NCBI RefSeq assembly: GCF_001677475.2 | Contig: NZ_CP015229.1 | DNA: 64,000 bases | Reading direction: 5' to 3' (one strand) | Source of the DNA: Escherichia coli | GTDB taxonomy: Bacteria > Pseudomonadota > Gammaproteobacteria > Enterobacterales > Enterobacteriaceae | Shown: piece after piece, positions 1 through 64,000 of the stretch | Layout: each line of letters begins with the position of its first letter | How positions within the stretch are numbered: position 1 is the stretch's first letter | Notes under the pieces: generated by a model | The model's input: only the letters and a program-made list of their open reading frames with translations | What the model was told of the DNA's origin: nothing | Database searches by the model: none | Translations under genes and position numbers: made by a program

Positions 1-684
1 GATCCACTGACCGTCGCGCAATACGGTAACTTCATCACATAACTGGAAGATTTCTTCCATTTTATGCGAGATATAAACAATACCGCAGCCGCGCTCTTTT
101 AATTTACGAATAATAGTGAACAGATGATTGACCTCTTTTTCGGTTAACGAAGAAGTCGGTTCATCCATAATCACAATTTTCGCGTTATAGGAAAACGCTT
201 TGGCGATTTCGATCATCTGCATTTGCGAAACGGATAATGTGCCGACGCGCGCACGCGGATCGATATCAATATCCAGTTCGTCAAAAATCGCTTTGGTTTC
301 GCGGTACATTTTGTCCTGATCGACAAACATGCCTTTGGTGGGATATCGCCCCAGCCACATGTTATCCATCACCGAACGTTGTAATACCAGGTTTAACTCC
401 TGGTGTACCATCGAAATACCATTTTCCAGGGCTTCTTTTGCAGAATGGAAATCGATCTCTTTACCCTGGAATAAAATGGTGCCGGAGTCTTTTTGATAAA
501 TACCAAACAGGCATTTTAATAATGTTGATTTTCCTGCGCCGTTTTCCCCCATTAATGCATGGATAGAATGTGGCCGGACTTTTAAATTAACGTTATCAAG
601 TGCCTTAACACCAGGAAAGGACTTGTTGATACCGCTCATTTCCAACAAGTATTCCCCGGAAGACGGAGTCGTTGAGCTGACCAT
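1..684 (-). CDS. mglA: Galactose/methyl-galactoside ABC transporter ATP-binding protein, N-terminal part only (3' end lies beyond window start)
   Basis: Minus-strand translation from ATG at 684 reads [32 protein letters not shown]...GENGAGKST (Walker A); sits immediately downstream of mglB. Confidence 0.9.
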
Positions 685-744
685 ATAATTTTACCTTGTT
701 GGCCATACAATAAGGGCGCAGTAAACGACTGCGCCCAATCAGTC

Positions 745-1743
745 TTATTTCTTGCTGAATTCAGCCAGGTTGTCTTTATCTACGCCAACATAAGGTACGC
801 GGACCACTTTGTTGTCGATTTTCCAGTTGGTGCCATCAGCCGCACCTTTGCCATCGGCCAGGTTTTTGGCCAGATCAAAGGTCGCTTTCGCCTGGTTGTT
901 AGCATCGTTCAGTACGGTGCCCGCCAGTGCACCGGATTTCACCAGCGCCAGCGCTTCTGGCAGCGCATCGACGCCAAACACCGGAATGCTGGACTTGTTG
1001 TGTGCTTTCAGTGCTTCTACCGCGCCCATTGCCATCGCATCGTTGTTGGCGATAACCACTTCGATTTTGTTGGCGTTCGGGCCAGACAGCCAGGCGTCCA
1101 TCTTATCTTTCGCCTGAGCGGTATCCCACATAGCGGTATCTAACTGTAACTGTTCAGTTTTAATGCCTTTGTCGTTCAGCTCTTTAATCACGTAAGTAGT
1201 ACGCGCTTCTGCATCCGGATGGCCCGGTTCACCTTTCAGCAGTACGAATTGAATCTGACCGTCTTTGTTAAGATCCCAACCCTGATTCGCCGCCCAGTGT
1301 TTAGCAATCAAATCGCCCTGAATAATGCCGGACTCTTTGGAGTCAGTGCCAACGTAGTAGGCTTTGTCGTAGCTATCCAGCGCCTTACGAGACGGTTCTT
1401 TGTTAAAGAAAACCACCGGCACGTTTTGCCCACGCGCTTTCTCAATCACCGTACCCGCAGCTGCCGGGTCAACCAGGTTGATTGCCAGTGCCTTCACCCC
1501 TTTCGCCAGCAATACGTCGATCTGATCGTTCTGCTTGGACTGGTCATTCTGAGAATCATTCATCAGCAGCTGAACATCTGGCGCGGCTTTCGCATCTTGC
1601 TCAATAGCCTTGCGCACTACAGACATAAAGTTATCGTCGTACTTATAGATTGTTACACCAATGCGAGTATCAGCAGCGTGTGCAGCGGCACCGAATAACA
1701 TGCTGGCCATCACAGCAGATAGGGTTAACACCTTCTTATTCAT
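745..1743 (-). CDS. mglB: D-galactose/glucose-binding periplasmic protein
   Basis: 332-aa ORF with signal peptide [23 protein letters not shown] followed by the mature GBP sequence [16 protein letters not shown]. Confidence 0.95.
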
Positions 1744-1994
1744 GGTATCTCCGGTTTTTCTTATGCAGGGTAGTGCTTGAGATAAATGCTCGGCGGGGCA
1801 GTAGAGTTAATGAAGTGTTACTGAACGCCGAAGCTCACTTTTTAAAATTCGTTCTTCCATGCCCGGTAACGCTCCAGAAAACGGCTTTAATTGTTGTTAT
1901 GACGCTATTACCTCGGTGAAAGTGATTATTCACTGTTACATACGGGTTACAACGTTAAAACGGTGCAATCATAGCTATCACATTGTTAAGATAC

Positions 1995-2026
1995 TGTGAA
2001 ATCACTCACAGATTGAAAGCGGTTAC
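1995..2026. promoter_or_regulatory. Candidate CRP site (TGTGAaatcacTCACA) adjacent to a GalR/GalS-type operator half-palindrome (TGAAAGCGGTTACA) upstream of mglB
   Basis: Near-perfect TGTGA-N6-TCACA at 1995-2010 and gal-operator-like palindrome at 2013-2026, overlapping the galS stop codon. Confidence 0.5.
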
Positions 2027-3063
2027 ATCGCCAGATTTGTTGAGTTAGTGATCGCCGCCGCATTCTGGCGCGTTGCGACAGAATGGCGACGCACTAACGT
2101 CGGCATAAAACAGTGGCTGGCACGAGGATCAATATTTCCTGCTGCCCCCTGCAAGGCCAGTTCGGTGGCTAATTTAGCCATTGAAGCAATGGGATAACGC
2201 ACGGTCGTTAATTGCGGGTCGGTGTAACGAGCGATGGGAATATCATCGAAACCGATGATTGAGAGATGTAACGGAATCGCAATGCCATTATCTTTTAATG
2301 CTGTCAGTGCGCCAGCGGCCATATTGTCGTTATAAGCAAATACAGCGGTAAGTTGTAGATTGCGCCCCAGCAGTTCAACCATCGCCGCCTCACCGCCCGG
2401 CATGTCCGGCGTGCCAGTGCCAATCCAGCTTTCCGGCGGAATAATATCCTGCTCTTTCAACGCACTCATCCAGCCTGCTTTACGCATGGCGTCATCTTCA
2501 ATGCCGTGGCTGGAAGAAAGATAACCAATACGTTGATGACCGTTATTCAGCAACATGCGCGTCGCCATTCGGGCACCGCTGAGATTATCCAGGCAAACGC
2601 AACGATGAGCGTACCCCGGCACAACGCGGTTGATTAACACCATACCGGGAATGTTATCCATAAATTGTGCCAGTTCATCGTCACTCAATGCTTTTGAGTG
2701 AACAATCAACGCATTACAACGTTGGCGAATTAACACCTCAATAGCGTGACGCTCTTTTGCCGCTTCATGATAGCTATTGCCGATTAGCACGTATTTCTGA
2801 TGCTGCTGGGCGACCAGATCCACCGCTTTTACCAGCGCGCCGAAAAACGCATCAGAAACGTCCATCACCACCACGCCAATGGTGTCGCTAACCTGAGTTG
2901 CCAGCGCCTGGGCATTGGCGTTTGGCCGATAATCCAGCTCACTCACGGCTTTCATTACTGCTTCACGCGTGTCGGCACTGACCAGCGTGCTGTTATTGAG
3001 CACCCGGGAAACCGTTGCCACAGAGACGCCAGCCTGACGCGCTACATCACGAATGGTGATCAT
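2023..3063 (-). CDS. galS: LacI/GalR-family repressor of the mgl operon
   Basis: ORF begins [25 protein letters not shown] (HTH) followed by a periplasmic-binding-like sugar-sensing domain; the ORF track adds two upstream codons. Confidence 0.9.
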
Positions 3064-3204
3064 ATTCACTACCTGTTATGAGATTGCAGTAAATGACTGC
3101 TTGCTGGCGGCTATTTTGTCAGCACTGAATACAGGACTTCGTGAATCGAGTCACAGCAATGGAAACGGTTACAGCCGTTTTGTTAACGAATGTGATCCAG
3201 ATCG

Positions 3205-4362
3205 TTATCTTGATGTTTTAGATATTGCCGGTCCGGCAGCACGCAAAGTTAACTGACGCCAGAGCCATTCCACCGGCCCCTGGCGGAAGTAACGCAGCCA
3301 GATAACAGAGAAGAGGATATTCGCCAGCCATACCGGAATAACAAACGCCAGCAGCTCCAGGCGGTCAAAATGCATAAACAAACCGAGGTGGTAAAAAAGC
3401 GTGGTACAAATCAGCGTTTGCAATAGATAGTTGGTCAGCGCCATCCGTCCGACGCAGGCGATCGCAAGCACCAGCTTAAAGCGGCTCAATTGCGGCCAGA
3501 AGCCATAAAACAGCGACGCATAGCCAATCGCCTGAAACGGCGCACTCAGTTCCCGCGGCATTTGAAGTAAGAAGGCACACCAGCGATACGCCCAGTCCAG
3601 CTGCCATTGCAGGGCGATGGCAGGAAGGTTAATGATCACCCCAATCGCCACCAGCACAAAACCAGTACGACGATAGTGACGTAAGCTGAACTGCCCTTTC
3701 AGCCAGCCGCTGCGCATCAGCGCCGCACCAATGAGCATCATCCCTGCCAGTTGCCAGCCATACTGTGCGCCCAGTGCCAGTAAACTGTTCCCAACACCAT
3801 CGGCACGATTACTGATCGCTTCAACACCACCATGAAGTTTCCAGTATTTTTCATACAAAATAGTCGACGCATCAGGCGTCCAGGCACGGCTGGTCTGGCT
3901 GTCGGAAATCAGCCCCAATAACAGCAAAACGCCAAGCCCCACCAGATAAAGCATGACGCCGGTATTAAACAGGCTTTTTACCGATGGCGCATCGCGCACC
4001 AGCCGCCAGCAGATTAAGCCCACCAGCCCGTAAGCCAGCAGAATATCGCCGTCCCAGAACAATAAACCGTGAATAAAGCCCAGCAAGACTAACAGCGTTA
4101 ACCGCGACTGGATCCAGCGTCTGCCACGGGGCAGCAACATTTGCAGGCCCGCACCAAACAGCAGCGCAAAAAGCGTGAGGAATTTCACCTGGCCGATGAG
4201 ATCGAGAAATGCCCAGGTCCATGCATCCTGTGGCGTAATAGCGCCATACCAGGCGGGATTAAGATAAGCCGCCTTTGGTAGCCCAAAGGCGCTGATGTTT
4301 AATAGCAGGATCCCCAGAATGGCGACGCCGCGAACAAAATCGAGCGTGACGTTGCGCTCCAT
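3205..4362 (-). CDS. yeiB: Inner-membrane protein (DUF418 family)
   Basis: 385-aa hydrophobic multi-TM ORF; conserved position between galS and folE. Confidence 0.8.
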   Translation of the reverse strand: MERNVTLDFVRGVAILGILLLNISAFGLPKAAYLNPAWYGAITPQDAWTWAFLDLIGQVKFLTLFALLFGAGLQMLLPRGRRWIQSRLTLLVLLGFIHGLLFWDGDILLAYGLVGLICWRLVRDAPSVKSLFNTGVMLYLVGLGVLLLLGLISDSQTSRAWTPDASTILYEKYWKLHGGVEAISNRADGVGNSLLALGAQYGWQLAGMMLIGAALMRSGWLKGQFSLRHYRRTGFVLVAIGVIINLPAIALQWQLDWAYRWCAFLLQMPRELSAPFQAIGYASLFYGFWPQLSRFKLVLAIACVGRMALTNYLLQTLICTTLFYHLGLFMHFDRLELLAFVIPVWLANILFSVIWLRYFRQGPVEWLWRQLTLRAAGPAISKTSR

Positions 4363-4378
4363 GGTTCCTGCCTTTTAA

Positions 4379-5047
4379 TCAGTTGTGATGACGCACAGCG
4401 CGCAGAAACTCGTGGCGCGTATTCTGACTGGATTTGAACAATCCACCAAGAGAGGTCGTTGTCGTGGCACTGGTTGCATCGCGGATGCCGCGCGCTTTCA
4501 CGCAGTAATGCACCGCGTCGATAGAGACAGCCACGTTATTGGTGCCCAGCAGCGTTTGTAGCGCAATGAGAATTTGCTGGGTCAGACGTTCCTGTACCTG
4601 TGGGCGCTGGGCAAAGAACTGCACGATGCGGTTAATTTTTGACAGACCGATCACCGAATCTTTCGGGATATAAGCCACCGTCGCTTTGCCATCGATGGTA
4701 ACAAAATGGTGTTCACAGGTGCTGGTCAGGGTGATATCGCGCACGGTGACCATTTCATCGACCTTCATTTTGTTTTCAATGAGGGTGATTTTCGGGAAAT
4801 TGGCGTAATCCAGACCGGAGAAAATTTCATCGACATACATTTTAGCGATGCGATGCGGCGTTTCCATCAAACTGTCATCAGCCAGGTCGAGATTCAGCAG
4901 CTGCATGATTTCGGTCATATGACCAGCAATAAGGCTTTTGCGCGTTTCGTTATCCATTTCATGCACGGGCGGGCGCAGCGGTGTTTCCAGTCCTCGCGCA
5001 ACTAACGCTTCATGAACCAGGGCCGCTTCTTTACTGAGTGATGGCAT
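4379..5047 (-). CDS. folE: GTP cyclohydrolase I
   Basis: 222-aa [27 protein letters not shown]... containing the STCEHH motif. Confidence 0.95.
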
Positions 5048-5271
5048 TTATGATTTCTCCTGCAGGTGTGACGCCTCCGCCCTGCGTGGGGGCAAAGTTA
5101 TTAAGCTGATTTACAGCCTGATTATTGTGCGTGAGGCGGCGCACATAATCCAGTATTCACAGCGATAATTATTGTAATTGCCGCTGCCTTTCATCAGCAG
5201 ATGTTAAAACATCGTTATGCAAATACGGAAGTGAAAGTTACTCACAGCACATTGAATAAACGGTATGATGA

Positions 5272-6141
<870 letters not shown>

Positions 6142-6172
6142 AAGTCCGCCCGGTTCGCCGGGCATCTTCTCA

Positions 6173-8152
6173 TCAGAAGCGATAATCCACTGCCATAAAG
6201 TAACGACGTCCGTCTTCGTTATAGCTGTAGTCATCACGACTGAGATCCTTGTCGCCAAGGTTCAGCACGCCTGCGCGCAGTTTGACGTCTTTAGTTACCT
6301 GCCAGGCCGCGCCGGTATTCCAGATGGTATAACCGCCCGGTGTTTTAGCCGTAGCGCTGTCGGCTCGTTTCTGCCCGGTATAGTGCCCAGAAACATAGAA
6401 TGACCAGTCTTCCAGCGCCAGCGGTTTCCAGTCCAGCGTACCGTTAGCGGTATGGAACGGCAGATCGGATAGCGGTTTGTTTTCGCCGTTGCTGACATCA
6501 CGACCATCGTTGTAGGTGTAGTTGAGTGACAGTTTCCATTCATCGTTGAACGGAATTTTCAGTTCGGTTTCCACGCCCTGAATACGAGCTTTGTTAACGT
6601 TGTAGTAGCTAAATACCGGCACACCGTTCGCTGTAAAACCAACAAAGTTTTGGTAGCCCGGTGCAGCATTGACGTCAGACGTACGGCTGATGCTGATACG
6701 ATCTTTCACATCGTTACGGAAAACGGTAACGCTGGATTCAACCCCTTCCAGCCAGCCTTCTTCACCCATGTAGTAAAGCCCCAGCTCCCAACTTTCGCTG
6801 GTTTCTGGTTTCAGATCCGGGCTACCCACAATCTTACATGCGCCACGGCAGGAATTGCTCGTCCAGTCAGGGCTAAGTTGCAACAGAGAAGGTGCTTTAA
6901 AAGCTGTCGCCCAGCCCCCTTTCACCGTTACGGTGTCGGTGGCGTTATAAACCAGGTAGGCACGCGGACTCCAGTGTTCACCGTAGGTTTCGTGATCGTC
7001 CATACGCACGCCGGTCGTCAGCGCCAGCGGCTCGAAGATCCGCCATTCATCTTCCACAAATAGCGCGTACTGGCTGGCAGACGTTTTGGAGCTGGTTCCC
7101 CCGGTCAGGTTCACCGCATCACTAAGTTTGTCGTGACGCCATTCACCGCCAACCGTGAGAAACTGATTAATCGCCGTCAGCGGCAACGTGTATTTGCCGT
7201 CGACCGTATTGCTTTCGGAAGTTATCGGACTGCTGTTGCCAGGGTTTTTATTCTCGACTTTCTCACCGTAGTATTTCAGTTCGCTGGTGCCGTAATCCCA
7301 ACGCCCATTATGGCTGACGGAGTAGTTCTGGCGTTCCAGGCGGTTTTTGTCCAGCGAGTCGGAATCACGATCCTGACGGTCGAAACCGTATCCGGCAGTA
7401 AAATCGTGATTTTGATTCGGTGTCCAGGCAAATTCGACATTGCCGTCGCGGCTGGAGAATCCTTCAATACGCGGCGTTTCTCCGGTATCGGTTGTCGTTG
7501 AGTTTTGCGGGTCATCCTTTTCACGTTTTGCCAGGCTGCCGTAAGCTTTCATTCCCAGCACACCGTCAATTAATGGTCCGCTGGTAAAGAACTGACCGTT
7601 ATAGGTATCACCGCGATCGCGATGTTCCTGAATGGTGGTATCGACGGTAACGGTACCCGACCATTTCTGACCGATTTTTTTGGTGATGATATTCACTACA
7701 CCGCCGAGCGCATCGGAACCGTACAGCGACGACATCGGGCCACGAACCACTTCAATACGTTCGATGGAATCGACCGGGATCCAGTTCAGATCGAAATCAT
7801 TGTGGCGGAAGACGGCATTGCGGGAGTTAACGCGTTTACCGTCGACAAGAATCAGGGTATAGCTGCTGTCCAGACCACGAATACTAACGCCCTTACGGTT
7901 ATCCCCTTCGTTCGTCAGTTGTACGCCAGGCACTTCTTTGAGGACATCCTTCAGATTCTGTACCGGTTTTCGCTGTAGGTCTTCCTGGGTAATGACGCTG
8001 ATACTGGCGGGAGCATCTTTAAGGTTTTGTTCAACGGAAGATGCAGTGACAACCATCGTTTCGCCATCATCATCGACCGCTAACACAGGCCATGCACAAG
8101 AAATAGCGGACAAACACAGCCCGACCCGTACGAAAGGGTTCAACCTAAACAT
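6173..8152 (-). CDS. cirA: TonB-dependent catecholate siderophore / colicin I receptor
   Basis: 659-aa ORF with signal peptide, TonB box (ETMVVTAS), plug and beta-barrel ending in aromatic F. Confidence 0.95.
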
Positions 8153-8321
8153 TCCATATCTCCATGAGGTAACTACGAAAATAAAATGGGTTATCGCTCA
8201 CATCTTCTTCACGTCCCCTTGCGTACGGCAGCATCGCGGTGGACTTATTTATATGCAGGTGATCATCCCAGAAAGCCGGAACAGCCTCTGATTTGTCAGC
8301 CTTTTTTGATTGCGGCGTAAC

Positions 8322-8350
8322 GATAATGCAAACGATAACAATTATCAATC
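8322..8350 (-). promoter_or_regulatory. Fur box in the cirA promoter
   Basis: Minus-strand reads GATTGATAATTGTTATCGTTTGCATTATC, matching the GATAATGATAATCATTATC consensus about 170 bp upstream of the cirA start. Confidence 0.6.
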
Positions 8351-8443
8351 CAAATGTTAAATTTTATATCCGCATGATTTGTCAGGGAAATGGAATTGAA
8401 AAAGCCCTCTCGGTTGAGAGGGCTTAGCAAGGAAGGGAGAAAC

Positions 8444-9913
8444 TTATTTCTTATCGTTCTGCGGGAACTTCATTTCGCTGTAGCGTACGAAGTGAGTTCC
8501 TTTAATCAGCTTGTAGCCGAACCAAATAATCAGGAACAGCGGGATACCAATATACGTTGCCGCTACGCCGCCCCAGTCAATGGTATCTTTCAGGAATGCT
8601 TCGTAGTTCTGGCCCAAAGTGATAATCAGACACAGAATGAATGCGAAGATCGGCCCCAGTGGGAAGAAACCTGAACGGTACGGCAGATCGTTAATGTCGT
8701 GTCCCTGCAATACGTAACCGCGACGGAAGCGATAGTGGCTAATGGCAATCCCCAGCCAGGCGATAAAACCCGTCATCCCGGAGGTGTTCAGCAGCCACAG
8801 GTATACCGTCTGATTGCCAAACATGGAGGTCAGGAAGCACAGACCGGCAATCACCGTCGTCGCATACAGCGCATTACGCGGCACGCCACCACGCGACAGT
8901 TTAGCGAAAATGCGCGGCGCTTTACCGTCACACGCCAGGGTGTACAGCATACGAGTAGACGCATACATACCGGAGTTACCCGCTGACAGCACCGCCGTCA
9001 GAATAACTGCGTTCATCACCGCCGCCGCAGAGAGCAGACCCGCGTGCTGGAACACCAGGGTGAACGGACTGACGCTGATGTCTTTAACATCGTTACGCAG
9101 CAGGCTCGGATCGGTGTACGGAATAATCAGGCTGATAATCAGGATCGCGAACACATAGAACAACAGGATTCGCCAGAACACCTGACGTACCGCGCGTGGA
9201 ATGTTTTTCGCCGGATCTTCGGACTCGCCTGCAGCAATACCGATCAGCTCGGTTCCCTGGAAAGAGAAGCCGACAATCATAGCTACGCCGATCATCGCCG
9301 CAAAACCACCAGCAAACGGCGCTTCGCCGATTGTCCAGTTGCTCCAGCCCGCAGGCTGCGCGCCTTTGAAGATACCGATAATCATCAGCACGCCAACGAT
9401 GATAAAGACAATAACTGTCGTGACTTTGATCAGTGAGAACCAGTATTCCGCTTCACCAAAGCCACGAACTGAGATGTAGTTCAGCAGGAAGATAACGCCG
9501 AGGAACAGCGCACTCCAGATCCAGCCCGGTGTATCCGGGAACCACCAGCTCATGACCAGCTGAGCTGCAACCAGGTCAACGGCGATAGTCACCGCCCAGT
9601 TGTACCAGTAGTTCCAGCCCAGCGCGAAGCCAAAGCCTTCTTCAACATAGTTCTGACCATAAGTGGCAAACGAACCGGAAACCGGCATATATGCAGCCAG
9701 TTCACCGAGACTGGTCATCAGGAAGTAAACCATCAGGCCAATCAACATATACGAGAGCAATGCCCCGCCCGGACCTGCCTGAGAAATCGTTGCGCCAGAG
9801 GCAACAAAAAGACCTGTACCGATGGAACCGCCAATGGCAATCATCGTCAGGTGACGCGCCTTTAATTCACGGAGTAAGCCCGGCGCTTCTGTGGTTTTAG
9901 TTTCGGAAACCAT
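8444..9913 (-). CDS. lysP: Lysine-specific permease (APC family)
   Basis: 489-aa 12-TM amino-acid permease ORF, MVSETKTTEAPGLLRELKARHLTMIAIGGSIGTGLF. Confidence 0.95.
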   Translation of the reverse strand: MVSETKTTEAPGLLRELKARHLTMIAIGGSIGTGLFVASGATISQAGPGGALLSYMLIGLMVYFLMTSLGELAAYMPVSGSFATYGQNYVEEGFGFALGWNYWYNWAVTIAVDLVAAQLVMSWWFPDTPGWIWSALFLGVIFLLNYISVRGFGEAEYWFSLIKVTTVIVFIIVGVLMIIGIFKGAQPAGWSNWTIGEAPFAGGFAAMIGVAMIVGFSFQGTELIGIAAGESEDPAKNIPRAVRQVFWRILLFYVFAILIISLIIPYTDPSLLRNDVKDISVSPFTLVFQHAGLLSAAAVMNAVILTAVLSAGNSGMYASTRMLYTLACDGKAPRIFAKLSRGGVPRNALYATTVIAGLCFLTSMFGNQTVYLWLLNTSGMTGFIAWLGIAISHYRFRRGYVLQGHDINDLPYRSGFFPLGPIFAFILCLIITLGQNYEAFLKDTIDWGGVAATYIGIPLFLIIWFGYKLIKGTHFVRYSEMKFPQNDKK

Positions 9914-10117
9914 ACAAAAATGCTATCCATCTTAAAAATGAGGCGCGATTGTAGCAGACGATTGGCAATCCTTCCGGCAGAAATACACGGTTATAAGACA
10001 CCTTCATGATCGCCCAGGGATTATAAGTAAAGCAGCCAATCTCTTTTCTGGCGAATGCATGCTGAGGGCGCTGCGTCACGAAATCGACACAGCACCAGCA
10101 TGTTCTTGTACAGCAAC

Positions 10118-10999
10118 TTAACGCGGTACATTCGCGGGATCGCAATAGTCCAGAAAGCGCCGTAGCGCGTTGGAAAGGTGTTTTTGCCGATGATGTATAC
10201 GCCACAACGTACGCATCAGGCGCGGCAGAGGGACCGCAACTTCACTTAATGTGCCTGCCTGCAATTGATCTTCAATCACCCGTCGCGACAGGCAACTAAT
10301 TCCCAACCCATGACGCACCGCATGTTTGATTGCCTCGGAGTTACCTAATTCCATCGCCATCTCAAACTTCGGTAAATGTGACAGCAACAGATAATCGACA
10401 ATCTCCCGCGTGCCGGAGCCGCGTTCACGCAGGATCCACGGCGCAGCGGCCAGCTGTTCTAAGGTGACCGGACCACGAGCCAATGGCGAAGTCGGCGCGG
10501 CGAAAACCACCAGCTCGTCTTCCAGCCACGGTTCAGAAATGATTTCAGTGCTGTGGCACGGTCCTTCAATAAAGCCAATATCAACGCGGAAATCCAGCAC
10601 CGCTTGCATCACGTCCTGGCTGTTCCCAACGCTAAGTTCAATCGGCAACTGCGGATAATCATGGCGATAACGGGCGATAACTGCAGGCAGAATGTAGTTA
10701 CCGATGGTACTACTGGCATAGATACGAATCGCGCCGTTGTCTTCGCGAAACAGTTGTTCGATTTCAACCGCCTGTTCAAGTAGTGCCAACGCACGCGGAT
10801 AGAGCAGCCGCCCGTGTTCATTAACAACTAGTCTTTTACCCACGCGATCAAACAATTGCACGCCAAGCTGCCCTTCCAGGTCGGTCAAGGCTGCGCTCAC
10901 TGCTGATTGCGACAACGCCAGCATCACCGACGCCTGGGTGGTTGATCCACTTTTCAATACTTCTGCAAAAACTTCCAACTGCCGGAGGGTGATGTGCAT
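10118..10999 (-). CDS. yeiE: LysR-type transcriptional regulator
   Basis: 293-aa ORF with N-terminal HTH ([24 protein letters not shown]) and LysR substrate domain; divergent from yeiH. Confidence 0.9.
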
Positions 11000-11097
11000 A
11001 GTCGCTTACCACTTATAAAGATTAATTATAAATATATAATCAATTTTATTTTTAAACCAGTTAGTCGTAACCTTATGCCCGGTTAAAGGAGAGGGTT

Positions 11098-12147
11098 ATG
11101 ACGAATATCACCTTACAGAAACAACATCGTACACTGTGGCATTTTATTCCGGGGTTAGCCCTGAGTGCAGTTATCACCGGGGTCGCCCTGTGGGGTGGTT
11201 CCATTCCCGCGGTTGCGGGTGCCGGGTTTAGTGCCCTCACCCTCGCAATCTTGTTGGGGATGGTTTTAGGCAACACCATCTATCCGCACATCTGGAAAAG
11301 CTGTGACGGTGGTGTGCTGTTTGCCAAGCAATATTTATTACGTCTGGGTATCATTCTTTATGGCTTCCGTCTGACGTTCTCGCAAATTGCCGATGTCGGT
11401 ATCAGTGGGATCATCATTGACGTGCTGACGCTGTCCAGTACCTTCCTGCTGGCTTGCTTCCTGGGGCAGAAAGTGTTTGGTCTGGATAAGCACACCAGCT
11501 GGTTGATCGGTGCCGGTAGCAGTATCTGTGGCGCTGCCGCGGTACTGGCGACTGAGCCGGTAGTGAAAGCGGAAGCCAGTAAAGTAACCGTGGCTGTTGC
11601 AACCGTTGTTATCTTCGGGACCGTCGCGATTTTCCTCTACCCGGCGATATATCCGCTGATGTCTCAATGGTTTAGTCCGGAAACTTTCGGTATCTACATT
11701 GGTTCTACTGTGCACGAAGTGGCGCAGGTGGTGGCGGCAGGTCATGCCATCAGCCCGGATGCAGAAAACGCAGCAGTTATTTCCAAAATGCTGCGCGTGA
11801 TGATGCTGGCTCCGTTCCTCATCCTGCTGGCGGCGCGTGTTAAACAGCTGTCTGGGGCGAACAGCGGCGAGAAAAGCAAAATCACTATTCCGTGGTTTGC
11901 CATCTTGTTCATCGTAGTTGCCATCTTTAACTCGTTCCACCTGTTACCGCAGAGTGTGGTGAACATGCTGGTAACGCTGGATACCTTCCTGCTGGCAATG
12001 GCGATGGCGGCGCTGGGTCTGACCACTCACGTCAGCGCGCTGAAAAAAGCCGGGGCGAAACCTCTGCTGATGGCACTGGTACTGTTTGCCTGGCTGATTG
12101 TTGGTGGTGGTGCGATTAACTATGTGATTCAAAGCGTCATCGCATAA
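11098..12147 (+). CDS. yeiH: UPF0324 inner-membrane protein
   Basis: 349-aa polytopic membrane ORF divergent from yeiE. Confidence 0.85.
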
Positions 12148-12220
12148 ACCACTACATCTTGCTCCTGTTAACCCGCTATCATTACCGTTTTCCTCCAGCG
12201 GGTTTAACAGGAGTCCTCGC

Positions 12221-13078
12221 ATGAAATACATTGGAGCGCACGTTAGTGCTGCTGGCGGTCTGGCAAATGCCGCAATTCGCGCCGCCGAAATCGACGCAAC
12301 CGCGTTTGCCTTGTTCACCAAAAACCAACGTCAGTGGCGTGCCGCACCGCTCACGACGCAAACCATCGATGAATTCAAAGCCGCCTGTGAAAAATATCAC
12401 TACACATCGGCGCAAATTCTTCCCCACGACAGTTATCTGATTAACCTCGGACATCCGGTCACTGAAGCTCTGGAAAAATCGCGCGATGCCTTTATAGATG
12501 AAATGCAGCGTTGCGAACAGCTGGGGCTTTCTTTGCTCAACTTCCACCCTGGCAGCCATCTGATGCAGATTTCAGAAGAGGATTGCCTTGCGCGTATTGC
12601 CGAATCCATCAACATTGCGCTGGATAAAACTCAAGGTGTAACAGCGGTGATTGAAAACACCGCCGGTCAGGGCAGCAATTTAGGGTTTAAATTCGAACAT
12701 CTCGCGGCGATTATCGATGGCGTGGAAGATAAATCCCGCGTCGGCGTCTGCATTGATACCTGCCATGCTTTCGCTGCCGGGTATGATTTGCGTACTCCAG
12801 CCGAATGCGAGAAAACGTTCGCTGATTTTGCCCGTATTGTTGGCTTTAAGTATCTGCGTGGGATGCACCTTAACGATGCGAAAAGCACCTTTGGCAGCCG
12901 CGTTGACCGCCATCATAGCCTCGGTGAAGGCAATATCGGTCATGATGCGTTCCGCTGGATCATGCAAGACGACCGTTTCGACGGCATTCCGCTGATCCTT
13001 GAAACCATCAACCCGGATATCTGGGCAGAAGAGATCGCCTGGCTGAAAGCGCAACAAACTGAAAAAGCGGTAGCCTGA
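12221..13078 (+). CDS. nfo: Endonuclease IV (AP endonuclease)
   Basis: 285-aa [28 protein letters not shown]... of the xylose-isomerase-like TIM-barrel AP endonuclease 2 family. Confidence 0.95.
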
Positions 13079-13080
13079 AG

Positions 13081-14169
13081 ATGAATAACCGGGAAAAGGA
13101 GATCCTTGCAATTTTACGGCGTAACCCGCTGATTCAGCAGAACGAAATTGCGGACATGCTGCAAATCAGTCGTTCGCGCGTTGCGGCGCATATTATGGAT
13201 TTAATGCGTAAAGGGCGGATTAAAGGCAAAGGTTACATTCTCACTGAGCAGGAATACTGCGTAGTGGTGGGGACAATCAATATGGATATTCGCGGGATGG
13301 CGGATATCCGTTACCCGCAAGCGGCTTCTCATCCCGGAACAATTCATTGCTCGGCGGGCGGCGTTGGACGCAATATCGCCCACAATCTGGCGCTGTTAGG
13401 CCGCGACGTCCATTTGCTTTCAGTGATTGGCGATGACTTTTATGGCGAAATGCTCCTGGAAGAAACGCGCCGTGCCGGCGTGAATGTCTCCGGCTGCGTT
13501 CGTTTACATGGCCGAAGCACATCGACGTATCTGGCAATTGCCAATCGAGACGATGAAACCGTGCTGGCGATTAACGATACCCATCTGCTGGAACAGTTAT
13601 CGCCGCAATTATTGAACGGGTCGCGCGATTTACTTCGTCATGCGGGCGTGGTACTGGCTGATTGCAACCTGACAGCCGAGGCGCTGGAGTGGGTCTTTAC
13701 CCTCGCTGATGAAATCCCGGTGTTTGTCGATACCGTTTCAGAATTCAAAGCGGGCAAAATCAAACACTGGCTGGCGCATATTCACACCCTGAAACCCACT
13801 TTACCGGAGCTGGAAATTATATGGGGACAGGCGATCACCAGCGATGCTGACCGTAATGCCGCAGTGAATGCATTGCATCAGCAAGGTGTTCAGCATCTGT
13901 TTGTTTATTTGCCCGATGAGTCAGTTTATTGCAGCGAAAAGGATGGAGAACAATTTTTGCTGACCGCGCCAGCGCATACGACAGTAGACAGTTTTGGTGC
14001 TGACGATGGTTTTATGGCGGGCCTGGTATATAGCTTTCTGGAGGGAAACAATTTCCGTGACAGCGCCCGTTTTGCGATGGCCTGCGCGGCAATTTCACGC
14101 GCCAGCGGCAGCTTAAACAACCCTACCCTGTCTGCCGATAACGCGCTTTCATTAGTGCCAATGGTGTAA
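13081..14169 (+). CDS. yeiI: PfkB-family sugar/nucleoside kinase with N-terminal HTH
   Basis: 362-aa ORF; N-terminal winged-HTH then ribokinase-like fold with GAGD motif near the C-terminus. Confidence 0.85.
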   Translation: MNNREKEILAILRRNPLIQQNEIADMLQISRSRVAAHIMDLMRKGRIKGKGYILTEQEYCVVVGTINMDIRGMADIRYPQAASHPGTIHCSAGGVGRNIAHNLALLGRDVHLLSVIGDDFYGEMLLEETRRAGVNVSGCVRLHGRSTSTYLAIANRDDETVLAINDTHLLEQLSPQLLNGSRDLLRHAGVVLADCNLTAEALEWVFTLADEIPVFVDTVSEFKAGKIKHWLAHIHTLKPTLPELEIIWGQAITSDADRNAAVNALHQQGVQHLFVYLPDESVYCSEKDGEQFLLTAPAHTTVDSFGADDGFMAGLVYSFLEGNNFRDSARFAMACAAISRASGSLNNPTLSADNALSLVPMV

Positions 14170-14224
14170 CAATGTTGCCGGATTCGACGCTTGACCGCAT
14201 CTTATCCGGCTCATAAATCGCGCA

Positions 14225-15475
14225 CTACGCTAAGCCAATAAAGAATCCTGCAATGGTGGCACTCATCAGGTTAGAAAGTGTCGCCGCCGCCAGCGCGCGT
14301 AAACCAAGCTGGGCGATTTCCGGCGCACGGTGTGGCGCAACCGCAGAAAACGCCCCCACCACCACCCCGATAGAACCAAAGTTAGCGAAACCGCACAACG
14401 CGAAGGAAATAATCGCCACGGTTTTAGCATCCAGAGTGCAAGCCGTTTGCAGATAGGGTGAGAAATTGAGATAAGCGACAAATTCATTTATTGCCAGTTT
14501 CTGTCCAATCAAACTCCCGGCAAGATTCGCATCACTCCAGTCAACACCCATCACCCACGCTAGTGGGGCCAGCAGGTAACCTAAAATGGACTCCAGCGAG
14601 GCATGTTCAAAACCAAACCAGCCGCCAACGCCGCCGATAATACCGTTAATTAACGCAATGATAGCGACAAATGCCATCACCACTGTCGCCACACCTGCGG
14701 CGATTTTCAGCCCGGTCATTGCCCCTGTCGCAGCGGCTTCAATAATGCTTTTTGGCGGTGTTTCGGTGAAAGAGAGGTTATTAAAGGAAACCTGCGAAGA
14801 TTCCGTTGCCGGGCTTAACAGGCGGGCAAACAAGATCCCGCCGGGGATCGCCATTAACGATGCCGCCAGCAGATATTCCACAGGCACGCCCAGTGCGGCG
14901 TAACCAATCATTGTCGAACCAGCAATCGAGGCCATCCCGCTACAAATCGCTGTAAATAGTTCATTGCGATTCAGACGATCGATAAAGGGTTTGACGATTG
15001 CCGGAATTTCGTTTTGCCCGAGGAAAATGGTAGTGACCGCGACGAATGACTCAATCTTGCTGATATTTAATGCTTTCTGGAATATACCGCCGAGAATGCG
15101 AATTAAGATCCCCATCACACCGATGTAGTAGAGAATACTCACCAGTGCTGTAACGAAGATAATTGCCGGTAATACCCTGAAGCCAAAGATAAATCCTGCG
15201 CCATCAAATAAGGTGTCCATTTTCGGTCCGACCAGAGAACCGAAGATAAAAGCGCTACCTGCATCGCTGTACGCCATCACTTTATGCACGCCAAAAGCGA
15301 CTTTTTCAGCGACCCAACGCCCTGGAGGTAACCAAAGCATAATCCCGCCAATCACGACCTGTAATACCAGCGCCGCACCGACAGTACGCAGGCTGATCTT
15401 CTTCTTGTTTACTGACAGTAAAAATGCAATTGCCAGCAGTACCACCATTCCCAGAACACTTCTCATGACATCCAT
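14225..15475 (-). CDS. nupX: Nucleoside permease (CNT/NupC family)
   Basis: 416-aa ORF, paralogous to the psuT ORF at 17412-18662 (near-identical N- and C-termini). Confidence 0.9.
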   Translation of the reverse strand: MDVMRSVLGMVVLLAIAFLLSVNKKKISLRTVGAALVLQVVIGGIMLWLPPGRWVAEKVAFGVHKVMAYSDAGSAFIFGSLVGPKMDTLFDGAGFIFGFRVLPAIIFVTALVSILYYIGVMGILIRILGGIFQKALNISKIESFVAVTTIFLGQNEIPAIVKPFIDRLNRNELFTAICSGMASIAGSTMIGYAALGVPVEYLLAASLMAIPGGILFARLLSPATESSQVSFNNLSFTETPPKSIIEAAATGAMTGLKIAAGVATVVMAFVAIIALINGIIGGVGGWFGFEHASLESILGYLLAPLAWVMGVDWSDANLAGSLIGQKLAINEFVAYLNFSPYLQTACTLDAKTVAIISFALCGFANFGSIGVVVGAFSAVAPHRAPEIAQLGLRALAAATLSNLMSATIAGFFIGLA

Positions 15476-15574
15476 AGTTATTATCTCTTCATGTCATTTT
15501 GGGCGACGGCTTTCTGCCCATCAGAAATAGCCGGGCCTGCATCTTGCGATACTGACCCGGCTTGTTATCAACAC

Positions 15575-16516
15575 TTAATGGGTTTTGATATAGCCGCGCA
15601 CGCACTCTTCGACTAATCCCCAGAACCAGTCGGTATCAATAGTGATGCCGACTTTGGTATTAGCGGGCTTGCCAAGAACGCCCAGCTCGTCGCAGACAGT
15701 ACGCCCATAGCAAGGTCCACTGTTGACGTCCACTTCGACGTACATCTCCTGGGTTTTAATGCCATCAGGGTTAATCAGATAACCGATGCAGGTGGCGTCA
15801 TGCACCGGGCCGCCAGCCAGGCCGTAGTTTTCGAACTGGGTTTTGAGAGTGAAGTTCATGATGTCGCTGAACAGCTCTCCGGCAGGGCCGCCTGCCCTTT
15901 CCATTCGTGCAATCACGTCCGGGGTGCAAACGGTCTGGTTGGTGAGATCGAGGCCCATCATTACTAATGGAACGCCGGAGGTGAACACCACACGTGCCGC
16001 TTCCGGGTCAGCAAAGATGTTGAACTCGGCAGATGGGGTGAAGTTGCCAGTACCGTAAGCGCCGCCCATTAGCACTATTTCACGGATTTTCGGCAGGATT
16101 GCTGGTTGCATACGCATTGCCACCGCGATATTTGAAAGCGGACCAACCGGCACCAAAGTGATATCGCCATCGCTTGCCATCAGGGTATCAATGATATATT
16201 TCACCGCATGAGTGCTTTCTGCCTGGCGGGTCAGCGGCTCGAATACCGGGCCATCCAGTCCGGTTTCACCGTGAATATTATCGGCAACGATTTGTTGCCG
16301 CATAATGGGCTGTGGCATCCCCGCATAAACCGGAACATTAATCTCCAGTTTCTGGCAAACATTCAGACCATTAATTAATGTTTTATCGAGGGTTTGATTA
16401 CCCGCTACAATGGTGATACCTAATAAATCAATCGCCGGATGTTTCGCTGCCATCATCATTGCAATAGCATCATCATGACCCGGATCACAATCCAGAATAA
16501 TTTTTCTCTTTTCCAT
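15575..16516 (-). CDS. rihB: Pyrimidine-specific ribonucleoside hydrolase
   Basis: 313-aa ORF with N-terminal DCDPGHDDA nucleoside-hydrolase signature. Confidence 0.9.
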
Positions 16517-16684
16517 TGTTTATTTCCTCTGTTTCCAGTTGCGTTATTTTTTCTACAGCAAAGAAAATTCGACCGGGCCGATGATTGAATCTTAACAACA
16601 GCGTACGTATGCTAAATATGAGAAATCTCATAGCGGATAAACATCGTGAAAGAAATCCACAATAATGATCTTAAGCAGCAATTG

Positions 16685-17344
16685 ATGAGTGAATCCGCGT
16701 TTAAGGATTGCTTTTCAACGGATATTTCAGCCGATACGCGGCTGTTTCATTTTTTAGCGCGTGACTACATTGTGCAGGAAGGGCAACAGCCATCCTGGCT
16801 GTTTTACTTGACGCGAGGCCGCGCCAGGCTTTACGCCACGCTTGCTAATGGTCGCGTGTCGCTGATCGATTTCTTTGCCGCGCCCTGTTTTATTGGCGAG
16901 ATTGAGTTAATCGATAAAGACCATGAACCGCGTGCGGTGCAGGCTATTGAAGAGTGTTGGTGTCTTGCGCTCCCTATGAAACATTACCGCCCGCTGTTAT
17001 TAAACGACACGCTATTTTTACGAAAACTCTGCGTCACCTTAAGTCATAAAAATTACCGTAATATTGTTTCTTTAACTCAGAATCAATCATTTCCGTTAGT
17101 GAATCGCCTGGCAGCTTTTATATTACTCTCGCAGGAGGGTGATCTTTATCACGAAAAACATACCCAGGCAGCAGAGTATTTAGGTGTTACTTATCGTCAC
17201 TTGCTATATGTGATCGCTCAACTCATTCACGACGGTTTATTAATTAAAAGTAAGAAAGGGTATTTAATTAAAAACAGAAAGCAGTTGTCAGGACTGGCGC
17301 TGGAGATGGACCCGGAGAATAAATTCTCCGGGATGATGCAGTAA
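16685..17344 (+). CDS. yeiL: CRP/FNR-family transcriptional regulator
   Basis: cNMP-binding-like domain plus C-terminal HTH; start taken at MSESAFKD (the ORF track extends 13 codons upstream to 16646). Confidence 0.8.
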
Positions 17345-17411
17345 AAAATAATCTGCAATAGCGCGATTGCCGGATGCAACGCTTAATAAGGCGTACATCC
17401 GGCAATGAAAC

Positions 17412-18662
17412 TCAAGCTAAACCAATAAAGAACCCGGCGATGGTCGCGCTCATCAGGTTGGAAAGCGTTGCTGCTGCCAGCGCCCGTAAACCAAGCTGGG
17501 CGATTTCCGGCGCGCGTTTTGGCGAAATAGCCGAAAATGCGCCAACGACAACACCGATAGAACCAAAGTTAGCAAAACCACAAAGCGCAAAGGAGATAAT
17601 CGCCACGGTTTTCACTTCCAGCGTGCCGCCCGTTTGCAGGTATGGGGAGAAACTCAGGTAAGCGACGAATTCGTTAATCGCCAGTTTCTGCCCAATCAGG
17701 CTACCCGCAAGGTTGGCATCACTCCAGTCCACGCCCATAATCCACGCCAGCGGTGCCAGCACATAGCCAAAAATACTTTCCAGAGAGGCATTGGCGAAAC
17801 CAAACCAGCCGCCAATTCCGCCGATAATGCCGTTGATCAGCGCAATAATTGCGACAAACGCCATTACCACCGTCGCCACACCGGCGGCGATTTTCAACCC
17901 GGTCATCGCACCGCTCGCCGCTGCTTCGATAAAGCTTTTTGGCGGCGTTTCGCTGAACGACAGATTTTCAAATGTCACCTGCGAAGGCTCGGTTGCCGGG
18001 CTAAGAATACGTGCAAACAAAATACCGCCAGGGATCGCCATCAGCGATGCCGCTAACAGGTAGTCAATTGGTACGCCCATTCCGGCATAACCAATCATCA
18101 TCGAACCAGCAATGGACGCCATCCCGCTACAAATTGCGGTAAACAACTCGTTGCGATTCATACGTTCGATAAACGGTTTAACGATCGCAGGGATCTCATT
18201 TTGCCCGAGGAAAATAGTAGTAACCGCAACAAAAGATTCGATTTTGCTGATGTTGAGGGCTTTCTGGAAAATGCTGCCAAGGATGCGAATCAGCAGCCCC
18301 ATCACGCCAATGTAGTACAGCAGACTGATGAGCGCAGTAACGAAAATAATCGCCGGAAGTACGCGAAAGGCGAAGATAAAACCCGCACCGTCAAACAGGA
18401 CATCCATTTTCGGCCCAACCAGCGAACCAAAAATGAAGGCGCTACCGGCATCACTGTAAGACATCACTTTATGAACGCCTAATGCCGCCTGTTCTACTGC
18501 CCATTTTCCCGGTGGGAAGTAGAGCATGATGCCACCAATAGCGATTTGCAGCAGCAGTGCGGCTCCAACCGTGCGCAAACTGATGCCCTTTTTATTCACT
18601 GACAACAGAAATGCTATTGCCAGTAACACCACCATCCCCACAACACTTCTCATTATATCCAT
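17412..18662 (-). CDS. psuT: Pseudouridine/nucleoside transporter (NupC family)
   Basis: 416-aa ORF paralogous to nupX; heads the psuT-psuG-psuK gene string. Confidence 0.85.
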   Translation of the reverse strand: MDIMRSVVGMVVLLAIAFLLSVNKKGISLRTVGAALLLQIAIGGIMLYFPPGKWAVEQAALGVHKVMSYSDAGSAFIFGSLVGPKMDVLFDGAGFIFAFRVLPAIIFVTALISLLYYIGVMGLLIRILGSIFQKALNISKIESFVAVTTIFLGQNEIPAIVKPFIERMNRNELFTAICSGMASIAGSMMIGYAGMGVPIDYLLAASLMAIPGGILFARILSPATEPSQVTFENLSFSETPPKSFIEAAASGAMTGLKIAAGVATVVMAFVAIIALINGIIGGIGGWFGFANASLESIFGYVLAPLAWIMGVDWSDANLAGSLIGQKLAINEFVAYLSFSPYLQTGGTLEVKTVAIISFALCGFANFGSIGVVVGAFSAISPKRAPEIAQLGLRALAAATLSNLMSATIAGFFIGLA

Positions 18663-18755
18663 AATGATTTTCCCTTCATGCCAGTAAACCCGGCGGCAGC
18701 GCCAGGTTTTGGTATGTTTGATGAGTACGGGCGACGGCTTTCTGCCCGTCAGAAA

Positions 18756-19694
18756 TTAACCCGCGAGACGCTGGTATTCTTTGGCAATTTCACTCGCCAG
18801 AATGGCGTTGTTGAACACCAGTTGGATGTTGGATTTCAGGCTGTCACCGCCGGTCAGTTCAGCAACGCGCGCCAGCAGGAATGGCGTACTTTCTTTACCA
18901 ATAACACCCTGCGCTTCAGCTTCAGCTACCGCCTGATCGATCGCCGCATTGATAGTGTGTTCCGGCATAGCAAACTGTTCCGGGATCGGGTTCGCTACCA
19001 CGAGGCCACCGTTCAGCCCGCTTTGCCATTTCACCGCCATTGCACGGGCAATTTCGCTGGCGCTGTCGAGACGAATGCTGACGTCAAACGGGCTGGTGCG
19101 GCAGAAAAACGCAGGCAGCGCTTTTGTCTGATAGCCAATTAACGGCACACCAAAGGTTTCTAAATACTCAGTGGTTAATCCTAAATCGAGAATAGATTTC
19201 GCCCCGGCACAAACAACGGTGACATTAGTATTTGCCAGTTCTTGCAAATCGGCAGAAATATCGAAGGTATGTTCCGCCCCGCGATGCACACCACCAATTC
19301 CCCCGGTGGCAAATACTTTAATTCCGGCAAGCGCCGCAATAATCATCGTTGAAGCCACAGTGGTTGCGCCATTTTTTCCGGCGGCAACAACAAAAGGTAA
19401 ATCGCGACGACTAACTTTGGTCACGTTATGCCCTTCACGACCCAGTAATTCAATTTCTTCTTTGCTTAAACCCACTTTCATCACGCCGCCAATAATGGCG
19501 ATAGTGGCAGGTACTGCGCCCTGTTTACGAATAGTTTCTTCTACTTCAATTGCGGTCTTGGCATTTTGTGGGAACGGCATCCCGTGAGAAATAATGGTTG
19601 ATTCCAGCGCCACAACCGGTTTTTTGTTTTTTAAAGCGTCCTGCACTTCCGGGGAAATTTGTAATAATTCAGGGGAAATTTTTAATTCAGACAT
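18756..19694 (-). CDS. psuG: Pseudouridine-5'-phosphate glycosidase
   Basis: 312-aa ORF of the indigoidine-synthase-A-like family; overlaps the psuK stop. Confidence 0.85.
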   Translation of the reverse strand: MSELKISPELLQISPEVQDALKNKKPVVALESTIISHGMPFPQNAKTAIEVEETIRKQGAVPATIAIIGGVMKVGLSKEEIELLGREGHNVTKVSRRDLPFVVAAGKNGATTVASTMIIAALAGIKVFATGGIGGVHRGAEHTFDISADLQELANTNVTVVCAGAKSILDLGLTTEYLETFGVPLIGYQTKALPAFFCRTSPFDVSIRLDSASEIARAMAVKWQSGLNGGLVVANPIPEQFAMPEHTINAAIDQAVAEAEAQGVIGKESTPFLLARVAELTGGDSLKSNIQLVFNNAILASEIAKEYQRLAG

Positions 19695-20623
19695 TCTGCG
19701 TTCTCCACTAACGATATAACGTTGGCAATCGATAAATCGGGGTTATTGGTGTATTCACAGGAGAGCGCCATTGACGAACATCCCTGTGCGAAACGAACAG
19801 ATTCGGCAAACGGCATTCCGTCTACCCAACACGAAGCAAGTCCCGCCATCATGGCATCGCCCGCTCCGGTAACATTAATAACATTGGTTTTGATCGGGGC
19901 AGACCAGCCACTTTCACCGCTGATATCACTGTAATAAACGCCATCGCCGCCCATGCTCAATACCAGTCGGTTCAGGCCATGTTGATGGAACCAGGCAGCA
20001 ACTTTTGCCACATCTTCACGCCCTGACAGCGCAATCCCACTCAGGGTTTCCGCTTCAAGGCGGTTTGGCTTCAGAGTGTGGATCTGATTTAGACGGTCGC
20101 GCACTTTGACACATTTCCACGCTGAAACCGGATCGACAAATACGGGTACGTTGGCGGCATTATCCAGAATCCATGCCAGTGCCTCTTCACTGATATTACA
20201 GTCCGCGACAATGACCTTTGCCCTCTGAATAAATTCACGGTGCTGTGCGAGATATTCAGCTGTAATAGCGTTGCTAATATTCATGTCATTTATAGCAACC
20301 AGCATTTCACCGGTATTATCGAGTAATGATAAATAACTCGACGTATTTTCTCCCGGCACAATCAGGCATTTATCGACATAAACGCCAGATTGATTGGTTT
20401 GCGTTAGCAGCGATTGACCATAAAAATCACTGCCTACGGCGCTCAGTAGCCAGGCTTTGTTACCCAGCAACGCCAGGTTTTGTGCAATATTGCGCCCTAC
20501 TCCACCAGGCGTAAATTTTATTTTACCTGGATTTGAATCCGCATAATTTAATGATTCATGTGAATATCCGGCGACATCAATATTCGCCGAACCTATAATT
20601 ACGACATAATCCTTTTCGCGCAT
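19682..20623 (-). CDS. psuK: Pseudouridine kinase (PfkB family)
   Basis: 313-aa ribokinase-like ORF with GAGD motif. Confidence 0.85.
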   Translation of the reverse strand: MREKDYVVIIGSANIDVAGYSHESLNYADSNPGKIKFTPGGVGRNIAQNLALLGNKAWLLSAVGSDFYGQSLLTQTNQSGVYVDKCLIVPGENTSSYLSLLDNTGEMLVAINDMNISNAITAEYLAQHREFIQRAKVIVADCNISEEALAWILDNAANVPVFVDPVSAWKCVKVRDRLNQIHTLKPNRLEAETLSGIALSGREDVAKVAAWFHQHGLNRLVLSMGGDGVYYSDISGESGWSAPIKTNVINVTGAGDAMMAGLASCWVDGMPFAESVRFAQGCSSMALSCEYTNNPDLSIANVISLVENAECLN

Positions 20624-21046
20624 AGCACGTCCTCTGGTAAAAAATTACCAACCCTGTCAATCCACAAGAATATAGATACTGCAAAGACGGTTTAAACATG
20701 TGTTCATATTTAAACATGTGCTCATAGTATGCATGTTTTACGTAAAGTAAATTACCGCCAGAGAGGCAAAATGGGCAGATTTGAGCAGGCTCACAAAATG
20801 CGATTAAATGCCTGAATTACAAAAGCGAGGAATTTGTGACGGGATGCACAGAACATGAACACTAAAAAAGGGCAGAAAATAATCTGCCCTTGAGGAAATA
20901 ACCTTAGTGTTTGATGAACGTTTCAGGTTTCTACTGAAAGATAAAACCATTTAAATTCATAAAATTACATTCACAAACCGGTCATTCTCTTTGCGCTCAT
21001 CCAATGATACAGGGCAGGAAATTTCTGCCCTGTAACACACCTTTTA

Positions 21047-22738
21047 TTACGCTGCTTTCGCTACTGCGTCCACTTCCGGACGTTTCAGGAAGGCATAGGC
21101 CAAACCCGCCACCAGCGTACCGGCAATAATTGCTACCAGGTAACCCAGTACCGGCGTAATGGCGCCTGGGATCAGCAGAACAAACAGACCACCGTGTGGT
21201 GCCATCAGTTTCGCACCAATCGCCATTGAGATTGCACCAGTCAGCGCCCCACCCACGATACAGCACGGCAGCACTCGCATCGGATCACGGGCGGCAAACG
21301 GAATTGCACCTTCCGAAATAAAGCACAGACCAAGAACCAGAGCGGCTTTGCCACCTTCCTGCTGCGCTTTGTCGAATTTGCGACGCGCCACCATTGTTGC
21401 CAGGCCCATTGCCAGCGGTGGCACCATACCTGCCGCCATAATCGCCGCCATCGGGCCATAGGTTTGAGTACTCAGCAGACCCACACCGAACGCGTACGCT
21501 GCTTTGTTTACCGGACCGCCCATGTCAGTACACATCATGCCACCGAGGATCGCCCCCAGCAGAACCGCATTCGCAGTCCCCATGGTCTGCAGCCAGTGAG
21601 TCAACCCTTCGAGAATGCCAGCAACCGGTTTACCGATCAGGTAGATCATCGCCAGACCGACCACCAGACTGGAAATTAGCGGAATGATCAGGATCGGTTT
21701 CAGCGCCTCCATACTCTGTGGCAGTTTCAGTTGCGTACTGATTAACTTCGCAATGTAACCAGCCAGGAAGCCCGCAATAATACCGCCAATGAAGCCAGAA
21801 CCGGTGCTGACAGCCAGCATACCGCCAATCAGACCCGGCGTGAGGCCCGGACGATCGGCAATGGAGAAGGCAATATAACCTGCCAGTACCGGCACCATCA
21901 GCGCAAAGGCTGAACCACCACCAATCTGCATCAGCGCCGCTGCCAACGTACCCGGCTCTTTAAACGCTTCGATACCAAAAGCAAAAGAAAGCGCGATACA
22001 CAGACCACCTGCAACGACCATCGGCAGCATGTAAGAAACGCCCGTCAGCAAGTGACGGTAAGCGCCCGCACTCTCTTTCTTACCTTCAGTAGTCGCCGTT
22101 TGAGCTTTGCCCGCCGGTTCATACGGCGTTGCTTCAGCAACCGCTTTATCCAGTTCCTGCGCGGTTTTCTTCAGCGCCAGACCGGTAGAGGTGCGATACA
22201 TCGGTTTACCAGCAAATTTCGCCAGATCCACTTCAATATCTGCCGCCACAATCACCAGATCCGCTGCGGCTACTTCTTCGGGAGTGATTGCATTACCCGC
22301 GCCAACAGAACCACGGGTTTCAACTTTCACCCACCAGCCACGTTTTTTCGCTTCGGTTTCAATGGCTTCAGCCGCCATAAAGGTGTGTGCTACGCCAGTC
22401 GGGCAAGCAGTCACCGCAACTACGCGTTTCGGACCGCTGGCGGCAACCGGTGCTGTCGCAGCGACCGGCGCAGTGTAAGGTTTCGCATGGCCTTTGGCTT
22501 CACTCAGGAACAGCTCAGGGTGCGCAACTGCCCGGGAAATATCGCCCAGCCAGACATTTTTACCGTTCAGCGCGCTGTCGTTCGGGATGGAGTCACCGAG
22601 AACAATCGCCATTTCAGCGTCGTTCGGATTGTCGATGATTTCCAGTTTTGCTTTTCGCGCCGCCGCGCCCAGCAGGGTCTTCGCCATATAGGCGCGTGCC
22701 TGACCGAGATTAGCGTCAATAATCAGCAGCGTTTTCAT
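21047..22738 (-). CDS. fruA: PTS fructose-specific EIIB'BC component
   Basis: 563-aa ORF with duplicated IIB domain and IIC membrane domain. Confidence 0.95.
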   Translation of the reverse strand: MKTLLIIDANLGQARAYMAKTLLGAAARKAKLEIIDNPNDAEMAIVLGDSIPNDSALNGKNVWLGDISRAVAHPELFLSEAKGHAKPYTAPVAATAPVAASGPKRVVAVTACPTGVAHTFMAAEAIETEAKKRGWWVKVETRGSVGAGNAITPEEVAAADLVIVAADIEVDLAKFAGKPMYRTSTGLALKKTAQELDKAVAEATPYEPAGKAQTATTEGKKESAGAYRHLLTGVSYMLPMVVAGGLCIALSFAFGIEAFKEPGTLAAALMQIGGGSAFALMVPVLAGYIAFSIADRPGLTPGLIGGMLAVSTGSGFIGGIIAGFLAGYIAKLISTQLKLPQSMEALKPILIIPLISSLVVGLAMIYLIGKPVAGILEGLTHWLQTMGTANAVLLGAILGGMMCTDMGGPVNKAAYAFGVGLLSTQTYGPMAAIMAAGMVPPLAMGLATMVARRKFDKAQQEGGKAALVLGLCFISEGAIPFAARDPMRVLPCCIVGGALTGAISMAIGAKLMAPHGGLFVLLIPGAITPVLGYLVAIIAGTLVAGLAYAFLKRPEVDAVAKAA

Positions 22739-22754
22739 TATGCCTCTCCTGCTG

Positions 22755-23693
22755 TCAGTTAAAAGGTTGTAAGTCGACGCGCGCCATCATTGCGGCCAAC
22801 TGCGGACGATCGGTAATACCCACATTGCTTTGACTTACCGCCAGGGCTGCAACAGCTGTCGCCAGACGCAGTGTGTGTTCACTGGATTCACGCATCAGCA
22901 AGCCATAAATCAGGCCACCAACCATAGAATCCCCTGCGCCAACGGTGCTTACGACATCGACTGACGGTGGTTTGGCGATCCATTCGCCGGAGGCATTAAC
23001 CCAAAGCGCGCCTTCGGCACCCAGTGAAATAACGACATGCGCGATACCTTGTTCACGCAGCGCATGCGCAGCTTCAATCACATCTTTCATTTCAGGCAGT
23101 TTACGGCCCGCCCAGATTTCCAGCTCGCGGCGGTTAGGTTTCACCAGCCACGGTGCCGCTTTCAAACCTGCCACTAACGCTTCACGGCTACTATCAAAGA
23201 TAATGCAAGGACACTGACTACGCAGGCGAGTCATCCAGTCGGTGAACGCTTCCGGGCTGACGCCTGACGGTAAGCTTCCGCTGACACAGACCATATCGAA
23301 CTGACCGAGCCAGCTCAGAGAATCAGTCACAAAGCGTTCCCAGTCAGCGGGGGTGACTTCAAAACCCGAGAAGTTGAAGTCGGTCACTTCGCCGTCTTTT
23401 TCCGTCAGCTTAACGTTAATTCGGGTGCGCCCCTGTACAACCTGGAAACGGTTGGCAATGCCCAGCTCGCTGAACAGTTGCTGAAAACCATCCTGATTGT
23501 CTTTACCGAGGAAGCCGCCAACGGTGACATCAATTCCCAGGTCTTTTAATACTTTGGCCACGTTGATGCCTTTACCCGCCGCATGCAGACCGGTGGTTTT
23601 CACCAGGTTCACTTCGCCGCGTTCAATTTCCGGGCAGAAACCAACAAGGTCATAAGCCGGATTAAGGGTAATCGTAGCAACACGTCTGCTCAT
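22755..23693 (-). CDS. fruK: 1-phosphofructokinase
   Basis: 312-aa PfkB-family ORF between fruB and fruA. Confidence 0.95.
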   Translation of the reverse strand: MSRRVATITLNPAYDLVGFCPEIERGEVNLVKTTGLHAAGKGINVAKVLKDLGIDVTVGGFLGKDNQDGFQQLFSELGIANRFQVVQGRTRINVKLTEKDGEVTDFNFSGFEVTPADWERFVTDSLSWLGQFDMVCVSGSLPSGVSPEAFTDWMTRLRSQCPCIIFDSSREALVAGLKAAPWLVKPNRRELEIWAGRKLPEMKDVIEAAHALREQGIAHVVISLGAEGALWVNASGEWIAKPPSVDVVSTVGAGDSMVGGLIYGLLMRESSEHTLRLATAVAALAVSQSNVGITDRPQLAAMMARVDLQPFN

Positions 23694-24823
23694 TATGCGC
23701 CCTCCCCAAGACCAGCAGCGATAGCGTCGCCGATTGCTTTCAGCGCCTGTTCAGCATCTGCACCCTGGGCGGTAAAGCGTAGGCGATGACCTTTCTTAAC
23801 GCCAAGTGCCACAACTTTCATCAGACTACGTCCGTTTGCCGGTTTGCCGGTGCCATCAAGGTTTGTCACGGTAATATCACTGTTAAATTGTTTAATGGTA
23901 TTGACCAGCATGGTACCTGGACGAGCATGCAGGCCGTGTTCATTGCGCACCACAAACTCCGCGCTTAACACGTCGTCGGTCGGCGCATCATCGCTGGTCA
24001 GCAGCGCCAGCAACGTTGCCGCATCCGCTTTCAGCAAGCGGTCAGCTTTATTGTCGAGTAACAAATCAGCGAGACGCTTTAGAACCGCAATGGGCTGATC
24101 GTCATTCATCGCCACACTCACCAGCATGGCTGCCGTTTCGCCGTCCACATCAAAAGTATTTGCCGCACGGCTTACCGCAATCGCGCTACGCAGATTGCCT
24201 TCGGCGCTATCGCTCAGCCAGATACCCTGTCCGAGGTTCAGCGGTTGTTCATTGATGGCTTTGGTGACGAAAGTGGCGTCAACTGCCCCCGCCTCTTTCA
24301 GACGCGCAGCGTTCAGCGCCTGAAGAGTCAGCAGATCGCTGGTGACGATATCCAGCGTCAGCATTTCGTTGTCGAGCTTCAGCTGCTCACTCTGCTTTTC
24401 GCCCATCAGCAATGCGCGAAGTTCTTCTGCTGTTGTTGCTGACTTCAGTTGTTCAGCAACGGAATCATCGCTCAGTACGTGGGTCAGCTGGCGTAGCAGG
24501 CCCAGATGCTCATCCGAGCTGGCAGCAATACCGATCGCTACGTACGCTACCTGACCGTCACCCCAAGTGACGCCTTCCGGGAACTGAAATACCTGAACGC
24601 CGGTTTTCAGCACCTGATCGCGGGTGTCGGTAGTGCCGTGTGGAATAGCAATACCATTGCCGAGGAACGTTGAGGTTTGCTGTTCGCGCGCCAGCATGCC
24701 ATTGACGTAGCCTTCTGCTACATTACCGGCCTGCACCAGCGCCGCAGCGACCTGGCGAATCGCCTCTTCTTTGTCTCCGGCCTTTTCGCCCGGATGGATG
24801 TCCTGTACGGATAACTGGAACAT
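23693..24823 (-). CDS. fruB: PTS fructose-specific EIIA / FPr multiphosphoryl transfer protein
   Basis: 376-aa ORF with IIA(Fru) domain and C-terminal HPr-like domain. Confidence 0.95.
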
Positions 24824-24837
24824 AGTTCTCCTCTCTT

Positions 24838-24923
24838 GCTGAATTGAAACGATTCAGCTTCTATGAGAAAAAAAGCGCCAACCTGGCTTAGGGTTAAAGA
24901 CAAGATCGCGCTGAAACGTTTCA
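24838..24923. promoter_or_regulatory. Two Cra (FruR) operator-like sites in the fruBKA promoter region
   Basis: GCTGAATTGAAACGATTCAGC at 24838-24858 and GCTGAAACGTTTCA at 24910-24923, both matching the Cra consensus. Confidence 0.6.
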
Positions 24924-25190
24924 AGAAAGCATAATACTTCTGTTTCAGCACGCAAGGAAAGCCGTAAAGTTATGAGCAAAAGTTTGATGTGCTGCACAAT
25001 TTTTTGTCATTTTTCCTAATTGCTGATGGGAAAATCCGTTATCAGCAATTTCATTTCAGCAGCGTCAGCAGCCAATCAGCAACAGTGAAATGGCATTTTG
25101 ATTATTCGTGGCGCTTTTGATTTCGCTGCCTGTTTATTTTCTGACAAGCAGCGTAAACTCCGCGTCTTCCTCTTCCAGTGATCGACCAGC

Positions 25191-26372
25191 ATGCATAACT
25201 CCCCCGCAGTCTCCAGCGCGAAATCGTTTGATCTGACCTCGACGGCGTTTTTAATCGTTGCCTTTCTCACCGGTATTGCGGGCGCTCTGCAAACCCCGAC
25301 ACTCAGTATTTTTCTTACTGATGAAGTACATGCCCGTCCGGCGATGGTGGGATTCTTCTTTACCGGCAGCGCTGTCATTGGGATTCTGGTAAGTCAGTTT
25401 CTCGCCGGGCGCTCTGATAAGCGCGGCGATCGCAAATCGCTGATTGTCTTTTGCTGCCTGTTAGGCGTGCTGGCCTGCACCCTTTTTGCCTGGAATCGCA
25501 ACTACTTTGTTTTGCTATTCGTTGGCGTCTTTCTTAGCAGCTTTGGCTCGACCGCTAACCCGCAAATGTTTGCCCTTGCCCGTGAACATGCCGACAAAAC
25601 CGGACGTGAGGCGGTGATGTTCAGCTCTTTTTTACGTGCTCAGGTTTCACTGGCATGGGTCATTGGCCCACCGCTGGCTTATGCCTTAGCGATGGGTTTC
25701 AGCTTTACGGTAATGTATCTGAGCGCAGCGGTAGCATTTATTGTTTGCGGCGTGATGGTGTGGCTGTTTTTACCGTCGATGCAAAAAGAGCTTCCGCTGG
25801 CGACCGGCACGGTTGAAGCGCCGCGCCGTAACCGTCGCGATACGCTGCTGCTGTTTGTCATTTGTACATTGATGTGGGGCTCGAACAGCCTGTACATCAT
25901 CAACATGCCGCTATTTATTATCAACGAACTGCATCTTCCCGAGAAACTGGCCGGTGTGATGATGGGGACCGCCGCCGGGCTGGAAATCCCGACGATGTTG
26001 ATTGCCGGATATTTTGCCAAACGTCTGGGTAAGCGTTTCTTAATGCGCGTTGCCGCCGTGGGTGGCGTCTGTTTTTACGCAGGTATGCTGATGGCGCATT
26101 CACCTGTCATTCTGTTGGGCTTGCAACTGCTAAATGCTATTTTTATTGGCATTCTGGGCGGCATCGGGATGCTCTATTTTCAGGATTTGATGCCCGGTCA
26201 GGCAGGTTCAGCCACCACGCTCTATACCAACACGTCGCGCGTGGGCTGGATCATCGCAGGATCAGTGGCGGGCATCGTCGCCGAGATCTGGAATTATCAC
26301 GCTGTGTTCTGGTTTGCGATGGTGATGATTATCGCCACTCTGTTTTGCTTACTGCGGATTAAAGATGTTTAA
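25191..26372 (+). CDS. setB: Sugar efflux transporter (MFS)
   Basis: 393-aa 12-TM ORF. Confidence 0.9.
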
Positions 26373-26623
26373 GGCGCGGTCAGGATTTCCAGATCGATAA
26401 GCCAGGTCATTGCCTGCTGACGCGAGTTACCGCACATTTCAGCGCTGGCTTGTAAGCCTGCACAGACTTTCGGTCGCAGTGGCGAGGTGAAAATTTTACA
26501 GCGTTGCTGTTCATCAAGCTGAATGCAGGGCGTATTGGCGGGCTTGCCATCTGGCATACCGGGAATAGGGCTGGAAATTGAAGGGGCAGTGCAACACGCC
26601 CCGCAACCCGGACGGCATTCCAT
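26369..26623 (-). CDS. yeiW: UPF0153 cysteine-rich small protein
   Basis: Start taken at [14 protein letters not shown]; the ORF track extends further upstream; convergent with and overlapping the setB stop. Confidence 0.7.
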
Positions 26624-26777
26624 ACGTTGTTCTCTTAAGGTTAACCACCGGATTGATGAGCGCGCACAGTACCACCTTTTTTGCACCAGCAAAAGTGCGA
26701 ATACCACTTGCCCGAAAGGCCCGTCGCGAGTACTTTGTCGCGATATTTTTGACATTTTCGACTACAGGAATTTTTCG

Positions 26778-27350
26778 ATGCCAAGAGCGAACGAAATTAA
26801 AAAAGGTATGGTACTGAATTACAACGGCAAACTGCTGCTGGTTAAGGATATTGATATTCAGTCGCCCACTGCCCGCGGTGCCGCTACGCTGTACAAAATG
26901 CGTTTTTCTGATGTCCGTACCGGGCTGAAAGTAGAAGAGCGTTTCAAAGGTGATGATATCGTTGACACCGTGACGCTGACCCGCCGTTACGTTGACTTCT
27001 CCTATGTCGATGGCAACGAATATGTCTTTATGGATAAAGAAGACTATACCCCGTATACCTTCACCAAAGATCAGATTGAAGAAGAGTTGCTGTTTATGCC
27101 AGAGGGCGGCATGCCGGACATGCAGGTGCTGACCTGGGACGGTCAACTGCTGGCGCTTGAGCTGCCGCAGACCGTTGATCTGGAAATCGTTGAAACCGCA
27201 CCAGGCATCAAAGGGGCATCTGCCAGCGCCCGTAACAAACCGGCGACATTGAGCACTGGTCTGGTGATTCAGGTACCAGAATACTTAAGCCCGGGCGAAA
27301 AAATTCGTATCCATATCGAAGAACGCCGTTATATGGGGCGTGCTGACTAA
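26778..27350 (+). CDS. yeiP: Elongation factor P-like protein
   Basis: 190-aa EF-P paralogue starting [22 protein letters not shown]; the ORF track's upstream extension was rejected. Confidence 0.9.
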
Positions 27351-27563
27351 CTTCAGCCGCATGCAGAAAAGGGATAGCTCAGGCTGTCCCTTTTTTAATT
27401 TATTATACCAATCTTCTATTTTGCGCTTCCTGAACACCTTACACCCGCAATTTTCACTCGTGGATTGATCGCCCTCACACTTCATCGCATTAACAATCCA
27501 GACCAATTTCAATTGCTGTCATATAACTTTACACTGTCATTGTTAATTAATCGTTACTAAGAC

Positions 27564-29039
27564 GTGACCCCTATGAATACAATCGCCTCCGTTACGCTCC
27601 CGCATCATGTACACGCTCCACGCTACGATCGCCAGCAGTTGCAATCACGTATCGTTCATTTTGGCTTTGGAGCCTTTCACCGCGCACATCAGGCGTTACT
27701 GACCGATCGTGTGCTGAATGCCCAGGGCGGTGACTGGGGGATCTGTGAAATCAGCTTGTTCAGCGGTGATCAACTGATGAGCCAGCTCCGCGCACAGAAC
27801 CATTTATATACCGTGCTGGAGAAAGGTGCGGACGGCAATCAGGCGATAATTGTCGGTGCCGTTCACGAATGTCTGAATGCAAAACTGGATTCCTTAGCGG
27901 CAATTATTGAGAAATTTTGCGAGCCACAGGTGGCAATTGTTTCCCTGACGATTACCGAAAAAGGCTATTGTATTGACCCGGCCACCGGTGCACTCGACAC
28001 CAGCAATCCGCGGATTATTCACGATCTACAAAACCCTGAAGAACCTCACTCCGCGCCAGGTATTCTCGTCGAAGCACTGAAACGCCGCCGTGAGCGCGGC
28101 CTTACACCGTTTACCGTGCTCTCCTGCGACAATATTCCCGACAATGGCCATGTGGTGAAAAACGCGGTGCTGGGAATGGCAGAAAAACGTTCGCCAGAAC
28201 TCGCCGGGTGGATAAAAGAACACGTCAGTTTTCCGGGAACCATGGTCGACCGCATTGTTCCGGCTGCAACCGACGAATCACTGGCAGAAATCAGCCAGCA
28301 TCTGGGGGTAAATGATCCCTGCGCGATTAGCTGCGAACCGTTTATCCAGTGGGTGGTGGAAGATAACTTCGTCGCTGGGCGTCCTGCCTGGGAAGTCGCA
28401 GGTGTACAAATGGTGAATGATGTCCTGCCATGGGAAGAAATGAAACTGCGGATGCTTAATGGCAGCCACTCTTTTCTCGCTTATCTGGGTTACCTCTCAG
28501 GATTCGCCCATATCAGTGATTGCATGCAGGATCGCGCATTTCGCCATGCCGCCAGAACATTAATGCTGGATGAGCAAGCGCCGACACTGCGGATTAAAGA
28601 TGTCGATTTAACACAATATGCGGATAAGTTAATTGCACGTTTTGCTAATCCGGCGCTGAAACATAAGACCTGGCAAATCGCAATGGATGGTAGCCAGAAA
28701 TTACCGCAACGTATGCTGGCAGGTATTCGCATACATCTGGGGCGCGAAACGGACTGGTCGTTGCTGGCATTAGGCGTTGCAGGCTGGATGCGTTACGTCA
28801 GCGGCGTTGATGATGCCGGAAATGCCATTGATGTTCGCGATCCGCTTAGCGATAAAATTCGCGATCTTGTTGCGGGCAGCAGCAGTGAGCAACGCGTCAC
28901 CGCCCTGCTTTCCCTGCGTGAAGTTTTCGGTGATGATCTGCCAGATAACCCGCATTTTGAGCAGGCCATCGAACAAGCCTGGCAACAAATCTCACAATTC
29001 GGCGCGCATCAGGCGCTATTAAACACCCTCAAAATTTAA
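27564..29039 (+). CDS. yeiQ: Mannitol-dehydrogenase-family NAD-dependent oxidoreductase
   Basis: 491-aa ORF with N-terminal Rossmann GFGAFHRAH motif. Confidence 0.85.
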   Translation: MTPMNTIASVTLPHHVHAPRYDRQQLQSRIVHFGFGAFHRAHQALLTDRVLNAQGGDWGICEISLFSGDQLMSQLRAQNHLYTVLEKGADGNQAIIVGAVHECLNAKLDSLAAIIEKFCEPQVAIVSLTITEKGYCIDPATGALDTSNPRIIHDLQNPEEPHSAPGILVEALKRRRERGLTPFTVLSCDNIPDNGHVVKNAVLGMAEKRSPELAGWIKEHVSFPGTMVDRIVPAATDESLAEISQHLGVNDPCAISCEPFIQWVVEDNFVAGRPAWEVAGVQMVNDVLPWEEMKLRMLNGSHSFLAYLGYLSGFAHISDCMQDRAFRHAARTLMLDEQAPTLRIKDVDLTQYADKLIARFANPALKHKTWQIAMDGSQKLPQRMLAGIRIHLGRETDWSLLALGVAGWMRYVSGVDDAGNAIDVRDPLSDKIRDLVAGSSSEQRVTALLSLREVFGDDLPDNPHFEQAIEQAWQQISQFGAHQALLNTLKI

Positions 29040-29156
29040 CGATTTCTGCGGTTAAAGCGGATGAAGCTCGCCTTCGTCCGCTCTCCCCTTCTCTTTTCTG
29101 CCATTTTTAGCCAGGATTAACGCTCAGTTAACTTACCAGTGTATTGCGGAGCCGTT

Positions 29157-30143
29157 GTGACCAGGACCAACCTCATCACCGGTTTTCTCGGCAGCGGGAA
29201 AACTACGTCGATTCTTCATCTGTTAGCCCATAAAGATCCCAACGAAAAATGGGCGGTACTGGTTAATGAATTTGGGGAAGTCGGAATTGATGGTGCTTTG
29301 CTCGCCGATAGCGGCGCACTGCTGAAAGAGATCCCCGGCGGCTGCATGTGCTGCGTTAATGGTTTACCCATGCAGGTAGGGTTGAATACCTTACTGCGTC
29401 AGGGAAAACCAGACCGCTTGTTGATAGAGCCGACCGGGCTGGGCCATCCGAAACAGATCCTCGATCTCTTAACCGCACCAGTCTATGAACCGTGGATAGA
29501 TCTGCGCGCCACGTTGTGCATTCTCGATCCACGCCTGCTGCTGGACGAAAAAAGCGCCAGCAATGAAAACTTCCGTGACCAGCTGGCTGCCGCAGACATT
29601 ATTGTCGCCAATAAATCCGACCGTGCGACGCCCGAAAGTGAGCAAGCGCTACAGCGCTGGTGGCAGCAAAATGGTGGCGATCGGCAATTAATTCACAGTG
29701 AGCATGGGAAAGTTGACGGTCATCTTCTGGATTTGCCGCGTCGCAATTTAGCCGAGTTGCCCGCCAGCGCCGCGCATTCTCATCAGCATGGCGTGAAAAA
29801 AGGGTTAGCAGCGTTAAGCCTGCCAGAGCATCAACGCTGGCGTCGCAGTCTGAACAGCGGGCAAGGATATCAGGCCTGCGGCTGGATATTCGACGCTGAT
29901 ACGGTATTCGACACCATTGGCATTCTGGAATGGGCGCGACTTGCACCGGTGGAACGCGTCAAAGGCGTGCTGCGTATTCCCGAAGGGCTGGTGCGAATCA
30001 ACCGTCAGGGCGATGACCTGCACATTGAAACGCAAAACGTTGCGCCACCGGACAGTCGTATTGAGCTGATTTCCGGCAGCGAAGCTGACTGGAATGCCTT
30101 GCAGAGCGCGCTGTTGAAGCTTCGTTTAGCGACTACCGCGTAA
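29157..30143 (+). CDS. yeiR: COG0523 (CobW-like) metal-chaperone GTPase
   Basis: GTG start preceded by GGAG; P-loop GFLGSGKTT and CxCC motif (GGCMCCV). Confidence 0.85.
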   Translation: MTRTNLITGFLGSGKTTSILHLLAHKDPNEKWAVLVNEFGEVGIDGALLADSGALLKEIPGGCMCCVNGLPMQVGLNTLLRQGKPDRLLIEPTGLGHPKQILDLLTAPVYEPWIDLRATLCILDPRLLLDEKSASNENFRDQLAAADIIVANKSDRATPESEQALQRWWQQNGGDRQLIHSEHGKVDGHLLDLPRRNLAELPASAAHSHQHGVKKGLAALSLPEHQRWRRSLNSGQGYQACGWIFDADTVFDTIGILEWARLAPVERVKGVLRIPEGLVRINRQGDDLHIETQNVAPPDSRIELISGSEADWNALQSALLKLRLATTA

Positions 30144-30181
30144 GGTTGCCTGCGTTTTTCAGTAAGATAATTAGAGAAAAT

Positions 30182-30895
30182 ATGATTAAAAATTTGCCGC
30201 AAATAGTGTTGTTGAATATTGTCGGCCTCGCGCTGTTTCTTTCCTGGTATATTCCCGTTAATCATGGATTCTGGTTGCCGATTGATGCGGATATTTTTTA
30301 TTTCTTTAATCAGAAACTGGTCGAAAGTAAGGCCTTTTTGTGGCTGGTTGCATTGACCAACAATCGCGCTTTCGACGGTTGTTCACTGCTGGCGATGGGA
30401 ATGTTGATGCTGAGTTTCTGGCTGAAAGAAAACTCCCCTGGCAGGCGACGTATCGTGATCATTGGTCTGGTCATGCTATTAACTGCAGTGGTATTAAACC
30501 AGCTGGGTCAGGCATTAATTCCTGTAAAACGGGCCAGCCCAACATTGACTTTTACCGATATTAACCGCGTTAGCGAACTGCTCTCTGTTCCCACGAAAGA
30601 TGCCTCACGAGATAGCTTTCCCGGCGATCACGGCATGATGCTGCTTATTTTTTCGGCATTCATATGGCGTTATTTCGGCAAAGTTGCAGGCCTTATCGCC
30701 CTTATTATTTTTGTGGTTTTTGCATTTCCCAGAGTAATGATTGGCGCACACTGGTTTACTGACATCATTGTCGGTTCGATGACCGTGATATTGATCGGTT
30801 TGCCCTGGGTGTTGCTGACGCCATTAAGTGATCGATTAATCACCTTTTTTGACAAATCACTACCGGGAAAAAACAAACATTTCCAAAACAAATAA
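30182..30895 (+). CDS. lpxT: Lipid A 1-diphosphate synthase (PAP2 family)
   Basis: Start taken at MIKNLPQIVLLNIVGLALF; multi-TM PAP2-like ORF. Confidence 0.85.
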   Translation: MIKNLPQIVLLNIVGLALFLSWYIPVNHGFWLPIDADIFYFFNQKLVESKAFLWLVALTNNRAFDGCSLLAMGMLMLSFWLKENSPGRRRIVIIGLVMLLTAVVLNQLGQALIPVKRASPTLTFTDINRVSELLSVPTKDASRDSFPGDHGMMLLIFSAFIWRYFGKVAGLIALIIFVVFAFPRVMIGAHWFTDIIVGSMTVILIGLPWVLLTPLSDRLITFFDKSLPGKNKHFQNK

Positions 30896-31306
30896 CTCAC
30901 AGTAATTAACATCATCAGGGTTATTTTTATAGTGAGGATAATCCTGATGATGCGCGTCGTGCTTTCATCCATCGAACGCAAAAATCATTCTCTAAGTAAA
31001 TGAATGGATTGCATGCGTTACACTCAATCGTACTTTAATTGACCAATCCCGCTTATTAACTTTCTGTATCACTTTTTCTTATAAAAAATCATGTAAAACC
31101 GCTCGCCAAGACCGCACCAATCGGGTAATCTCGAACTCGTTTTGCCTCGGCGGTAGATTATCCTCACAGCATATAATTTTGTGCGTTAGTCCACAGATTT
31201 GGCCTTAAGGAATTGTTTCAACATGCCCAGGTAATTAGTCTCGTGTCGCTTGGCATTTTTTTATAACGATATTTGTCGTTAAGGACTTCAAGGGAAAACA
31301 AACAAC

Positions 31307-31873
31307 ATGGTCAAATCTCAACCGATTTTGAGATATATCTTGCGCGGGATCCCCGCGATTGCAGTAGCGGTTCTGCTTTCTGCATGTAGTGCAAATAACA
31401 CCGCAAAGAATATGCATCCTGAGACACGTGCAGTGGGTAGTGAAACATCATCACTGCAAGCTTCTCAGGATGAATTTGAAAACCTGGTTCGTAATGTCGA
31501 CGTAAAATCGCGAATTATGGATCAGTATGCTGACTGGAAAGGCGTACGTTATCGTCTGGGCGGCAGCACTAAAAAAGGTATCGATTGTTCTGGTTTCGTA
31601 CAGCGTACATTCCGTGAGCAATTTGGCTTAGAACTTCCGCGTTCGACTTACGAACAGCAGGAAATGGGTAAATCTGTTTCCCGCAGTAATTTGCGTACAG
31701 GTGATTTAGTTCTGTTCCGTGCCGGTTCAACGGGACGCCATGTCGGTATTTATATCGGCAACAATCAGTTTGTCCATGCTTCCACCAGCAGTGGTGTTAT
31801 TATTTCCAGCATGAATGAACCGTACTGGAAGAAGCGTTACAACGAAGCACGCCGGGTTCTCAGCCGCAGCTAA
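31307..31873 (+). CDS. mepS: NlpC/P60 peptidoglycan DD-endopeptidase lipoprotein
   Basis: 188-aa ORF with lipobox (LLSAC) and NlpC/P60 catalytic Cys (GIDCSGFV). Confidence 0.95.
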
Positions 31874-32053
31874 TAAACCGTTTGGATGCAATCCCTTGGC
31901 TATCCTGACGAGTTAACTGAAAGCACTGCTTAGGCAGTGCTTTTTTGTTTTCATTCATCAGAGAAAATGATGTTTCCGCGTCTTGATCCAGGCTATAGTC
32001 CGGTCATTGTTATCTTTTAAATGTTGTCGTAATTTCAGGAAATTAACGGAATC

Positions 32054-33610
32054 ATGTTCATACGCGCTCCCAATTCTGGACGTAAGCTCCTGCTTACCTG
32101 CATTGTTGCAGGCGTGATGATTGCGATACTGGTGAGCTGCCTTCAGTTTTTAGTGGCCTGGCATAAGCACGAAGTCAAATACGACACACTGATTACCGAC
32201 GTACAAAAGTATCTCGATACCTATTTTGCCGACCTGAAATCCACTACTGACCGGCTCCAGCCGCTGACCTTAGATACCTGCCAGCAGGCTAACCCCGAAC
32301 TGACCGCCCGCGCGGCGTTTAGCATGAATGTCCGAACGTTTGTGCTGGTGAAAGATAAAAAAACATTCTGCTCATCTGCGACCGGTGAGATGGACATTCC
32401 ACTCAATGAATTGATTCCGGCGCTCGACATTAATAAAAACGTCGATATGGCGATCTTACCCGGCACGCCGATGGTGCCGAACAAACCCGCAATCGTCATC
32501 TGGTATCGCAACCCTTTGCTGAAAAATAGCGGCGTCTTTGCCGCTCTGAATCTCAACCTGACGCCTTCTCTCTATTATAGTTCAAGGCAGGAAGATTACG
32601 ATGGCGTCGCCCTCATTATTGGTAATACTGCGCTATCTACCTTTTCTTCACGTTTGATGAACGTTAATGAATTAACCGACTTGCCGGTCCGTGAAACTAA
32701 AATTGCGGGCATTCCTCTGACCGTTCGGCTTTATGCAGATGACTGGACATGGAACGATGTGTGGTACGCATTTTTACTGGGCGGCATGAGTGGAACTGTC
32801 GTTGGCCTGCTCTGCTATTACCTGATGAGCGTACGTATGCGCCCCGGCAGAGAAATCATGACCGCCATCAAGCGCGAACAATTTTACGTGGCGTATCAAC
32901 CGGTGGTGGATACACAAGCTTTGCGAGTAACGGGCCTGGAAGTACTGCTACGCTGGCGGCATCCTGTCGCGGGAGAAATTCCCCCGGATGCCTTCATTAA
33001 CTTTGCCGAATCGCAAAAGATGATTGTGCCGCTGACTCAGCACCTGTTTGAGTTGATTGCCCGCGATGCCGCAGAATTAGAAAAAGTGCTGCCGGTAGGC
33101 GTCAAATTTGGTATTAACATTGCGCCGGACCATCTGCACAGCGAAAGCTTTAAAGCAGATATCCAGAAACTGCTCACTTCCCTGCCCTCACACCATTTCC
33201 AGATTGTGCTGGAAATTACCGAGCGCGATATGCTGAAAGAGCAAGAAGCCACACAACTCTTCGCCTGGCTACACTCGGTCGGCGTAGAAATTGCTATTGA
33301 TGACTTCGGTACCGGGCACAGCGCGCTTATCTACCTTGAGCGTTTTACGCTCGATTATCTGAAAATTGACCGTGGATTTATCAACGCCATCGGTACGGAA
33401 ACGATCACTTCACCCGTACTTGACGCGGTGCTGACGCTGGCGAAACGTCTCAATATGCTGACGGTTGCTGAAGGGGTCGAAACGCCGGAACAGGCGCGAT
33501 GGCTAAGCGAACGCGGCGTTAATTTCATGCAAGGCTACTGGATTAGTCGCCCGTTACCGCTGGACGATTTTGTTCGCTGGCTGAAGAATCCGTATACGCC
33601 GCAGTGGTAA
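32054..33610 (+). CDS. rtn: EAL-domain membrane protein (c-di-GMP phosphodiesterase-like)
   Basis: 518-aa ORF with N-terminal TM/periplasmic region and C-terminal EAL domain (EVLLRW). Confidence 0.9.
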   Translation: MFIRAPNSGRKLLLTCIVAGVMIAILVSCLQFLVAWHKHEVKYDTLITDVQKYLDTYFADLKSTTDRLQPLTLDTCQQANPELTARAAFSMNVRTFVLVKDKKTFCSSATGEMDIPLNELIPALDINKNVDMAILPGTPMVPNKPAIVIWYRNPLLKNSGVFAALNLNLTPSLYYSSRQEDYDGVALIIGNTALSTFSSRLMNVNELTDLPVRETKIAGIPLTVRLYADDWTWNDVWYAFLLGGMSGTVVGLLCYYLMSVRMRPGREIMTAIKREQFYVAYQPVVDTQALRVTGLEVLLRWRHPVAGEIPPDAFINFAESQKMIVPLTQHLFELIARDAAELEKVLPVGVKFGINIAPDHLHSESFKADIQKLLTSLPSHHFQIVLEITERDMLKEQEATQLFAWLHSVGVEIAIDDFGTGHSALIYLERFTLDYLKIDRGFINAIGTETITSPVLDAVLTLAKRLNMLTVAEGVETPEQARWLSERGVNFMQGYWISRPLPLDDFVRWLKNPYTPQW

Positions 33611-33691
33611 GGTGTGCTTACGTCCCTTATTATTCATAGTGAAAGCATGCCGGATTGCGGCTAATGATGAGTAAAAGGAAATCCGTTGCAG

Positions 33692-35506
33692 ATGATTGTG
33701 CGCATACTGCTGCTGTTTATCGCTCTGTTCACCTTTGGTGCGCAGGCGCAGGCTATCAAGGAAAGCTATGCCTTTGCCGTGCTGGGCGAACCCCGGTACG
33801 CGTTTAATTTCAACCATTTTGATTATGTGAACCCCGCCGCGCCAAAAGGTGGGCAGATAACGTTGTCAGCCCTCGGCACCTTCGATAATTTCAACCGCTA
33901 TGCACTGCGCGGCAACCCGGGCGCACGCACCGAGCAGCTGTACGACACGCTATTTACGACTTCCGATGACGAACCAGGCAGTTATTACCCGCTGATTGCT
34001 GAAAGCGCACGCTATGCTGACGATTATTCCTGGGTGGAGGTCGCTATTAATCCGCGCGCCCGTTTTCATGATGGTTCGCCCATTACTGCCCGCGATGTAG
34101 AGTTTACTTTTCAAAAATTTATGACCGAAGGCGTGCCGCAATTTCGTCTGGTCTACAAAGGCACCACCGTCAAAGCCATTGCGCCGTTAACCGTGCGCAT
34201 TGAGTTATCTAAACCCGGCAAAGAAGATATGCTGAGTCTGTTTTCGCTGCCGGTATTTCCAGAAAAGTACTGGAAAGATCACAAACTTAGCGACCCGCTC
34301 GCCACGCCTCCGCTTGCCAGTGGTCCGTACCGCATTACGTCCTGGAAAATGGGACAAAATATTGTCTATTCTCGCGTGAAAGATTACTGGGCAGCAAACT
34401 TACCGGTAAACCGTGGACGCTGGAATTTCGACACCATTCGCTACGATTATTACCTCGATGATAATGTCGCCTTTGAAGCGTTTAAAGCAGGTGCCTTTGA
34501 TTTGCGTATGGAAAACGACGCTAAAAACTGGGCCACGCGCTATACCGGTAAAAATTTCGATAAAAAATACATCATCAAAGATGAGCAAAAGAACGAATCA
34601 GCCCAGGATACGCGCTGGCTGGCGTTTAATATCCAACGTCCGGTATTCAGCGATCGCCGGGTGCGGGAAGCAATCACCCTCGCCTTTGACTTTGAATGGA
34701 TGAACAAGGCGTTGTTTTACAACGCCTGGAGTCGCACGAACAGTTATTTTCAGAATACCGAATACGCGGCCAGAAATTACCCCGACGCCGCGGAGTTGGT
34801 GCTTCTGGCACCAATGAAAAAAGATCTACCGCCAGAAGTCTTCACGCAAATCTACCAGCCGCCGGTATCCAAAGGCGATGGCTACGATCGTGACAACCTG
34901 TTAAAAGCCGACAAACTTCTCAACGAAGCGGGCTGGGTGCTGAAGGGTCAGCAACGCGTAAATGCCACAACGGGTCAGCCACTCAGCTTTGAATTATTGC
35001 TTCCCGCAAGCAGCAATAGTCAGTGGGTATTGCCGTTCCAGCACAGCCTGCAACGGCTGGGTATCAACATGGACATTCGCAAGGTGGATAACTCGCAAAT
35101 CACCAACCGCATGCGCAGTCGCGACTATGACATGATGCCGCGCGTATGGCGGGCGATGCCGTGGCCCAGTTCCGATTTACAGATTTCCTGGTCATCGGAA
35201 TATATCAATTCCACTTATAATGCCCCCGGCGTGCAAAGCCCGGTTATCGACTCGCTGATCAACCAAATTATTGCCGCGCAGGGAAATAAAGAAAAATTAC
35301 TGCCGTTAGGGCGAGCACTGGATCGCGTATTAACGTGGAATTATTACATGCTGCCAATGTGGTACATGGCGGAAGACCGTCTCGCCTGGTGGGATAAATT
35401 CTCCCAACCCGCTGTGCGCCCTGTTTACAGCCTGGGTATCGATACCTGGTGGTATGATGTTAATAAAGCGGCCAAACTGCCGTCAGCCAGACAACAGGGA
35501 GAGTAG
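33692..35506 (+). CDS. yejA: Periplasmic oligopeptide/microcin C-binding protein of the YejABEF ABC transporter
   Basis: ATG start at [21 protein letters not shown] (signal peptide); family 5 solute-binding protein. Confidence 0.9.
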
Positions 35507-36601
35507 ATGGGCGCTTATCTGATTCGCCGACTGTTGCTGGTGATCCCAACGTTATGGGCGATTATCACTATCAACTTTTTCATCGTGCAAATTGCGCCTG
35601 GCGGTCCGGTCGACCAGGCCATCGCCGCCATTGAGTTTGGTAATGCCGGAGTATTACCCGGCGCAGGCGGTGAAGGTGTTCGCGCCAGCCATGCGCAAAC
35701 GGGCGTCGGCAATATCAGCGACAGTAATTACCGTGGTGGACGCGGATTAGATCCAGAAGTGATCGCCGAGATCACTCATCGCTACGGTTTCGATAAGCCG
35801 ATCCACGAACGTTACTTCAAAATGCTCTGGGACTATATCCGCTTTGATTTTGGTGATAGCCTTTTTCGCAGCGCCTCGGTGCTGACGCTGATTAAAGACA
35901 GTCTGCCGGTTTCCATCACCCTCGGATTATGGAGCACGCTGATTATCTATCTGGTGTCGATTCCGTTAGGCATTCGCAAAGCTGTTTATAATGGTAGTCG
36001 CTTTGACGTCTGGAGTAGCGCATTTATCATCATCGGCTACGCCATTCCGGCCTTTTTGTTTGCCATCCTGCTGATTGTCTTCTTCGCAGGCGGCAGCTAT
36101 TTCGACCTGTTCCCTCTACGCGGCCTTGTTTCCGCTAACTTTGATTCGCTGCCGTGGTATCAGAAAATTACCGATTATCTGTGGCATATCACGCTGCCGG
36201 TGCTGGCGACAGTGATTGGCGGCTTTGCGGCGCTGACCATGCTGACAAAAAACTCATTCCTTGATGAAGTGCGCAAGCAATACGTGGTGACCGCCCGTGC
36301 GAAAGGGGTAAGTGAAAAAAATATTCTCTGGAAACATGTGTTCCGCAACGCCATGCTGCTGGTGATTGCCGGTTTTCCGGCGACGTTTATCAGCATGTTT
36401 TTTACCGGCTCGCTGCTGATTGAGGTGATGTTTTCACTCAATGGTCTTGGCTTACTGGGCTACGAAGCGACCGTCTCGCGCGATTATCCTGTAATGTTTG
36501 GTACCTTGTATATTTTCACCCTGATTGGCCTGCTGCTGAATATTGTTAGTGATATCAGCTATACGCTGGTCGATCCGCGTATAGATTTTGAGGGACGTTA
36601 A
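35507..36601 (+). CDS. yejB: ABC transporter permease
   Basis: 364-aa permease ORF translationally coupled to yejA and yejE. Confidence 0.9.
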
Positions 36602-37626
36602 TGTCGCGACTCAGCCCCGTCAATCAGGCCCGTTGGGCGCGTTTTCGTCATAACCGTCGCGGTTACTGGTCGTTATGGATTTTCCTCGTCTTGTTTGGTT
36701 TGAGTTTGTGTTCTGAACTTATCGCCAACGATAAACCGTTGCTGGTGCGTTATGACGGCAGCTGGTATTTCCCGTTGCTGAAAAACTACAGCGAAAGCGA
36801 TTTTGGCGGCCCGCTGGCAAGCCAGGCTGATTATCAGGACCCGTGGCTGAAACAGCGGTTGGAAAATAACGGCTGGGTACTGTGGGCACCGATTCGCTTT
36901 GGCGCTACCAGTATCAACTTTTCTACTGACAAGCCCTTCCCCTCCCCACCCTCCCGGCAAAACTGGCTGGGAACGGATGCCAATGGCGGCGATGTGCTGG
37001 CGCGCATTCTCTATGGCACGCGGATCTCAGTTCTGTTTGGCCTGATGCTGACCCTCTGCTCCAGCGTGATGGGCGTGCTGGCGGGGGCGCTACAAGGCTA
37101 TTACGGCGGTAAAGTCGATCTCTGGGGGCAACGTTTTATTGAAGTATGGTCGGGGATGCCGACGCTGTTTTTGATTATTTTACTTTCCAGCGTCGTACAG
37201 CCTAACTTCTGGTGGCTGTTGGCAATTACCGTCTTGTTTGGCTGGATGAGTCTGGTCGGTGTGGTGCGGGCGGAGTTTTTACGTACCCGTAATTTCGACT
37301 ACATCCGCGCGGCGCAGGCGCTTGGCGTCAGCGATCGCAGTATCATCCTGCGTCATATGTTGCCAAATGCCATGGTCGCTACCCTCACCTTTTTACCGTT
37401 TATTTTATGTAGTTCGATCACCACCCTGACCTCACTCGATTTCCTCGGCTTCGGTCTGCCGCTCGGTTCACCGTCACTCGGCGAACTGCTGTTACAAGGG
37501 AAAAATAACCTTCAGGCCCCGTGGCTTGGGATCACCGCCTTCTTGTCGGTGGCGATATTGTTGTCTTTGCTGATCTTTATTGGTGAAGCCGTCCGCGACG
37601 CATTTGATCCTAATAAGGCGGTGTAG
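36601..37626 (+). CDS. yejE: ABC transporter permease
   Basis: 341-aa permease ORF. Confidence 0.9.
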   Translation: MSRLSPVNQARWARFRHNRRGYWSLWIFLVLFGLSLCSELIANDKPLLVRYDGSWYFPLLKNYSESDFGGPLASQADYQDPWLKQRLENNGWVLWAPIRFGATSINFSTDKPFPSPPSRQNWLGTDANGGDVLARILYGTRISVLFGLMLTLCSSVMGVLAGALQGYYGGKVDLWGQRFIEVWSGMPTLFLIILLSSVVQPNFWWLLAITVLFGWMSLVGVVRAEFLRTRNFDYIRAAQALGVSDRSIILRHMLPNAMVATLTFLPFILCSSITTLTSLDFLGFGLPLGSPSLGELLLQGKNNLQAPWLGITAFLSVAILLSLLIFIGEAVRDAFDPNKAV

Positions 37627-37627
37627 C

Positions 37628-39217
37628 ATGACGCAAACTCTGTTAGCGATTGAAAATTTGTCGGTGGGTTTTCGCCATCAACAAACCGTACGTACAGTAG
37701 TCAATGATGTTTCACTACAGATTGAGGCTGGCGAAACGCTGGCGCTGGTGGGTGAGTCTGGTTCTGGCAAAAGCGTTACCGCGCTGTCAATTTTACGCCT
37801 GCTCCCTTCCCCGCCGGTTGAATATCTCTCCGGCGATATTCGTTTTCATGACGAATCGCTGCTTCATGCCAGCGACCAAACGTTGCGCGGTGTACGCGGT
37901 AATAAGATCGCCATGATTTTTCAGGAGCCGATGGTGTCATTAAATCCATTGCATACCCTGGAAAAACAGCTTTATGAAGTGCTTTCACTCCACCGCGGGA
38001 TGCGTCGGGAAGCGGCTCGTGGCGAAATTCTTAACTGCCTTGATCGCGTCGGTATCCGCCAGGCGGCAAAACGGCTGACAGATTATCCGCATCAGCTCTC
38101 CGGCGGCGAACGCCAGCGGGTGATGATTGCGATGGCGCTGTTAACGCGACCGGAATTATTAATTGCCGATGAACCGACCACCGCGCTGGACGTCTCTGTC
38201 CAGGCGCAGATTTTACAGCTGTTGCGCGAACTGCAAGGCGAGCTGAATATGGGTATGCTGTTTATTACTCATAACCTCAGCATTGTCAGAAAACTGGCCC
38301 ACCGCGTGGCGGTAATGCAAAACGGTCGCTGTGTCGAGCAAAATAACGCCGCTACGCTATTTGCCTCACCCACACATCCTTACACAAAAAAGCTACTCAA
38401 CAGTGAACCGTCAGGCGACCCGGTGCCATTGCCAGAACCTGCCTCAACGTTGCTAGATGTTGAACAGCTTCAGGTTGCCTTCCCCATTCGTAAAGGGATC
38501 TTGAAGCGCATTGTGGATCATAATGTGGTGGTGAAAAACATCAGTTTTACGCTACAGGCGGGTGAAACACTGGGTTTAGTAGGCGAGTCAGGTTCCGGGA
38601 AAAGCACGACGGGACTGGCGCTGCTGAGACTGATTAACTCTCAGGGCAGCATTATCTTTGACGGTCAGCCACTGCAAAATTTAAATCGCCGCCAGCTGTT
38701 ACCTATTCGTCATCGCATTCAGGTGGTATTTCAGGATCCAAACTCCTCGCTCAACCCACGACTCAACGTTTTGCAGATTATTGAGGAAGGCTTACGGGTT
38801 CACCAGCCGACGCTTTCTGCCGCACAACGCGAACAACAAGTGATAGCCGTGATGCATGAAGTGGGATTAGATCCTGAAACACGCCACCGTTATCCGGCGG
38901 AGTTCTCTGGTGGTCAGCGGCAACGTATTGCGATTGCCAGGGCGTTAATTCTTAAGCCCTCGCTGATCATTCTTGATGAACCAACATCATCGCTCGACAA
39001 AACGGTACAGGCGCAAATATTGACGCTATTGAAATCATTGCAACAAAAGCATCAATTGGCCTATTTGTTTATCAGTCACGATTTGCACGTTGTCCGCGCG
39101 TTATGTCATCAGGTTATCGTACTGCGACAAGGGGAAGTAGTGGAACAAGGACCGTGCGCGCGCGTGTTTGCCGCACCGCAGCAGGAGTATACGCGTCAGC
39201 TACTGGCGTTGAGCTGA
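37628..39217 (+). CDS. yejF: ABC transporter ATP-binding protein with two ABC domains
   Basis: Start at [15 protein letters not shown]; two Walker A motifs (GESGSGKS twice) and LSGGQRQR signature. Confidence 0.9.
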
Positions 39218-39220
39218 CGC

Positions 39221-39565
39221 TTAAAAAGGATTGTAGTTTGAGAAGGGTTCGGCAATTGCCACACCAAAATTTTTCAATCGGCATGTTGCAGCAAACTCGT
39301 CCTGGCGATTTACAAACAGGCACGGCTCACCTTCACACTCCAGTACCGAGCATGGAACTTCGATGTCGCTTAACGCCTGGCTTAGTTTGTACATCACCGA
39401 CCATGCATTATCACCATCCGGGCTAAGCAATTTAAGCGCCACCAGGCTGTTGTCACCGCACGGTCCATTTTGCGGAATCGGTTCAACCTTCGAACCTGCG
39501 AAACCAGCAGACCAGCGATAGTTCTGCGGCAGTCGATGGACGATTGAGAGTTGTAATGAAGTCAC
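39221..39565 (-). CDS. yejG: Uncharacterised small protein
   Basis: 114-aa ORF conserved between yejF and bcr. Confidence 0.75.
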
Positions 39566-39897
39566 TTATTTTCCCCGGAAGCACATTTACTTCACAATTT
39601 GTTTACATCAATTTTAACACATCATCAACAATCCGTCTTTATACAGATCGTAAAGATTGATGCCTCGCCAGCGTGGCCTCTATGGCTCTGATTTAAATAA
39701 TATCTGCGGGCGTGGTCACGTTTGCGGGGCTATATGTACCCGTTTCTGCGATCTAACTCAACCTTTTTAACTACAATGATGTGACTTTTTACACAAATTG
39801 ATTTTACATAAAATAAACATATATCGGGGGAATGATGGATTTGTGGTTGACATGCATCAACAAAGGAAGCCTTTTAGCTTCCTCGTTGTGCAATAGA

Positions 39898-41088
39898 TCA
39901 CCGTTTTTTCGGCCGACTGGCGTACAGACAGAAGAGAATGGAGCTGGTTGCGCAGAATGCAATTGACCAAATCATCGGCCATGCAGAATTAAAGGTCGCA
40001 AGAGAAAGCAATGCGCCAACAATTGCCCCTATGCCAAAACGGAAGGTTCCTGCCAGCGAAGATGCCGTTCCCGCCATATGGGGAAACTCATCAAGAATGA
40101 CCGCCATCGCATTAGATGACACCATCGACACGCAGCCCACAAACGCCGCAACGCCAACCACCAGCGACCAGAATCCCAGCCCCAGCAGCGCACTGATGAC
40201 CATCCACGCCGCCATAATAAACTGTATCCACAACCCCGAGCGGAACATATTTAACGCGCCAATGCGGCGAACGAAGCGGCTGTTAAAGATGGTCATCACG
40301 AACAGGAAAACAATGTTTAGCGCAAAGTAATAACCAAAGTTTTCCGGCGCGACGTGGTTAATTTCAATGTAGACAAACGGTCCGGCGCTCAGGAACGAGA
40401 ACATTCCGGCAAAGCTGAAACCGCTGGCCAGCATATAACTCAGGACACGCTTATGACGGAACAGCGCCGCAAAGTTACCAATAGTGGTACGAATGTGAAA
40501 AGGCTGGCGACGCTCCGGTGGTAAGGTTTCTTTGATCAGAAAGAAGATCATTGCCGAAGCCAGAATCGCCGCCACGGCGAGGATCCAGAAGATGTAATGC
40601 CAGCTCAGCCACACCAGCACCCAACCGCCAACTATCGGTGCCATCAGCGGTGCAATGGTCGTCACCAGCATGACAAACGACATCATCCGGGAGAACTCTT
40701 CTTTCGGGTAGATATCACGCATTAAAGCGTTGATAACCACGCTGGCCGCAGCCGCAGCCAGACCGTGGAAGAAACGCATCACAATCAGCTGATCGATGGT
40801 TTGTGCCAGCGCACACGCCACCGCGGCGGCGGCAAACACCAGCGTACCGCCAAGAACCACCGGCTTACGCCCGAAGCTGTCTGCCATCGGCCCGTAGATT
40901 AACTGCCCCAACGCAAAGCCCAGAATATAAGTACTGAGGGTCATCTGCGTACTGCCCGCCGATACGCCAAATTGCGCTGAAATTACCGGTAGCGCGGGCA
41001 GATACATATCAATCGACAGCGGCATCAACATGGCCAGCAGGCCAAGGATAAAAACAATAGCAAACGACGAATGCTGTCGGGTGGTCAC
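39898..41088 (-). CDS. bcr: Bicyclomycin/multidrug efflux MFS transporter
   Basis: 396-aa 12-TM MFS ORF. Confidence 0.9.
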
Positions 41089-41115
41089 AACGGGCTCCTG
41101 AAAGTCATTGAAAAG

Positions 41116-41811
41116 TTAGACGACGCTGGCAATTTCTTCTTCAGTTAACGGACGATATTCACCGGGTGCTAAATCAGCATCCAGCGTAATGCCGCCAATA
41201 CGTTCACGATGCAGCTCAACCACGTGGTTACCCACGGCGGCGAACATGCGTTTCACCTGATGATAACGCCCTTCGCTGATGGTCAGACGAACCTGCGTTG
41301 GGGTAATCACTTCCAGCACCGCCGGCTTAGTGAGATCTTTTTCGTTATGCAGCTGCACGCCTTTAGCAAATTGCTCTGCCGTATCGTCAGCTACGGGGGA
41401 TTCCAGCGTCACCAGATAGGTCTTCTCGCAATGATGGCGCGGAGAAGTAATGCGGTGCGACCACTGACCATCATCTGTCATCAGCACCAGACCGGTGGTA
41501 TCGATATCCAGACGCCCTGCGGCGTGCAGTTTCCACGCTACCGGTTCATCCAGAAAATAGAGCACCGTTGGGTGATCCGGGTCGTCCGTGGAGCAAACAT
41601 AGCCCTGAGGCTTATTGAGCATGAAGTAACGTGGGCCGTGTTGCTGCGCCAGCGGGTTGCCATCGTAAGCGACATCATGTTCAGGAAGCAGTTTGAACGC
41701 TGCATTACGGACGATTTCGCCATCAACGGTGACACGATTGCCGCGGATTTCACGCCCGGCAATAGCACGGCTAACGCCGAGTTGCTGTGCGATAAATTTA
41801 TCAAGTCGCAT
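41116..41811 (-). CDS. rsuA: 16S rRNA pseudouridine(516) synthase
   Basis: Start taken at [15 protein letters not shown] (S4 domain) followed by pseudouridine-synthase catalytic domain; ORF-track upstream extension rejected. Confidence 0.9.
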
Positions 41812-41960
41812 GTGTGTGATTTTGCCTGTAAAAAACGGAGGTCGGGTAAAGACCCGAAAATCTGAACTGTTGTCTGCCCAGTATAGCGGTCTAATAACTT
41901 CCCTCAAGGGAAAAAGATCCGTGGCATACTATTAGCAGAATAATCTACCTACGCGAGACC

Positions 41961-43721
41961 ATGATTTTTACACTCCGTCCATATCAGCAAGAAGCCGTGG
42001 ATGCCACGCTCAACCATTTTCGTCGCCATAAAACCCCTGCCGTTATCGTGCTGCCCACCGGTGCAGGTAAAAGCCTGGTGATAGCGGAACTGGCGCGGCT
42101 GGCTCGTGGTCGCGTGCTGGTGCTGGCACACGTTAAAGAACTGGTGGCGCAAAACCATGCAAAATATCAGGCGCTGGGGCTGGAAGCCGATATTTTTGCC
42201 GCCGGGCTAAAGCGCAAAGAGAGCCACGGTAAAGTGGTATTTGGCAGCGTGCAGTCGGTCGCCCGTAATCTTGATGCCTTTCAGGGCGAATTTTCGCTGT
42301 TGATTGTCGATGAATGCCACCGTATTGGTGACGATGAAGAGAGCCAGTATCAGCAAATCCTCACTCACCTGACCAAAGTGAATCCCCACTTACGCCTGCT
42401 GGGGCTGACTGCCACGCCTTTTCGACTGGGCAAAGGCTGGATTTATCAGTTCCATTATCACGGCATGGTACGCGGGGATGAGAAAGCCCTTTTCCGTGAC
42501 TGCATTTATGAGCTGCCGCTGCGTTATATGATTAAACACGGCTATCTGACGCCGCCAGAACGGCTGGATATGCCGGTAGTGCAATACGATTTCAGCCGCT
42601 TGCAGGCACAGAGTAACGGGCTGTTCAGCGAAGCCGATCTCAACCGCGAGCTGAAAAAACAGCAACGCATTACCCCGCACATCATCAGCCAGATCATGGA
42701 GTTTGCCGCAACGCGCAAAGGAGTGATGATTTTCGCCGCCACCGTTGAACACGCCAAGGAGATAGTGGGACTGCTGCCTGCCGAAGATGCAGCACTGATT
42801 ACTGGCGACACACCCGGCGCTGAGCGCGATGTGTTGATTGAAGATTTTAAAGCCCAGCGTTTTCGCTATCTGGTCAACGTCGCGGTACTGACCACCGGAT
42901 TTGACGCCCCACACGTCGATCTTATTGCTATTCTGCGCCCTACCGAATCGGTGAGTCTTTACCAACAAATTGTCGGGCGCGGTCTGCGTCTGGCTCCAGG
43001 CAAGACTGATTGCTTAATTCTTGATTATGCGGGTAATCCTCACGATCTCTACGCGCCGGAGGTCGGTACACCAAAAGGCAAAAGTGACAACGTCCCGGTA
43101 CAGGTTTTCTGCCCTGCCTGCGGTTTTGCCAACACCTTTTGGGGGAAAACGACCGCTGACGGGACATTGATTGAACACTTTGGTCGTCGTTGTCAGGGAT
43201 GGTTTGAAGATGACGACGGTCATCGAGAACAGTGTGACTTCCGTTTCCGTTTTAAAAATTGCCCGCAATGTAACGCAGAAAATGATATTGCCGCCCGCCG
43301 CTGCCGCGAATGTGACACCATACTGGTTGATCCAGACGACATGTTAAAAGCGGCGCTACGACTGAAAGACGCGCTGGTATTACGCTGTAGCGGTATGTCT
43401 TTGCAGCATGGGCACGATGAGAAAGGCGAATGGTTGAAAATTACCTATTACGATGAAGACGGCGCGGATGTGAGTGAGCGTTTCCGTCTACAAACGCCCG
43501 CCCAGCGTACCGCCTTCGAACAACTTTTTATCCGTCCGCATACGCGCACACCGGGCATCCCTCTGCGCTGGATCACCGCTGCCGATATCCTCGCCCAGCA
43601 AGCCTTATTGCGACACCCGGATTTTGTCGTCGCCCGCATGAAAGGCCAGTACTGGCAAGTGCGTGAAAAAGTGTTCGATTACGAAGGTCGTTTTCGTCGG
43701 GCGCACGAATTACGCGGTTAA
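41961..43721 (+). CDS. radD: SF2 ATP-dependent DNA helicase RadD
   Basis: 586-aa ORF with Walker A (PTGAGKS), DECH box and C-terminal zinc-finger-like cysteines. Confidence 0.9.
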
Positions 43722-43737
43722 TGGTAGTTTTGATTGA

Positions 43738-44130
<393 letters not shown>

Positions 44131-44149
44131 TTGCTGAATAAGTTGTAAA

Positions 44150-44176
44150 AAACCCCGCTCCGGCGGGGTTTTTTGT
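44150..44176 (+). terminator. Rho-independent terminator after rplY
   Basis: AAAAACCCCGCTCCGGCGGGGTTTTTTG: GC stem plus T-run. Confidence 0.8.
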
Positions 44177-44268
44177 ATCTGCAGATTATACCTGATTACG
44201 GTATTGCTATTTTTTGCAGGCCAGATAAGGCGTTCACGCCGCATCTGGCATTCATAACACAAAACCGA

Positions 44269-45276
44269 TTAATTGCCGCCGGACGTCCGGCGCTGCAATT
44301 GATCGCGCAGGTTCGGCGGCGTGCCTTTAATGGTCAGGGTATCGGTCGCCGGATCCCAGAAGATGCGTTCACCTAAAAGCATCGCATCAAAGTTAATAGT
44401 CAAGCCACCGCCGCTACCGGCAAACTTCGTCAACTGACGCAGTGTGCTACGGTCTGCCGGGAAGCTCTCTTCCAGTTCGTAGCCTTTTTCAGCCGCAAAC
44501 TCCGTGAAGCTCACTTCGCTGACGCCTGCCAGCTCTTTCGACAGCGATTCCAGTTCAATCTCTTCACCTGCCTGCAGCTGCTCATTACAGTAGCTATAAA
44601 CCTGCTGGCGCACGTTCTGTCGCTCTGCTTTATCCAGTTGTGCTTCGGCAGTGAAATCATCGACCGCTTGCAATAGTCCACGGTTTTGCGCTTTCGCGTT
44701 CAACCCTTCGCTGGCACCGAGGAAATCCATAAAGAAATCCGCCACTTTGCGCCCTACTCGTCCTTTCAGGAAAGTGAGATAGCGGGTCGACTCTGGATTG
44801 GTTTCCCATTCGGTTAAATCGATACGCGCAACAATATCCGCATGATTGATATCAAGATAATGGGTTGGGTTGATGTCGAGATTTTCGTTAACGCGCATAC
44901 TGCTCAGGTTGCTCAGAACTGCCACCAGCAAATACTCCACCGCCAGATAGCGATAGTGGCAAAACAGCACGAATCCACCGTCAGCAAAAGGATATTTCGC
45001 TAATTCGTCACGCAGGCGACCGGTTGCCGCGCGGCTAAATGCCAGAAAGTCCTCTTCGCCCTGACGCTGTAAGCGCAGCGTCTGCGCCAGTTCACTCTCT
45101 TCGCTAAACAAGCCGTAAGCTTTATTTTTGGCGCTATAGACCCGATGCAGTTCTGCCACCATCTCAACGACGGTTTCCGTCGGTTCCAGCAATGAATCGC
45201 GCAACACCAGCTCAAGGTTCTGCTCATCACGCTTGATAAGCTGGTGCAGAGCAATCTGGTTGATATCCAGACTCAT
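44269..45276 (-). CDS. yejK: Nucleoid-associated protein NdpA
   Basis: 335-aa ORF. Confidence 0.9.
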
Positions 45277-45457
45277 GATAAACTCTCCTTTAAGACCGGG
45301 CGGTATTCAACCACCGCCGGTTAAGCGACGCAATAAAAGATGGCGGTCATTTTACAGAAGGCGGCGTAACGAGAATGATTTAACGCATAAAAAAGCAGAA
45401 AAAAAACCGTTGCTACGGTAATATGTTGCCCTTTCATCAACTAACTGATTTCGATTT

Positions 45458-45685
45458 ATGCCACAAATTTCCCGCTACAGTGATGAACAGGTTGAACAAT
45501 TGCTCGCAGAGCTGCTCAACGTACTGGAAAAACATAAGGCTCCGACCGACCTTTCCCTGATGGTGTTAGGCAACATGGTCACTAACCTTATCAACACCAG
45601 CATTGCCCCGGCCCAACGCCAGGCAATTGCCAACTCTTTTGCCCGCGCCTTACAGTCCTCTATCAACGAAGACAAAGCGCACTAA
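45458..45685 (+). CDS. yejL: UPF0352 small protein
   Basis: 75-aa ORF immediately upstream of yejM. Confidence 0.85.
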
Positions 45686-45704
45686 GGGAAACAGATAACA
45701 GGTT

Positions 45705-47465
45705 ATGGTAACTCATCGTCAGCGCTACCGTGAAAAAGTCTCCCAGATGGTCAGTTGGGGGCACTGGTTTGCACTGTTCAATATTCTGCTTTCGCTCGTC
45801 ATTGGCAGCCGTTACCTGTTTATCGCCGACTGGCCGACAACGCTTGCTGGTCGCATTTATTCCTACGTAAGCATTATCGGCCATTTCAGCTTCCTGGTGT
45901 TCGCCACCTACTTGCTGATCCTCTTCCCGCTGACCTTTATCGTCGGCTCCCAGAGGCTGATGAGGTTTTTGTCCGTCATTCTGGCAACGGCGGGAATGAC
46001 ACTATTACTGATCGATAGCGAAGTCTTTACTCGTTTCCATCTCCATCTTAATCCCATCGTCTGGCAACTGGTTATTAACCCAGACGAAAATGAGATGGCG
46101 CGCGACTGGCAGCTGATGTTCATCAGCGTGCCGGTTATTTTATTGCTTGAACTGGTGTTTGCGACGTGGAGCTGGCAAAAGCTGCGCAGCCTGACGCGTC
46201 GTCGACGCTTCGCGCGCCCGCTGGCCGCATTCTTATTTATCGCCTTTATCGCCTCGCATGTGGTGTATATCTGGGCCGATGCCAACTTCTATCGCCCGAT
46301 CACCATGCAGCGCGCTAACCTGCCGCTTTCGTACCCGATGACGGCGCGACGTTTTCTTGAGAAGCATGGTCTGCTTGATGCGCAGGAGTATCAACGCCGT
46401 CTTATTGAGCAAGGTAATCCAGACGCCGTTTCCGTTCAGTATCCGTTAAGCGAACTGCGCTATCGCGATATGGGCACCGGGCAGAATGTGCTGTTGATTA
46501 CTGTCGATGGCCTGAACTACTCACGCTTCGAGAAGCAGATGCCTGCACTGGCAGGTTTTGCTGAGCAAAATATTTCGTTCACGCGCCATATGAGCTCCGG
46601 CAACACTACAGACAACGGCATCTTTGGCCTGTTCTATGGCATCTCGCCGAGCTATATGGACGGCATTCTGTCGACCCGTACCCCTGCGGCGTTAATTACT
46701 GCGCTTAATCAGCAAGGCTATCAGCTGGGGTTATTCTCGTCGGATGGCTTTACCAGCCCGCTGTATCGCCAGGCATTGTTGTCAGATTTCTCGATGCCGA
46801 GCGTACGCACCCAATCTGACGATCAGACCGCCACGCAGTGGATCAACTGGCTGGGCCGCTACGCACAAGAAGATAACCGCTGGTTCTCGTGGGTTTCTTT
46901 CAATGGCACTAACATTGACGACAGCAATCAGCAGGCATTTGCACGGAAATATAGCCGGGCGGCAGGCAATGTCGATGACCAGATCAACCGCGTGCTCAAT
47001 GCACTGCGTGATTCTGGCAAACTGGACAATACGGTGGTGATTATCACTGCCGGTCGGGGTATTCCACTGAGCGAAGAGGAAGAAACCTTTGACTGGTCCC
47101 ACGGTCATCTGCAGGTGCCATTAGTGATTCACTGGCCAGGTACGCCGGCGCAGCGTATTAATGCTCTGACTGATCATACCGATCTGATGACGACGCTGAT
47201 GCAACGCCTGCTACATGTCAGCACACCTGCCAGCGAATATTCGCAAGGTCAGGATTTGTTCAACCCTCAACGCCGTCATTACTGGGTTACCGCCGCGGAT
47301 AACGATACGCTGGCAATTACCACCCCGAAAAAGACGCTGGTGCTGAACAATAACGGTAAATACCGTACTTACAACTTACGTGGTGAAAGAGTGAAAGATG
47401 AAAAACCACAGTTAAGTTTGTTATTGCAAGTGCTGACAGACGAGAAGCGTTTTATCGCTAACTGA
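45705..47465 (+). CDS. yejM: Inner-membrane sulfatase-fold protein (PbgA/LapC; LPS homeostasis)
   Basis: 586-aa ORF with N-terminal 5-TM domain and periplasmic alkaline-phosphatase-like domain. Confidence 0.9.
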   Translation: MVTHRQRYREKVSQMVSWGHWFALFNILLSLVIGSRYLFIADWPTTLAGRIYSYVSIIGHFSFLVFATYLLILFPLTFIVGSQRLMRFLSVILATAGMTLLLIDSEVFTRFHLHLNPIVWQLVINPDENEMARDWQLMFISVPVILLLELVFATWSWQKLRSLTRRRRFARPLAAFLFIAFIASHVVYIWADANFYRPITMQRANLPLSYPMTARRFLEKHGLLDAQEYQRRLIEQGNPDAVSVQYPLSELRYRDMGTGQNVLLITVDGLNYSRFEKQMPALAGFAEQNISFTRHMSSGNTTDNGIFGLFYGISPSYMDGILSTRTPAALITALNQQGYQLGLFSSDGFTSPLYRQALLSDFSMPSVRTQSDDQTATQWINWLGRYAQEDNRWFSWVSFNGTNIDDSNQQAFARKYSRAAGNVDDQINRVLNALRDSGKLDNTVVIITAGRGIPLSEEEETFDWSHGHLQVPLVIHWPGTPAQRINALTDHTDLMTTLMQRLLHVSTPASEYSQGQDLFNPQRRHYWVTAADNDTLAITTPKKTLVLNNNGKYRTYNLRGERVKDEKPQLSLLLQVLTDEKRFIAN

Positions 47466-47539
47466 TTAATTATAAATCAGTTAGCGAAATATCTTACTTG
47501 CAATCGGTGTGGAAAACGGTAGTATTAGCAGCCACGAGT

Positions 47540-47616
47540 CGGCACGTAGCGCAGCCTGGTAGCGCACCGTCATGGGGTGTCGGGGGTCGGAGGTTCAAAT
47601 CCTCTCGTGCCGACCA
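47540..47616 (+). tRNA. proL: tRNA-Pro (anticodon GGG)
   Basis: CGGCACGTAGCGCAGCCTGGTAGCGCACCGTCATGGGGTGTCGGGGGTCGGAGGTTCAAATCCTCTCGTGCCGACCA; cloverleaf with GGG anticodon; encoded CCA absent. Confidence 0.9.
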
Positions 47617-47618
47617 AA
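47602..47618 (+). repeat. attL core (3' end of tRNA-Pro)
   Basis: CTCTCGTGCCGACCAAA, identical to the copy at 58597-58613. Confidence 0.8.
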
Positions 47619-47652
47619 TCGCCCACCGGAAAGCACCGAATAAGACAGGGAT

Positions 47653-47686
47653 AACCCGCTAATCACTTGATTGGCGGGTTTTTTTA
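47653..47686 (+). terminator. Rho-independent terminator downstream of proL (island-borne)
   Basis: AACCCGCTAATCACTTGATTGGCGGGTTTTTTT: stem-loop plus T7 run. Confidence 0.6.
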
Positions 47687-47740
47687 TGGTTTTTAGTCAC
47701 CGAACATCACCGGATTTATAAGCTATCAGCCGGATTTTTT

Positions 47741-47790
47741 AGTTATACGTTTAGTTATACGGGCTGGCGTATAACTAAAGCCGTATAACT
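47741..47790. repeat. Candidate integrase arm-type sites: 2 x AGTTATACG followed by 2 x CGTATAACT (inverted)
   Basis: TAGTTATACGTTTAGTTATACGGGCTGGCGTATAACTAAAGCCGTATAACT just upstream of int; related GCTA(C/T)ACG pair near attR at 58515-58535. Confidence 0.5.
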
Positions 47791-47824
47791 AAAACCCTGT
47801 TTTTTCGTGTGGAATCATAGACAT

Positions 47825-49066
47825 ATGGCGAGAAAAACACCCCCATTAACCACAGTGCAGATCAAAGCAGCCAGACCAGCGCAAAAGGAGTACACCCTAC
47901 AGGACGGCGGTGGGCTTTTTCTCCTGGTAAAACCGTCCGGATCAAAACTCTGGCGATTTTCCTACTACCGACCATCGGACAAAAAAAGAATATTGCTGAG
48001 TTTTGGATCGCTTGAAGATGTTTCCCTGGCTGATGCCAGAAAACGCCGTAGCGAGTACAGGACGTTAATCAGTGCCGGAACTGACCCGCAGGACCATGAG
48101 AAGAAAAAACGAGAGGCAGAGGCCCGAAGACAAGGGAACACGTTCGAAAATGTGGCGGCGGCATGGTACCAGGTGAAAATCAGCCAGAATCTGGCCCCCA
48201 ACACGATTAAAGACATCTGGCGTTCGCTGGATAAATATGTATTCCCGTTCATCGGCAACACGCCAATAGATACCCTCACCGCTCGCCGCTTTGTTGAGAT
48301 ACTCACACCCATTAAAGCACGCGGCAACCTGGAAACTCTGAAACGCGTTTTACAACGCATCAATGAAGTGATGGATTTTGCTGCCAACAGTGGGCTGATT
48401 GACATCAACACCGCCGCGAACGTCCGCAAGGCATTCCCTTCCCCCACTAAAAAGCATATGCCAACCATCCGACCGGAACAGCTACCGCAGCTAATGCACG
48501 ATTTATCGGTCGCCAGCATAGAACGGCAAACCAGATTGCTAATCGAGTGGCAACTGCTGACCGTAGCACGCCCAGCCGAAGCAGCCGCCGCACGCTGGGA
48601 AGAAATAGATCTCGATGCCGAAACATGGACGATTCCAGCCGGACGCATGAAGATGCGCCGTGACCATGTGATCCCTCTTTGCGGTCAGGCGATAGCTGTA
48701 CTGGAAACAATGAAGCCAATCAGCGCACACAGGGAACATGTTTTTCCCAGCCTTAAAAATCCAATGCTGCCAATGAGCAGCCAGACCGCTAACGCTGCAT
48801 TGCGCCGGATGGGATACGCTGGTGTGCTGGTGTCTCACGGATTACGCGCCATATTCAGTACAGCAGCGAACGAGGAAGGATTCGAGCCGGACGTAATCGA
48901 GGCCGCACTCGCACACGTGGACACGAACGAGGTAAGGCGAGCATATAACCGAAGTAACTACCTGGAAAAGCGCGTGGTGCTTATGCGCTGGTGGGGGGAA
49001 TTTGTAGAGGCCGCAGCTACCGGAGTGACCATAGCCAGTGGTAAAAGGGGTATCCGTGCCGTGTAA
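47825..49066 (+). CDS. int: Tyrosine recombinase / integrase, P4-like (N-terminal DUF4102-type arm-binding domain)
   Basis: MARKTPPLTTVQIKAARPAQKEYTLQDGGGLFLLVKPSGSKLWRFSYY... with C-terminal catalytic region (HGLRA...RAYNRSNY); adjacent to tRNA. The GTG at 47807 is an alternative start. Confidence 0.85.
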   Translation: MARKTPPLTTVQIKAARPAQKEYTLQDGGGLFLLVKPSGSKLWRFSYYRPSDKKRILLSFGSLEDVSLADARKRRSEYRTLISAGTDPQDHEKKKREAEARRQGNTFENVAAAWYQVKISQNLAPNTIKDIWRSLDKYVFPFIGNTPIDTLTARRFVEILTPIKARGNLETLKRVLQRINEVMDFAANSGLIDINTAANVRKAFPSPTKKHMPTIRPEQLPQLMHDLSVASIERQTRLLIEWQLLTVARPAEAAAARWEEIDLDAETWTIPAGRMKMRRDHVIPLCGQAIAVLETMKPISAHREHVFPSLKNPMLPMSSQTANAALRRMGYAGVLVSHGLRAIFSTAANEEGFEPDVIEAALAHVDTNEVRRAYNRSNYLEKRVVLMRWWGEFVEAAATGVTIASGKRGIRAV

Positions 49067-49164
49067 CTGTACAAAAAACCAGTAAAAGCGATGCAAACCA
49101 TGCCAAACCATCGTATAATTGCCACAAATTTAACGACAAGGCCGGAGTATATGAAAATTCTATT

Positions 49165-49395
49165 ATGCAAAATACCACCGCCTACGGCGAAGGGCTGCAA
49201 CTGGCGTTAATGGCAAATCGTGAATTCTGGTCAACATACGATCCGGAAGACAAATCAACAGCCCCCACAAAACACGAGGTAGTCAGTTTTTTGCGCTCGC
49301 GTGGTGCATCGAAAAATCTGGCTGAAAGCATCGACAAGGTGCTGAGGCCCACCAGCCTTAAATGCGGTGGGCGACCTAAGAAGTGGAAACGGTAA
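49165..49395 (+). CDS. Hypothetical small protein (76 aa) followed by a terminator-like hairpin
   Basis: ORF with basic C-terminus (GGRPKKWKR); hairpin ATAGCGGCCCTTTGCGGTCGCTATTTTTTT at 49401-49430. Confidence 0.35.
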   Translation: MQNTTAYGEGLQLALMANREFWSTYDPEDKSTAPTKHEVVSFLRSRGASKNLAESIDKVLRPTSLKCGGRPKKWKR

Positions 49396-49565
49396 TCACA
49401 ATAGCGGCCCTTTGCGGTCGCTATTTTTTTGCAGAAAGAAAAGCGTAATCAATGAGATAAAAAACAGTGGGTACCGTTTTAAAACGGTGGGTACTGTTTT
49501 TCCCGCCCTGCCCTGTTTTACCGTATTTATCACCGGAATACGCCGGATTAACGAGGTAAAACATA

Positions 49566-49772
49566 GTGGAAACAATCAGAAAAATACTTACCCGTCAGGA
49601 AGTAAAAAATATTCTGCGCATCAAGGCAGACAGTTCGCTACAGGACATGATCAACGCCGGAAAATTCCCGAAAGGCTTCAAAATCGGTCTGCGTCGTGTT
49701 GGCTGGTATGAAGATGAAGTGCTGGCCTGGCTGAAAGAGCGCGAGGAAGAAGCGCGCGGAACGGCTGCGTAA
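49566..49772 (+). CDS. alpA: AlpA-family (HTH_17) transcriptional regulator / excisionase-like protein
   Basis: GTG start with GAGG SD; 68 aa, LTRQEVKNILRIKADSSLQDMINAGKFPKGFKIGLRRVGWYEDEVLAWL matches the AlpA/prophage CP4-57 regulator pattern. Confidence 0.8.
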   Translation: METIRKILTRQEVKNILRIKADSSLQDMINAGKFPKGFKIGLRRVGWYEDEVLAWLKEREEEARGTAA

Positions 49773-50054
49773 TGGTGTGAGGCGTAACGCGATGAACATA
49801 ACAAAAAGCGCCCCGTTGCCGGAGCGCCCTTGCGAACAATTAACCTACTGCGCAAAAAATGAATCAGTGCAGTGGGATTATATCAACCGTGTAGCGAAGC
49901 GCCACAATTGCCGGATAACAGGCAAAACAAAGGCCACCCGCTACGGTGGCCCTTCGACACAAGCTACACGTTATCCCCAACGCATAAGCGCTGATTACTA
50001 TGCCGTGATTACATCCGGTTGGCAATGTGATCAGTGCGCTGGCTTGCTGGTGGG

Positions 50055-50234
50055 CTATTCCTGCTCTTTGGCCTTGCGTCGCTGGCGGCGTTTGATCTCG
50101 CCTTGCATTGACGCAATGATGAATTGTGATGTGCTTTCGCCTGATTCTTTCACTGATTCCATGGCGTTTACTATTTCGTGTGGTACACGAGCCTTTAGAG
50201 CTTGTGATTTTGCGTTTGTTGTACCCGTTGCCAT
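50055..50234 (-). CDS. Ribbon-helix-helix (Arc/CopG-like) DNA-binding protein; candidate island repressor
   Basis: 59 aa MATGTTNAKSQALKARVPHEIVNAMESVKESGESTSQFIIASMQGEIKRRQRRKAKEQE; GAGGA SD 6 nt upstream; terminator-like hairpin GGCCACCCGCTACGGTGGCC at 49932-49952 with T-rich tail on the minus strand. Confidence 0.6.
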   Translation of the reverse strand: MATGTTNAKSQALKARVPHEIVNAMESVKESGESTSQFIIASMQGEIKRRQRRKAKEQE

Positions 50235-50298
50235 TTCTATTCCTCTGTTGGATTGGTGGGGGACAGTATACACAGAAAAAGCACAAATAAAACTCTTA

Positions 50299-50335
50299 AT
50301 GTGGACCACACCTAGAGCATATAGTGGGCCACACC
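50299..50335. promoter_or_regulatory. Two palindromic operator-like sites (TGTGGACCACACCT and GTGGGCCACACCT) in the divergent promoter region
   Basis: GTGG-N-CCAC palindromes 24 bp apart between the RHH gene and the rightward small-gene operon. Confidence 0.45.
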
Positions 50336-50433
50336 TTGAGGTTATCAAGGTGCATAAATGCAAAGCCCCGCAAGTGTCGTTACCACTCGCAGGGCTTCTA
50401 ACCACCAACGATAGCAGAAGTATCGAGGTAGCT

Positions 50434-50640
50434 ATGTTAAATCATACCACACACCCGCAAGGGCGGGACTCGCACAACCTGAATAAATACATCTGGCGTT
50501 TTATCGCTCTGAGCACGGCACAACCGCGCGTGATTACCATTGAGGCCACCAGCGAACAGGAAGCACGTCAGCAATCTCCTGATGGCTGCGTGATGGTATT
50601 CGCCGCCCGTATTCGTCAGGAGGTGCGCCATGTGCAATAA
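50434..50640 (+). CDS. Hypothetical protein (69 aa), first gene of the rightward operon
   Basis: ATG with GAGGT SD; stop overlaps the next start (ATG at 50630). Confidence 0.4.
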   Translation: MLNHTTHPQGRDSHNLNKYIWRFIALSTAQPRVITIEATSEQEARQQSPDGCVMVFAARIRQEVRHVQ

Positions 50641-50866
50641 CACCCGTCCGGACGCAGCCGCCGAGGCTATCAGAACGCTGATGGACGCGCTGATTGATAT
50701 TTCTGTTATCGCAGACAAGGCGCATAAGCACGCCACCAGCGAAACAGAATATGCCGGGGCTTTCGTTCCTCACTCACTGGCTGTTATGCAATTTAGTGCT
50801 GATATGGCGCTGAATGAGGCCAGCAAAATTATCATGGCTGATATGGAGGTGGTGAGCCATGAATAA
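50630..50866 (+). CDS. Hypothetical protein (78 aa)
   Basis: Strong AGGAGG SD 5 nt upstream; translational coupling on both sides. Confidence 0.5.
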   Translation: MCNNTRPDAAAEAIRTLMDALIDISVIADKAHKHATSETEYAGAFVPHSLAVMQFSADMALNEASKIIMADMEVVSHE

Positions 50867-51107
50867 TCATGATTATGCGGGGGCGATTATGCGAAATAAA
50901 CGTGATATTGAAGACCTGGCATTTGAAGCCCTGCACTCTGCGAAAAAGATCAGGGAAGTCGTCAATATGTGGATGAACAGCCTTAGCACCGATAAATCCG
51001 ATAGCAGAGAGGAAATTCTTATTTCTTTGTTGTTAGACCTGGCAAATACACAGGTTTCTCTGACATCTGATATTGAACTCGCCGCTAAAAAGCTGCCTCT
51101 GGAGTAA
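50859..51107 (+). CDS. Hypothetical protein (82 aa)
   Basis: GGAGGTG SD; overlaps the previous stop. Confidence 0.5.
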   Translation: MNNHDYAGAIMRNKRDIEDLAFEALHSAKKIREVVNMWMNSLSTDKSDSREEILISLLLDLANTQVSLTSDIELAAKKLPLE

Positions 51108-51113
51108 AAAAAC

Positions 51114-51413
51114 ATGAAAAAGAAAAATTCTGGCTTTACTGCCAGTGGTCTCCCTCGGCCTGAAATCCGCCCCGGCGATATTTTCCGGGATAACTACGGC
51201 GGCACGGTAACGATTAAAAGTATTGCCGGACGGTGCGTTACTTACCGCCGTGATGGGTACAGCTACGACTGCGTGATGCCTGTTTATCAGTTCCGGCGTG
51301 ATTTTTCACTGATACAGGCCACACCACGCAAACAGCCCACCAGCAACGCAAAGGCACGGGCAAATATTCAGAAAATGAAAAACATGATTAACGCATTCAG
51401 GGGCACAAAATGA
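51114..51413 (+). CDS. Hypothetical protein (99 aa)
   Basis: GGAG SD; stop overlaps the pri start (ATGA). Confidence 0.45.
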   Translation: MKKKNSGFTASGLPRPEIRPGDIFRDNYGGTVTIKSIAGRCVTYRRDGYSYDCVMPVYQFRRDFSLIQATPRKQPTSNAKARANIQKMKNMINAFRGTK

Positions 51414-53215
51414 AACTGGCACCGAACTTAAAAAAACAGCCACACGACAAAATGACCGAAGTCATTATTTTTGCAGGTAGTGATGCCTGGGCGCACGCGA
51501 AACAGTGGCAGGAACAGGACGGGCGACTTGCTGGCGACAACGTGCCACCTGTATGGCTGGGAGACAGCCAGCTTGACGAACTGGCAGACCTGAAAATTAT
51601 CGACGATGGTCGCTATTGTGTCCGGCTGTACAAGGCAGGCCACATCAAGCCGTCAAATATTAATGCCATCGGGCAAAAGCTGGCGGCGGCAGGTGTACGG
51701 GATGCGAGATATTACCCTGAGGGAATGCACAGCCAGAAGCGGGAGGAGTGGCGCGAATATCTGGAGCGTGCGCGCCAGAATCTTTCTGATGGTCTGGTTA
51801 TTCAGCTTCCTGTTAAGAAAAAAACAGAAGACAGCGCCGCACCACTGGCGCTTAACCAGATGGGAGCAAGCCAGCGCGGCGAAGTTCTCCTGGCACGTTA
51901 TGGCGGCGAACTGGCAATTAATGCGGACTCTGACACCGTTCACCACTACAACGGCGTTGTATGGGAGCCGGTACAGGATAAAGAGTTACAGCGGGCTATG
52001 GCACAGATTTTTATTGATGCGGAGATCAGTTATTCGCAGAACGCCATCAAATCGGCGGTCGATACCATGAAGTTAAGTTTGCCCGTAATGGGGAATACCG
52101 CCCGTAACCTGATTGGATTCAGTAACGGTGTTTTTGATACCCGGACAGGCGATTTTCGGGAGCATGACAAAAACGACTGGCTGTTAATTGCCAGTGAATT
52201 ACCGTTCAGCCCGCCAGCAGAGGGGGAAACGCTGGCAACGCATGCGCCGAATTTCTGGAAATGGTTGCGCCGTTCGGTGGCAGAGAATGGCCGTAAAGCG
52301 GATCGCGTACTGGCGGCGTTATTCATGGTGCTGGCGAACCGATACGACTGGCAGTTATTTCTTGAGGTAACGGGGCCGGGTGGAAGCGGTAAAAGCGTAA
52401 TGGCGGAGATTTGCACCATGCTGGCGGGTAAGGCCAACACGGTATCGGCAAGCATGAAGGCGCTGGAAGATGCCAGGGAACGCGCGTTAGTGGTTGGCTT
52501 TTCGCTGATTATCATGCCGGATATGACCCGCTACGCTGGTGATGGTGCAGGTATTAAGGCCATTACAGGCGGTGACAAAGTGGCAATCGACCCGAAACAT
52601 AAAGCTCCCTACTCAACACGCATTCAGGCGGTCGTGCTGGCGGTGAACAATAACGCCATGTCATTCAGTGACCGCAGTGGGGGGATCTCACGTCGTCGGG
52701 TGATATTCAATTTTTCGGAGGTTGTACCGGAGAACGAACGCGACCCCATGCTGGCAGAAAAAATAGAAGGAGAGCTGGCGGTTGTGATTCGCCACCTGCT
52801 TACTCGTTTTTCTGACCAGGACAAAGCTAAACGCCTGCTGTATGAGCAGCAGAAATCAGAAGAAGCTCTGGTGATAAAACGCGAGGGCGATTCGCTGGTG
52901 GACTTCTGCGGCTATCTCATGTCGTCGGTAATGTGTGATGGTCTGTTAGTGGGTAATGCCGAAATTATTCCGTTCAGTCCGCGCAGATATCTTTATCACG
53001 CCTATCTGGCATATATGAGGGCACACGGATTCGGTAAACCTGTAACACTGACGCGCTTCGGTAAAGATATGCCGGGGGCAATGGCGGAATATGGCAGGGA
53101 GTATATGAAACGGAAAACGAAGCACGGTTTGCGTTCAAATGTGACCCTGACAGAGGATTCAGAAGACTGGATGCCATCATGTACATCGGTCACAAATGAC
53201 GATGGAAAAAATTAA
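51410..53215 (+). CDS. Replication protein: primase C-terminal-like / SF3-type helicase P-loop NTPase (satellite Pri-Rep)
   Basis: 601-aa ORF with Walker A TGPGGSGKS and a hydrophobic stretch ending in D (Walker B-like, VVGFSLIIMPD); immediately followed by an iteron-rich origin. Confidence 0.75.
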   Translation: MKLAPNLKKQPHDKMTEVIIFAGSDAWAHAKQWQEQDGRLAGDNVPPVWLGDSQLDELADLKIIDDGRYCVRLYKAGHIKPSNINAIGQKLAAAGVRDARYYPEGMHSQKREEWREYLERARQNLSDGLVIQLPVKKKTEDSAAPLALNQMGASQRGEVLLARYGGELAINADSDTVHHYNGVVWEPVQDKELQRAMAQIFIDAEISYSQNAIKSAVDTMKLSLPVMGNTARNLIGFSNGVFDTRTGDFREHDKNDWLLIASELPFSPPAEGETLATHAPNFWKWLRRSVAENGRKADRVLAALFMVLANRYDWQLFLEVTGPGGSGKSVMAEICTMLAGKANTVSASMKALEDARERALVVGFSLIIMPDMTRYAGDGAGIKAITGGDKVAIDPKHKAPYSTRIQAVVLAVNNNAMSFSDRSGGISRRRVIFNFSEVVPENERDPMLAEKIEGELAVVIRHLLTRFSDQDKAKRLLYEQQKSEEALVIKREGDSLVDFCGYLMSSVMCDGLLVGNAEIIPFSPRRYLYHAYLAYMRAHGFGKPVTLTRFGKDMPGAMAEYGREYMKRKTKHGLRSNVTLTEDSEDWMPSCTSVTNDDGKN

Positions 53216-53227
53216 ACTTATGGAATA

Positions 53228-53459
53228 ACTGTTCACCACTGTTCACCCTGTCATAAATGTCTTTTATATCAGTACATTATAGGGTGAACAGTTATTTGTG
53301 AACTGTTCACCAAACTATTCACTGTTCACCTTTTTGATTATTTATTGAGCTTTAAGGGTGAACAGTGGTGAACAGTTGGTGAATAGTTTTTGTGAAACTG
53401 TTCACCCCTTAACATCATGAATAAAAAGGGAAAATAGCAAAAGGTGAACAGGTGAAGAG
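53228..53459. repeat. Iteron-type replication origin: about 10 copies of ACTGTTCACC / GGTGAACAG in both orientations with AT-rich spacers
   Basis: CACTGTTCACCACTGTTCACC, GGGTGAACAGTT, GTGAACTGTTCACC, TTCACTGTTCACC, GGGTGAACAGTGGTGAACAGTTGGTGAATAG, GAAACTGTTCACC, AAGGTGAACAGGTGAAGAG. Confidence 0.75.
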
Positions 53460-53502
53460 TTAAAATGCAAAAATTTTATTTTATTGCTGTGAGGTAAAGC
53501 CT

Positions 53503-53748
53503 GTGACAACGAAGCACGCAAAAAAACCACAATCACACGCCCTTGATTTGACAGAACACTGGCTGAGGGTGGCGATAAAAATCATCGACCGCAACGCGGG
53601 AGAAGGATACGCGAAAGCGCATCCCGAACTGATAAGCGCATTCATGACCACGGCGGCGGCAAATTTTGCCACACTGACAGAACGGGAGATTGCCGAAGCG
53701 GAACAGGTGACAACCATCAACGTTAAAACCGGAGAGCAGACAGCATGA
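53503..53748 (+). CDS. Hypothetical protein (81 aa)
   Basis: GTG start with GAGGT SD; overlaps the start of the next ORF. Confidence 0.4.
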   Translation: MTTKHAKKPQSHALDLTEHWLRVAIKIIDRNAGEGYAKAHPELISAFMTTAAANFATLTEREIAEAEQVTTINVKTGEQTA

Positions 53749-54044
53749 CAGCACAGATAGCGGCTTGCGGGCGGCTGGTGGCTGACCCGCAGTTAAAGAC
53801 CACCAGCAAAGGGACACAAATGGCGATGGCGAGTATGGCGGTTCCCCTGCCGTGCAGCCAGGCAGATGACGGAACGGCGACGATGTGGTTATCTGTCCTG
53901 GCGTTTGGCAGACAGGCCGACGCACTGGCAAAACACCACAAAGGCGAACTCCTGAGCGTGGCGGGTAACATGCAGGTGAGCCAGTGGACAGGCCAGAACG
54001 GCGCGACCGGGCGGCAAAAAAGGTCAACAGGGCCAGGCCACTGA
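53745..54044 (+). CDS. SSB-like OB-fold single-stranded DNA-binding protein (short form)
   Basis: IAACGRLVADPQLKTT...WLSVLAFGRQADALAKHHKGELLSVAGNMQVSQWTGQNG follows the SSB OB-fold pattern (GxL..DPEL... W..V.xFG ... KG..V.V.G.L....W). Confidence 0.55.
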   Translation: MTAQIAACGRLVADPQLKTTSKGTQMAMASMAVPLPCSQADDGTATMWLSVLAFGRQADALAKHHKGELLSVAGNMQVSQWTGQNGATGRQKRSTGPGH

Positions 54045-54322
54045 CGCACTGAACAGGGCAAAACAACAGTCAGGGAATGATGAACCGTACGGCGATAATA
54101 TACCGTTTTAAATTCTGCAAACAAAAAGATGCCGGAAAAAAATAGATTTTCCGGCATGCTACATAAATCCCGACCAAAGGAAGTAAATACATTAACACGA
54201 ATTATCAGCACTGAAGTTGTCACGGCATATTTTATACAACATTGCACTTGGTTGCATGTATTCGCATAGCAGACATCGGTAATAGAATATATTCACAATT
54301 ATTTGTAATGAATGTAAAGAGG

Positions 54323-55369
54323 ATGAGTATGGTTGATTTATATTCGCCTACACAGCTTGTGCAGGTGGCTAATGCTGAAGATGTGCAAAAAAAATTAAAT
54401 GCGTTGTTTACCAGTTTGTTTTTCACTCGCTCGGTAATGTTTGAATCGAGAGACATTATTCTTGATACGATCGACGATCCAAATATCCCGATCGCGGCGT
54501 TTTGCTCTCCTATGGTGGGCAGTAAAGTTTCACGAGATGAGGGATACGAATCAAAAACAATTCGCCCTGGCTATATGAAACCGAAAAGCAGTATTGATCC
54601 AAATAAGTTAGCTGTGCGCCCTGCTGGTGTATCACCTGAGCAATACAATGCTTTTGGGGCGCGTAATATTAAAGTTAAACAGGCGATTGTAAATCAGGCT
54701 AAAGCTATTCGTGCACGTATTGAATGGCTTGCTGTTCAGGCAATCACAACGGGGAAAAATATCATTGAGGGCGATGGTATTGAACGTTATGAGCTGGACT
54801 GGAATATAAAACCACAAAATATCATCACTCAGTCTGGCGGTACTGAGTGGTCAGGTAAGGATAAAGAAACTTTTGATCCAAATGATGATATTGAGAGCTA
54901 CGCAGAATTTAGTGAGGGCGTCACTAATATCATCATTATGGGTGGTAATGTATGGAAGAAATACCGTTCATTCAGAGCGATAAAAGAGGCTTTGGATACC
55001 CGTCGTGGTTCTAATTCCGAACTGGAAACGGCCCTTAAAGACCTTGGTGATTCGGTGAGTTTTAAAGGGTATATGGGCGATGTTGCGATTGTTGTTTACA
55101 GCGGGCGTTATACCGACGAGGACGGAACAGAAAAACATTTCCTTGATCCTGATTTGATGGTGCTTGGCAATACGGCTCTTCAGGGGATTGTCGCCTATGG
55201 CGGTATTCAGGATCCGGAGCTAATCCGAATGGGGCTGACTAAAGCCGAACTTGCACCGAAAAACTATATTGTGCCTGGTGATCCGGCTATTGAATATGTG
55301 CAGACACATTCAGCACCACAGCCAATACCGGCCCGCATCAATCGTTTTGTTACCGTTCGCATTGGCTAA
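54323..55369 (+). CDS. Major capsid protein, lambda gpE family
   Basis: MSMVDLYSPTQL... with NITQSGGTEWSGKDKETFDPNDDIESYA, DTRRGSNSELETALKDLGDSVSFKG and GDVAIVVYSG, matching lambda E as recalled from memory (start may be the ATG at 54329). Confidence 0.8.
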   Translation: MSMVDLYSPTQLVQVANAEDVQKKLNALFTSLFFTRSVMFESRDIILDTIDDPNIPIAAFCSPMVGSKVSRDEGYESKTIRPGYMKPKSSIDPNKLAVRPAGVSPEQYNAFGARNIKVKQAIVNQAKAIRARIEWLAVQAITTGKNIIEGDGIERYELDWNIKPQNIITQSGGTEWSGKDKETFDPNDDIESYAEFSEGVTNIIIMGGNVWKKYRSFRAIKEALDTRRGSNSELETALKDLGDSVSFKGYMGDVAIVVYSGRYTDEDGTEKHFLDPDLMVLGNTALQGIVAYGGIQDPELIRMGLTKAELAPKNYIVPGDPAIEYVQTHSAPQPIPARINRFVTVRIG

Positions 55370-55378
55370 GGGGGAGCA

Positions 55379-55720
55379 ATGGCTACTCATTACACTGAAC
55401 TCATGTCTGGCACTGAAGCACTGGTTACTACGCTGGGGATATTTTCAGCCAATAAAGGGGTAATACCTGCGTTTACGCCACTGATGCAGGAAGATGCAAC
55501 TGGTGCGCTAGTGGTATGGGATGGAACGAGCGCAGGCAAAGCGGTTTATGTTTCCGCTGTACAAATCGACACAGCGAAAAAAACACAGGCACAGGTTTAT
55601 AAGACAGGTGTTTTAAATGTTGATGCTCTGAACTGGCCTGAGTCTGTAAAAGAACTGTCGGCAAAGGTTGCCGCGTTTGTTGGCTCAGGTATTTCTGTTC
55701 AGCCGCTGGCTCGTGTGTAA
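55379..55720 (+). CDS. Head decoration protein, lambda gpD family
   Basis: 113 aa; TPLMQEDATGALVVWDGTSAGKAV...YKTGVLNVDALNWPE...AAFVGSGISV parallels lambda D as recalled from memory. Confidence 0.75.
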   Translation: MATHYTELMSGTEALVTTLGIFSANKGVIPAFTPLMQEDATGALVVWDGTSAGKAVYVSAVQIDTAKKTQAQVYKTGVLNVDALNWPESVKELSAKVAAFVGSGISVQPLARV

Positions 55721-55731
55721 AGGGGGATACA

Positions 55732-56115
55732 ATGCAGAATCATTACAATGACCTTAAGCCAATTGCCGAAATGATGTATCCGGATCCAGCAGTAGAGGAA
55801 TTAAAGGCTATTGCTGACAAAATGCGTTTAAGTGAACGCCTTGTTGATATGAATCAGGTGATGGAACTTACTACCCTTAGCCGTCGCACATTGCTAAACC
55901 TTGAGGCTCGCGGAGAGTTCCCCGAACGCGTACAGGTTACGGAAGGGCGTAAGGCCTGGTATTTAAGTGAAGTGATCGACTGGATAAACAATATTCCTCG
56001 AGCTTCTGAATATTGCCGCGTACCTGTCCCAAAAAAGCCAGATGCGGCGCTATGCCTCAAGATTGAGCGTGTACGTCGCAATGCACGGGATGGTCGCTAT
56101 AAGTTGATTGGTTGA
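55732..56115 (+). CDS. AlpA/HTH_17-family DNA-binding protein with N-terminal extension
   Basis: LVDMNQVMELTTLSRRTLLNLEARGEFPERVQVTEGRKAWYLSEVIDWINN matches the AlpA-type HTH pattern; lies directly upstream of cos. Confidence 0.55.
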   Translation: MQNHYNDLKPIAEMMYPDPAVEELKAIADKMRLSERLVDMNQVMELTTLSRRTLLNLEARGEFPERVQVTEGRKAWYLSEVIDWINNIPRASEYCRVPVPKKPDAALCLKIERVRRNARDGRYKLIG

Positions 56116-56140
56116 TGAAATTAGGGCCCGTTCTGGCTGG

Positions 56141-56215
56141 CGGGTCCTTTCCGGCGATCCGGTAGGCTACGGGGCGGCGACCTTGCGGATTTTCGCTATT
56201 TATGAGCCTTTTCGG
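56141..56215 (+). other. Lambda-type cos site (cosQ-cosN plus conserved flank)
   Basis: CGGGTCCTTTCCGGCGATCCGGTAGGCTACG|GGGCGGCGACCT|TGCGGATTTTCGCTATTTATGA; the 12-nt GGGCGGCGACCT (56172-56183) equals the lambda cohesive end as recalled from memory. Confidence 0.75.
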
Positions 56216-56316
56216 GTTGGTGGTGGTGGTTTTGTTTTTCGCTCTATCTCTATGAATAAAAAGGGAAAGATAACACCAACACACCAACCTGAAACCTTAA
56301 CTAAGTGGGGATATTG

Positions 56317-56859
56317 ATGAAATCGCACCTGATGAACAAAAAAACTATGGCGCAAAGCTGCCGCGTAAGTGCGACAGCGTTCGACAAGTGGGGAGTAACT
56401 CCCGTTGAGCGTAAAGGCCGTGAGGCGTTTTATGATGTTGCCAGCGTGATAGACAATAGGGTTAACAATGCAATTAACCAGCTTACAAACGACAAAGGCG
56501 AGATTGATGATGATGAACTTTTACGCGTAAGAATCAGATTAATGACGGCCCAGGCGGAAGCGCAGGAACTTAAAAACGAGCGCGAACGCGGCGAGGTGAT
56601 TGATACAAAGTTTTGCATCTACGCGATTTCAAAACTGGCGAGTCAGATTTCATCAATCATGGACAGCCTCCCGCTCACAATGCAAAGGCGCTTTCCCGAT
56701 ATAAGGCCGTATATGCTGGATGAACTAAAAAGGGAAATAGCCAAAGCATGTAACGCATGTGCAAGACTTGACGAAAACCTGCCACAGATACTGGCTGATT
56801 ACCTGATGGAAACTACCGGAAGCGCGCCTGAGAAGTTGCTACAGAACAAAGGCGAGTAA
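56317..56859 (+). CDS. Terminase small subunit, lambda Nu1 family (no large subunit gene follows)
   Basis: RLMTAQAEAQELKNERERGEVIDTKFCIYAISKLASQISSIMDSLPLTMQRRFPD and C-terminal LKREIAKACNACARLDENLPQILADYL match lambda Nu1 as recalled from memory; gene sits about 135 bp downstream of cosN. Confidence 0.75.
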   Translation: MKSHLMNKKTMAQSCRVSATAFDKWGVTPVERKGREAFYDVASVIDNRVNNAINQLTNDKGEIDDDELLRVRIRLMTAQAEAQELKNERERGEVIDTKFCIYAISKLASQISSIMDSLPLTMQRRFPDIRPYMLDELKREIAKACNACARLDENLPQILADYLMETTGSAPEKLLQNKGE

Positions 56860-56932
56860 CCGCCGCCCCGTAACGGGCCATAATTCCAGGAGGGACCCGA
56901 CGACACCAGGCTATCAGAGCGATGGGGGCACA

Positions 56933-57214
56933 ATGACAGAAGCCGAAATACTGCGATTAATCCGCCGCGTTACCGGAATCAGCCAGCAGGCTGACGAACA
57001 GGCCACGCAGCCGGACAGCGTGACCGCTGAAAATTATGTGCGTGTTGTTGCTGAGGTGATGCGCCGTGATGGTATTGAGCTTAACGGCGTGGATATGCGC
57101 AACATACGAACAAGAGTCCTTGAGTTGCTGGCATACCGTCGCCGGATACAGACGTACAGGGAAAAAGCCAAAATAACGTACCAGTGGAAGAAGCCGGAGC
57201 GGTTACGGCGGTAA
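56933..57214 (+). CDS. Hypothetical protein (93 aa)
   Basis: ATG ORF downstream of terS-like gene; Arg-rich C-terminus; no recognised motif. Confidence 0.4.
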   Translation: MTEAEILRLIRRVTGISQQADEQATQPDSVTAENYVRVVAEVMRRDGIELNGVDMRNIRTRVLELLAYRRRIQTYREKAKITYQWKKPERLRR

Positions 57215-57235
57215 CTTGCTGAACTTAAAGCATAA

Positions 57236-57333
57236 TGGAAATTTGCACTCTGGCCTAACCCGTTAATATTTCAGCAAAGTGCAAATTTGCGTTCTGTAGC
57301 TGGTGGCTGGCAGAATGTAAATTTACATTCTGG
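57236..57333. repeat. Three related palindromic sites sharing an AAATTT core and ending in TTCTG or CTCTG
   Basis: GGAAATTTGCACTCTGG (57236), GTGCAAATTTGCGTTCTG (57279), CAGAATGTAAATTTACATTCTGG (57311; 20-bp perfect palindrome). Confidence 0.6.
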
Positions 57334-57337
57334 TGAT

Positions 57338-57637
57338 TTAATCATCTGATTTACCCAGCCCGTACCGGATTACCGTACAGTGAGCGCCATCGCTACCGAT
57401 ACGCACATCAAAGCGGGGTTCGCGCACTTTCACGCGGTACAGGATCCCATCATTTACCATAGCGTTTAACGTTCGTCGGGTTGCCTCTATGTGGTATCGC
57501 TGATATTCGGAACCATAGAGCAGCAATGTAACACCACGAACATCAAATGGTGGTTCTCCAGCCTCCACCCGCACCCAATCGCGATACTCAGGTTTGTAAA
57601 GTTCAAGAATCTGTTTTTTGTGCCTGGTCATTCTCAT
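57338..57637 (-). CDS. Hypothetical protein (99 aa), reverse-oriented accessory gene
   Basis: ATG preceded by AGGA SD 7 nt upstream; MRMTRHKKQILELYKPEYRDWVRVEAG...; no recognisable family. Confidence 0.5.
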   Translation of the reverse strand: MRMTRHKKQILELYKPEYRDWVRVEAGEPPFDVRGVTLLLYGSEYQRYHIEATRRTLNAMVNDGILYRVKVREPRFDVRIGSDGAHCTVIRYGLGKSDD

Positions 57638-57680
57638 GTGTGATTCCTTATTGTGGGACAGTACTGTCATACAATAAGCT

Positions 57681-64000: not shown

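Follow-up and report, generated by a model that had tools for sequence, protein, structure and literature searches.

In E. coli, the isorepressor GalS, and not GalR, is the main repressor of the mgl operon (Weickert and Adhya; Geanacopoulos and Adhya 1997). In the lac system, the operator that overlaps the end of the repressor gene is an auxiliary one (-82), CRP occupies a class I position (-61.5) and the main operator lies at +11. The combination of a good -10 element, a poor -35 element and CRP centred at -41.5 is the signature of a class II CRP-dependent promoter (Busby and Ebright). The P1 promoter of galETKM carries the operator OE at -60.5 and a CRP site at -41.5, and GalR bound at OE blocks the open complex through the C-terminal domain of the RNA polymerase alpha subunit (PMC4693257). 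LacI autoregulates its own gene by a roadblock at O3 (PMC3711431). For the mglBp promoter of E. coli K-12, the RegulonDB positions quoted in the Reg-Seq supplement are -41.5 for CRP and -59.5 for GalR/GalS, i.e. 18 bp apart; the same supplement states that mglBp has the 'same architecture as galSp', and its label of 'class I' for the -41.5 site is a slip. The mglBAC operon is described in the literature as CRP-activated, and its control region, listed in RegulonDB and EcoCyc, has long been a model, both for the gal regulon and for the adaptive mglO mutations that arise in glucose-limited chemostats.

The window analysed here is a stretch of 64,000 nucleotides of E. coli (assembly GCF_001677475.2, contig NZ_CP015229.1). 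The galS-mglBAC region falls within it, and its genes are encoded on the minus strand. The segment 1600-2200 is matched in 5,425 of 5,426 complete E. coli genomes with an identity of 95-99.7%, and the features at these matches are annotated as galS and mglB. The strain is an E. coli other than MG1655, its top matches being 99.7% identical; in this part of the window, a position x corresponds to x + 2238605 in NC_000913.3. The start codon of mglB is the ATG at 1743. For galS, the list of open reading frames gives a GTG at 3069, while the MG1655 annotation uses the ATG two codons downstream of that GTG, and the GalS translation ends with ...TNSTNLAM followed by the stop. In the galS-mglB region, the MG1655 RefSeq record holds only CDSs and no regulatory features. 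From the end of galS onward, the minus strand reads ...CTG GCG ATG TAA CCGCTTTCAATC TGTGA GTGATT TCACA GTATCTTAACAATGTGATAGC TATGAT TGCACC G..., and the features located in and around it are collected in the table.

Features of the galS-mglB region of the window (coordinates of the 64,000-nucleotide stretch)
Feature	Position	Strand	Basis or remark
mglB CDS, periplasmic galactose/glucose-binding protein, first gene of mglBAC	745..1743	-	ORF, translation, annotation
mglB 5' untranslated leader, 218 nt	1744..1961	-	derived transcription start to mglB ATG
mglB Shine-Dalgarno GGAG	1749..1752	-	read from sequence; in invariant block AACCGGAGATACCATG
Spot 42 sRNA pairing region	1764..1792	-	predicted duplex; seed UACCCUGC at 1765-1772
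Conserved leader element, predicted imperfect hairpin	1811..1879	-	RNAalifold; UGGAG.CGUUAC...GGAAG / CUUCG...GUAAC.CUUCA
mglBp transcription start (+1, G)	1961	-	back-calculated from RegulonDB -41.5 and -59.5
-10 hexamer TATGAT of mglBp	1968..1973	-	-12..-7 from derived transcription start
CRP-cAMP site core TGTGAGTGATTTCACA	1995..2010		centre 2002.5; full 22-bp site 1992-2013
mgl operator (mglO), GalS/GalR site ATGTAACCGCTTTCAA	2013..2028	-	16 bp, centre 2020.5, consensus match
galS stop codon TAA	2023-2025	-	
galS (mglD) CDS, LacI/GalR-family galactose isorepressor	2023..3063	-	ORF and translation; galS b2151 in NC_000913.3
galS promoter module: operator TGTAACCGTTTCCA, CRP-like site TGTGACTCGATTCACG	3160-3173, 3140-3155	-	

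The region is the textbook mglBp control region: the initial annotation was confirmed in what it observed and supported in how it interpreted it, and the feature is already known. We are highly confident that it acts as the promoter-operator of E. coli mglBAC, with class II activation by CRP, repression by GalS/GalR and a leader of 218 nt. The locus is the same as that of K-12 mglBp ('mglO'); its operator, CRP core, -10 element and spacing agree with the positions in RegulonDB, and among the elements examined no difference was found.

A near-consensus TGTGA-N6-TCACA site had been called at the 3' end of galS. The site is there, and 'near-consensus' understated it, since its core is perfect and the 22-bp site departs from the consensus in the flanks only. 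This core is the sole perfect match in the 64 kb (0.07 expected from shuffles), while CRP-like sites with at most one mismatch number 7 in the window against 2.2 expected. Two sites with one mismatch each (20780-20795 and 20835-20850) fall in the intergenic region between fruA and psuK; they are 55 bp from one another and precede the start of psuK (pseudouridine kinase) by about 160-230 bp. The palindrome next to the perfect site is, as the gal regulon operators are, a 16-bp quasi-palindrome with a central CG, and its core TGTAANCGNTTNCA (2014-2027) has one further match in the window, in the galS promoter (3160-3173), against 0.09 matches per window expected from shuffles; two matches were reached in 1 of 100 shuffles of the window. 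Both matches precede gal regulon genes. Only three bases (2011-2013) separate the CRP core from the operator core, so that the 22-bp CRP site touches the 16-bp operator, and the two centres (2002.5 and 2020.5) are 18 bp apart. They lie 259.5 bp (CRP) and 277.5 bp (operator) upstream of the mglB ATG, within the 250-290 bp proposed beforehand. The last galS codon, ATG (2026-2028), and the stop codon both fall within the operator, and the operator half-site TGTAA is made of the final two bases of that codon plus the stop TAA. The abutment of the two sites at the end of galS thus stands as it had been described.

Short degenerate motifs do arise by chance, and one perfect CRP core was seen in 7 of 100 shuffles of the window. 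The two motifs might accordingly be chance matches in AT-rich intergenic DNA, with no regulatory role. Against this, two rare motifs occur together, at a fixed spacing of 18 bp, in front of the right operon, and their positions agree with those in the database. The 18 bp between the RegulonDB sites is exactly the spacing of the window centres, which was the outcome of the comparison with mapped mgl positions that had been proposed as the check.

Because the RegulonDB positions of CRP (-41.5) and of GalR/GalS (-59.5) both point to position 1961, the transcription start was placed there, at 2240566 of NC_000913.3; this placement rests on database positions quoted second-hand in the supplement of a preprint. 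With this database-derived start, CRP is centred at -41.5 in place of a -35 element, on a 22-bp site with the half-sites of TGTGA-N6-TCACA, as in class II promoters. The hexamer at -35..-30 (CAGTAT) is a poor -35. A simple scan for the sigma-70 consensus (1600-3300) did not call mglBp, because the promoter is without a -35 element. In the Reg-Seq experiments, an activator footprint of CRP was observed at -41.5 and controlled the output of the reporter, whereas the GalR/GalS footprint at -59.5, whose annotation was listed as of weak confidence, was not recovered under the conditions used. Between the CRP site and the -10, at 1985-1990 on the minus strand (-29..-24 of mglBp), the 22 genera compared share the hexamer TTAACA without variation; as a -35 it lies too near TATGAT, with a spacer of 10 bp. 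A sigma-28 promoter, GCCGAGCA, was also considered from the sequence and found no support in a literature search; control of mglBAC by FlhDC has been reported from microarrays only, without a direct site.

The only minus-strand match of the sigma-70 scan was TTGTAA-16-AATAAT at 1952-1925, inside the leader. It could be taken for the promoter from which mglB is mainly transcribed, in which case the upstream sites would act from a distance or on a minor transcript. In favour of such an internal promoter, the leader holds several conserved blocks, and in the Reg-Seq work a single mutation turns AATAAT into a new, consensus -10 with a new start; the preprint locates this mutation at '+30', while the hexamer spans +32..+37 from our derived start, a numbering discrepancy of 1-2 nt. 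The wild-type AATAAT, however, needs that mutation for its activity, the number of promoter-like matches in 1600-3300 is equal to the shuffle expectation, and the reporter output is governed by the CRP footprint at -41.5. In addition, the authors of the Hfq CLIP and Spot 42 study regard the long 5' UTR as part of the transcript (PMC5207318). We regard transcription mainly from inside the leader as very improbable, and take the start at 1961 as that of mglBp.

Published mutations fall on both sites. Chemostat cultures have yielded mutations in the CRP site as well as in 'mglO', the latter 3 bp before galS ends; the mglO change, a G to T '3 bp from the end of mglD', leads to semi-constitutive expression of mglBAC. 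Another study described a GalS-site and a CRP-site mutation, each a C to A change as read on the reference strand and separated by 17 bp, and found the same mglO base to be recurrently selected (PMC7863352). These two mutations fit position 2026 of the window, which is the G of the final galS codon (ATG), and position 2009, where TGTGA has its first G; both positions are C on the plus strand, with the same separation of 17 bp. The mglB control region therefore does overlap the coding end of the regulator, as the initial annotation had it; because the mglO mutation was placed at the end of galS, this overlap was already in the literature. The repeated selection of mutations in both motifs is again opposed to a chance origin.

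The conservation of the module was examined in species-representative genomes, which were scanned with a back-translated MglB motif (YKYDDNFM). A total of 120 mglB loci was found, in Enterobacterales, Pasteurellaceae, Aeromonas, Vibrionaceae, Firmicutes and others; each locus was oriented, the mglB start was located, and the upstream 600 bp were searched for operator and CRP cores. Nearly every Enterobacterales locus with enough upstream sequence carries an exact operator core that is followed, after 3 nt, by an exact CRP core, and the spacing of the centres is always 18 bp. Among Pasteurellaceae loci with enough upstream sequence, most have the operator-CRP pair, with a spacing of 19-20 bp, and four are without the module. 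In Aeromonas, the operator is kept in most loci, and the CRP match has two mismatches and only the TCACA half. Neither an operator nor a CRP core was found in the upstream 600 bp of the mglB loci of Vibrio, Photobacterium and Gram-positive bacteria. Within 22 Enterobacteriaceae genera, the ungapped identity is 96% for the operator, 100% for the CRP core and 95% for the -10 element, while that of the 12 bp upstream of the operator (galS tail or spacer) is 57%. This phylogenetic footprint, in which the motifs stay 96-100% conserved across genera while the flanks drift, rules out chance; the probability left to unselected matches is negligible. The module was also found in loci for which no galS-like gene was detected upstream, some of which hold little upstream sequence, and a similar regulatory region was reported in Yersinia pestis, an organism without galS (PMC3119520).

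These observations fit the following mode of regulation. At high levels of cAMP, CRP-cAMP at -41.5 would activate RNA polymerase in the class II mode, on a promoter with the good -10 element TATGAT and no -35 element. In the absence of galactose, the -59.5 operator directly upstream of CRP would be occupied by a repressor dimer, either of GalS, which is the main one for mgl, or of GalR, and this activation would be blocked. By analogy with galE P1, the repressor most likely holds the C-terminal domain of the polymerase alpha subunit and so prevents the open complex. Binding of GalS to the mgl operator has been described as preventing open-complex formation (PMC7863352). Sequence, databases and literature show where the sites lie, how far they are conserved, what mutations in the operator and the CRP site do, and that Spot 42 regulates the operon; the contact with the alpha subunit at mglBp is inferred. 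Binding of D-galactose would release the repressor from the operator, and transcription from 1961 would then produce a 218-nt leader in which the site for pairing with Spot 42 comes shortly before the ribosome-binding site.

The likeness to galE P1 lies in a gal operator, bound by GalR/GalS, directly upstream of a class II CRP site. The two differ in four respects: the spacing of the centres is 18 bp in mgl and 19 bp in galE, mgl has a single promoter, mgl is without a full internal operator for looping, and GalS in place of GalR is its main repressor. A second full operator, of the kind used in galE-like looping, was sought in the mglB leader and was not found, TGTAAC half-sites and half-site-like pentamers being all that is present. 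Of the pentamers GTAAC/GTTAC, the leader has 4 where 0.46 would be expected (P = 0.0015), and two of them form the stem of the hairpin described below. On the minus strand at 1925-1952 (+10..+37), two tandem TGTAAC half-site-like repeats, TTGTAACC and ATGTAACA, lie 11 bp apart and are followed by AATAAT; the ATGTAAC at +22 of the leader is nearly invariant between genera. Within the window, the galS promoter resembles mglBp in having an operator followed by a CRP site, in the same orientation. It differs in a spacing of 19 bp between the centres, in a CRP core with one mismatch (TGTGA...TCACG) and in having no overlap with a coding sequence. The window thus holds two copies of one regulatory design, one before the repressor gene and one before its target operon.

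Because galS is the next gene upstream and is read from the same strand, its end runs into the operator half-site TGTAA, from which it takes its TAA. The window and about 24 further Enterobacterales loci share this source of the galS stop codon, which amounts to about half of the Enterobacterales loci. The genera with the stop inside the operator are Escherichia, some Citrobacter, Pantoea, Erwinia, Dickeya, Mixta, Rouxiella and Acerihabitans; three Rodentibacter loci show the same arrangement. In Enterobacter, Kluyvera, Kosakonia, Serratia, Yersinia and others, the galS stop precedes the operator by 2-38 nt. The length of the GalS C-terminus differs between genera. The promoter module thus appears to be the conserved unit, up to or into which a variable C-terminal tail of GalS runs. 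Since the overlap is seen in only about half of the lineages, it gives the impression of compaction, arising as genes are tightly packed, and not of a selected device.

The same geometry is known from lacI and O3, where a LacI-family gene lies upstream on the same strand, its stop is inside an operator, and the CRP site of the regulated operon follows. A difference is that the overlapping operator is the sole operator in mgl and an auxiliary one in lac, and a roadblock in mgl is a candidate by this analogy. Repressor bound at the galS stop, as LacI at O3, would in that case also halt polymerase that has started at the galS promoter; galS mRNA would be cut short ahead of its stop codon, GalS would thereby be autoregulated, and read-through into mglBAC would be limited. 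As at O3, the operator covers the 3' end of the repressor gene on its own strand, and no terminator separates the two: no terminator-like site was found on the minus strand from the galS stop (2023) to mglB (1744), and the galS transcripts must therefore run into the operator. The upstream galS-like genes of other sampled loci likewise mostly stop within the operator core or short of it by 2-45 nt, except for two in Pasteurellaceae (142 and 181 nt). However, elongating polymerase overrides GalR at the internal operator of galE (OI) in vitro as long as the sequence context is left as it is, and the gal repressors are on this ground not reliable roadblocks. The restriction of the overlap to about half of the Enterobacterales loci suggests that it was not selected, the literature search found no report of a roadblock, and autoregulation of galS is already served by the operator and CRP module at its own promoter. 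A roadblock at the galS stop is for these reasons considered unlikely, and tight packing of galS against the mgl operator is the reading retained here.

A long leader had been proposed for mglB from the distance between the sites and the gene, and this holds true: it is 218 nt from the derived start, and 'about 250 bp' was given for the mglBAC 5' UTR in the literature (PMC3119520). Across Enterobacteriaceae it keeps a length of about 215 nt, against 230-350 nt in the sampled Erwiniaceae and Dickeya and about 60 nt in Pasteurellaceae and Aeromonas. The fold of the whole leader is not unusually stable (z = -0.40), and the Rfam covariance models gave no match at E <= 1 on either strand of 1500-3400. 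A CsrA site was considered from the conserved motifs ACGGAAG and CUGGAG in the leader and found no support in a literature search.

In Salmonella, experiments with deletion, pulse expression and compensatory mutations demonstrated that Spot 42 represses mglB; the sRNA base-pairs at a conserved 5' UTR site, which lies downstream of an Hfq peak, and takes part in a feed-forward loop with CRP (PMC5207318). The leader of the window is predicted to pair in the same manner. Nucleotides 1-25 of Spot 42 (MG1655 spf) form a duplex with 1792-1764 at a predicted -24.8 kcal/mol, which 9 of 1000 shuffles also reached, and the single-stranded seed region is thus complementary to a site near the ribosome-binding site, as expected of a Spot 42 target. 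The seed UACCCUGC and the block AACCGGAGATACCATG are invariant in 18 genera. When full-length Spot 42 was folded with the leader, 31% of the shuffles were as good, and regions II and III of Spot 42 gave nothing against the leader; the specific pairing comes from the 5' single-stranded region only. Since CRP activates mglB and represses Spot 42, the three form a feed-forward loop.

Upstream of the Spot 42 site, the leader contains a predicted hairpin of about 70 nt, into which RNAalifold joins further conserved blocks of the alignment. At its pairs, 90-93% of the sequence-by-pair cells are paired against 25-50% with slid partners, and 4-5 pairs show compensatory changes; these counts are biased towards the structure, since the structure itself was derived from the same alignment. 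Folds of single sequences gave z-scores of -0.3 to -2.1. The covariance model built for this hairpin (R1) has exactly one match in the 64-kb window (1811-1879, 83 bits), and its other matches are mglB leaders of Enterobacteriaceae only, except for weak ones in one Pantoea and one Mixta. With the same model, no hairpin was detected in Serratia, Yersinia, Erwinia, Dickeya and Pasteurellaceae; the mglB leader of Yersinia was remarked to be unrelated (PMC3119520), in agreement with the missing hairpin there. In most genera, a U-rich tract, GUAACGUUUUAUUAAC, follows the 3' arm of the hairpin, less so in E. coli. An ORF of 14 codons (MEERILKSELRRSV and a stop) lies inside the hairpin region at 1816-1860 on the minus strand. 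No Shine-Dalgarno sequence is evident in front of it, and other genera have ACG or AAG in place of its ATG; judged from these features, it is probably not translated.

The hairpin is conserved, matches no Rfam family and is apparently undescribed. Our best guess is that it may serve as an Hfq docking module for Spot 42; it may instead be an attenuator or a stability element. A broader reading of the locus, in which the hairpin is a previously undescribed, lineage-restricted cis-regulatory RNA element and, separately, GalS at the stop codon of its own gene roadblocks galS, is tentative and rather doubtful.

As the control region has long served as a model, the value of the present analysis is that of a positive control: the call of the two sites and of the long leader, made from the sequence only, was correct to the base. 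What is mildly new is the cross-genus view of the overlap between the galS stop codon and the mgl operator, together with the conserved hairpin in the mglB leader.

Follow-up and report, generated by a model that had tools for sequence, protein, structure and literature searches.

Organization of the psuK–fruA gap

The gap between psuK and fruA occupies positions 20624–21046 (423 bp) of the window, the whole 64-kb stretch of Escherichia coli DNA that was analysed. It is bordered by psuK (19682–20623, minus strand) and fruA (21047–22738, minus strand). A first-pass annotation had placed these two genes on either side of a gap of about 420 bp, and the open reading frames and RefSeq annotation confirm that assignment. 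All six fru and psu genes (psuK, psuG, psuT, fruA, fruK and fruB) are encoded on the minus strand, and the gap thus combines, in this order, the 3′ end of fruBKA with the 5′ control region of psuKGT. The psuK-psuG-psuT operon (17412–20623, minus strand), defined by its open reading frames and RefSeq annotation, is controlled from this gap. A 551-bp query spanning the gap is matched over at least 80% of its length in 4217 of 5426 complete E. coli genomes, with psuK and fruA as the annotated genes. Dyad symmetry within the units of a tandem repeat, a predicted promoter, CRP-like sites and a link to the yeiI gene are additional to the features listed in the first-pass annotation.

In ∼22% of the E. 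coli genomes (1194 of 5426), the whole gap is represented by a strongly diverged allele; the B2 strain E2348/69 is among these genomes. This B2-type allele resembles the sequence of E. albertii and contains REP-like sequence after fruA. A footprint alignment was built from six Escherichia alleles (the window, K-12, three other Escherichia species or strains and the diverged B2-type allele). The invariant blocks in this alignment comprise a terminator stem with its T run, two CRP-like sites, a −35 hexamer, the spacer motif AAACATGC, a −10 hexamer, two operator-like dyads (O1 and O2) and a hairpin with the adjoining Shine-Dalgarno sequence. The segment between the two hairpins on the fruA side and the leader after O2 are variable. 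Both the footprint alignment and the cross-genus comparison described below show that the operator-like dyads are conserved beyond their flanking sequence.

Terminator and second hairpin downstream of fruA

The fruA-proximal half of the gap contains two hairpins, both of which had been noticed in the first-pass annotation. The first (20861–20891, minus strand) was identified by a terminator scan as an intrinsic terminator of fruBKA with a GC-rich 9-bp stem and a T run. Its stem runs from 20891 to 20868 on the minus strand, close to the interval of about 20862–20890 given earlier, and folds at −15.5 kcal/mol (z = −5.35). The terminator is located 156 nt past the fruA stop codon, and its stem and T run are invariant among the Escherichia alleles. 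In Buttiauxella, the terminator is the sole hairpin after fruA and directly follows the gene. The element thus combines a GC-rich stem-loop and a U tract on the strand of the gene that precedes it, and the earlier suggestion of a terminator holds for the 20868–20891 hairpin on the basis of the scan, the fold, the T run and the conservation. The terminator acts on the minus strand and so ends fruBKA rather than serving psuK. It shares the GC-rich stem, the U tract, the position after the last gene and the conservation of Rho-independent E. coli terminators, but differs from them in being preceded, ∼115 nt upstream, by an extra related hairpin that lacks a U tract.

This second hairpin (21009–21033, minus strand) was defined by sequence and fold and lies 14 nt past the fruA stop codon, slightly offset from the interval of about 21001–21030 reported previously. 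It has no T run, and its stem (GGGCAG/CTGCCC) is similar to the terminator stem. A folding energy of −20.2 kcal/mol (z = −3.9) was computed for the 57-nt stretch that was tested. The second hairpin is kept in window-type Escherichia and is different in the B2-type allele. A Cra-like half-palindrome in the fruA 3′ region (20915–20927) is polymorphic, including in K-12.

The possibility of a small RNA, also raised in the first-pass annotation, found no support. A search of positions 19500–22000 against Rfam at a permissive threshold revealed no family that reaches its gathering score. The best match, DapZ, has a score of 25.6 where the gathering score is 56, and its strand is opposite to that of fruA and psuK; like the other sub-threshold matches (a plant microRNA, a human lncRNA and a snoRNA), it was treated as a chance match. 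Moreover, the ∼115 nt between the two hairpins are the least conserved part of the gap and are replaced by REP-containing sequence in the 1194 genomes with the diverged allele. A processed fragment of the fruA 3′ end may nevertheless arise from this region.

Predicted psuK promoter and the adaptive mutation in its −35 hexamer

The psuK-proximal half of the gap contains a predicted promoter with the arrangement TTTACT-16-TACTAT, in which the −35 hexamer TTTACT (20746–20751, minus strand) and the −10 hexamer TACTAT (20724–20729, minus strand) are separated by a 16-nt spacer. The −35 hexamer is invariant in the footprint alignment, and the −10 hexamer is represented by TAYTAT or TACAGT in Escherichia, Citrobacter, Buttiauxella and Salmonella. 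Judging from this arrangement, transcription would start near position 20717, at an A on the minus strand; the corresponding minus-strand coordinate in NC_000913.3 is 2259390. A generic promoter scan missed TTTACT-16-TACTAT because it scores only 8 of 12 consensus matches. The scan returned instead a downstream candidate, TTTAAA-16-TATATT (20696 to 20669 on the minus strand), with 9 of 12 matches. The downstream candidate is not conserved, as a deletion in another Escherichia (L005) collapses its spacer.

Two CRP-like sites, each with one mismatch to TGTGA-N6-TCACA, are located upstream of the predicted promoter. Site 1 (TTTGAGCAGGCTCACA on the plus strand; 20780–20795) is centred at approximately −70.5 from the predicted start and is kept in all of the Escherichia alleles, Citrobacter, Buttiauxella and Salmonella. 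Site 2 (TGTGACGGGATGCACA on the plus strand; 20835–20850) is centred at approximately −125.5 and is kept in the Escherichia alleles. The psuK promoter is probably a CRP-dependent promoter of the sigma-70 type with weak hexamers.

The promoter assignment is supported by a recurrent adaptive mutation. The same single A-to-C change at NC_000913.2 position 2257444, in the psuK–fruA intergenic region, is reported in several experimental-evolution papers. One study found it in five of seven mouse lineages, and a second study found that it arose in both old and young mice. It was also passed between cohoused mice and appeared in three of four long-term stationary-phase cultures, in which the label psuKp was given to it by the authors. 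The authors place the change in the psuK promoter region and describe altered psuK expression and an increased growth rate. The mutated position was located by calibrating the coordinate shift between genome versions on ssrA, with its version-3 coordinates, and then reading the psuK position in NC_000913.3. The mutated base is an A located 126 nt upstream of the psuK ATG, which corresponds to window position 20749. On the coding strand, the change converts TTTACT to TTGACT, nearer to the −35 consensus. Because the mutation falls within the −35 hexamer and improves it, the adaptive change appears to be an up-mutation of the TTTACT-16-TACTAT promoter.

Past O2, the leader consists of ∼45 nt, a small hairpin (GGTAATTTTTTACC), AGAGGA, 6 nt and the ATG. 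The small hairpin or palindrome (20636–20649, minus strand) directly precedes the psuK Shine-Dalgarno sequence AGAGGA (20630–20635, minus strand) and is thermodynamically weak. It is marked by compensatory changes: the GGTAA/TTACC pairing of the window is replaced by GGCAA/TTGCC in B2-type E. coli and Citrobacter and by GGCAT/ATGCC in Salmonella. A sigma-54 promoter (GG-N10-GC) at this palindrome was considered and rejected. The Citrobacter sequence TGGCAAGTTAATTGCC resembles such a promoter, but the GC element is replaced by AC in E. coli, and the sigma-54 reading is further weakened by a spacing that is 14 or 15 nt depending on the species while the pairing is kept.

Tandem repeat and predicted operator pair at the psuK promoter

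A tandem repeat at 20691–20726 (minus strand) overlaps the −10 region of the predicted promoter. Tandem Repeats Finder reports it as a single array with a period of 18 bp, 2.0 copies, 94% matches and a score of 65, in agreement with the direct repeat upstream of psuK that had been noted at about 20690–20730. The two 18-bp units, TTTAAACATGTGTTCATA and TTTAAACATGTGCTCATA, are identical at 17 of 18 positions and differ by one T/C substitution. An adjacent copy of an 18-mer with at most one mismatch has a chance expectation of ∼1e-6 in the 423-bp gap and ∼2e-4 in the entire 64 kb.

Each unit carries a 14-bp dyad in which a hexamer is followed by 2 bp and an inverted hexamer (consensus YRAACA-NR-TGTTYR), and TRARCA-NN-TGTTTA is present in both units. 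The two dyads are candidate operators. O1 (TGAGCACATGTTTA in psuK sense; 20711–20724, minus strand) has two mismatches to YAAACANNTGTTTR, and O2 (TGAACACATGTTTA in psuK sense; 20693–20706, minus strand) has one mismatch to this consensus. The first base of O1 is the final base (T) of the −10 hexamer TACTAT, and O1 spans the predicted transcription start. The same overlapping geometry is observed in Serratia, Yersinia and Aliivibrio. O2 follows O1 with AATA in between and a centre-to-centre distance of 18 bp, and it is located at approximately +12 to +25 from the predicted start. In the 64-kb window, O1 and O2 are the only intergenic matches to the dyad.

The operator pair is conserved independently of the surrounding sequence. 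O1 is kept in all of the orthologous promoters that were compared, and paired dyads 17–19 bp apart recur ahead of psu operons in 14 further loci, ranging from other Escherichia to Yersinia, Pasteurella, Shewanella and Aliivibrio. Eleven loci were retrieved in a scan for relatives of PsuK (Escherichia, Citrobacter, Buttiauxella and a Raoultella-labelled metagenome bin), and each of them contains, in this order, a CRP-like site, GATTTACT and TAYTAT or TATCAT ahead of two dyads 18 bp apart. In Citrobacter, the pair reads TACTA-TGAACACGTGTTTG-ATAG-TGAACATGTGCTCT. The order TTTACT…TAYTAT followed directly by two dyads 18 bp apart is found in Citrobacter, Buttiauxella, Salmonella and the gammaproteobacterial locus L023. 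In Salmonella and L023, where yeiI is convergent with psuT-psuG-psuK, the −10 hexamer, O1, 4 bp and O2 are arranged in this order upstream of psuK. The gene upstream of psuK varies, being fruA in Buttiauxella and a member of the LysR family in Citrobacter, and the dyads are kept regardless.

The near-identity of the two units is confined to the window-type Escherichia allele. In other lineages, O2 is more degenerate; this applies to Salmonella and to the proximal Xenorhabdus sites and counts against the operator reading. The direct repeat is thus a homogenized pair of older sites. These sites predate the homogenization and are conserved across four orders of gammaproteobacteria. On sequence grounds, the repeat is a conserved pair of putative protein-binding sites that lies atop the psuKGT promoter. 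The earlier proposal of a regulator site for the pseudouridine operon is thereby strengthened, both by the two dyads that abut the −10 hexamer of a conserved psuK promoter and by the paired motif upstream of psu operons in distant gammaproteobacteria.

Predicted operator motif in distant gammaproteobacteria

The genomic context of YeiI homologs with 41–51% identity was used as a distant test set. YeiI, as described below, combines a winged helix with a PfkB domain, and the gene for such a winged-helix–PfkB protein heads an operon in seven loci (Yersinia, Serratia, Xenorhabdus, Pasteurella testudinis, Shewanella, Aliivibrio and a metagenomic contig). It is followed by psuG in all seven loci and also by psuT in four. 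Two dyads 18–19 bp apart are located just upstream of the winged-helix–PfkB gene in six of the seven loci. The Serratia pair, CAAACTCATGTTTA-AAAA-CAAACAAGTGTCCA, directly follows CTTTACT-15-TATAAA. The Pasteurella pair is CAAACAAAAGTTGA-AAAA-TAAACAGGTGTTGA, and the Shewanella and Aliivibrio pairs, TAAACAAAAGTTTG-5-CAAACATATGTTTG and CAAACAATAGTTAG-5-TGAACATATGTTTG, respectively, are separated by 5 bp. For Xenorhabdus, the scan accepts one proximal site only, and visual inspection of the sequence revealed a second, weaker copy at a distance of ∼17 bp. In three genera (Yersinia, Serratia and Xenorhabdus), a further copy of the dyad lies ∼250 bp upstream, on the far side of the predicted promoter; these extra copies argue for a DNA site over an RNA element and hint at looping.

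To avoid circularity, all 4096 palindromes of the 6-N2-6 type were enumerated with distant loci alone, using 150 bp of upstream sequence from six of them. The lowest mismatch totals were 12 for CAAACANNTGTTTG and 13 for TAAACANNTGTTTA, whereas the best values in 15 shuffled sets were 15–18 mismatches. The consensus of 34 sites is YRAACANRTGTTYR, in which C5 is present in 33 of 34 sites and G10 in all 34. In every examined locus that encodes a winged-helix–PfkB protein, the motif is found upstream of the psu operon.

YeiI as the candidate regulator

The yeiI gene (13081–14169, plus strand) encodes a predicted trans-acting regulator, as indicated by its domains and synteny. YeiI consists of an N-terminal winged helix-turn-helix (residues 1–48) and a PsuK-like PfkB domain (residues 58–348), and both domains are recognized by Pfam (HTH_24, 1.2e-10; PfkB, 4e-68). 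The PfkB domain scores as a pseudouridine kinase (NCBIfam NF007355, 2e-76) and shares 39% sequence identity with PsuK, of which YeiI is a paralog. In the AlphaFold2 model of YeiI (pLDDT 90.3), the N-terminal head contains three α-helices (residues 3–14, 20–27 and 31–43) followed by the wing. The kinase domain of the model superimposes on PsuK crystal structures at 1.7 Å with a target-normalized TM-score of 0.95. A Foldseek search of the model against the PDB returned matches to the kinase domain alone, covering residues 55–359 without the extra head, and no precedent for the helix-plus-kinase combination was found among them. The sequences of the predicted recognition helix (SRSxVA(A/G)HI) and of the wing (IKGKGYIL) hardly vary among 40 homologs with 39–85% identity, which fits a conserved DNA motif.

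The yeiI gene is genomically linked to the psu genes. In Citrobacter, Buttiauxella, Salmonella and L023, the yeiI ortholog is located directly beside psuT in a convergent orientation, and psuT and yeiI are separated in E. coli by the inserted genes yeiL, rihB and nupX. The dyad is not found, at up to two mismatches, in the nfo-yeiI, rihB-yeiL or nupX upstream gaps of the 64-kb window, and it is likewise not found upstream of yeiI in Salmonella or L023. Autoregulation of this split-type yeiI, which is encoded apart from psuK, is thus unsupported, and this result counts against YeiI as the regulator.

The catalytic motifs of the PfkB domain differ between fused and split proteins. The fused proteins that were checked, each encoded first in its operon, all keep GAGD, like PsuK, and KPNxxE is present in all but two, for which the pattern search returned nothing. 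The YeiI-type proteins that coexist with a separate PsuK contain GADD (E. coli, Citrobacter, Salmonella and Enterobacter) or GIDN (L023), and the Affinibrenneria homolog contains GADE. In the split-type proteins, the N residue of NxxE is replaced by T or S, or the motif is absent. YeiI retains equivalents of PsuK residues S30, N143 and K170, which are determinants of pseudouridine recognition (PMC9061257). A psuK mutant cannot use pseudouridine (PMC12506659), and YeiI hence does not replace the kinase. These features suggest that YeiI is a pseudokinase that has kept its pseudouridine-contact residues and may serve as a sensor.

YeiI has been termed uncharacterized (PMC9061257; PMC12506659) or merely listed as a hypothetical transcription factor (PMC6055005), and it is absent from the text of a genomic-SELEX overview of E. 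coli transcription factors (PMC4797297). The literature search retrieved no paper on psu regulation and no report of YeiI binding or of expression in a yeiI mutant. The literature and the PDB entries searched contain no characterized or solved member of the architecture in which a PfkB kinase or pseudokinase carries a winged helix.

Proposed mechanism of psuKGT regulation

The position and conservation of the operator pair and its association with winged-helix–PfkB genes make it probable that psuKGT is repressed by YeiI via the paired operators of the tandem repeat. The winged-helix domain of YeiI would bind O1 and O2. As PfkB kinases are dimers, YeiI dimers on both operators would cover positions −7 to approximately +25 and exclude RNA polymerase. 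Pseudouridine or its 5′-phosphate would act as the inducer that frees YeiI from DNA; the ligand would close the kinase lid, to which both subunits of the dimer contribute, and the resulting rearrangement of the two heads would free the DNA. The promoter, with its weak hexamers, would additionally need CRP-cAMP at approximately −70.5.

In Yersinia, Serratia, Xenorhabdus, Pasteurella, Shewanella and Aliivibrio, the head is attached to the kinase, which would make the protein a bifunctional enzyme-repressor that regulates itself. The simplest reading is that an ancestral kinase-repressor of this kind was duplicated, after which one copy would have lost the head to become PsuK and the other would have lost catalysis to become YeiI, a sensor-regulator, in the lineage of E. 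coli, Citrobacter and Salmonella. The balance of evidence leans slightly toward this broader proposal, in which winged-helix–PfkB proteins form a family of one-component regulators, a working kinase represses its own operon, the functions were split into YeiI and PsuK, and the repeat is the YeiI operator.

The evolution experiments also contain an observation that counts against YeiI. If YeiI were a simple, limiting repressor, loss of yeiI would offer a larger mutational target than a single promoter base. In the mutation tables and text examined on gut and stationary-phase evolution, loss of yeiI is absent and the single −35 change is the only one reported here, and repressor genes such as frlR, srlR, dgoR and glpR are repeatedly mutated in the same experiments. 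The missing yeiI losses could be reconciled with repression if the operon were already induced under these conditions, with promoter strength or catabolite control limiting. It is also possible that YeiI is not purely a repressor and has an activator or dual role.

Alternative readings of the repeat

The dyads could instead be operators of another transcription factor, namely YeiL (CRP/FNR family), RutR (a TetR-type pyrimidine regulator) or CytR, which we consider unlikely. Adjacency speaks for YeiL, whose gene (16646–17344) adjoins psuT in E. coli, and the 6-N2-6 layout recalls the boxes of CRP/FNR-family proteins. However, yeiL, rihB and nupX are missing from the locus in Citrobacter, Buttiauxella, Salmonella and all of the distant taxa, where the dyads are kept, and YeiL is thereby ruled out by synteny. 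The dyad also resembles the RutR box TTGACCAnnTGGTCAA, but the inner half-site positions occupied by CC and GG in that box are A in 31 and T in 28 of the 34 psu sites. Tandem CRP sites such as those upstream of psuK are typical of CytR-controlled nucleoside genes. Against all three candidates, the winged-helix–PfkB protein is the sole DNA-binding protein that is consistently linked to the dyad motif. A related proposal, decidedly improbable in our view, retains YeiI or another protein at the dyads and assigns it an activating role. The dyads would be an activator site at −30 to −66 of the downstream TTTAAA-16-TATATT promoter, which is the candidate that the consensus scan returned with 9 of 12 matches, and the adaptive mutation would create a second, activator-independent promoter. 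Such an arrangement would explain why loss of yeiI has never been selected. Nonetheless, the TTTAAA-16-TATATT hexamers are missing in the B2-type allele, E. albertii, Citrobacter and others, and in Serratia, Yersinia and Aliivibrio, the dyads are located between the −10 hexamer and the start codon, which leaves no room for a downstream promoter.

It is highly unlikely that the repeat acts as RNA in the psuK leader, whether as a stabilizing stem-loop, a ligand-sensing or attenuating structure or a platform for the small RNA RprA. The predicted 94-nt leader does fold at −25 kcal/mol (z = −3.1), with an 11-bp hairpin formed by the repeat itself, and the O1 and O2 dyads can pair together as RNA. 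However, any two tandem palindromes can pair in this manner, and the leader fold is therefore a by-product. Furthermore, approximately half of O1 is located upstream of the predicted start, and the extra dyad copies in three genera lie ∼250 bp upstream, beyond the predicted promoter. No Rfam family matches the leader. The listing of psuK as an RprA target common to TRIC-seq and RIL-seq (bioRxiv 10.1101/2025.09.11.675593) was counted in favour of an RNA role, but the predicted duplex between RprA and the leader is no better than those of shuffled sequences, 22% of which score at least as well. A recent, neutral duplication without function is barely credible. The restriction of the 17/18 unit identity to the window-type Escherichia allele would fit a recent origin, but this reading is contradicted by the age of both sites, which are older than the homogenization and conserved across four gammaproteobacterial orders. 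Repression by YeiI through O1 and O2 is the preferred reading.

Significance of the putative operator pair and YeiI

The psuK–fruA gap is among the most repeatable targets of selection in E. coli, both during mouse gut colonization and in long-term stationary phase, and the same base is affected each time. The present analysis provides a base-level map of the predicted promoter and operators, a reading of the adaptive mutation as a −35 up-mutation and a specific candidate regulator, YeiI. Pseudouridine is the most abundant modified nucleoside from RNA turnover. If the proposal is correct, the orphan E. coli gene yeiI would gain a function as part of a natural pseudouridine-responsive switch, a new enzyme-derived architecture would be added to the transcription factors, and YeiI and PsuK would constitute a clear case of an enzyme-repressor that split into an enzyme and a pseudoenzyme sensor. 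The switch could possibly be developed into a pseudouridine biosensor for strains that make pseudouridine for mRNA manufacture.

Comparison with known regulatory systems

The psu dyad resembles the PrfA box (TTAACAnnTGTTAA) and the RutR box (TTGACCAnnTGGTCAA) in its overall design, in that all three are 14–16 bp in length and consist of hexamer half-sites that are 2 bp apart. The psu half-sites are characterized by AACA/TGTT, in contrast to TAACA in the PrfA box and GACCA in the RutR box, and the cognate proteins of these boxes belong to the Crp/Fnr and TetR families, respectively, and are unlinked to psu genes.

A parallel to the YeiI architecture is provided by NagC and Mlc, ROK-family repressors in which a DNA-binding head is attached to a sensor domain that derives from a sugar kinase, binds a pathway metabolite and has little or no catalysis. 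NagC and Mlc control the matching catabolic or transport operon via dyad operators at its promoter. YeiI likewise contains a helix-turn-helix fused to a domain of sugar-kinase descent, and its sensing and control functions are proposed here. YeiI differs from NagC and Mlc in its sensor fold, which is of the PfkB/ribokinase type rather than the ROK/ASKHA type, and in its head, a short HTH_24 winged helix.

The fused HTH-PsuK proteins of Yersinia, Pasteurella, Shewanella and other genera are comparable to BirA, NadR and PutA, as an apparently active enzyme is combined with a DNA-binding domain in one polypeptide chain. The fused gene heads the operon that is proposed as the target of its own product, and substrate turnover and repression would thus be coupled. 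The HTH-PsuK proteins are distinguished from BirA, NadR and PutA by their enzyme class and ligand and by the apparent fate of the two functions in E. coli, where they are split into PsuK and YeiI.

Predicted operator copies and start codons at psuK promoters

The predicted operators O1 (20711-20724) and O2 (20693-20706) of the psuK promoter are paired 14-bp dyads, and the counterpart of O1 bears on the annotation of the winged-helix-PsuK genes in Yersinia and Serratia. Both genes are annotated to encode 372 residues, with the called ATG falling within O1; it is the following ATG that lines up with the N-termini of all other homologs. The annotated starts in Yersinia (locus L015, 7001-7030) and Serratia (locus L018, 6001-6027) are probably placed 9-10 codons too far upstream.

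In Yersinia, Serratia and Xenorhabdus, a third, well-conserved dyad copy, AACCAAACAnnnGTTnGGTT, precedes the proximal operators by ~250 bp (at ~-279, ~-284 and ~-286 in loci L015, L018 and L020, respectively, counted from the corrected start codon). This additional copy suggests DNA looping in these three genera. No counterpart of the far-upstream copy is found in the E. coli group. Within the spacer that separates the predicted -35 hexamer from the -10 hexamer (window 20733-20745), a half-site-like AAAACA(T/C)GC motif is conserved in all Enterobacteriaceae loci. It may constitute a third, partial contact for the putative regulator.

The psuK leader

Immediately 5' of the psuK Shine-Dalgarno sequence, a hairpin or palindrome spans 20636-20649, and its pairing is preserved by compensatory substitutions affecting two positions (GGTAA/TTACC, GGCAA/TTGCC and GGCAT/ATGCC). 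The element may influence translation or the stability of the mRNA, or may serve as a protein site. In Citrobacter it looks like a sigma-54 promoter, a reading that was rejected, but the spacing differs among species. One Escherichia strain carries a ~14-bp leader deletion immediately 3' of O2 (locus L005, ~3925-3945), which leaves both operators and the hairpin intact. A 2025 preprint (bioRxiv 10.1101/2025.09.11.675593) lists psuK as an RprA target shared between the TRIC-seq and RIL-seq data. A search of the psuK mRNA leader (20624-20717) located no convincing RprA pairing site.

Divergence of the psuK-fruA gap and its surroundings

Two deeply diverged gap alleles exist within E. coli (window 20560-21110 versus 4455-5037 of the B2-type locus L002). 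The window-type allele is present in 4217 genomes and the B2-type allele, which is similar to that of E. albertii, in 1194 of 5426. The divergence is not confined to the gap but also affects the final codons of fruA and the initial codons of psuK. In the minor, B2-type allele, a REP-like sequence follows fruA. This pattern looks like an old polymorphism or introgression.

On the fruA side, the hairpins at 20868-20891 and 21009-21033 have the stem core GGGCAG/CTGCCC in common. This arrangement resembles a duplication of the terminator, with a non-conserved insertion of ~115 nt separating the two copies. The fruA 3' untranslated region also contains a Cra/FruR-like half-palindrome (20915-20927; plus strand, TGAACGTTTCAGG; minus strand, CCTGAAACGTTCA), which varies among strains and reads TTCAAACGTTCA in K-12.

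In Escherichia, psuT is separated from yeiI by yeiL, rihB and nupX (window 14225-17344). In Citrobacter, Buttiauxella and Salmonella, psuT directly adjoins yeiI, and the three genes are absent from that position. From this gene order, yeiL, rihB and nupX appear to have been inserted into a pre-existing psuKGT-yeiI unit.

Follow-up and report, generated by a model that had tools for sequence, protein, structure and literature searches.

In phage P4, the arm-type sites of the integrase are annotated in record X51522 as 12-bp 'attP arm sequence repeat' features, and when read in the orientation of int they form a pair of abutting direct copies, followed by 53 bp, a 20-bp core, 112 bp, another such pair, 15 bp and, over the int ATG, a single inverted copy. 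The attP arm repeats and the promoter Pint of P4 were treated by Pierson & Kahn (1987) and Piazzolla et al. (2006), as cited in PMC2951348 and PMC7286903, and the same two articles cite the repression of Pint by P4 Int. In these articles, P4 Int with Vis, KplE1 IntS with TorI, and IntI of PAI I536 are given as repressors of their own int promoters, which overlap attL, and the arrangement of a tRNA followed by int is predicted to be autoregulated in general. KplE1 (CPS-53) has an attL of the 'STI' shape, a tRNA and then a co-oriented int, which contains four arm-type sites, P'1–P'4, and TorI sites that overlap the promoter PintS (Panis et al. 2010, PMC2951348). In KplE1 both Int and the directionality factor bind at the int promoter, and the outcome is negative autoregulation (PMC2951348).

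Lambda Int, with the sites P1, P2 and P'1–P'3, is heterobivalent and uses a small N-terminal domain for the repeats in both arms, and IHF sites lie between the arms and the core. The lambda int gene is not adjacent to attL and its promoter does not lie inside the att site; to our knowledge, lambda int is not autoregulated through its arm sites. Arm-binding domains were also described for the integrases of Yersinia HPI (PDB 3JTZ/3RMP) and Pectobacterium HAI7 (PDB 3JU0) by Szwagierczak et al. (2009), as cited in PMC8138268. Among phage-inducible chromosomal islands (PICIs) of E. coli, EcCICFT073 needs Int for excision and transfer, and searches in the text of Fillol-Salom et al. (2018, PMC6092414) yielded no passage on integrase arm sites.

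The window, that is the whole 64-kb stretch of E. coli DNA analysed here, contains an 11.0-kb island that is bounded by 17-bp direct repeats and is situated between yejM-proL and yejO (Table 1). The core CTCTCGTGCCGACCAAA comprises the final 15 nt of tRNA-Pro(GGG) plus two more. The island encodes an integrase of 413 aa, AlpA, a DUF4222 protein and a D5-type primase (Pfam, PHROGs), together with a lambda-E-type capsid protein, a D-type decoration protein, a second AlpA-like protein and a Nu1-type small terminase. The primase gene is directly followed by densely packed GGTGAACAG iterons of either orientation (53214–53428), likely the satellite's origin of replication. Taken together, the genes are those of a Gram-negative PICI satellite (PMC6092414), as the size, int, alpA, primase-replicase with iterons, packaging genes, single direction of transcription and specific att site were all found. 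EcCICFT073 (Fillol-Salom et al. 2018, PMC6092414) has the gene set and order int, alpA, pri-rep, ori iterons, capsid/TerS in common with the island, and E. coli PICIs of this type likewise measure ∼11 kb and are transcribed unidirectionally. The island SSB gene (53745–54160) is frameshifted relative to its 140-aa homologue in M11957, with the C-terminal part continuing in another frame. A (GCTG)11 microsatellite occupies 58165–58208 in the non-coding stretch before the attR arm; runs of at least four GCTG units were absent from the five related E. coli and E. albertii loci examined.

Of 5,426 complete E. coli genomes, 451 have regions similar to attL and the 5' part of int, Nissle 1917 and ATCC 25922 among them. 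About 160 further genomes fall in a band of 60–80% identity, and some strains keep only a proL remnant. One such remnant, in E. coli EC21Z-063 (L003, 16175–16651), consists of an attL with slightly degenerate arm sites and a truncated int, with an attR and its arm pair ∼1.4 kb away; it is the scar of a deleted island. Moreover, the attR cores of many strains carry small deletions, for example CTCTCGTGCGACC, CTCTCGTGGACC and CTCTCGTGCCAAAAA (L001 at ∼24020, L002 at ∼23990, L004 at ∼29915, L005 at ∼26945, L006 at ∼18070 and L011 at ∼18315), which would probably lock the island in place; the attR core of the window is intact.

Table 1. Coordinates of the island ends, of int and alpA, and of the predicted sites in the window
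Feature	Position	Strand	Basis
tRNA-Pro(GGG), proL, integration target	47540..47616	+	ARAGORN; Rfam tRNA; yejM-proL-island-yejO context in E. coli genomes
attL-side core, tRNA 3' end, CTCTCGTGCCGACCAAA, 17 bp	47602..47618	+	direct repeat with 58597-58613
CACCGRA twice at a spacing of exactly 10 bp, next to the core on its island side; speculative candidate for binding an AlpA/Vis-like accessory protein	47624..47640	+	
Intrinsic terminator supplied by the island for the tRNA	47653..47690	+	terminator scan; hairpin kept in all relatives
IHF-consensus match in the terminator loop	47660..47672	-	IHF pattern search
Three CCGR motifs, CACCGAA (47698), CACCGGA (47708) and CAGCCGGA (47727), directly upstream of the arm sites	47698..47734	+	
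Hypothetical int promoter, CTATCA-17-TACGTT, -10 spanning the boundary between sites 1 and 2; 2.4 bits, weak	47723..47751	+	PWM scan
Predicted arm-type site 1, int-proximal arm, TTTAGTTATACG	47738..47749	+	sequence, pattern search
Predicted arm-type site 2, TTTAGTTATACG, abuts site 1 (12-bp period)	47750..47761	+	sequence, pattern search
Predicted arm-type site 3, inverted copy	47768..47779	-	sequence, pattern search
Predicted arm-type site 4, inverted copy, ends 31 nt before the int ATG	47782..47793	-	sequence, pattern search
int, P4-like tyrosine integrase, 413 aa	47825..49066	+	Pfam, PHROGs
alpA, HTH protein and homologue of P4 Vis; may be a directionality factor or an activator	49566..49772	+	Pfam PF05930; tblastn match to P4 orf88/vis
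Predicted int-distal arm-type site, attR side, TTTAGCTACACG	58512..58523	+	pattern search, comparison with relatives
Predicted int-distal arm-type site, TTAAGCTATACG, abuts TTTAGCTACACG	58524..58535	+	pattern search, comparison with relatives
IHF-consensus match AATCAAATAGTTA, between distal arm sites and core	58567..58579	+	IHF pattern search
attR core, tRNA 3' end repeated intact over 17 bp, upstream of the original proL terminator	58597..58613	+	direct repeat

The original prediction placed two direct and then two inverted copies of a short repeat before int, and this was borne out, positions included, by the sequence and by exact search. The 9-mer AGTTATACG has exactly four exact copies in the 64-kb window, two per strand, at 47741–47749 and 47753–47761 on the plus strand and at 47768–47776 and 47782–47790 on the minus strand. 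The true repeat unit is the 12-bp TTTAGTTATACG, and the 56-bp block at 47738–47793 reads TTTAGTTATACG TTTAGTTATACG GGCTGG CGTATAACTAAA GC CGTATAACTAAA, so that two abutting direct copies are separated by a 6-bp spacer from two inverted copies with GC between them. A related GCTA(C/T)ACG pair had also been proposed near attR, and it is real: TTTAGCTACACG and TTAAGCTATACG abut in direct orientation, and the right end of the pair lies 61 bp left of the attR core. With at most one mismatch, the degenerate 12-mer TTWAGYTAYACG has seven matches in the window compared with 1.38 expected, a number reached in 0 of 100 shuffles, and six of the seven sit at the two ends of the island. Measured from the core, four copies lie 119–175 bp to the right and two copies 61–85 bp to the left, and their motif bears no relation to CTCTCGTGCCGACCAAA. 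Two further candidates were set aside. A third copy on the attR side, AATAGTTACACA at ∼58572, is poorly conserved and coincides with an IHF-consensus match, and is thus better taken as an IHF site; a weak copy at the int stop codon (49060–49071), with two mismatches and a conserved position, was left out of the count because it falls within coding sequence and two-mismatch matches are common.

Each arm has one of the window's five IHF-consensus matches, placed between its arm sites and the core as expected for an attP, and L004 and L005 have perfect consensus matches at the place equivalent to that of the attR-side match. Pairs of CACCGRA/CGCCGGA motifs exactly 10 bp apart occur at three places, namely just inside the core, directly upstream of the arm sites and, at 49531–49549, upstream of alpA; Nissle has a third 10-bp unit beside the pair next to the core. 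Phased CCGN motifs stand in the same position before the arm sites in P4 and in most relatives of every motif class, and are weak or absent in L006 and L016. These pairs may be binding sites of an AlpA/Vis-like protein, although AlpA had no effect on Pint in EcCICFT073. About 65 bp before alpA, at 49460–49501, lies a near-perfect palindrome of 21+21 bp, AAAAACAGTGGGTACCGTTTT/AAAACGGTGGGTACTGTTTTT, which the related E. coli islands retain in altered form; it may serve as an operator of the alpA promoter.

The int gene follows the tRNA in the same orientation after a gap of 208 bp and adjoins attL. Its ATG, 31 nt past the last copy of the repeat, is the RefSeq-annotated start of the identical sequence in L001. 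Int is composed of Arm-DNA-bind_3 (PF13356), Phage_int_M and Phage_integrase domains (Pfam), with PF13356 at residues 8–94 (E 4.4e-23, above the curated cut-off). The N-terminus of Int matches the solved arm-binding domains PDB 3JU0 (E 9.8e-20) and 3JTZ (E 1.2e-11), that is, the N-terminal 100 residues of the HAI7 and HPI integrases (in round figures, E 1e-19 and 1e-11), whose Pfam domain is identical to that of the island Int; unlike the proL island, these two integrases belong to large genomic islands at other tRNAs. The division of labour would be that of lambda Int, as a small N-terminal domain would serve the repeats of both arms with IHF-consensus matches between arms and core, but the N-domain families differ (PF09003 in lambda, PF13356/DUF4102 here).

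Comparison with X51522 showed that the island layout is that of P4 with another motif and one more inverted copy. Common to both are a unit of 12 bp, phased CCGN motifs just upstream of the proximal sites, and the order of a direct pair, ∼50–60 bp, a core in the tRNA 3' end, ∼110–120 bp, a second direct pair and inverted sequence; moreover, the two integrases are homologous, with 34% identity over 405 aa. The motif differs (ATTGGGGGCATA in P4, TTTAGTTATACG in the island), as does the target (leuX and proL, respectively). P4 has one inverted copy, over the ATG, whereas the island has two, which end before it, and the rest of the island is of PICI type, unlike P4. The attL of the island also has the STI shape of KplE1 and likewise four sites, here predicted, but integrase clade, motif and tRNA (argW in KplE1) differ; binding and repression were demonstrated for KplE1 (PMC2951348), and we infer them for the island.

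On the excised circle, attP would begin on its left arm with the two direct sites (58512–58535), 31 bp, an IHF-like site and 17 bp before the 17-bp core. To the right of the core there would be 119 bp with the tRNA terminator, the second IHF-like site and the phased CCGR motifs, and then the direct pair (47738–47761), 6 bp, the inverted pair (47768–47793), 31 bp and the int ATG. The Arm-DNA-bind_3 domain of Int (residues 8–94) would bind the repeats and the C-terminal domains would bind the core, so that Int bridging arms and core would build the intasome for integration of the island at proL and for its excision. Int at the int-proximal cluster would probably also repress its own transcription, as in P4, KplE1 and PAI I536.

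The layout is retained in relatives. STEC367 and M11957, which have an island at the same site and are ∼70% identical in the int 5' region, keep the block of two direct and two inverted copies in the same place; the DNA from the terminator to the block diverges strongly from that of the window (alignment A1). The two arms also agree with each other, as Nissle and MFDS1022581 carry AGTTATACG on both arms and STEC367 and M11957 carry AGCTAYACG on both. The window, like each of the ten relatives for which far-end sequence exists, has an abutting direct pair whose distance to the attR core, or to the corresponding end of the island, on its right is ∼55–70 bp. A scan for relatives with one genome per species gave 80 related int loci, the closest of which have the same layout upstream of int with different motifs. 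Among 77 related int loci (28–86% identity to the query), 38 have, in the 200 bp upstream of int, two direct copies spaced 11–13 bp and then an inverted one, an arrangement found in none of 770 shuffles. The inverted copies by the int ATG number from one to four across relatives and overlap the start codon in several, and direct and inverted copies are unequal in number in P4 (2+1), L017 (3+1) and L011 (2+4). At motif position 6, 38 of the 72 collected sites have C and 31 have T, and a single island often has both.

Motifs of the relatives fall into classes. Nine loci carry TTTAGYTATACG, E. albertii, Edwardsiella hoshinae and Pantoea stewartii among them; four loci carry TTTRGGACTAGA (Erwinia psidii, Citrobacter, an Escherichia clade and Rosenbergiella), and islands at tmRNA sites have GGTAC-type motifs. 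GGACTAG-class islands had no megablast match in complete E. coli genomes. Wherever the far end is present, the attR pair belongs to the island's own motif class. Residues 1–90 of Int split cleanly by motif class, and the class-specific substitutions are located in residues 21–50, with residues 23, 26, 32, 40, 42, 44–46 and 49 being characteristic of a class. A natural domain swap is seen in L013 (Pantoea, AGYTATACG), whose Int is 90–93% identical over residues 91–413 to those of L010–L012 (Citrobacter/Erwinia, GGACTAG) but just 51–53% identical over residues 1–90; proL is the insertion site of all four. This comparison indicates that the repeats change with the arm-binding domain rather than with the catalytic or core-binding portion. 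Consistently, in partial Mantel tests motif distance was related to that of the N-domain when the remainder of Int was controlled for (r 0.37, p 5e-4), and not to that of the remainder when the N-domain was controlled for (r 0.03, p 0.29), figures that are supportive rather than proof because related sequences are non-independent samples. AlpA shows no partition by motif class: AlpA of L013 is 69% identical to AlpA of GGACTAG islands, closer than to AlpA of several islands of its own class.

Comparison therefore strongly supports the original reading of the repeats as arm-type integrase sites, since Int has the P4-type arm-binding domain, the repeats are found on both arms, their layout is kept, their motif class follows the Int N-domain and P4 is annotated alike. 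On this sequence evidence, the six 12-bp repeats are very probably the arm-type sites of the island's own P4-family integrase. The complete explanation, in which these sites serve Int for integration and excision and Int probably also represses itself, we hold to be probable to nearly the same degree.

Autorepression taken separately is a less secure part of this explanation, and by analogy with the described systems we lean only slightly towards it. In the integrated state, transcription of int must start within 47691–47824 because of the tRNA terminator, and the repeats fill 56 bp of these ∼135 bp. A consensus promoter scan reached its threshold nowhere in 47450–48000. By a simple PWM scan, 10 of 15 family members including P4 have as their best sigma-70 candidate one whose -35 lies ∼15 bp before the first direct copy and whose -10 spans the boundary between this copy and the second, for example TTGAAA-18-CATAAT in P4 and TTTACA-17-TAGATT in the GGACTAG class. 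The corresponding candidate of the window is weak (Table 1), and in the L004 lineage it scores about 0 bits. Because of the empty scan and this weak candidate, the argument for autorepression is one of analogy and geometry. An extended -10, TGGAATCAT (47809–47817), which would give a leaderless int mRNA, was considered and is not conserved in relatives (alignment A1).

The same promoter results favour a narrower view, in which the repeats serve recombination only and the int promoter lies elsewhere or is constitutive and weak; the distal arm, which carries sites where there is no gene to regulate, points in this direction as well. Against it, the terminator leaves the int promoter little room outside the repeats, the inverted copies by the ATG vary in number and reach over the start codon in several relatives, and there is experimental precedent for repression in P4, KplE1 and PAI I536 (PMC2951348, PMC7286903). 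We therefore regard a role in recombination only as unlikely, though a serious contender.

Other explanations dispense with Int as the ligand. The 2+2 inverted arrangement resembles operators of dimeric regulators, and two AlpA-family proteins are encoded on the island, so that the palindromic block might be an operator of another DNA-binding protein of the island, for example AlpA or a second HTH protein. The copies beside attR, with nothing there to regulate, and the unequal numbers of direct and inverted copies in relatives do not fit such an operator. Moreover, motif class tracks the Int N-domain and not AlpA, as L013 illustrates, and AlpA was without effect on Pint in EcCICFT073 (PMC6092414); since AlpA identity is independent of motif class and AlpA lacks that effect, we consider an operator of this kind very improbable. 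Still more improbable, in our estimate, is that selection acts on a hairpin, whether of RNA, as an attenuator or terminator of the int leader, or of DNA, as a cruciform, rather than on a protein-binding motif. As RNA, 47725–47830 folds to -35.6 kcal/mol (z = -4.97), and a T-run follows downstream at 47800–47805. This T-run, however, begins several nucleotides past the stem and is missing in diverged relatives, the terminator scan does not call the hairpin, an Rfam search had no match other than the tRNA, and the repeat block has the features neither of an intrinsic terminator nor of a structured RNA leader. The attR copies are all direct and are thus unable to pair, and the unequal copy numbers in relatives break the pairing while the motif stays. 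It follows that the motif, and not the hairpin, is conserved, in agreement with arm-type sites for Int.

Positions 3, 6 and 9 of the repeat are not the same in the attR and the attL sites, a difference explained by the origin of the island. Binned identity and domain identities place a recombination breakpoint inside int at ∼48228. The sequence 47540–48227 is 90–100% identical to the Nissle/MFDS1022581 type (95–100% from 47630 on), and 48228–49127 is 89–100% identical to the M11957/STEC367 type. As judged from these identities, int and the island are a recombinant of two lineages, with attL and int to about codon 135 of the Nissle/MFDS1022581 type and the rest of int and the attR arm of the M11957/STEC367 type, which accounts for the different variants at the two ends. 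The junction at 48228 is absent from the 5,426 complete E. coli genomes, where the best match over 47700–48700 is 90.3%. Residues 21–50 of the N-domains of the two lineages differ at three positions, all conservative, suggesting that the N-domain of the window could also use the attR variants. Given these near-identical residues and the mixing of C and T at position 6, the hybrid is probably still self-compatible.

A wider scenario may be drawn from these comparisons, although we think that it is more likely wrong than right and put it forward only as a conjecture of rather low probability. The Int N-domain and its cognate 12-bp repeats would be exchanged as a cassette among satellites that have the catalytic domain and attB (proL) in common, giving orthogonal intasomes to competing islands, with the window as a rare hybrid; the one to four inverted copies at the int start would then be a dedicated autorepression operator and not recombination sites.

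The sites described here are an unreported example of the known P4-family arm-type sites, with an int that is probably autoregulated, and their mechanism is not new; given the P4-like layout of the repeats, the case is ordinary, though well supported. For the family, the natural domain swaps indicate that arm-site specificity of P4-type integrases sits in residues 1–90 and can change while the target tRNA stays constant. For E. coli, the result is a testable att-site map, consisting of the core, six arm sites and two IHF-like sites, for a PICI satellite present in several hundred genomes, which may be of use in the annotation of island ends, the engineering of PICI-based delivery vehicles and the design of orthogonal integrases.

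Follow-up and report, generated by a model that had tools for sequence, protein, structure and literature searches.

In the SaPIs, a constitutive repressor, Stl, is encoded next to int, and the activation module stays off until a helper product intervenes. Gram-negative PICIs are, to our knowledge, currently described as being without an Stl-like repressor. In P4, the PLL region upstream of vis, an alpA homologue, combines an Ogr/Delta site with autoregulation by Vis. Excisionase-type winged helices such as lambda Xis and P4 Vis usually bind head-to-tail direct repeats, and a protein of this type would be expected to bind phased copies shared by an att arm and its own promoter. A further point of reference is lambda OR1-OR2, where neighbouring operators, each some 17-20 bp long, overlap a promoter and combine conserved arms with a looser centre.

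The P4 PLL/vis system is discussed in PMC10111431, and the SaPI stl-str operator region of Gram-positive PICIs is summarised in PMC6092414. The PICIs of E. coli have AlpA as their master activator; it acts positively on its own promoter, which a helper phage switches on (PMC6092414; PMC11773190); induction of alpA in such islands is independent of SOS (PMC6092414). Regulation of alpA promoters is thus already known. The route by which a helper phage turns on alpA in satellites of Gram-negative hosts is stated as not known (PMC6092414, PMC10803314), and neither a mapped alpA operator nor an identified inducer was found in the literature searched. In the Vibrio PICMI, the small int-contiguous genes iolg and icg are expressed with int and required for helper-induced activation (PMC10803314). 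The requirement for iolg in excision is a positive one; its product was interpreted as belonging to the excision complex, with no DNA motif reported (PMC10803314). In Pseudomonas aeruginosa, an AlpA element, GGGACG-N5-GGTA, is situated between the -35 and the -10 and loads an antiterminator onto RNA polymerase (PMC7969949).

The window analysed here is a stretch of 64,000 nucleotides of E. coli DNA. It holds an 11-kb PICI-type satellite at tRNA-Pro(GGG) (proL), between yejM and yejO, with the gene order int, orf76, terminator, repeats, alpA, primase, lambda-like capsid genes. The features of the island are as follows.

47540-47616: tRNA-Pro
47598..47625, plus strand: attL core, corresponding to the 3' end of tRNA-Pro (repeat family D2)
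47807..49066, plus strand: P4-type tyrosine integrase (Pfam Arm-DNA-bind_3, Phage_int_M, Phage_integrase)
49165..49395, plus strand: orf76, an unannotated 76-codon ORF
49400..49431, plus strand: intrinsic terminator closing the int-orf76 transcript (10-bp stem with 5 GC pairs, then a T-run)
49566..49772, plus strand: alpA, 68 aa, GTG start, Shine-Dalgarno GAGG at 49553-49556 (Pfam Phage_AlpA, E = 4.5e-8; HTH_17)
about 50055-50234, minus strand: YlcI/YnfO ribbon-helix-helix-like (RHH) gene
51114-51413: DUF4222 gene
51410-53215: D5/P4-type primase
53745-58052: SSB, lambda E-/D-like capsid genes (Phage_cap_E, HDPD), a second AlpA-domain protein, Nu1-type small terminase, PerC
58593-58620: attR, partner of attL (island about 11 kb)

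As in Gram-negative PICIs, int occupies one end beside the tRNA and att, with direct repeats flanking the island; alpA lies downstream of int in the same orientation and is followed by the primase; and the 11-kb island carries packaging and capsid genes and no tail or lysis genes. The other allele type also has a terminator where 49400-49431 lies, although its sequence differs. The alpA product falls under the PHROG annotation 'excisionase and transcriptional regulator', and the GTG start proposed for its gene in the first-pass annotation is supported by an ATG at the same position in other alleles, by the GAGG 9 nt upstream and by the Phage_AlpA match. A search of the PDB with the AlpA sequence gave a sole match, 8C3T, an unpublished 'AlpA family' entry (E = 0.023); P. 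aeruginosa AlpA was not matched. An Rfam scan of the island recovered the tRNA plus chance sub-threshold matches only.

The first-pass annotation had described two near-identical direct repeats that together create a palindrome about 70 bp upstream of the alpA start. Both repeats are present, AGTGGGTACCGTTTT at 49466-49480 and GGTGGGTACTGTTTT at 49486-49500, as is the palindrome, a perfect one of 16 bp (ACCGTTTTAAAACGGT, 49473-49488). The real repeat is larger than first read. A repeat finder delimits two head-to-tail 20-mers, 18/20 identical, each of which is itself an 8-4-8 palindrome of the form AAAACRGT-N4-ACYGTTTT; the entire 40 bp (49461-49500) forms a near-palindrome. The distance of about 70 bp is roughly right: the proximal unit ends 65 nt, and the centre of the junction palindrome lies 85 nt, before the GTG at 49566.

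49461..49480, plus strand: distal predicted operator O1, AAAACAGTGGGTACCGTTTT = AAAACAGT-GGGT-ACCGTTTT (repeat family D1)
49473..49488, no strand assigned: junction palindrome ACCGTTTTAAAACGGT, made of the O1 right arm and the O2 left arm (inverted repeat I1)
49481..49500, plus strand: proximal predicted operator O2, AAAACGGTGGGTACTGTTTT = AAAACGGT-GGGT-ACTGTTTT, which holds the core GGTGGGTAC

In both units the core is of the GTGGGTAC type and stands between inverted AAAAC/GTTTT arms. The pattern AAAACRGTNNNNACYGTTTT has 2 exact matches in the 64 kb, both at the tandem repeats; when up to two mismatches are allowed, it has 3, against 0.07 expected, a number reached in 0/100 shuffles. The centres of O1 and O2 are separated by 20 bp, or roughly two turns of the helix, and both would thus be presented on one face of the DNA.

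Among 5426 complete E. coli genomes, 441 hold islands related to that of the window. Alleles about 78% identical start aligning with the window exactly at the repeats. The tandem element was recovered from 46 satellite-sized contigs in a scan of IMG/VR, and also from E. coli chromosomes; in every case it stands 65 nt upstream of the 68-aa AlpA allele, the interval being 75 nt in the type with one extra 10-bp repeat, and in none of these sequences does it lie elsewhere. When 100,044 species genomes were scanned, the tandem element had one match, in a Phycisphaerales MAG without alpA, which was judged to be due to chance. Effectively, the tandem element is confined to E. coli.

For a measure of conservation, 27 distinct upstream variants were aligned and the variable columns tallied. 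No column varies in the arms of O2 (49481-49488 and 49493-49500; 0/16), and 4/16 do in the arms of O1. The two centres together vary at 7/8 columns, that of O2 at 3/4. Variation amounts to 10/15 columns at 49501-49515, to 19/29 at 49432-49460, and to 59/130, or about 45%, over non-operator non-coding columns as a whole. At this background rate, 16 invariant columns would occur with P of about 6e-5, by a statistic that is naive about shared ancestry. The contrast between O2 arms and centre is internal to the element. The length of the unit is constant at 20 bp, and the dyad combines conserved arms with a looser spacer, as expected of a dimer-type operator.

Which part of the element constitutes the functional unit is suggested by at least two natural variants (L097 and L194) in which O1 is exactly deleted and O2 is intact. 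Because these variants have lost exactly one 20-mer and the junction with it, the functional unit would be the 20-mer and not the junction palindrome, on which the first-pass annotation had centred. Altogether, the prediction that this is a regulator-binding site controlling alpA is well supported by the fixed position, the invariant arms and the lack of compensatory variation. What the comparison does not bear out in the original proposal is, in addition to the unit, the choice of binders, the RHH protein being dispensable and AlpA not the best candidate. The RHH (YlcI/YnfO) protein is ruled out as a required partner since its gene is undetectable in about 16/58, or about a quarter, of the operator-bearing islands. 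The evidence concerning AlpA is considered further below.

The position of the element relative to the promoter was approached with two scans. A consensus sigma-70 scan of positions 49000-50000 returned no promoter. In a PWM scan of three variant types, TTTTT[C/A]-N16-TACCGT is the sole -35/-10 arrangement common to all types, which makes for a weak promoter model.

49497..49502, plus strand: candidate weak -35, TTTTTC or TTTTTA, overlapping the O2 right arm
49517..49528, plus strand: invariant block TTTACCGTATTT, which repeats part of the right arm a third time (TACCGTATT; repeat family D3)
49519-49524 and 49524-49529, plus strand: candidate -10 hexamers TACCGT and TATTTA, inside or at TTTACCGTATTT (PWM scan)

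With TACCGT as the -10, transcription would start near 49531, placing the O2 centre near -41 and that of O1 near -61; the alternative TATTTA moves the operator positions by 5 bp. A separate feature of the region is that TG(T/A)TTTACC (49514-49522) can pair with GGTAAA(A/T)CA (49555-49563), directly after the Shine-Dalgarno sequence, and that this pairing shows one compensatory exchange between two island clades. If the pairing represents an RNA helix, the alpA transcript must start upstream of 49514, contrary to the promoter position that we infer.

Attention then turns to the small gene between int and alpA. In a word-indexed search, orf76 resembles an E. coli orphan; a profile search identified 623 relatives (E <= 0.001). 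The product corresponds to the C-terminal domain, of about 60 aa, of relatives 200-280 aa in length, with the signature ...FWSTYDPxDxxTAPxKxxVxxYLxxxGxSKNxAxAIDxxLRPxxLxxxGRPKK. No Pfam, NCBIfam or PHROG model matched the family. Where the context is readable, its genes are found directly after a P4-type integrase gene and directly before alpA. The AF2 model of Orf76 (pLDDT 79.5) consists of three helices (5-22, 36-45 and 50-60, the third reading SKNLAESIDKV) and a basic tail, GGRPKKWKR; the bundle is a generic one, and fold and family searches gave nothing significant or diagnostic.

Within the E. coli proL group, the operators, orf76 and the 68-aa AlpA are completely linked, and more distant comparisons were therefore required. 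In 11 islands, the gap that separates alpA from the orf76-family gene was searched for the core derived from the window, GGTGGGTAC, with up to two mismatches allowed. There were 30 matches, against 2.7 +/- 1.7 in shuffles (maximum 8), and 28 of the 30 lie outside the window. Matches with at most one mismatch fall in the orf76-alpA gap in most of the 4-5 kb distant loci examined. The distant islands usually flank the core with WTAATGGTGGGTAC, and the core itself occurs as GTGGGTAC or as the variant GTGGGCAC. Often an inverted pair of cores, 22 bp apart, is found just past the stop codon, and between one and three more copies stand closer to alpA. A copy of the motif abuts a -10-like hexamer, TATATT, in distant islands.

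In most of the islands that bear the motif (the L197-L208 set and L144) the canonical AlpA is about 29% identical to that of the window, a value measured for L144; the figure is 26% for L141 and 69% for L146. Conversely, proL islands with a 63-aa AlpA (72% identical, with a near-identical wing, GLRRxGW) and an Int 87-88% (at most about 90%) identical have no int-alpA gene, and these AlpA-63 islands are devoid of the palindromes. In four islands without an orf76-family gene, the gap contains 0-1 weak core matches, and none in EcCICFT073. The islands without orf76 that serve as negative controls represent two lineages only. The co-occurrence of the motif with orf76-family genes, like the anatomy and the conservation pattern, is observed directly in these sequences. 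Orf76 is the most likely binder because the motif follows the orf76-family gene and neither the AlpA type nor Int; as a specific proposal, 49461-49500 may be an operator for the orf76 product that gates alpA, a reading to which we give slightly less than an even chance.

The motif is not uniform among the distant islands. L144 has no core match, only arm-like AACCGTTT copies, and in L204, L205 and L208 all cores are variants or carry 2 mismatches. The orf76-family protein of L146 is 52% identical to Orf76, and this island has core matches, yet is without AAAAC palindromes. In the E. coli group, the GTGGGTAC core is lost when the O1 centre is, for example, GTAT or TCTA. There is here a discrepancy, the arms being invariant within E. 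coli and the core being what the distant islands have in common, and the fit to a core-centred motif is poor.

The repeats could instead be auto-regulatory sites of AlpA, at which two dimers or four monomers would activate from about -41/-61. Activation by AlpA of its own promoter has precedent in EcCICFT073 (PMC6092414), the 68-aa AlpA allele accompanies the operators in all cases, and both the geometry and the missing -35 would suit an activator. However, the palindromes are absent from islands whose AlpA is as much as 72% (AlpA-63) or 69% (L146) identical, whereas the same core is present, alongside an orf76-family gene, in islands whose AlpA is only 29% identical. Nor does attL or attR have a copy of the 20-mer nearby, as would be expected if an excisionase-type AlpA bound this sequence, and head-to-tail repeats of the kind usual for AlpA/Xis winged helices exist separately, in the form of CACCGGAWTA.

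47624..47643, plus strand: two tandem CACCGRAWWN repeats in attL, adjoining the att core; the Nissle-type island has three copies there
47698..47737, plus strand: further copies CACCGAACAT, CACCGGATTT and AGCCGGATTT in the attL arm
47740-47791: Int arm-type sites TAGTTATACG, four copies, with relatives near attR
49531..49550, plus strand: two tandem 10-bp direct repeats, CACCGGAATA and CGCCGGATTA, candidate AlpA/excisionase-type sites (three copies in the RM7190 type)

Leader and attL copies share one strand and a 10-bp register, and the leader repeats vary at 2/20 columns among the 27 variants. They have the features of sites for a recombination directionality factor, being arranged head to tail, spaced by about one helical turn and present in an att arm; the 20-mers, which are palindromic, have a 20-bp period and lack any copy near attL or attR, do not. 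The CACCGGAWTA repeats are missing from AlpA-63 islands, which have ATCGTT-type repeats in their attL instead. By analogy with other excisionases, AlpA more plausibly binds the CACCGGAWTA direct repeats than the 20-mers, and we consider it unlikely that the 20-mers are its sites. Given the full linkage in E. coli, the case against AlpA rests on a few distant islands and on the two lineages without orf76.

A rather improbable alternative is that the repeats bind a factor not encoded by the island, either a helper activator (cf. P2 Ogr at P4 late promoters) or an E. coli transcription factor; the helper signal would then be read at the repeats. In its favor, alpA transcription in related PICIs is helper-dependent (PMC6092414, PMC11773190, PMC10803314), dyad symmetry and the -41/-61 position fit a dimeric activator, and the presence of capsid (E, D) and Nu1-type genes suggests that the helpers are lambdoid. 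The genome of lambda, the sole helper compared, nonetheless has a single match, at 3 mismatches, against 0.7 expected, and, among the matches listed, those with a single operator found in IMG/VR outside satellites belong to unrelated metagenomic phages. Neither the P2 Ogr/P4 Delta dyad TGT-N12-ACA, which is placed near -55, nor the LexA box CTGT-N8-ACAG could be read in the sequence (49430-49530 and 49430-49565, respectively). Of several known site types (LexA, CRP, Ogr, lambda CI and the PdhR/ExuR-like GGT-N3-ACC), none fits the repeats by reading. An external factor would, moreover, leave unexplained why the motif tracks orf76-family genes across hosts. Mimicry of a helper site was rejected as a specific version of this idea, there being no lambda site and the IMG/VR matches listed consisting of satellites and unrelated metagenomic phages, including a jumbo-phage repeat, CTAAAACAGTTAAAACTGTTTTTCGATAAA.

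It is very improbable that the element acts as a nucleic-acid structure, that is, as a hairpin, attenuator or bidirectional terminator in int-orf76 read-through RNA, or as a cruciform. The 40-mer does fold into one long hairpin (-16.6 kcal/mol, z = -2.0) ending in a U-run, and a terminator-like site is listed at 49472-49489. However, under three possible pairings, 12 distinct variants show 0 compensatory changes, with a pair broken by each substitution in the O1 arms; the stem is mostly A-U; a strong terminator is already present 30 nt upstream; variants with one unit exist; and the distant motif copies are single and in either orientation. As no compensatory pairs are seen, O1 changes break pairing and no Rfam family is matched, the element is treated as a protein-binding site, and an RNA or DNA hairpin or terminator was rejected despite the predicted fold. 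Finally, a neutral tandem duplication without function is scarcely credible, for although the copy number varies between one and two units, as it might from slippage or recombination, the O2 arms are invariant amid flanks that differ at about 45% of columns, the position is fixed relative to alpA and the motif recurs in distant islands.

If Orf76 is the binder, the following arrangement can be envisaged. O1 and O2 would be adjacent 20-bp operators before alpA, the master activator and excision gene of a PICI-type satellite, placed on the -35 position, or a little upstream of it, in a promoter without a good -35 hexamer. The orf76 gene is apparently co-transcribed with int, and the terminator separates it from the operators. 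Made together with Int in the quiescent island, Orf76 would occupy the -35 region and gate the access of RNA polymerase. From the sequence data we infer not only the promoter position but also binding by Orf76 and the sign of its effect. The sign we favor is repression, the island remaining silent until a helper phage relieves it, because co-expression with int would be constitutive, the operator lies over the -35 and a distant copy of the motif abuts TATATT. That Orf76 is a phage-responsive activator is a live alternative. Points on the side of an activator are the lack of a -35, a -41/-61 geometry typical of activators and the positive requirement for iolg in PICMI. Once made, AlpA would boost its own synthesis and bring about excision via the CACCGGAWTA repeats in the leader and in attL. 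Helper induction of alpA and auto-activation by AlpA are drawn from the literature on related islands and are known only for those.

A broader and more doubtful extension is that proteins of the Orf76 family could be the missing upstream regulators of Gram-negative PICIs and AlpA islands, binding GGTGGGTAC-type operators and being themselves acted on by the helper. The helper would act on Orf76 either as the target of an Stl-like anti-repression or as a phage sensor, and the tandem repeats would be the point at which the helper signal becomes satellite induction. In the literature available, no description was found of the tandem element, of its link to an unnamed, widespread int-alpA gene family or of the separate direct-repeat motif. 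The analysis yields a delimited 40-bp element, a specific candidate binder in the small int-alpA gene and a separable candidate AlpA/excision motif, CACCGGAWTA. Should Orf76 prove to be a repressor, the anti-repression logic of the SaPIs would after all extend to Gram-negative PICIs; should none of these readings hold, the element would still be an ordinary conserved operator in a promoter known to be regulated.

Comparison with described systems places the locus as follows. EcCICFT073 (Fillol-Salom et al. 2018, PMC6092414) shares its layout, comprising int, alpA, a minus-strand YlcI/YnfO gene, icd-like genes, DUF4222, primase, SSB, PerC and lambda E/D-like capsid genes. It differs in having an unrelated AlpA allele and no int-alpA gene, and in lacking both the AAAACNGT palindromes and the GGTGGGTAC cores, in place of which 10-bp phased ACAAC repeats are found upstream; a mapped cis-element of its alpA promoter was not found in the literature searched. 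The P. aeruginosa case is alike in that a site for a small winged-helix regulator named AlpA is embedded in a promoter, but the element bound there is absent from the window. Vibrio iolg/icg and orf76 occupy the same position between int and alpA, the comparison being one of position.

At P4 PLL, as in the window, an AlpA-family gene comes first at the promoter and a dyad site lies upstream of a poor -35, the response to a helper being assumed here by analogy. In P4, the AlpA homologue Vis also binds its own promoter and the att region. The two systems differ in that the P4 site, TGT-N12-ACA at about -55, is missing from the window, where the proposed binder is an island protein of a different family. 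With the SaPIs the logic would be the same if Orf76 is a repressor, although stl is transcribed divergently from its target and Stl and Orf76 are unrelated. As to lambda OR1-OR2, the sequences are unrelated and the window has two sites only; the likeness lies in the pattern of arms and centre and in a spacing that would permit cooperative binding of two dimers.

The alpA leader contains two complementary segments, TGTTTTACC (49514-49522) and GGTAAAACA (49555-49563), the second lying directly 3' of the Shine-Dalgarno sequence. In the other island clade the paired positions are occupied by TGATTTACC and GGTAAATCA, with one compensatory exchange (AU:7, UA:5). The two segments may form a leader hairpin that masks the ribosome-binding region. 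Such a hairpin is at odds with the transcription start suggested by the TACCGT -10 hexamer.

The same leader carries phased 10-bp direct repeats of the form CACCGGAWWN, which recur in attL:

49531-49550, alpA leader
47624-47643 and 47698-47737, attL
4150-4190 in the comparison locus L002

The leader has two copies in the window and three in RM7190-type islands; at attL, where the repeats adjoin the att core, there are two in the window and three in Nissle. Islands encoding a 63-aa AlpA have ATCGTT-type repeats in their place. The CACCGGAWWN repeats look like excisionase/AlpA sites common to att and the alpA promoter.

Distant islands with a canonical AlpA (L201, L203-L208) share a near-invariant leader, ATCTCGTAAACCGCAATAGACGTTACGAGGTAAATATG, about 40 nt before alpA. 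Within it, the Shine-Dalgarno sequence is spanned by the inverted repeat CTCGTAA/TTACGAG; a motif copy lies immediately next to a -10-like hexamer, TATATT. A single 20-bp operator, with O1 deleted, is found in two natural variants, L097 (IMGVR_UViG_2874945390_000001) and L194. Since alpA of L194 is interrupted by an in-frame stop (CGCTAGGAAG), that island at least may be decaying.

The element CTAAAACAGTTAAAACTGTTTTTCGATAAA, of which large metagenomic phages carry several copies per genome (IMG/VR contigs of jumbo phages, 125-325 kb: L060-L064, L079-L080, L098-L099 and L104-L105), is an unrelated repeat whose match to the single-operator pattern is a chance effect of composition. The tandem-operator pattern had its sole match in 100,044 species genomes at positions 3342-3369 of a Phycisphaerales MAG contig (L138), downstream of a pectate-lyase-like gene; alpA was not found at this match. 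It too was attributed to chance, although its double resemblance, to the tandem pattern and through TTACCGTATTTT some 75 nt further downstream, is odd.

The proposed binder of the operators belongs to a large unnamed family, with 623 matches at E <= 0.001:

49165-49395, orf76 (relatives P0017-P0160; loci L141, L144, L146 and L197-L209)

No model of this family was found in Pfam, PHROG or NCBIfam. Full-length members measure 200-280 aa and have a conserved N-terminal domain (DYPNxxHWKxVxEFTxEQAALLLAGIDP); the E. coli protein is a truncated version, corresponding to the C-terminal domain alone. The genes of the family, at the loci examined, are flanked by a P4-type integrase on one side and alpA on the other.

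Beyond alpA lies a mosaic minus-strand region (50055-50408 in the window versus 16675-17151 in comparison locus L001). In the window it encodes a 59-aa YlcI/YnfO-type RHH protein; in sister islands its place is taken by a different hypothetical protein of 158 aa or by an "ash family" pseudogene, or is empty. The plus strand bears annotated Icd-like fragments. Close to the right end, about 380 bp before attR, some 14 copies of GGCT form a run at 58156-58217 (detected as 8-bp units, GGCTGGCT). A 17-mer, ATGAATAAAAAGGGAAA, is present in two identical copies, one following the primase gene (53417-53433) and the other just ahead of the small-terminase gene (56252-56268); both regions give sub-threshold Rfam matches of the long-hairpin type, and the 17-mers may be ori- or cos-associated. 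Finally, a second AlpA-domain protein, of 127 aa (55732-56115; Phage_AlpA, E = 1.4e-8), is encoded in the packaging module between a lambda D-like decoration gene and a Nu1-type small terminase, and may be linked to the packaging-redirection function known from EcCICFT073.

Follow-up and report, generated by a model that had tools for sequence, protein, structure and literature searches.

A short minus-strand gene in a satellite island of Escherichia coli, which specifies a 59-amino-acid protein of the ribbon-helix-helix (RHH) type, very probably, as judged from comparative sequence data, encodes the DNA-binding repressor that keeps the replication and packaging genes of this island silent. 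The island lies in a 64,000-nucleotide stretch of DNA (contig NZ_CP015229.1), referred to here as the window, and the features of its regulatory region are compiled in Table 1. In the reading that best explains our observations, and to which we assign a probability of about 75%, a dimer of the RHH protein would occupy three operators (O1, O2, and O3), silencing the rightward operon transcribed from the promoter P_R and autoregulating the RHH gene, whose own leftward promoter is designated P_L. A preliminary description of this DNA had proposed a candidate master repressor switch; of this proposal, the RHH protein, the operators and the predicted repression of the rightward operon stand, but the reasoning from operator spacing does not.

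The island measures 11.0 kb and is inserted at tRNA-Pro(GGG). A 17-bp direct repeat (CTCTCGTGCCGACCAAA) found at 47602-47618 (the 3' end of the tRNA) and at 58597-58613 represents the attL/attR cores that bound it. Its gene order runs from a tyrosine integrase through an AlpA-family regulator, the minus-strand RHH gene, an Icd-like gene, small ORFs, and a DUF4222 gene to a P4-family primase, after which follow an iteron-rich origin-like region and the genes for SSB, the major head protein, a head decoration protein, a second AlpA-like protein, and the small terminase subunit (TerS). With its int and alpA genes, primase, packaging genes and att sites, a size in the range of about 10-15 kb, and no lysis or tail genes, the island is a Gram-negative PICI-type satellite. 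We do not file it as a cf-PICI, since of a full capsid and packaging set, which would include portal, protease, connectors, and terminases, only the major head, decoration, and TerS genes were found (54.3-56.9 kb). Among 5426 complete E. coli genomes, at least 432 carry the RHH/operator module at a coverage of 80% or higher, and 1428 carry it partly.

Several other elements of the island deserve mention in their own right. Directly 3' of the primase gene (53214-53463), at least eight copies of GGTGAACAGT/ACTGTTCACC occur in both orientations and are probably replication-origin iterons. The SSB-like ORF (53745-54044) comprises 99 amino acids as compared with about 140 in the related E. coli islands of L001 and CFT073, which may reflect a truncation or a frameshift. 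Between the decoration and terS genes lies the second AlpA/excisionase-like helix-turn-helix gene (127 amino acids; 55732-56115), and a 13-bp inverted repeat with a 59-nt spacer is found just upstream of terS (56210-56294); the gene may encode a late regulator, and the repeat may be a site for packaging or a promoter. Finally, two adjacent near-palindromic 20-mers, AAAACAGTGGGTACCGTTTT and AAAACGGTGGGTACTGTTTT, are positioned 66-105 nt upstream of alpA (49461-49500) and are candidate sites for AlpA autoactivation or for a helper signal.

Table 1. Features of the regulatory region of the island (window positions).
Feature	Position	Strand	Basis or remark
AlpA-family regulator gene, convergent with the RHH gene	49566..49772	+	Pfam Phage_AlpA PF05930, E 5.5e-8; PHROG 66
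Second terminator-like hairpin downstream of the RHH stop codon	49804-49831	-	
Intrinsic-terminator-like hairpin, ~100 nt past the RHH stop codon	49929..49954	-	
RHH repressor gene (candidate), YlcI/YnfO family, 59 aa	50055..50234	-	Translation MATGTTNAKSQALKARVPHEIVNAMESVKESGESTSQFIIASMQGEIKRRQRRKAKEQE
Shine-Dalgarno sequence AGAGGAA of the RHH gene	50240..50246	-	Read from sequence; 5 nt before the ATG at 50234
Operator O3, GTGGGGGACAG, degenerate copy	50256..50266		At about +1 of the leftward promoter P_L
Candidate -10 (TATACT) of P_L, the RHH gene promoter	50265..50270	-	Putative promoter function
Candidate -35 of P_R, TTAATG in the window	50296..50301	+	TTGACG/TTGAAG in relatives
Operator O1, GTGGACCACAC	50301..50311		In the spacer of P_R
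Candidate -10 (TATAGT) of P_R	50320..50325	+	18-bp spacer from the -35; arrangement kept in relatives; putative function
Operator O2, GTGGGCCACAC	50324..50334		Overlaps -10/+1 of P_R
Hairpin A (CACCTTGA/TCAAGGTG), predicted 5' end of the P_R transcript	50332..50352	+	Perfect 8-bp inverted repeat
Hairpin B, conserved, folds better on the minus strand	50363..50397	-	Candidate 3' stem-loop/terminator of an antisense RNA
Near-invariant motif next to hairpin B, TCTAACCAC (minus strand: GUGGUUAGA)	50397..50405		Alignments
Hairpin C (CGATA...TATCG), 5' of the Icd-like Shine-Dalgarno sequence GAGG	50409..50428	+	Read from sequence
Icd-like (host cell division inhibitor-like) gene, first of the rightward operon	50434..50640	+	NCBIfam NF033153, E 9.9e-20; PGAP in relatives
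Candidate -10 (TATGAT), leftward antisense promoter whose transcript would cross the Icd-like ribosome site	50441..50446	-	Putative function
Rest of the P_R operon: overlapping small ORFs, DUF4222 gene, P4-family primase	50630..53215	+	Primase TIGR01613

The 59-codon minus-strand ORF with a GAGGA Shine-Dalgarno sequence that had been noted before is borne out by its translation and by the AGAGGAA element 5 nt from the ATG. An extension of this ORF to 117 amino acids, starting from a TTG at 50408, finds no support since every homologue begins with MAT and the extension would run across operators that are non-coding and conserved. The terminator-like hairpin that had been ascribed to the gene has two counterparts on the minus strand 3' of the stop codon, but both are located outside the interval that had been described; the hairpin at 50363-50397 is not the terminator of the RHH gene, because it is positioned upstream of it. 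A tandem 14-nt repeat (49985-50012; TAAGCGCTGATTAC, TATGCCGTGATTAC) is present in the 3' untranslated region of the gene, between stop codon and terminator.

Residues 9-50 of the protein match the NCBIfam model NF041551 (YlcI/YnfO) at 67.4 bits (cutoff 30, E 7.9e-19), and the identical protein WP_000190587.1 is named YlcI/YnfO by PGAP as well. Its homologues constitute a small and tight family, with 91 representatives at E values up to 0.001 among 1.84 billion proteins and 55 clusters at 90% identity; nearly all of the organisms given for them and for their loci are Enterobacterales. A literature search covering YlcI/YnfO, DUF3950, RHH proteins in connection with PICIs, and the EcCICFT073 repressor returned no description of a function for the protein or its family. 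The N-terminal MATG..N.KS and C-terminal EIKRRQR segments, neither of which belongs to the DNA-reading surface, are invariant across genera, and the C-terminus forms a single, highly basic helix.

Assignment to the RHH superfamily required structural modeling. A Pfam search with the protein yielded nothing relevant, sequence and profile searches against PDB chains gave no relevant match and no significant match to solved RHH proteins, and a Foldseek comparison of the monomer model with the PDB returned nothing significant. The RHH fold was recognizable only once a linked dimer had been modeled, with dimerization forced by an artificial linker. This computed model consists of β-α-α subunits that form an intertwined dimer with a two-stranded antiparallel β-sheet, in line with the β-strand/helix/helix layout previously read from the sequence, and the best structural matches of the modeled dimer include Arc. 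An hhalign comparison with Arc, a weak match at 19% probability, places A12, K14, and R16 in register with Arc residues Q9, N11, and R13, which are the base-contacting residues of Arc. As neither a curated RHH profile nor a solved RHH protein is matched (Pfam, PDB, hhalign to Arc), membership in the superfamily rests on the fold and not on sequence. Base-specific recognition through the β-sheet, a further property of the superfamily, is indicated by the co-variation of the operator centers with residues 12-14 in 23 specificity classes. The protein and its sites would represent an RHH repressor-operator switch of a known type in a new family, and the protein is not a sequence member of a curated RHH family.

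The intergenic region had been described as holding two GTGG-N-CCAC palindromes 24 bp apart. Both are present (GTGGACCAC at 50301-50309; GTGGGCCAC at 50324-50332), but their starts are 23 bp apart and a third site exists. Each palindrome is the core of one copy of a longer, 22-nt direct repeat (82% identity; GTGGRCCACACCTWGAG...) and part of an 11-bp GTG-N5-CAC site; across related loci the sites take the general form (G/C)TG-N5-CA(C/G). The 11-mer GTGGRCCACAC occurs in exactly two copies in the 64-kb window, at 50301 and 50324; by our own arithmetic, chance would give about 0.06 exact matches in the 128 kb of both strands, so that the pair is not accidental.

A scan of one genome per species provided 78 related loci, whose upstream regions were aligned by the distance from the start codon of the RHH gene. 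In 55 distinct loci, sites are found at set offsets from the ATG, namely 21 nt (O3), 66 nt (O1), and 88-101 nt (O2), and the N5 center of O3 matches those of O1 and O2 of the same locus. When the β-strands were compared on residues 11-15, 23 variants could be distinguished across these 55 loci. The N5 centers agree at 4.55 of five positions within a locus, at 4.65 between loci with the same β-strand, and at 1.87 between loci with different β-strands. In a permutation test with one representative for each of the 23 classes, the observed score of 201 (97.6 ± 6.9 under permutation) was reached in none of 20,000 permutations, a P-value that overstates independence since the loci are phylogenetically related. 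The three separate sites change in concert in each lineage, and this makes a common reader hard to avoid, an argument that is independent of kinship. Protein columns 14, 13, and 12 are the best predictors of the operator class (adjusted mutual information 0.63, 0.53, and 0.51, respectively), and within each locus of about 12 kb the class-specific 11-mer is present almost only at O1, O2, and O3. Both the co-variation and the restriction of the sites were computed directly from these loci. Residues 12 and 14, together with 13, would read the variable N5 center, while the constant GTG/CAC flanks would probably be read by invariant residues such as R16.

The proposal that the repeats are operators of the RHH protein is thus upheld by comparative data, as their centers co-vary with the β-strand in 23 specificity classes, and we consider this co-variation strong comparative evidence that the protein would bind these sites, repress the operon, and autoregulate its own gene. 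One might instead suppose that some other protein of the island binds the repeats (AlpA, the integrase or an excisionase at arm sites, or the primase at iterons) and that the RHH protein serves elsewhere, for example in packaging. The YlcI/YnfO family is without known function, and its K-12 member ylcI (prophage DLP12; NC_000913.3 580251-580445) is located beside a lambda-type cos site at the end of the late region, divergent from nohD. This alternative is exceedingly improbable in our view: it is the RHH β-strand, and best of all its residues 12-14, with which the repeat centers co-vary, for the primase there is a separate and different set of iterons at 53214-53463, and a motif search comparing the alpA promoter region with the P_R region revealed none that is shared. 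A fourth operator-like site inside the RHH gene (50178-50188, RVPH codons) was discarded, as its synonymous positions are unconserved within the same specificity class. Co-resident islands do not significantly avoid sharing a specificity class (2 of 29 pairs were of the same class, with 2.7 expected).

The claim that the operator spacing is that expected for an RHH dimer-of-dimers had to be abandoned. Some classes have O1 and O2 22-26 bp apart, others 34-36 bp, and several carry O2 in the opposite orientation to O1; fixed helical phasing is therefore not conserved. Nor does the protein resemble an Mnt-type tetramer, which has a C-terminal coiled coil for tetramerization and a single operator whose two half-sites are one helical turn apart, given its basic single C-terminal helix and sites that lie 22-36 bp apart in variable phase and orientation.

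The operators are embedded in conserved promoter-like elements. In 66 distinct upstream regions, AGTATAC (TATACT on the RHH gene strand) is conserved at 77-97% per position at offsets 30-36 and abuts O3, and TTGA is conserved at 88-92% at offsets 61-64, with O1 following directly after TTGAnG. TTGAnG and a TATAGT-like element bracket O1, and the latter either overlaps O2 or sits just upstream of it. From this consensus and conservation we infer the promoters P_L, predicted to start near 50258, and P_R, predicted to start near 50331-50333, and likewise the antisense promoter considered below; a generic sigma-70 scan of the window called none of the three. That the RHH gene is divergent from the operon reaching from the Icd-like gene to the primase had been recognized correctly, and O1 and O2 lie on the conserved P_R elements as the operators of a repressor would. 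Occupancy of O1 and O2 would exclude RNA polymerase from P_R and thereby keep the satellite quiescent, and O3, at the start site of P_L, would provide negative autoregulation of the RHH gene. In the class to which the window belongs, two to three of the five central bases of O3 differ from those of O1 and O2, and autoregulation may therefore be weak. The -35 element of P_R is a weak TTAATG in the window and reads TTGACG both in EcCICFT073 and in L001, an E. coli island with an identical repressor, and O1 of the window differs by one base from that of these two islands; the P_R copy of the window may, judging from these substitutions, be weakened.

An activating role of the RHH protein, either at P_L from O1 and O2 or through remodeling of the P_R spacer, is another reading. 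O1 and O2 lie at about -48 and -71 from the presumed P_L start, and Mnt of phage P22 stimulates its own promoter (indirectly at Pmnt) while it represses Pant. We rate activation as very unlikely, because the P_R spacer of 17-18 bp is not overlong, and the location of O2 over -10/+1 or just downstream is a typical repressing position.

Repression of P_R would affect more than the Icd-like gene. Overlapping start and stop codons link the genes from the Icd-like gene to that of the primase, and no plus-strand terminator-like site was found before the end of the primase gene. P_R would hence drive the Icd-like gene, the small ORFs, the DUF4222 gene, and the primase gene, and probably the downstream capsid and packaging genes as well. 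A plus-strand ORF of 287 codons (49777-50640) crosses the RHH gene and the operators in antisense and finishes as the Icd-like gene; it is almost certainly spurious. Such antisense ORFs may be why older annotations missed the RHH gene and why older island maps look unidirectional.

The leader of the operon contains three hairpins. Hairpin A is found in many relatives, although not in all, and most relatives possess an equivalent of the short hairpin C, with the Shine-Dalgarno sequence of the Icd-like gene in the loop. Hairpin B has a strand preference, as computed directly from the alignments: its minus-strand fold is the more stable one in 51 of 53 loci (mean -22.9 versus -17.3 kcal/mol), and 94.4% of the cells are paired on the minus strand versus 81.6% on the plus strand, because many positions that form G-U pairs on the minus strand are A-C on the plus strand. 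Compensatory changes are present in 11 of its 15 pairs. The flanking motif TCTAACCAC is conserved across genera in non-coding DNA and resembles a DnaA box in only seven of nine positions. A minus-strand TAnnnT hexamer occupies a fixed place just inside the first rightward ORF in all 52 distinct loci, and the codon that supplies its second base has T as third base in each of these 52, though six different amino acids are encoded. Hairpin B and the candidate -10 element upstream of it on the minus strand suggest a candidate cis-antisense RNA over the ribosome site of the Icd-like gene. It would start near the Icd-like start codon, end at hairpin B, and block the Icd-like gene; a transcript from about 50434 to about 50352 (~80 nt) would span the Icd-like ribosome site, and its sequence folds at -42.3 kcal/mol (z -6.6). 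Rfam searches of the intergenic region and the island (E up to 1; E up to 10) revealed no family and no C4 or isrK match; miRNA-like matches outside the intergenic region correspond to long inverted repeats, and the spurious ones at 53214-53463 are accounted for by the iterons.

The position of the antisense element, exactly over the ribosome site of the Icd-like gene, invites a more local interpretation, in which the RHH protein and the antisense RNA would form a safety or addiction module for a toxic Icd-like gene and have no hold on the induction state of the island, with the replication genes served by a promoter of their own. The first gene of the P_R operon is indeed that of an Icd-like cell-division inhibitor, and a promoter-like site is present on the plus strand at 50838-50867. 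We nevertheless hold such a restricted role to be distinctly unlikely in view of the overlapping start and stop codons that connect the Icd-like gene with the primase gene, the lack of a plus-strand terminator-like site between them, and the synteny of the RHH/operator module with int and primase across genera.

A more speculative thought concerns the invariant, arginine-rich C-terminal helix, whose EIKRRQRRK sequence is reminiscent of RNA-binding peptides of the N/Tat type. The RHH protein could be bifunctional, with the variable β-sheet reading island-specific operators and the C-terminal helix binding the likewise invariant leader or antisense RNA element composed of hairpin B and GUGGUUAGA, an idea that we consider a long shot. 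If it were true, a single protein of 59 amino acids would control the Icd-like gene and the operon at the RNA level in concert with its repression of transcription, and the family would embody a natural, swappable recognition code with more than 20 orthogonal repressor-operator pairs.

How the repressor might be relieved can be discussed with the aid of EcCICFT073. We located this island by its capsid (c1499) and decoration (c1500) genes beside phoQ; its layout matches that of the island in the window, and it encodes the identical protein WP_000190587.1 (E. coli CFT073, NC_004431.1 1380473-1380652). Its regulatory region is near-identical, with O1 and O2 both reading GTGGGCCACAC, a consensus -35 (TTGACG), and O3 as in the window. 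The locus tag of the RHH gene (C_RS30120) is out of series with those of its neighbors, which suggests that the gene was apparently a late addition to the CFT073 annotation. An extra small minus-strand ORF (1380242-1380415), absent from the window, is present downstream of the RHH gene in CFT073.

The paper that introduced Gram-negative PICIs describes them as transcribed in one direction, calls their global repressor "unclear," and leaves open why their control differs from that of Gram-positive PICIs (PMC6092414). EcCICFT073, the only one of these islands for which helper induction and packaging have been demonstrated experimentally, is induced via helper-dependent expression of AlpA: the alpA promoter becomes more active in the presence of helper phages, the gene that follows alpA needs AlpA as activator for its expression, and overexpression of alpA alone induces the island without a helper, so that the published genetics name AlpA, and not a repressor, as the key regulator (PMC6092414). 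Since an island with the same RHH protein is induced via AlpA, relief of the repressor may be indirect. We infer that induction proceeds most probably through AlpA: alpA precedes the operon on the same strand, convergent with the RHH gene, and AlpA-dependent transcripts could extend across the RHH gene in antisense and on into the operon. A terminator scan of the plus strand gave no convincing candidate in the interval from alpA to the RHH gene, and this, together with the gene arrangement, makes AlpA-driven read-through a candidate route.

Alternatively, as the preliminary description had proposed, a helper factor could directly inactivate the RHH protein, in the manner known for Stl of the SaPIs, with AlpA acting elsewhere, for example in excision. 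Such direct derepression, which we regard as unlikely, would suit a layout analogous to the divergent master-repressor arrangement of Gram-positive PICIs, and the helper inducer of EcCICFT073 has not yet been identified (PMC6092414). It fits poorly with the increase in alpA promoter activity caused by helpers and with the induction of EcCICFT073 by alpA overexpression alone (PMC6092414), and the invariant MATG..N.KS and EIKRRQR surfaces are unlike those expected from an arms race with diverse anti-repressors. A tblastn search of 50,697 GenBank phage records detected no match to the close subfamily of the RHH protein, and hence no sign of a helper-encoded close homologue.

Among known systems, the immI region of phage P22 contains the RHH repressors Mnt and Arc, the divergent promoters Pant and Pmnt, and the sar antisense RNA. 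By analogy, the island would share with it a small RHH repressor gene divergent from the silenced operon, operators overlapping the target promoter, and a likely antisense RNA opposite the leader of the first gene; Arc is, moreover, among the best structural matches, and its β-strand register is alike. The differences are nevertheless substantial: there is no detectable sequence relationship to Mnt or Arc, the island has three separate 11-bp sites and not one tetramer-bound operator, the model of its protein has no Mnt-like C-terminal coiled coil and the invariant basic helix EIKRRQR instead, and its predicted target is a satellite replication and packaging operon while that of P22 is an antirepressor. 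In plasmid pMV158, the RHH protein CopG and the antisense RNAII control repB; CopG is co-transcribed with its target and binds a single pseudo-symmetric element. Both systems would place a replication operon under dual control, with an RHH protein acting on the promoter and a countertranscript covering a downstream gene's ribosome site, but the island regulator is divergent and its antisense RNA would cover the Icd-like gene and not an initiator.

The Stl (Rpr) repressors of SaPIs and other PICIs are similar in being encoded beside int, divergent from the replication and packaging operon, and the RHH protein is, like them, predicted to silence its satellite (PMC6092414). Stl, however, is a large helix-turn-helix protein of unrelated fold; derepression by the helper is a feature of Stl and hypothetical for the island, which in addition possesses the AlpA activator that Gram-positive PICIs lack. 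With the immI region of P1 (c4 RNA-icd-ant) and the CI RNA of P4, the island shares an Icd-like gene at the head of the controlled operon and a small structured leader RNA (PMC10111431), but the C4 and CI RNAs derive from the operon strand, whereas hairpin B folds better on the opposite strand. The YlcI/YnfO (DUF3950) proteins of the lambdoid prophages DLP12 and Qin belong to the same NCBIfam family as the island protein and resemble it in layout (a short basic N-terminus, R-x-P, a helix, a G-S/N turn, and a second helix), yet they are very distant from it (hhalign probability 2%). The ylcI sequence also fits the β-helix-helix pattern.

Taken at this strength, the RHH gene is a concrete candidate repressor, with mapped operators, for the Gram-negative satellites, a class without a reported repressor, and, as the gene is identical in the model island EcCICFT073, it offers a candidate answer to the question of what represses these satellites. 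It also provides a first functional hypothesis for the YlcI/YnfO (DUF3950) family. The 23 natural pairs of β-strand and operator form a compact data set for RHH-DNA recognition and may serve as a source of orthogonal repressors.

Follow-up and report, generated by a model that had tools for sequence, protein, structure and literature searches.

The four small open reading frames (ORF1 to ORF4) that precede a primase-helicase gene in the window, the stretch of 64,000 nucleotides of Escherichia coli DNA analysed here, are real protein-coding genes and constitute the 5′ half of a satellite's early/replication operon. Judged from the sequence, the reading that we favor, with a probability of about 0.6, is that of a translation-coupled early operon, in which a toxic Kil-like lead gene would be followed by exchangeable accessory cassettes and by a partner of the replicase.

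A Tiled Chain of Small Genes

The four ORFs lie on the same strand, tile positions 50434-51413 and run into the primase-helicase, the last gene of the chain:

50434..50640, plus strand: ORF1, 68 aa, pI 9.3, Icd/Kil family, first gene of the coupled chain
50630..50866, plus strand: ORF2, 78 aa, acidic (pI 4.8), Shine-Dalgarno (SD) sequence AGGAGGT, predicted two-helix hairpin
50859..51107, plus strand: ORF3, 82 aa, hybrid of the start of a gene h3 and of a gene h4
51114..51413, plus strand: ORF4, 99 aa, basic (pI 10.5), DUF4222
51410..53215, plus strand: primase-helicase, 601 aa, with D5_N, DUF5906 and Pox_D5 domains
53227..53410, no strand assigned: AACTGTTCACC iterons and a 29-nt repeat downstream of the primase, presumed replication origin

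From ORF1 to the primase, the successive junctions measure -11, -8, +6 and -4 nt. That is, ORF1 and ORF2 share 11 nt, ORF2 and ORF3 share 8 nt, ORF3 and ORF4 are separated by a 6-nt spacer, and the stop codon of ORF4 and the primase ATG at 51410 form an ATGA. The original prediction of a stop/start overlap at every ORF is thus correct at 50630, 50859 and 51410 and incorrect between ORF3 and ORF4, where the 6-nt gap implies that coupling would need re-initiation. The SD sequence predicted before each ORF is borne out by anti-SD duplex energies of -7.2, -11.6, -10.6 and -5.9 kcal/mol for ORF1 to ORF4, followed by -5.7 kcal/mol for the primase. All five starts fall within the top 10% of the ATGs of the window, all 1031 of which served as background (median -2.2, 10th percentile -5.5, 1st percentile -8.6 kcal/mol). 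The chain therefore displays the junctions expected of a translationally coupled operon, namely overlaps or gaps of a few nucleotides with the SD sequence inside the preceding gene.

Conservation data confirm that these frames are genes. All four families are under purifying selection, with median dN/dS values of 0.14 for the Icd-like family of ORF1, 0.29 for the ORF2 family, 0.31 for the ORF3 core (h4) and 0.39 for DUF4222. In addition, RefSeq annotates all four genes in relatives, and the layout of overlapping junctions is found again in 78 related loci; poor conservation of the frames in related islands had been named beforehand as the outcome that would speak against real genes, and the frames proved conserved. 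A single tiling rule was also applied to related loci, to their reverse complements and to shuffled sequence. Real sequence was fully tiled in 71 of 71 regions, with 94% of the junctions between -30 and +7 nt, against 33 of 71 regions (39%) for the reverse complements and 45 of 213 regions (30%) for the shuffled control. It could be objected that the ORFs, or at least some of them, are open only by chance and belong to a primase leader that is not translated, as ORF2 and ORF3 have no match in Pfam and NCBIfam profile searches and the 5′ end of ORF3 is a deletion scar. This objection deserves hardly any credence: it is contradicted by the dN/dS values across all four families, by the fact that every ORF has a PHROG family or hundreds of homologues, by the strong SD sites and by a tiling far above both controls.

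The Satellite Element

The element that carries the chain is an 11-kb satellite of the Gram-negative PICI type, inserted at a tRNA-Pro gene. A 28-nt direct repeat (attL/attR), whose copies at 47598-47625 and 58593-58620 are 86% identical, delimits a span of 11 kb, and the 3′ end of tRNA-Pro(GGG) lies within the first copy. The element comprises int, alpA, the primase gene, iterons and genes for capsid, decoration protein and TerS. As in PICIs, int, alpA and pri are unidirectional and the repeats of the origin lie downstream of pri, which is the PICI rule for the position of ori (PMC10111431); the size is within the ~10-15 kb of the class, direct repeats flank a specific chromosomal site, and the element is devoid of lysis genes and of a full virion set, its late homologues being restricted to major head, decoration and TerS. 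The likeness to Gram-negative PICIs of the EcCICFT073 type (Fillol-Salom 2018; PMC10111431) accordingly extends from int, alpA and the primase with its downstream origin to the single gene direction, the length of ~11 kb, the tRNA attachment site and the captured late genes. The set that characterizes P4-like satellites (sid, psu, delta, epsilon and an alpha-type primase) is not found. Specifically, PHROG and Pfam scans of the element returned no homologue of sid, psu or epsilon, an Ogr/Delta-like ORF is present, and the primase scores 97.5 bits against TIGR01613, below the cut-off of 108.7. The element thus differs from P4 in lacking sid and psu, and its genes for capsid, decoration protein and TerS are of the lambda type.

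No account of small coupled genes in the interval from alpA to pri appears in the Gram-negative PICI literature surveyed. The zone between alpA and the replication genes has been described as a 'Bro zone', made up of Bro-N proteins along with immunity RNAs (PMC10111431); the window differs in having neither.

An Icd/Kil-Like Lead Gene

The ORFs had been described as lacking recognizable motifs, which does not hold for ORF1 and ORF4, matching NF033153 and PF13973, respectively. In particular, ORF1 scores 70.3 bits (E 9.9e-20; cut-off 25) against NF033153, the NCBIfam model of Icd-like proteins, and P4 Kil scores 76.1 bits (E 1.6e-21) against the same model; ORF1 also belongs to phrog_6196 (E 8e-45). 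The layout agrees, since ORF1 is, as expected for Icd/Kil genes, an operon leader of ~65-75 aa with the next gene starting in or at its stop codon, the overlap being 11 nt in the window, 8 nt in P4 and 4 nt in P1. By sequence, then, ORF1 is a member of the family of P4 Kil and P1 Icd, a homology absent from the original prediction. Compared by sequence with solved structures, ORF1 and ORF4 gave no match. In the reading that we favor, ORF1 would be a growth- or division-inhibiting protein produced upon induction.

The best precedent for why these genes are coupled comes from the two relatives of ORF1, P4 Kil and P1 Icd. The gene order of the left operon of P4 (kil, epsilon, orf151, orf106, alpha) recurs in the chain of the window: an AlpA-like regulator, an Icd/Kil lead gene, small genes and then the primase. 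Upstream of alpha, kil/epsilon and epsilon/orf151 overlap by 8 nt each, and a longer open frame ends in ORF1 in the way that eta ends in kil. Given this likeness from kil to primase, the finding is sound but largely ordinary. In sequence, neither ORF2 nor ORF3 nor ORF4 resembles P4 epsilon, orf151 or orf106. The immI operon of P1 (c4 RNA, icd, ant1/ant2) likewise has an Icd-family leader, with the next gene in an ATGA overlap; it differs in that a C4 antisense RNA controls icd and that the downstream gene is an anti-repressor and not a replication module. Translation-dependent expression and escape from Rho are documented for P4 kil/eta and P1 icd-ant. The P1 record names icd by the NF033153 family and describes it as 'apparently required for expression of ant', and the control logic of P4 eta/kil has been summarized (PMC10111431).

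By analogy, the overlaps of the window would let ribosomes move from gene to gene down the chain, so that expression of the replicase would depend on translation begun at the chain head; a transcript covered by ribosomes would also escape Rho-dependent termination.

A further system resembles the chain by description. In the prophage-encoded growth-arrest system of ECOR61, suppressor insertions fell in three small genes that overlap and lie side by side, one of which is Icd-like, and reconstitution of growth arrest required six linked genes including a primase (bioRxiv 10.1101/2023.04.06.535777). Overlapping small genes that include an Icd-like one are thus linked to a DNA primase there too, and the Icd-like gene is needed for toxicity. 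This raises the question of whether all or some of the chain serves as a module for abortive infection or cell death. Its Icd/Kil-like toxin would be restrained until a protein of an incoming phage releases it, and sensing or activation would require the primase along with the small proteins encoded next to the toxin. We regard both the module and this role of its neighbors as unlikely. The ECOR61 growth arrest was indeed triggered by phage orf24 and abolished by removal of the Icd-like gene (bioRxiv 10.1101/2023.04.06.535777), and a P4 prophage gave cell death in response to P22 Abc1. However, the ECOR61 Icd-like protein, 122 aa long and encoded after two small genes, has a long N-terminal extension that ORF1 lacks; neither the four ORFs nor the primase nor any of four cassette families had a PADLOC match; and the effect could be a by-product of derepression of a satellite early operon rather than a dedicated defense. 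An abortive-infection role is in any case compatible with a translation-coupled early operon and does not exclude it.

ORF2 and ORF3 as Cassettes of a Variable Slot

In relatives, the slot between the Icd-like gene and DUF4222 holds 1-5 small genes of about eight families, arranged in 37 different ways. Among 291 junctions in 78 loci, 189 are overlaps and another 89 leave a spacer of +1 to +7 nt; the cassette junctions are short overlaps, each with a strong Shine-Dalgarno site. ORF2 and the core of ORF3 are two such cassettes. The families were defined by clustering under a strict coverage rule, as a looser one merges them via fusion ORFs. A common origin of the cassette families was considered and discarded, hhalign finding no relation except between G3 and G8. 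Of 5426 complete E. coli genomes, 1883 have a match to the region in which these genes, or related cassettes, lie. RefSeq labels for these genes are mostly 'hypothetical'.

ORF2 corresponds to phrog_5146 (E 3e-38), and its homologues form 218 clusters, every one labelled 'hypothetical'. The AF2 model (pLDDT 80.6) predicts helices at 9-37 and 42-77 and had no PDB match at E<=0.001. ORF3, which had been taken for an original gene, is instead a deletion hybrid. Translations and alignment indicate that its SD sequence, ATG and first 13 nt (four codons) derive from a deleted 70-aa gene, h3, whose start was put into the frame of the 72-aa gene h4 by a 172-nt deletion. The ancestral start is the h4 ATG at 50889, and the first 10 codons of ORF3 are the deletion scar. 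This junction occurs in just 1 of the 5426 complete E. coli genomes, in which RefSeq annotates an 82-aa CDS. Altogether, h3 has been lost at least twice, with differing junctions.

That the small ORFs may be helper-interference or replication-accessory proteins, as originally proposed, is a reasonable conjecture, given the position of P4 epsilon and the constant ATGA link of DUF4222 to a replicase. Within the coupled operon that we favor, ORF2 and ORF3 would be exchangeable small acidic helical proteins that target helper or host proteins, as P4 epsilon does. A narrower version holds that they are helper-directed effectors, that is, anti-repressors or interference factors comparable to epsilon, which binds the helper repressor. 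P4 epsilon (PF25738, 'Derepression') occupies the equivalent slot between kil and the primase, a position homologous to that of ORF2/ORF3 and likewise marked by 8-nt overlaps; both ORF2 and ORF3 are small, acidic and helical; and the interchangeability of the slot families in their 37 arrangements is as expected if they are matched to different helpers. On the other hand, no similarity of ORF2 or ORF3 to epsilon was found, the N-terminal half of ORF2 is strongly conserved across variants, which suggests a constant partner, and in Gram-negative PICIs it is reportedly alpA that is induced by the helper, not the reverse. This narrower version is possible, if rather doubtful.

ORF4 and the Primase-Helicase

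ORF4 matches the Pfam family DUF4222 (PF13973) over the whole profile (1-53/53) with 84.9 bits, for a cut-off of 27. Throughout the 78 related loci, DUF4222 comes last among the small genes, and in 78 of 78 its stop codon overlaps the replicase ATG (ATGA). DUF4222 proteins with 28-36% identity occur in the same context, next to a DUF927 or AAA_25 replicase, and a tblastn search of 50,697 records found no match in true phage genomes. According to BLASTP, the N-terminal ~130 aa of the primase are common to the RepA-helicase and DUF927 replicases of sister elements, making three replicase types. The predicted model of ORF4 consists of a five-strand SH3/Tudor/KOW-like barrel with a basic C-terminal helix. 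In the reading that we favor, ORF4 would be a replicase accessory, probably working through the common N-terminal domain.

A more extensive version would give this role to all four products, which would assist the primase-helicase in replication from the origin, and coupling would only set their stoichiometry. The ORFs do share a transcript with the replicase gene that directly follows them, the tie between DUF4222 and the replicase has no exception, and the basic ORF4 has a Tudor/KOW-like barrel, a fold used for nucleic acids or for polymerase and helicase partners. Nevertheless, the family of ORF1 is known for killing and division inhibition rather than replication (PMC10111431), the genes in the middle of the chain differ in number and family, independently of the variation in origin and replicase type, and h3 has been lost repeatedly at different junctions. 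A replication role for all four is accordingly improbable.

Possible Upstream Control of the Chain

The region between alpA and ORF1 contains the following features:

49566..49772, plus strand: alpA, AlpA/HTH_17 regulator (PF05930, E 4.5e-8)
49735..50433, plus strand: stop-free extension of the ORF1 frame, ~230 codons long, upstream of ORF1
50055..50234, minus strand: divergent gene of the YlcI/YnfO family, 59 aa (phrog_949, E 1.7e-22)
50296..50336, plus strand: promoter-like site read from the sequence (TTAATG, 18 nt, TATAGT)
50301-50313 and 50324-50336: operator-like direct repeats over the promoter, GTGGACCACACCT and GTGGGCCACACCT, respectively
50364..50396, plus strand: hairpin in the 5′ UTR of ORF1, from RNAalifold
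50397..50433, plus strand: leader segment with TCTAACCACCAACGATAG and then the conserved SD TATCGAGG, next to the ORF1 ATG
50425-50429: SD sequence of ORF1, GAGGT

ORF1 is the 3′ end of a 287-aa ORF in the ORF list. The stop-free frame begins at 49735, within the 3′ end of alpA, which is read in a different frame; the candidate starts of the stop-free frame are GTG 49777, with the alpA stop 4 nt before it, and ATG 49792. On its way to ORF1 this frame crosses the YlcI/YnfO-like gene on the other strand, the promoter region and also the leader hairpin. In 25 of 35 distinct upstream variants the ORF1 frame has no stop over 600 nt, and the other two plus-strand frames have ~12 stops each. A pN/pS of 0.5-1.0 argues against a conserved protein, and the upstream frame has no family match in Pfam or PHROGs. 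In vB_KppS-Ant, a 325-aa CDS is annotated with an Icd-like domain at its end.

The divergent gene, named YlcI/YnfO by RefSeq in relatives, is a candidate regulator of the ORF1 promoter. The operator-like repeat sequence varies with the YlcI/YnfO variant in relatives. The promoter-like site matches 3 of 6 positions at -35 and is thus weak, and was not called by a promoter scan; in relatives, TTGACG stands in place of TTAATG. Further downstream, an alignment of 19 variants gave 8 pairs in the leader hairpin, 5 of them with compensatory double changes, and TCTAACCACCAACGATAG is nearly invariant in relatives.

A C4-type RNA is present in P4 and in a sister element (L003). Rfam models of C4, isrK and c4-a1b1 had no match in the window (951 nt searched, E<=10), and a model built from the C4 RNAs of P4, P1 and L003 matched 15 of 85 sources and not the window. 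Neither a C4/CI RNA nor its target sites occur in the window, in contrast to P4, so that the control best studied for kil/icd translation is missing; the leader has the YlcI/YnfO-like gene and the operator-like repeats instead. C-over-G skew in the leader and ORF1 is modest (maximum 1.7), a weak and non-diagnostic signal that indicates no clear Rho loading site. The absence of a C4/CI RNA, together with an ORF1 frame that is stop-free into alpA, suggests two expression modes: a short ORF1 might be made from the internal promoter, and a long read-through form from alpA-driven transcripts.

These features and the cassettes can be combined into one tentative proposal, which we put forward as a conjecture less likely to be right than wrong: the stretch from alpA to the replicase would be an array of effector cassettes shuffled by recombination and gated by translation alone. 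Small effector cassettes may share one junction design (AGGAGGTG, a few bases, ATG and the upstream stop), and a stop-free, nearly unconstrained frame may carry ribosomes from alpA through the Kil-like gene to the primase, past what may be a repressor-like gene of the other strand with its promoter, and past a covarying hairpin.

Implications for Satellite Biology

The framework provided by P4, from kil to alpha, assigns candidate roles to genes of this kind: a toxic lead gene, effectors in the slot of helper derepression and, as a third role, a DUF4222 partner that travels with three types of replicase. How AlpA-driven transcription reaches the replication genes is a step left without explanation in the Gram-negative PICI literature surveyed, and a stop-free frame acting like P4 eta would explain it. 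Should the shuffled and translation-gated array prove true, the immunity that P4 owes to C4 RNA would be replaced in these satellites by a switch made of a protein regulator and antisense transcription.

Genuine genes in an overlapping chain

The four small ORFs and the primase-helicase gene that follows them are arranged as listed here.

50434-50640, +: ORF1, 68 aa
50630-50866, +: ORF2, 78 aa, 11-nt overlap with ORF1
50859-51107, +: ORF3, 82 aa, 8-nt overlap with ORF2
51114-51413, +: ORF4, 99 aa, 6-nt gap after ORF3
ATG at 51410, +: primase-helicase, 601 aa, start overlapping the ORF4 stop (ATGA)

The ORF list, the raw sequence and the Shine-Dalgarno (SD) energies bear out, beyond chance, the original prediction that the ORFs tile 50434-51413 into the primase, each with an SD site. 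Specifically, the duplex energies with the 16S rRNA 3′ end are, for the five starts in order, -7.2, -11.6, -10.6, -5.9 and -5.7 kcal/mol, against a background over all 1031 window ATGs with a median of -2.2 and a 10th percentile of -5.5 kcal/mol. The claim that each stop overlaps the next start holds at the ORF1/ORF2, ORF2/ORF3 and ORF4/primase junctions but fails at ORF3/ORF4. The reading frames, also predicted to be real, are conserved in related islands. Pairwise Nei-Gojobori comparison of related loci (five codons trimmed at each end; only pairs with dS >= 0.1) gave median dN/dS values of 0.14 for the Icd-like family (ORF1), 0.29 for the ORF2 family, 0.31 for the h4 family (the core of ORF3) and 0.39 for DUF4222 (ORF4), with values above 1 in <= 3% of pairs. 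The four ORFs are genuine genes; a chance-ORF reading is rejected by frame conservation, SD energies and tiling above controls. RefSeq annotation of these genes already exists, mostly as hypothetical.

Identity of the individual ORFs

ORF1 belongs to the Icd/Kil family (NF033153) and ORF4 to DUF4222 (PF13973). The family model of ORF1 also gives icd its name in the P1 record and assigns 76.1 bits to a 65-aa ORF of P4 (8365-8168), identified as kil from its size and position. The PHROG label of this family, 'transcriptional repressor', most likely stems from the old annotation over that region of a P4 137-aa 'cI gene product', an ORF that includes the C4-type CI RNA. As for ORF2, every one of its 218 homologue clusters is called 'hypothetical', and its predicted structure, a two-helix hairpin (pLDDT 80.6), gave no informative match in a structural-neighbour search.

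ORF3 is a hybrid by origin. Relatives have two genes at this position, h3 (70 aa) and h4 (72 aa); in the window, a 172-nt deletion within h3 has kept its SD, ATG and first 13 nt and moved them into the h4 frame, and ORF3 is h4 with 10 extra codons 5′ of h4's own ATG at 50889. The deletion junction is contiguous in only 1 of 5426 complete E. coli genomes, that of O80:H26 EC-107, where RefSeq annotates the 82-aa form. In another related locus, L004, h3 is gone via a different junction, which makes at least two losses of this gene.

A cassette array between the Icd-like gene and DUF4222

A scan of viral contigs with the DUF4222 alignment yielded 80 loci. The junction survey covered 78 loci (74 of these, the window and three of four E. 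coli loci), all with an Icd-like gene upstream of DUF4222. The interval between the two genes is tiled by 1-5 small ORFs, which represent about eight families and occur in 37 arrangements; profile comparison found the cassette families mutually unrelated, with the sole exception of G3 and G8. The overlaps are conserved across the related loci: 189 of the 291 junctions are overlaps of 28, 14, 11, 8, 4 or 1 nt, 89 are gaps of 1-7 nt, and the remaining 13 are more widely spaced. Because the tiling rule favours close starts, it was also run on controls. Tiling was complete in 71/71 real regions, with 94% of junctions in the range -30 to +7 nt, compared with 33/71 and 39% for reverse complements and 45/213 and 30% for shuffles. 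Different cassette pairs have a common junction design, consisting of AGGAGGTG, a spacer of 4-5 bases, CC and ATG, with the stop of the upstream gene in the codons that follow.

At the junction of cassette families G2 and G4, some relatives (L014 ~2050-2100; L021, L049) carry a run of 8-11 G, whose length sets the outcome as an 8-nt overlap, a 28-nt overlap or a fused 142-156-aa protein; the run might promote slippage, or it might be an artefact of sequencing.

DUF4222 and the replicase

The linkage between DUF4222 and the replicase is established: in 78/78 loci, the stop codon of the former and the ATG of the latter overlap. Three unrelated replicase types occur, namely D5-type primases, RepA-type helicases and DUF927 proteins. 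They have only the first ~130 residues in common (window 51410-51820, L002, L003), and over this stretch L002 and L003 are 88% and 66% identical to the window. This N-terminal domain, without a Pfam match, is always preceded by DUF4222, and the context is kept by DUF4222 proteins at 28-36% identity. A tblastn search of 50,697 phage records with DUF4222 gave no match, and ORF1 matched one phage record only, a satellite-like one of 16.5 kb. In a distant relative (L093 4778-5285), two tandem DUF4222 genes stand before an AAA_25 replicase.

The island

The chain lies in an island next to a tRNA gene, with the following features in order.

47540-47616: single tRNA-Pro(GGG), directly after yejM
P4-type integrase gene, 76-aa ORF
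alpA
YlcI/YnfO-like gene, divergent
ORF1-ORF4, primase
53227-53410: iterons
phrog_1231 gene, SSB gene
lambda-type major head and decoration genes
second AlpA-like gene, TerS homologue
Ogr/Delta-like gene

A 28-nt repeat starting in the tRNA-Pro 3′ end has its second copy at 58593-58620, ~11 kb away. The gene layout is that of Gram-negative PICI (Fillol-Salom 2018; PMC10111431), which places the element in this group, with an early operon resembling that of P4. An IMG/VR locus (L008) is an identical copy of the island, and a 1.3-kb region has matches in 1883/5426 complete E. coli genomes. The related island L001 (E. coli fS58a, 5260-18183) sits within a prophage terminase large-subunit gene and is a helper-embedded PICI, a kind described in PMC10111431.

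The SSB gene of the window (53745-54250) seems frameshifted: a 141-aa relative matches frame 1 to residue 118 and frame 2 from residue 102, and the window ORF has only 99 aa. Just inside the right end, at 58156-58217, lies a tandem array of about seven GGCT units, with 8-nt GGCTGGCT spacing as reported. The Ogr/Delta-like activator ORF (57681-58052; phrog_994, phrog_10396) is found beside lambda-type capsid genes, and this combination of P2/P4-type and lambdoid late-gene parts in one island is unexpected.

Comparison with P4, P1 and sister islands

From alpA to the primase, the window and P4 are colinear. On its coding strand, the P4 left operon comprises orf88 (AlpA-like), CI RNA, kil, epsilon, orf151, orf106 and alpha, with an 8-nt overlap at both kil/epsilon and epsilon/orf151; its variable slot holds the helper-derepression protein (PF25738). 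P1 has an ATGA overlap between icd and the start of ant1; according to the P1 record, icd is apparently required for ant expression. In P4, Kil is a truncated form of Eta; transcripts from the eta-internal promoter end early via CI-seqA pairing, while translation of full-length eta from the upstream promoter abolishes termination and the downstream genes are read (PMC10111431).

Unlike P4, P1 and the sister island L003, the window has no C4-type RNA. An Rfam search of the window found no C4, isrK or c4-a1b1, also with the threshold relaxed to E<=10 for 951 nt, and a covariance model from the P4, P1 and L003 RNAs matched 15/85 sources, the window not among them. L003 occupies the same tRNA-Pro site as the window and matches it through the leader and ~55 nt into ORF1; next comes a ~350-nt insert (C4 cassette plus a P4-Kil-like N-terminus), after which the window sequence resumes.

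In sister islands (L003 6295-6774; L048, L053), a C4/isrK immunity-RNA cassette lies inside the Icd-like gene, and its insertion results in a ~204-aa frame whose N-terminal Icd-like part is truncated, whereas a second Icd-like domain is complete. A portion of this frame carries the RefSeq name 'ash family protein' (pseudo).

A stop-free frame and the leader upstream of ORF1

The ORF1 frame is open from 49735, that is, for ~230 codons without a stop (49735-50433, +), reaching into the alpA 3′ end; the alpA stop is at 49770-49772, and the first starts are GTG 49777 and ATG 49792. Among 35 distinct upstream variants of 600 nt, in 14 sequence groups, this frame is stop-free throughout in 25, and the other two + frames, with means of 12.5 and 11.9 stops, never are. 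It spans an opposite-strand gene, two leftward terminator-like hairpins, a promoter and a leader hairpin. Its pN/pS is 0.5-1.0, versus 0.14-0.39 in ORF1-ORF4, and its product has no family match in Pfam or PHROGs. What is preserved is therefore the open frame and not its protein, which is almost free of amino-acid constraint. Such a pattern is expected where translating the frame is what counts, which is the situation reported for P4 eta. The long frame of the window may be translated. In vB_KppS-Ant, an annotated 325-aa CDS ends in an Icd-like domain and is followed by small ORFs with 8-nt and 4-nt overlaps, then a primase.

The leader region contains the following elements.

50055-50336 (region including the promoter): YlcI/YnfO-family gene, 59 aa, divergent, facing the ORF1 promoter
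leader, +: promoter-like site, TTAATG, 18 nt, TATAGT; TTGACG in relatives
50364-50414: leader hairpin (50364-50396), then a near-invariant 18-nt stretch, TCTAACCACCAACGATAG, before the SD

Two 13-nt direct repeats (GTGGnCCACACCT) overlap the ORF1 promoter, and in relatives the repeat sequence varies with the YlcI/YnfO-like gene variant; gene and repeats look like a candidate repressor-operator pair, one that the cited PICI papers leave undescribed. The eight pairs of the hairpin are kept over 19 variants, five of them with compensatory double changes, and the hairpin/TCTAACCACCAACGATAG region has no Rfam match.

Proposed mechanism and significance

Coupling along the chain would make replicase expression hinge on translation at its head, and may shield the transcript from Rho. 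ORF1 would be toxic or division-blocking, ORF4 may work with the replicase N-terminal domain, and ORF2 and ORF3 would act as exchangeable effectors. An abortive-infection role of the gene chain, compatible with this explanation, appears unlikely. It has a precedent in ECOR61, where a phage accessory protein sets off a growth arrest that was mapped to three adjacent overlapping genes, one Icd-like, and that required six linked genes, a primase among them (Silas et al., bioRxiv 10.1101/2023.04.06.535777). No PADLOC model matches the four ORFs or the primase of the window. A coupled early operon is the probable main explanation. The findings go beyond the cited papers in three respects: the array of cassettes joined by one junction design, the strict coupling of DUF4222 to the replicase, and the stop-free frame in place of a leader under C4 control.
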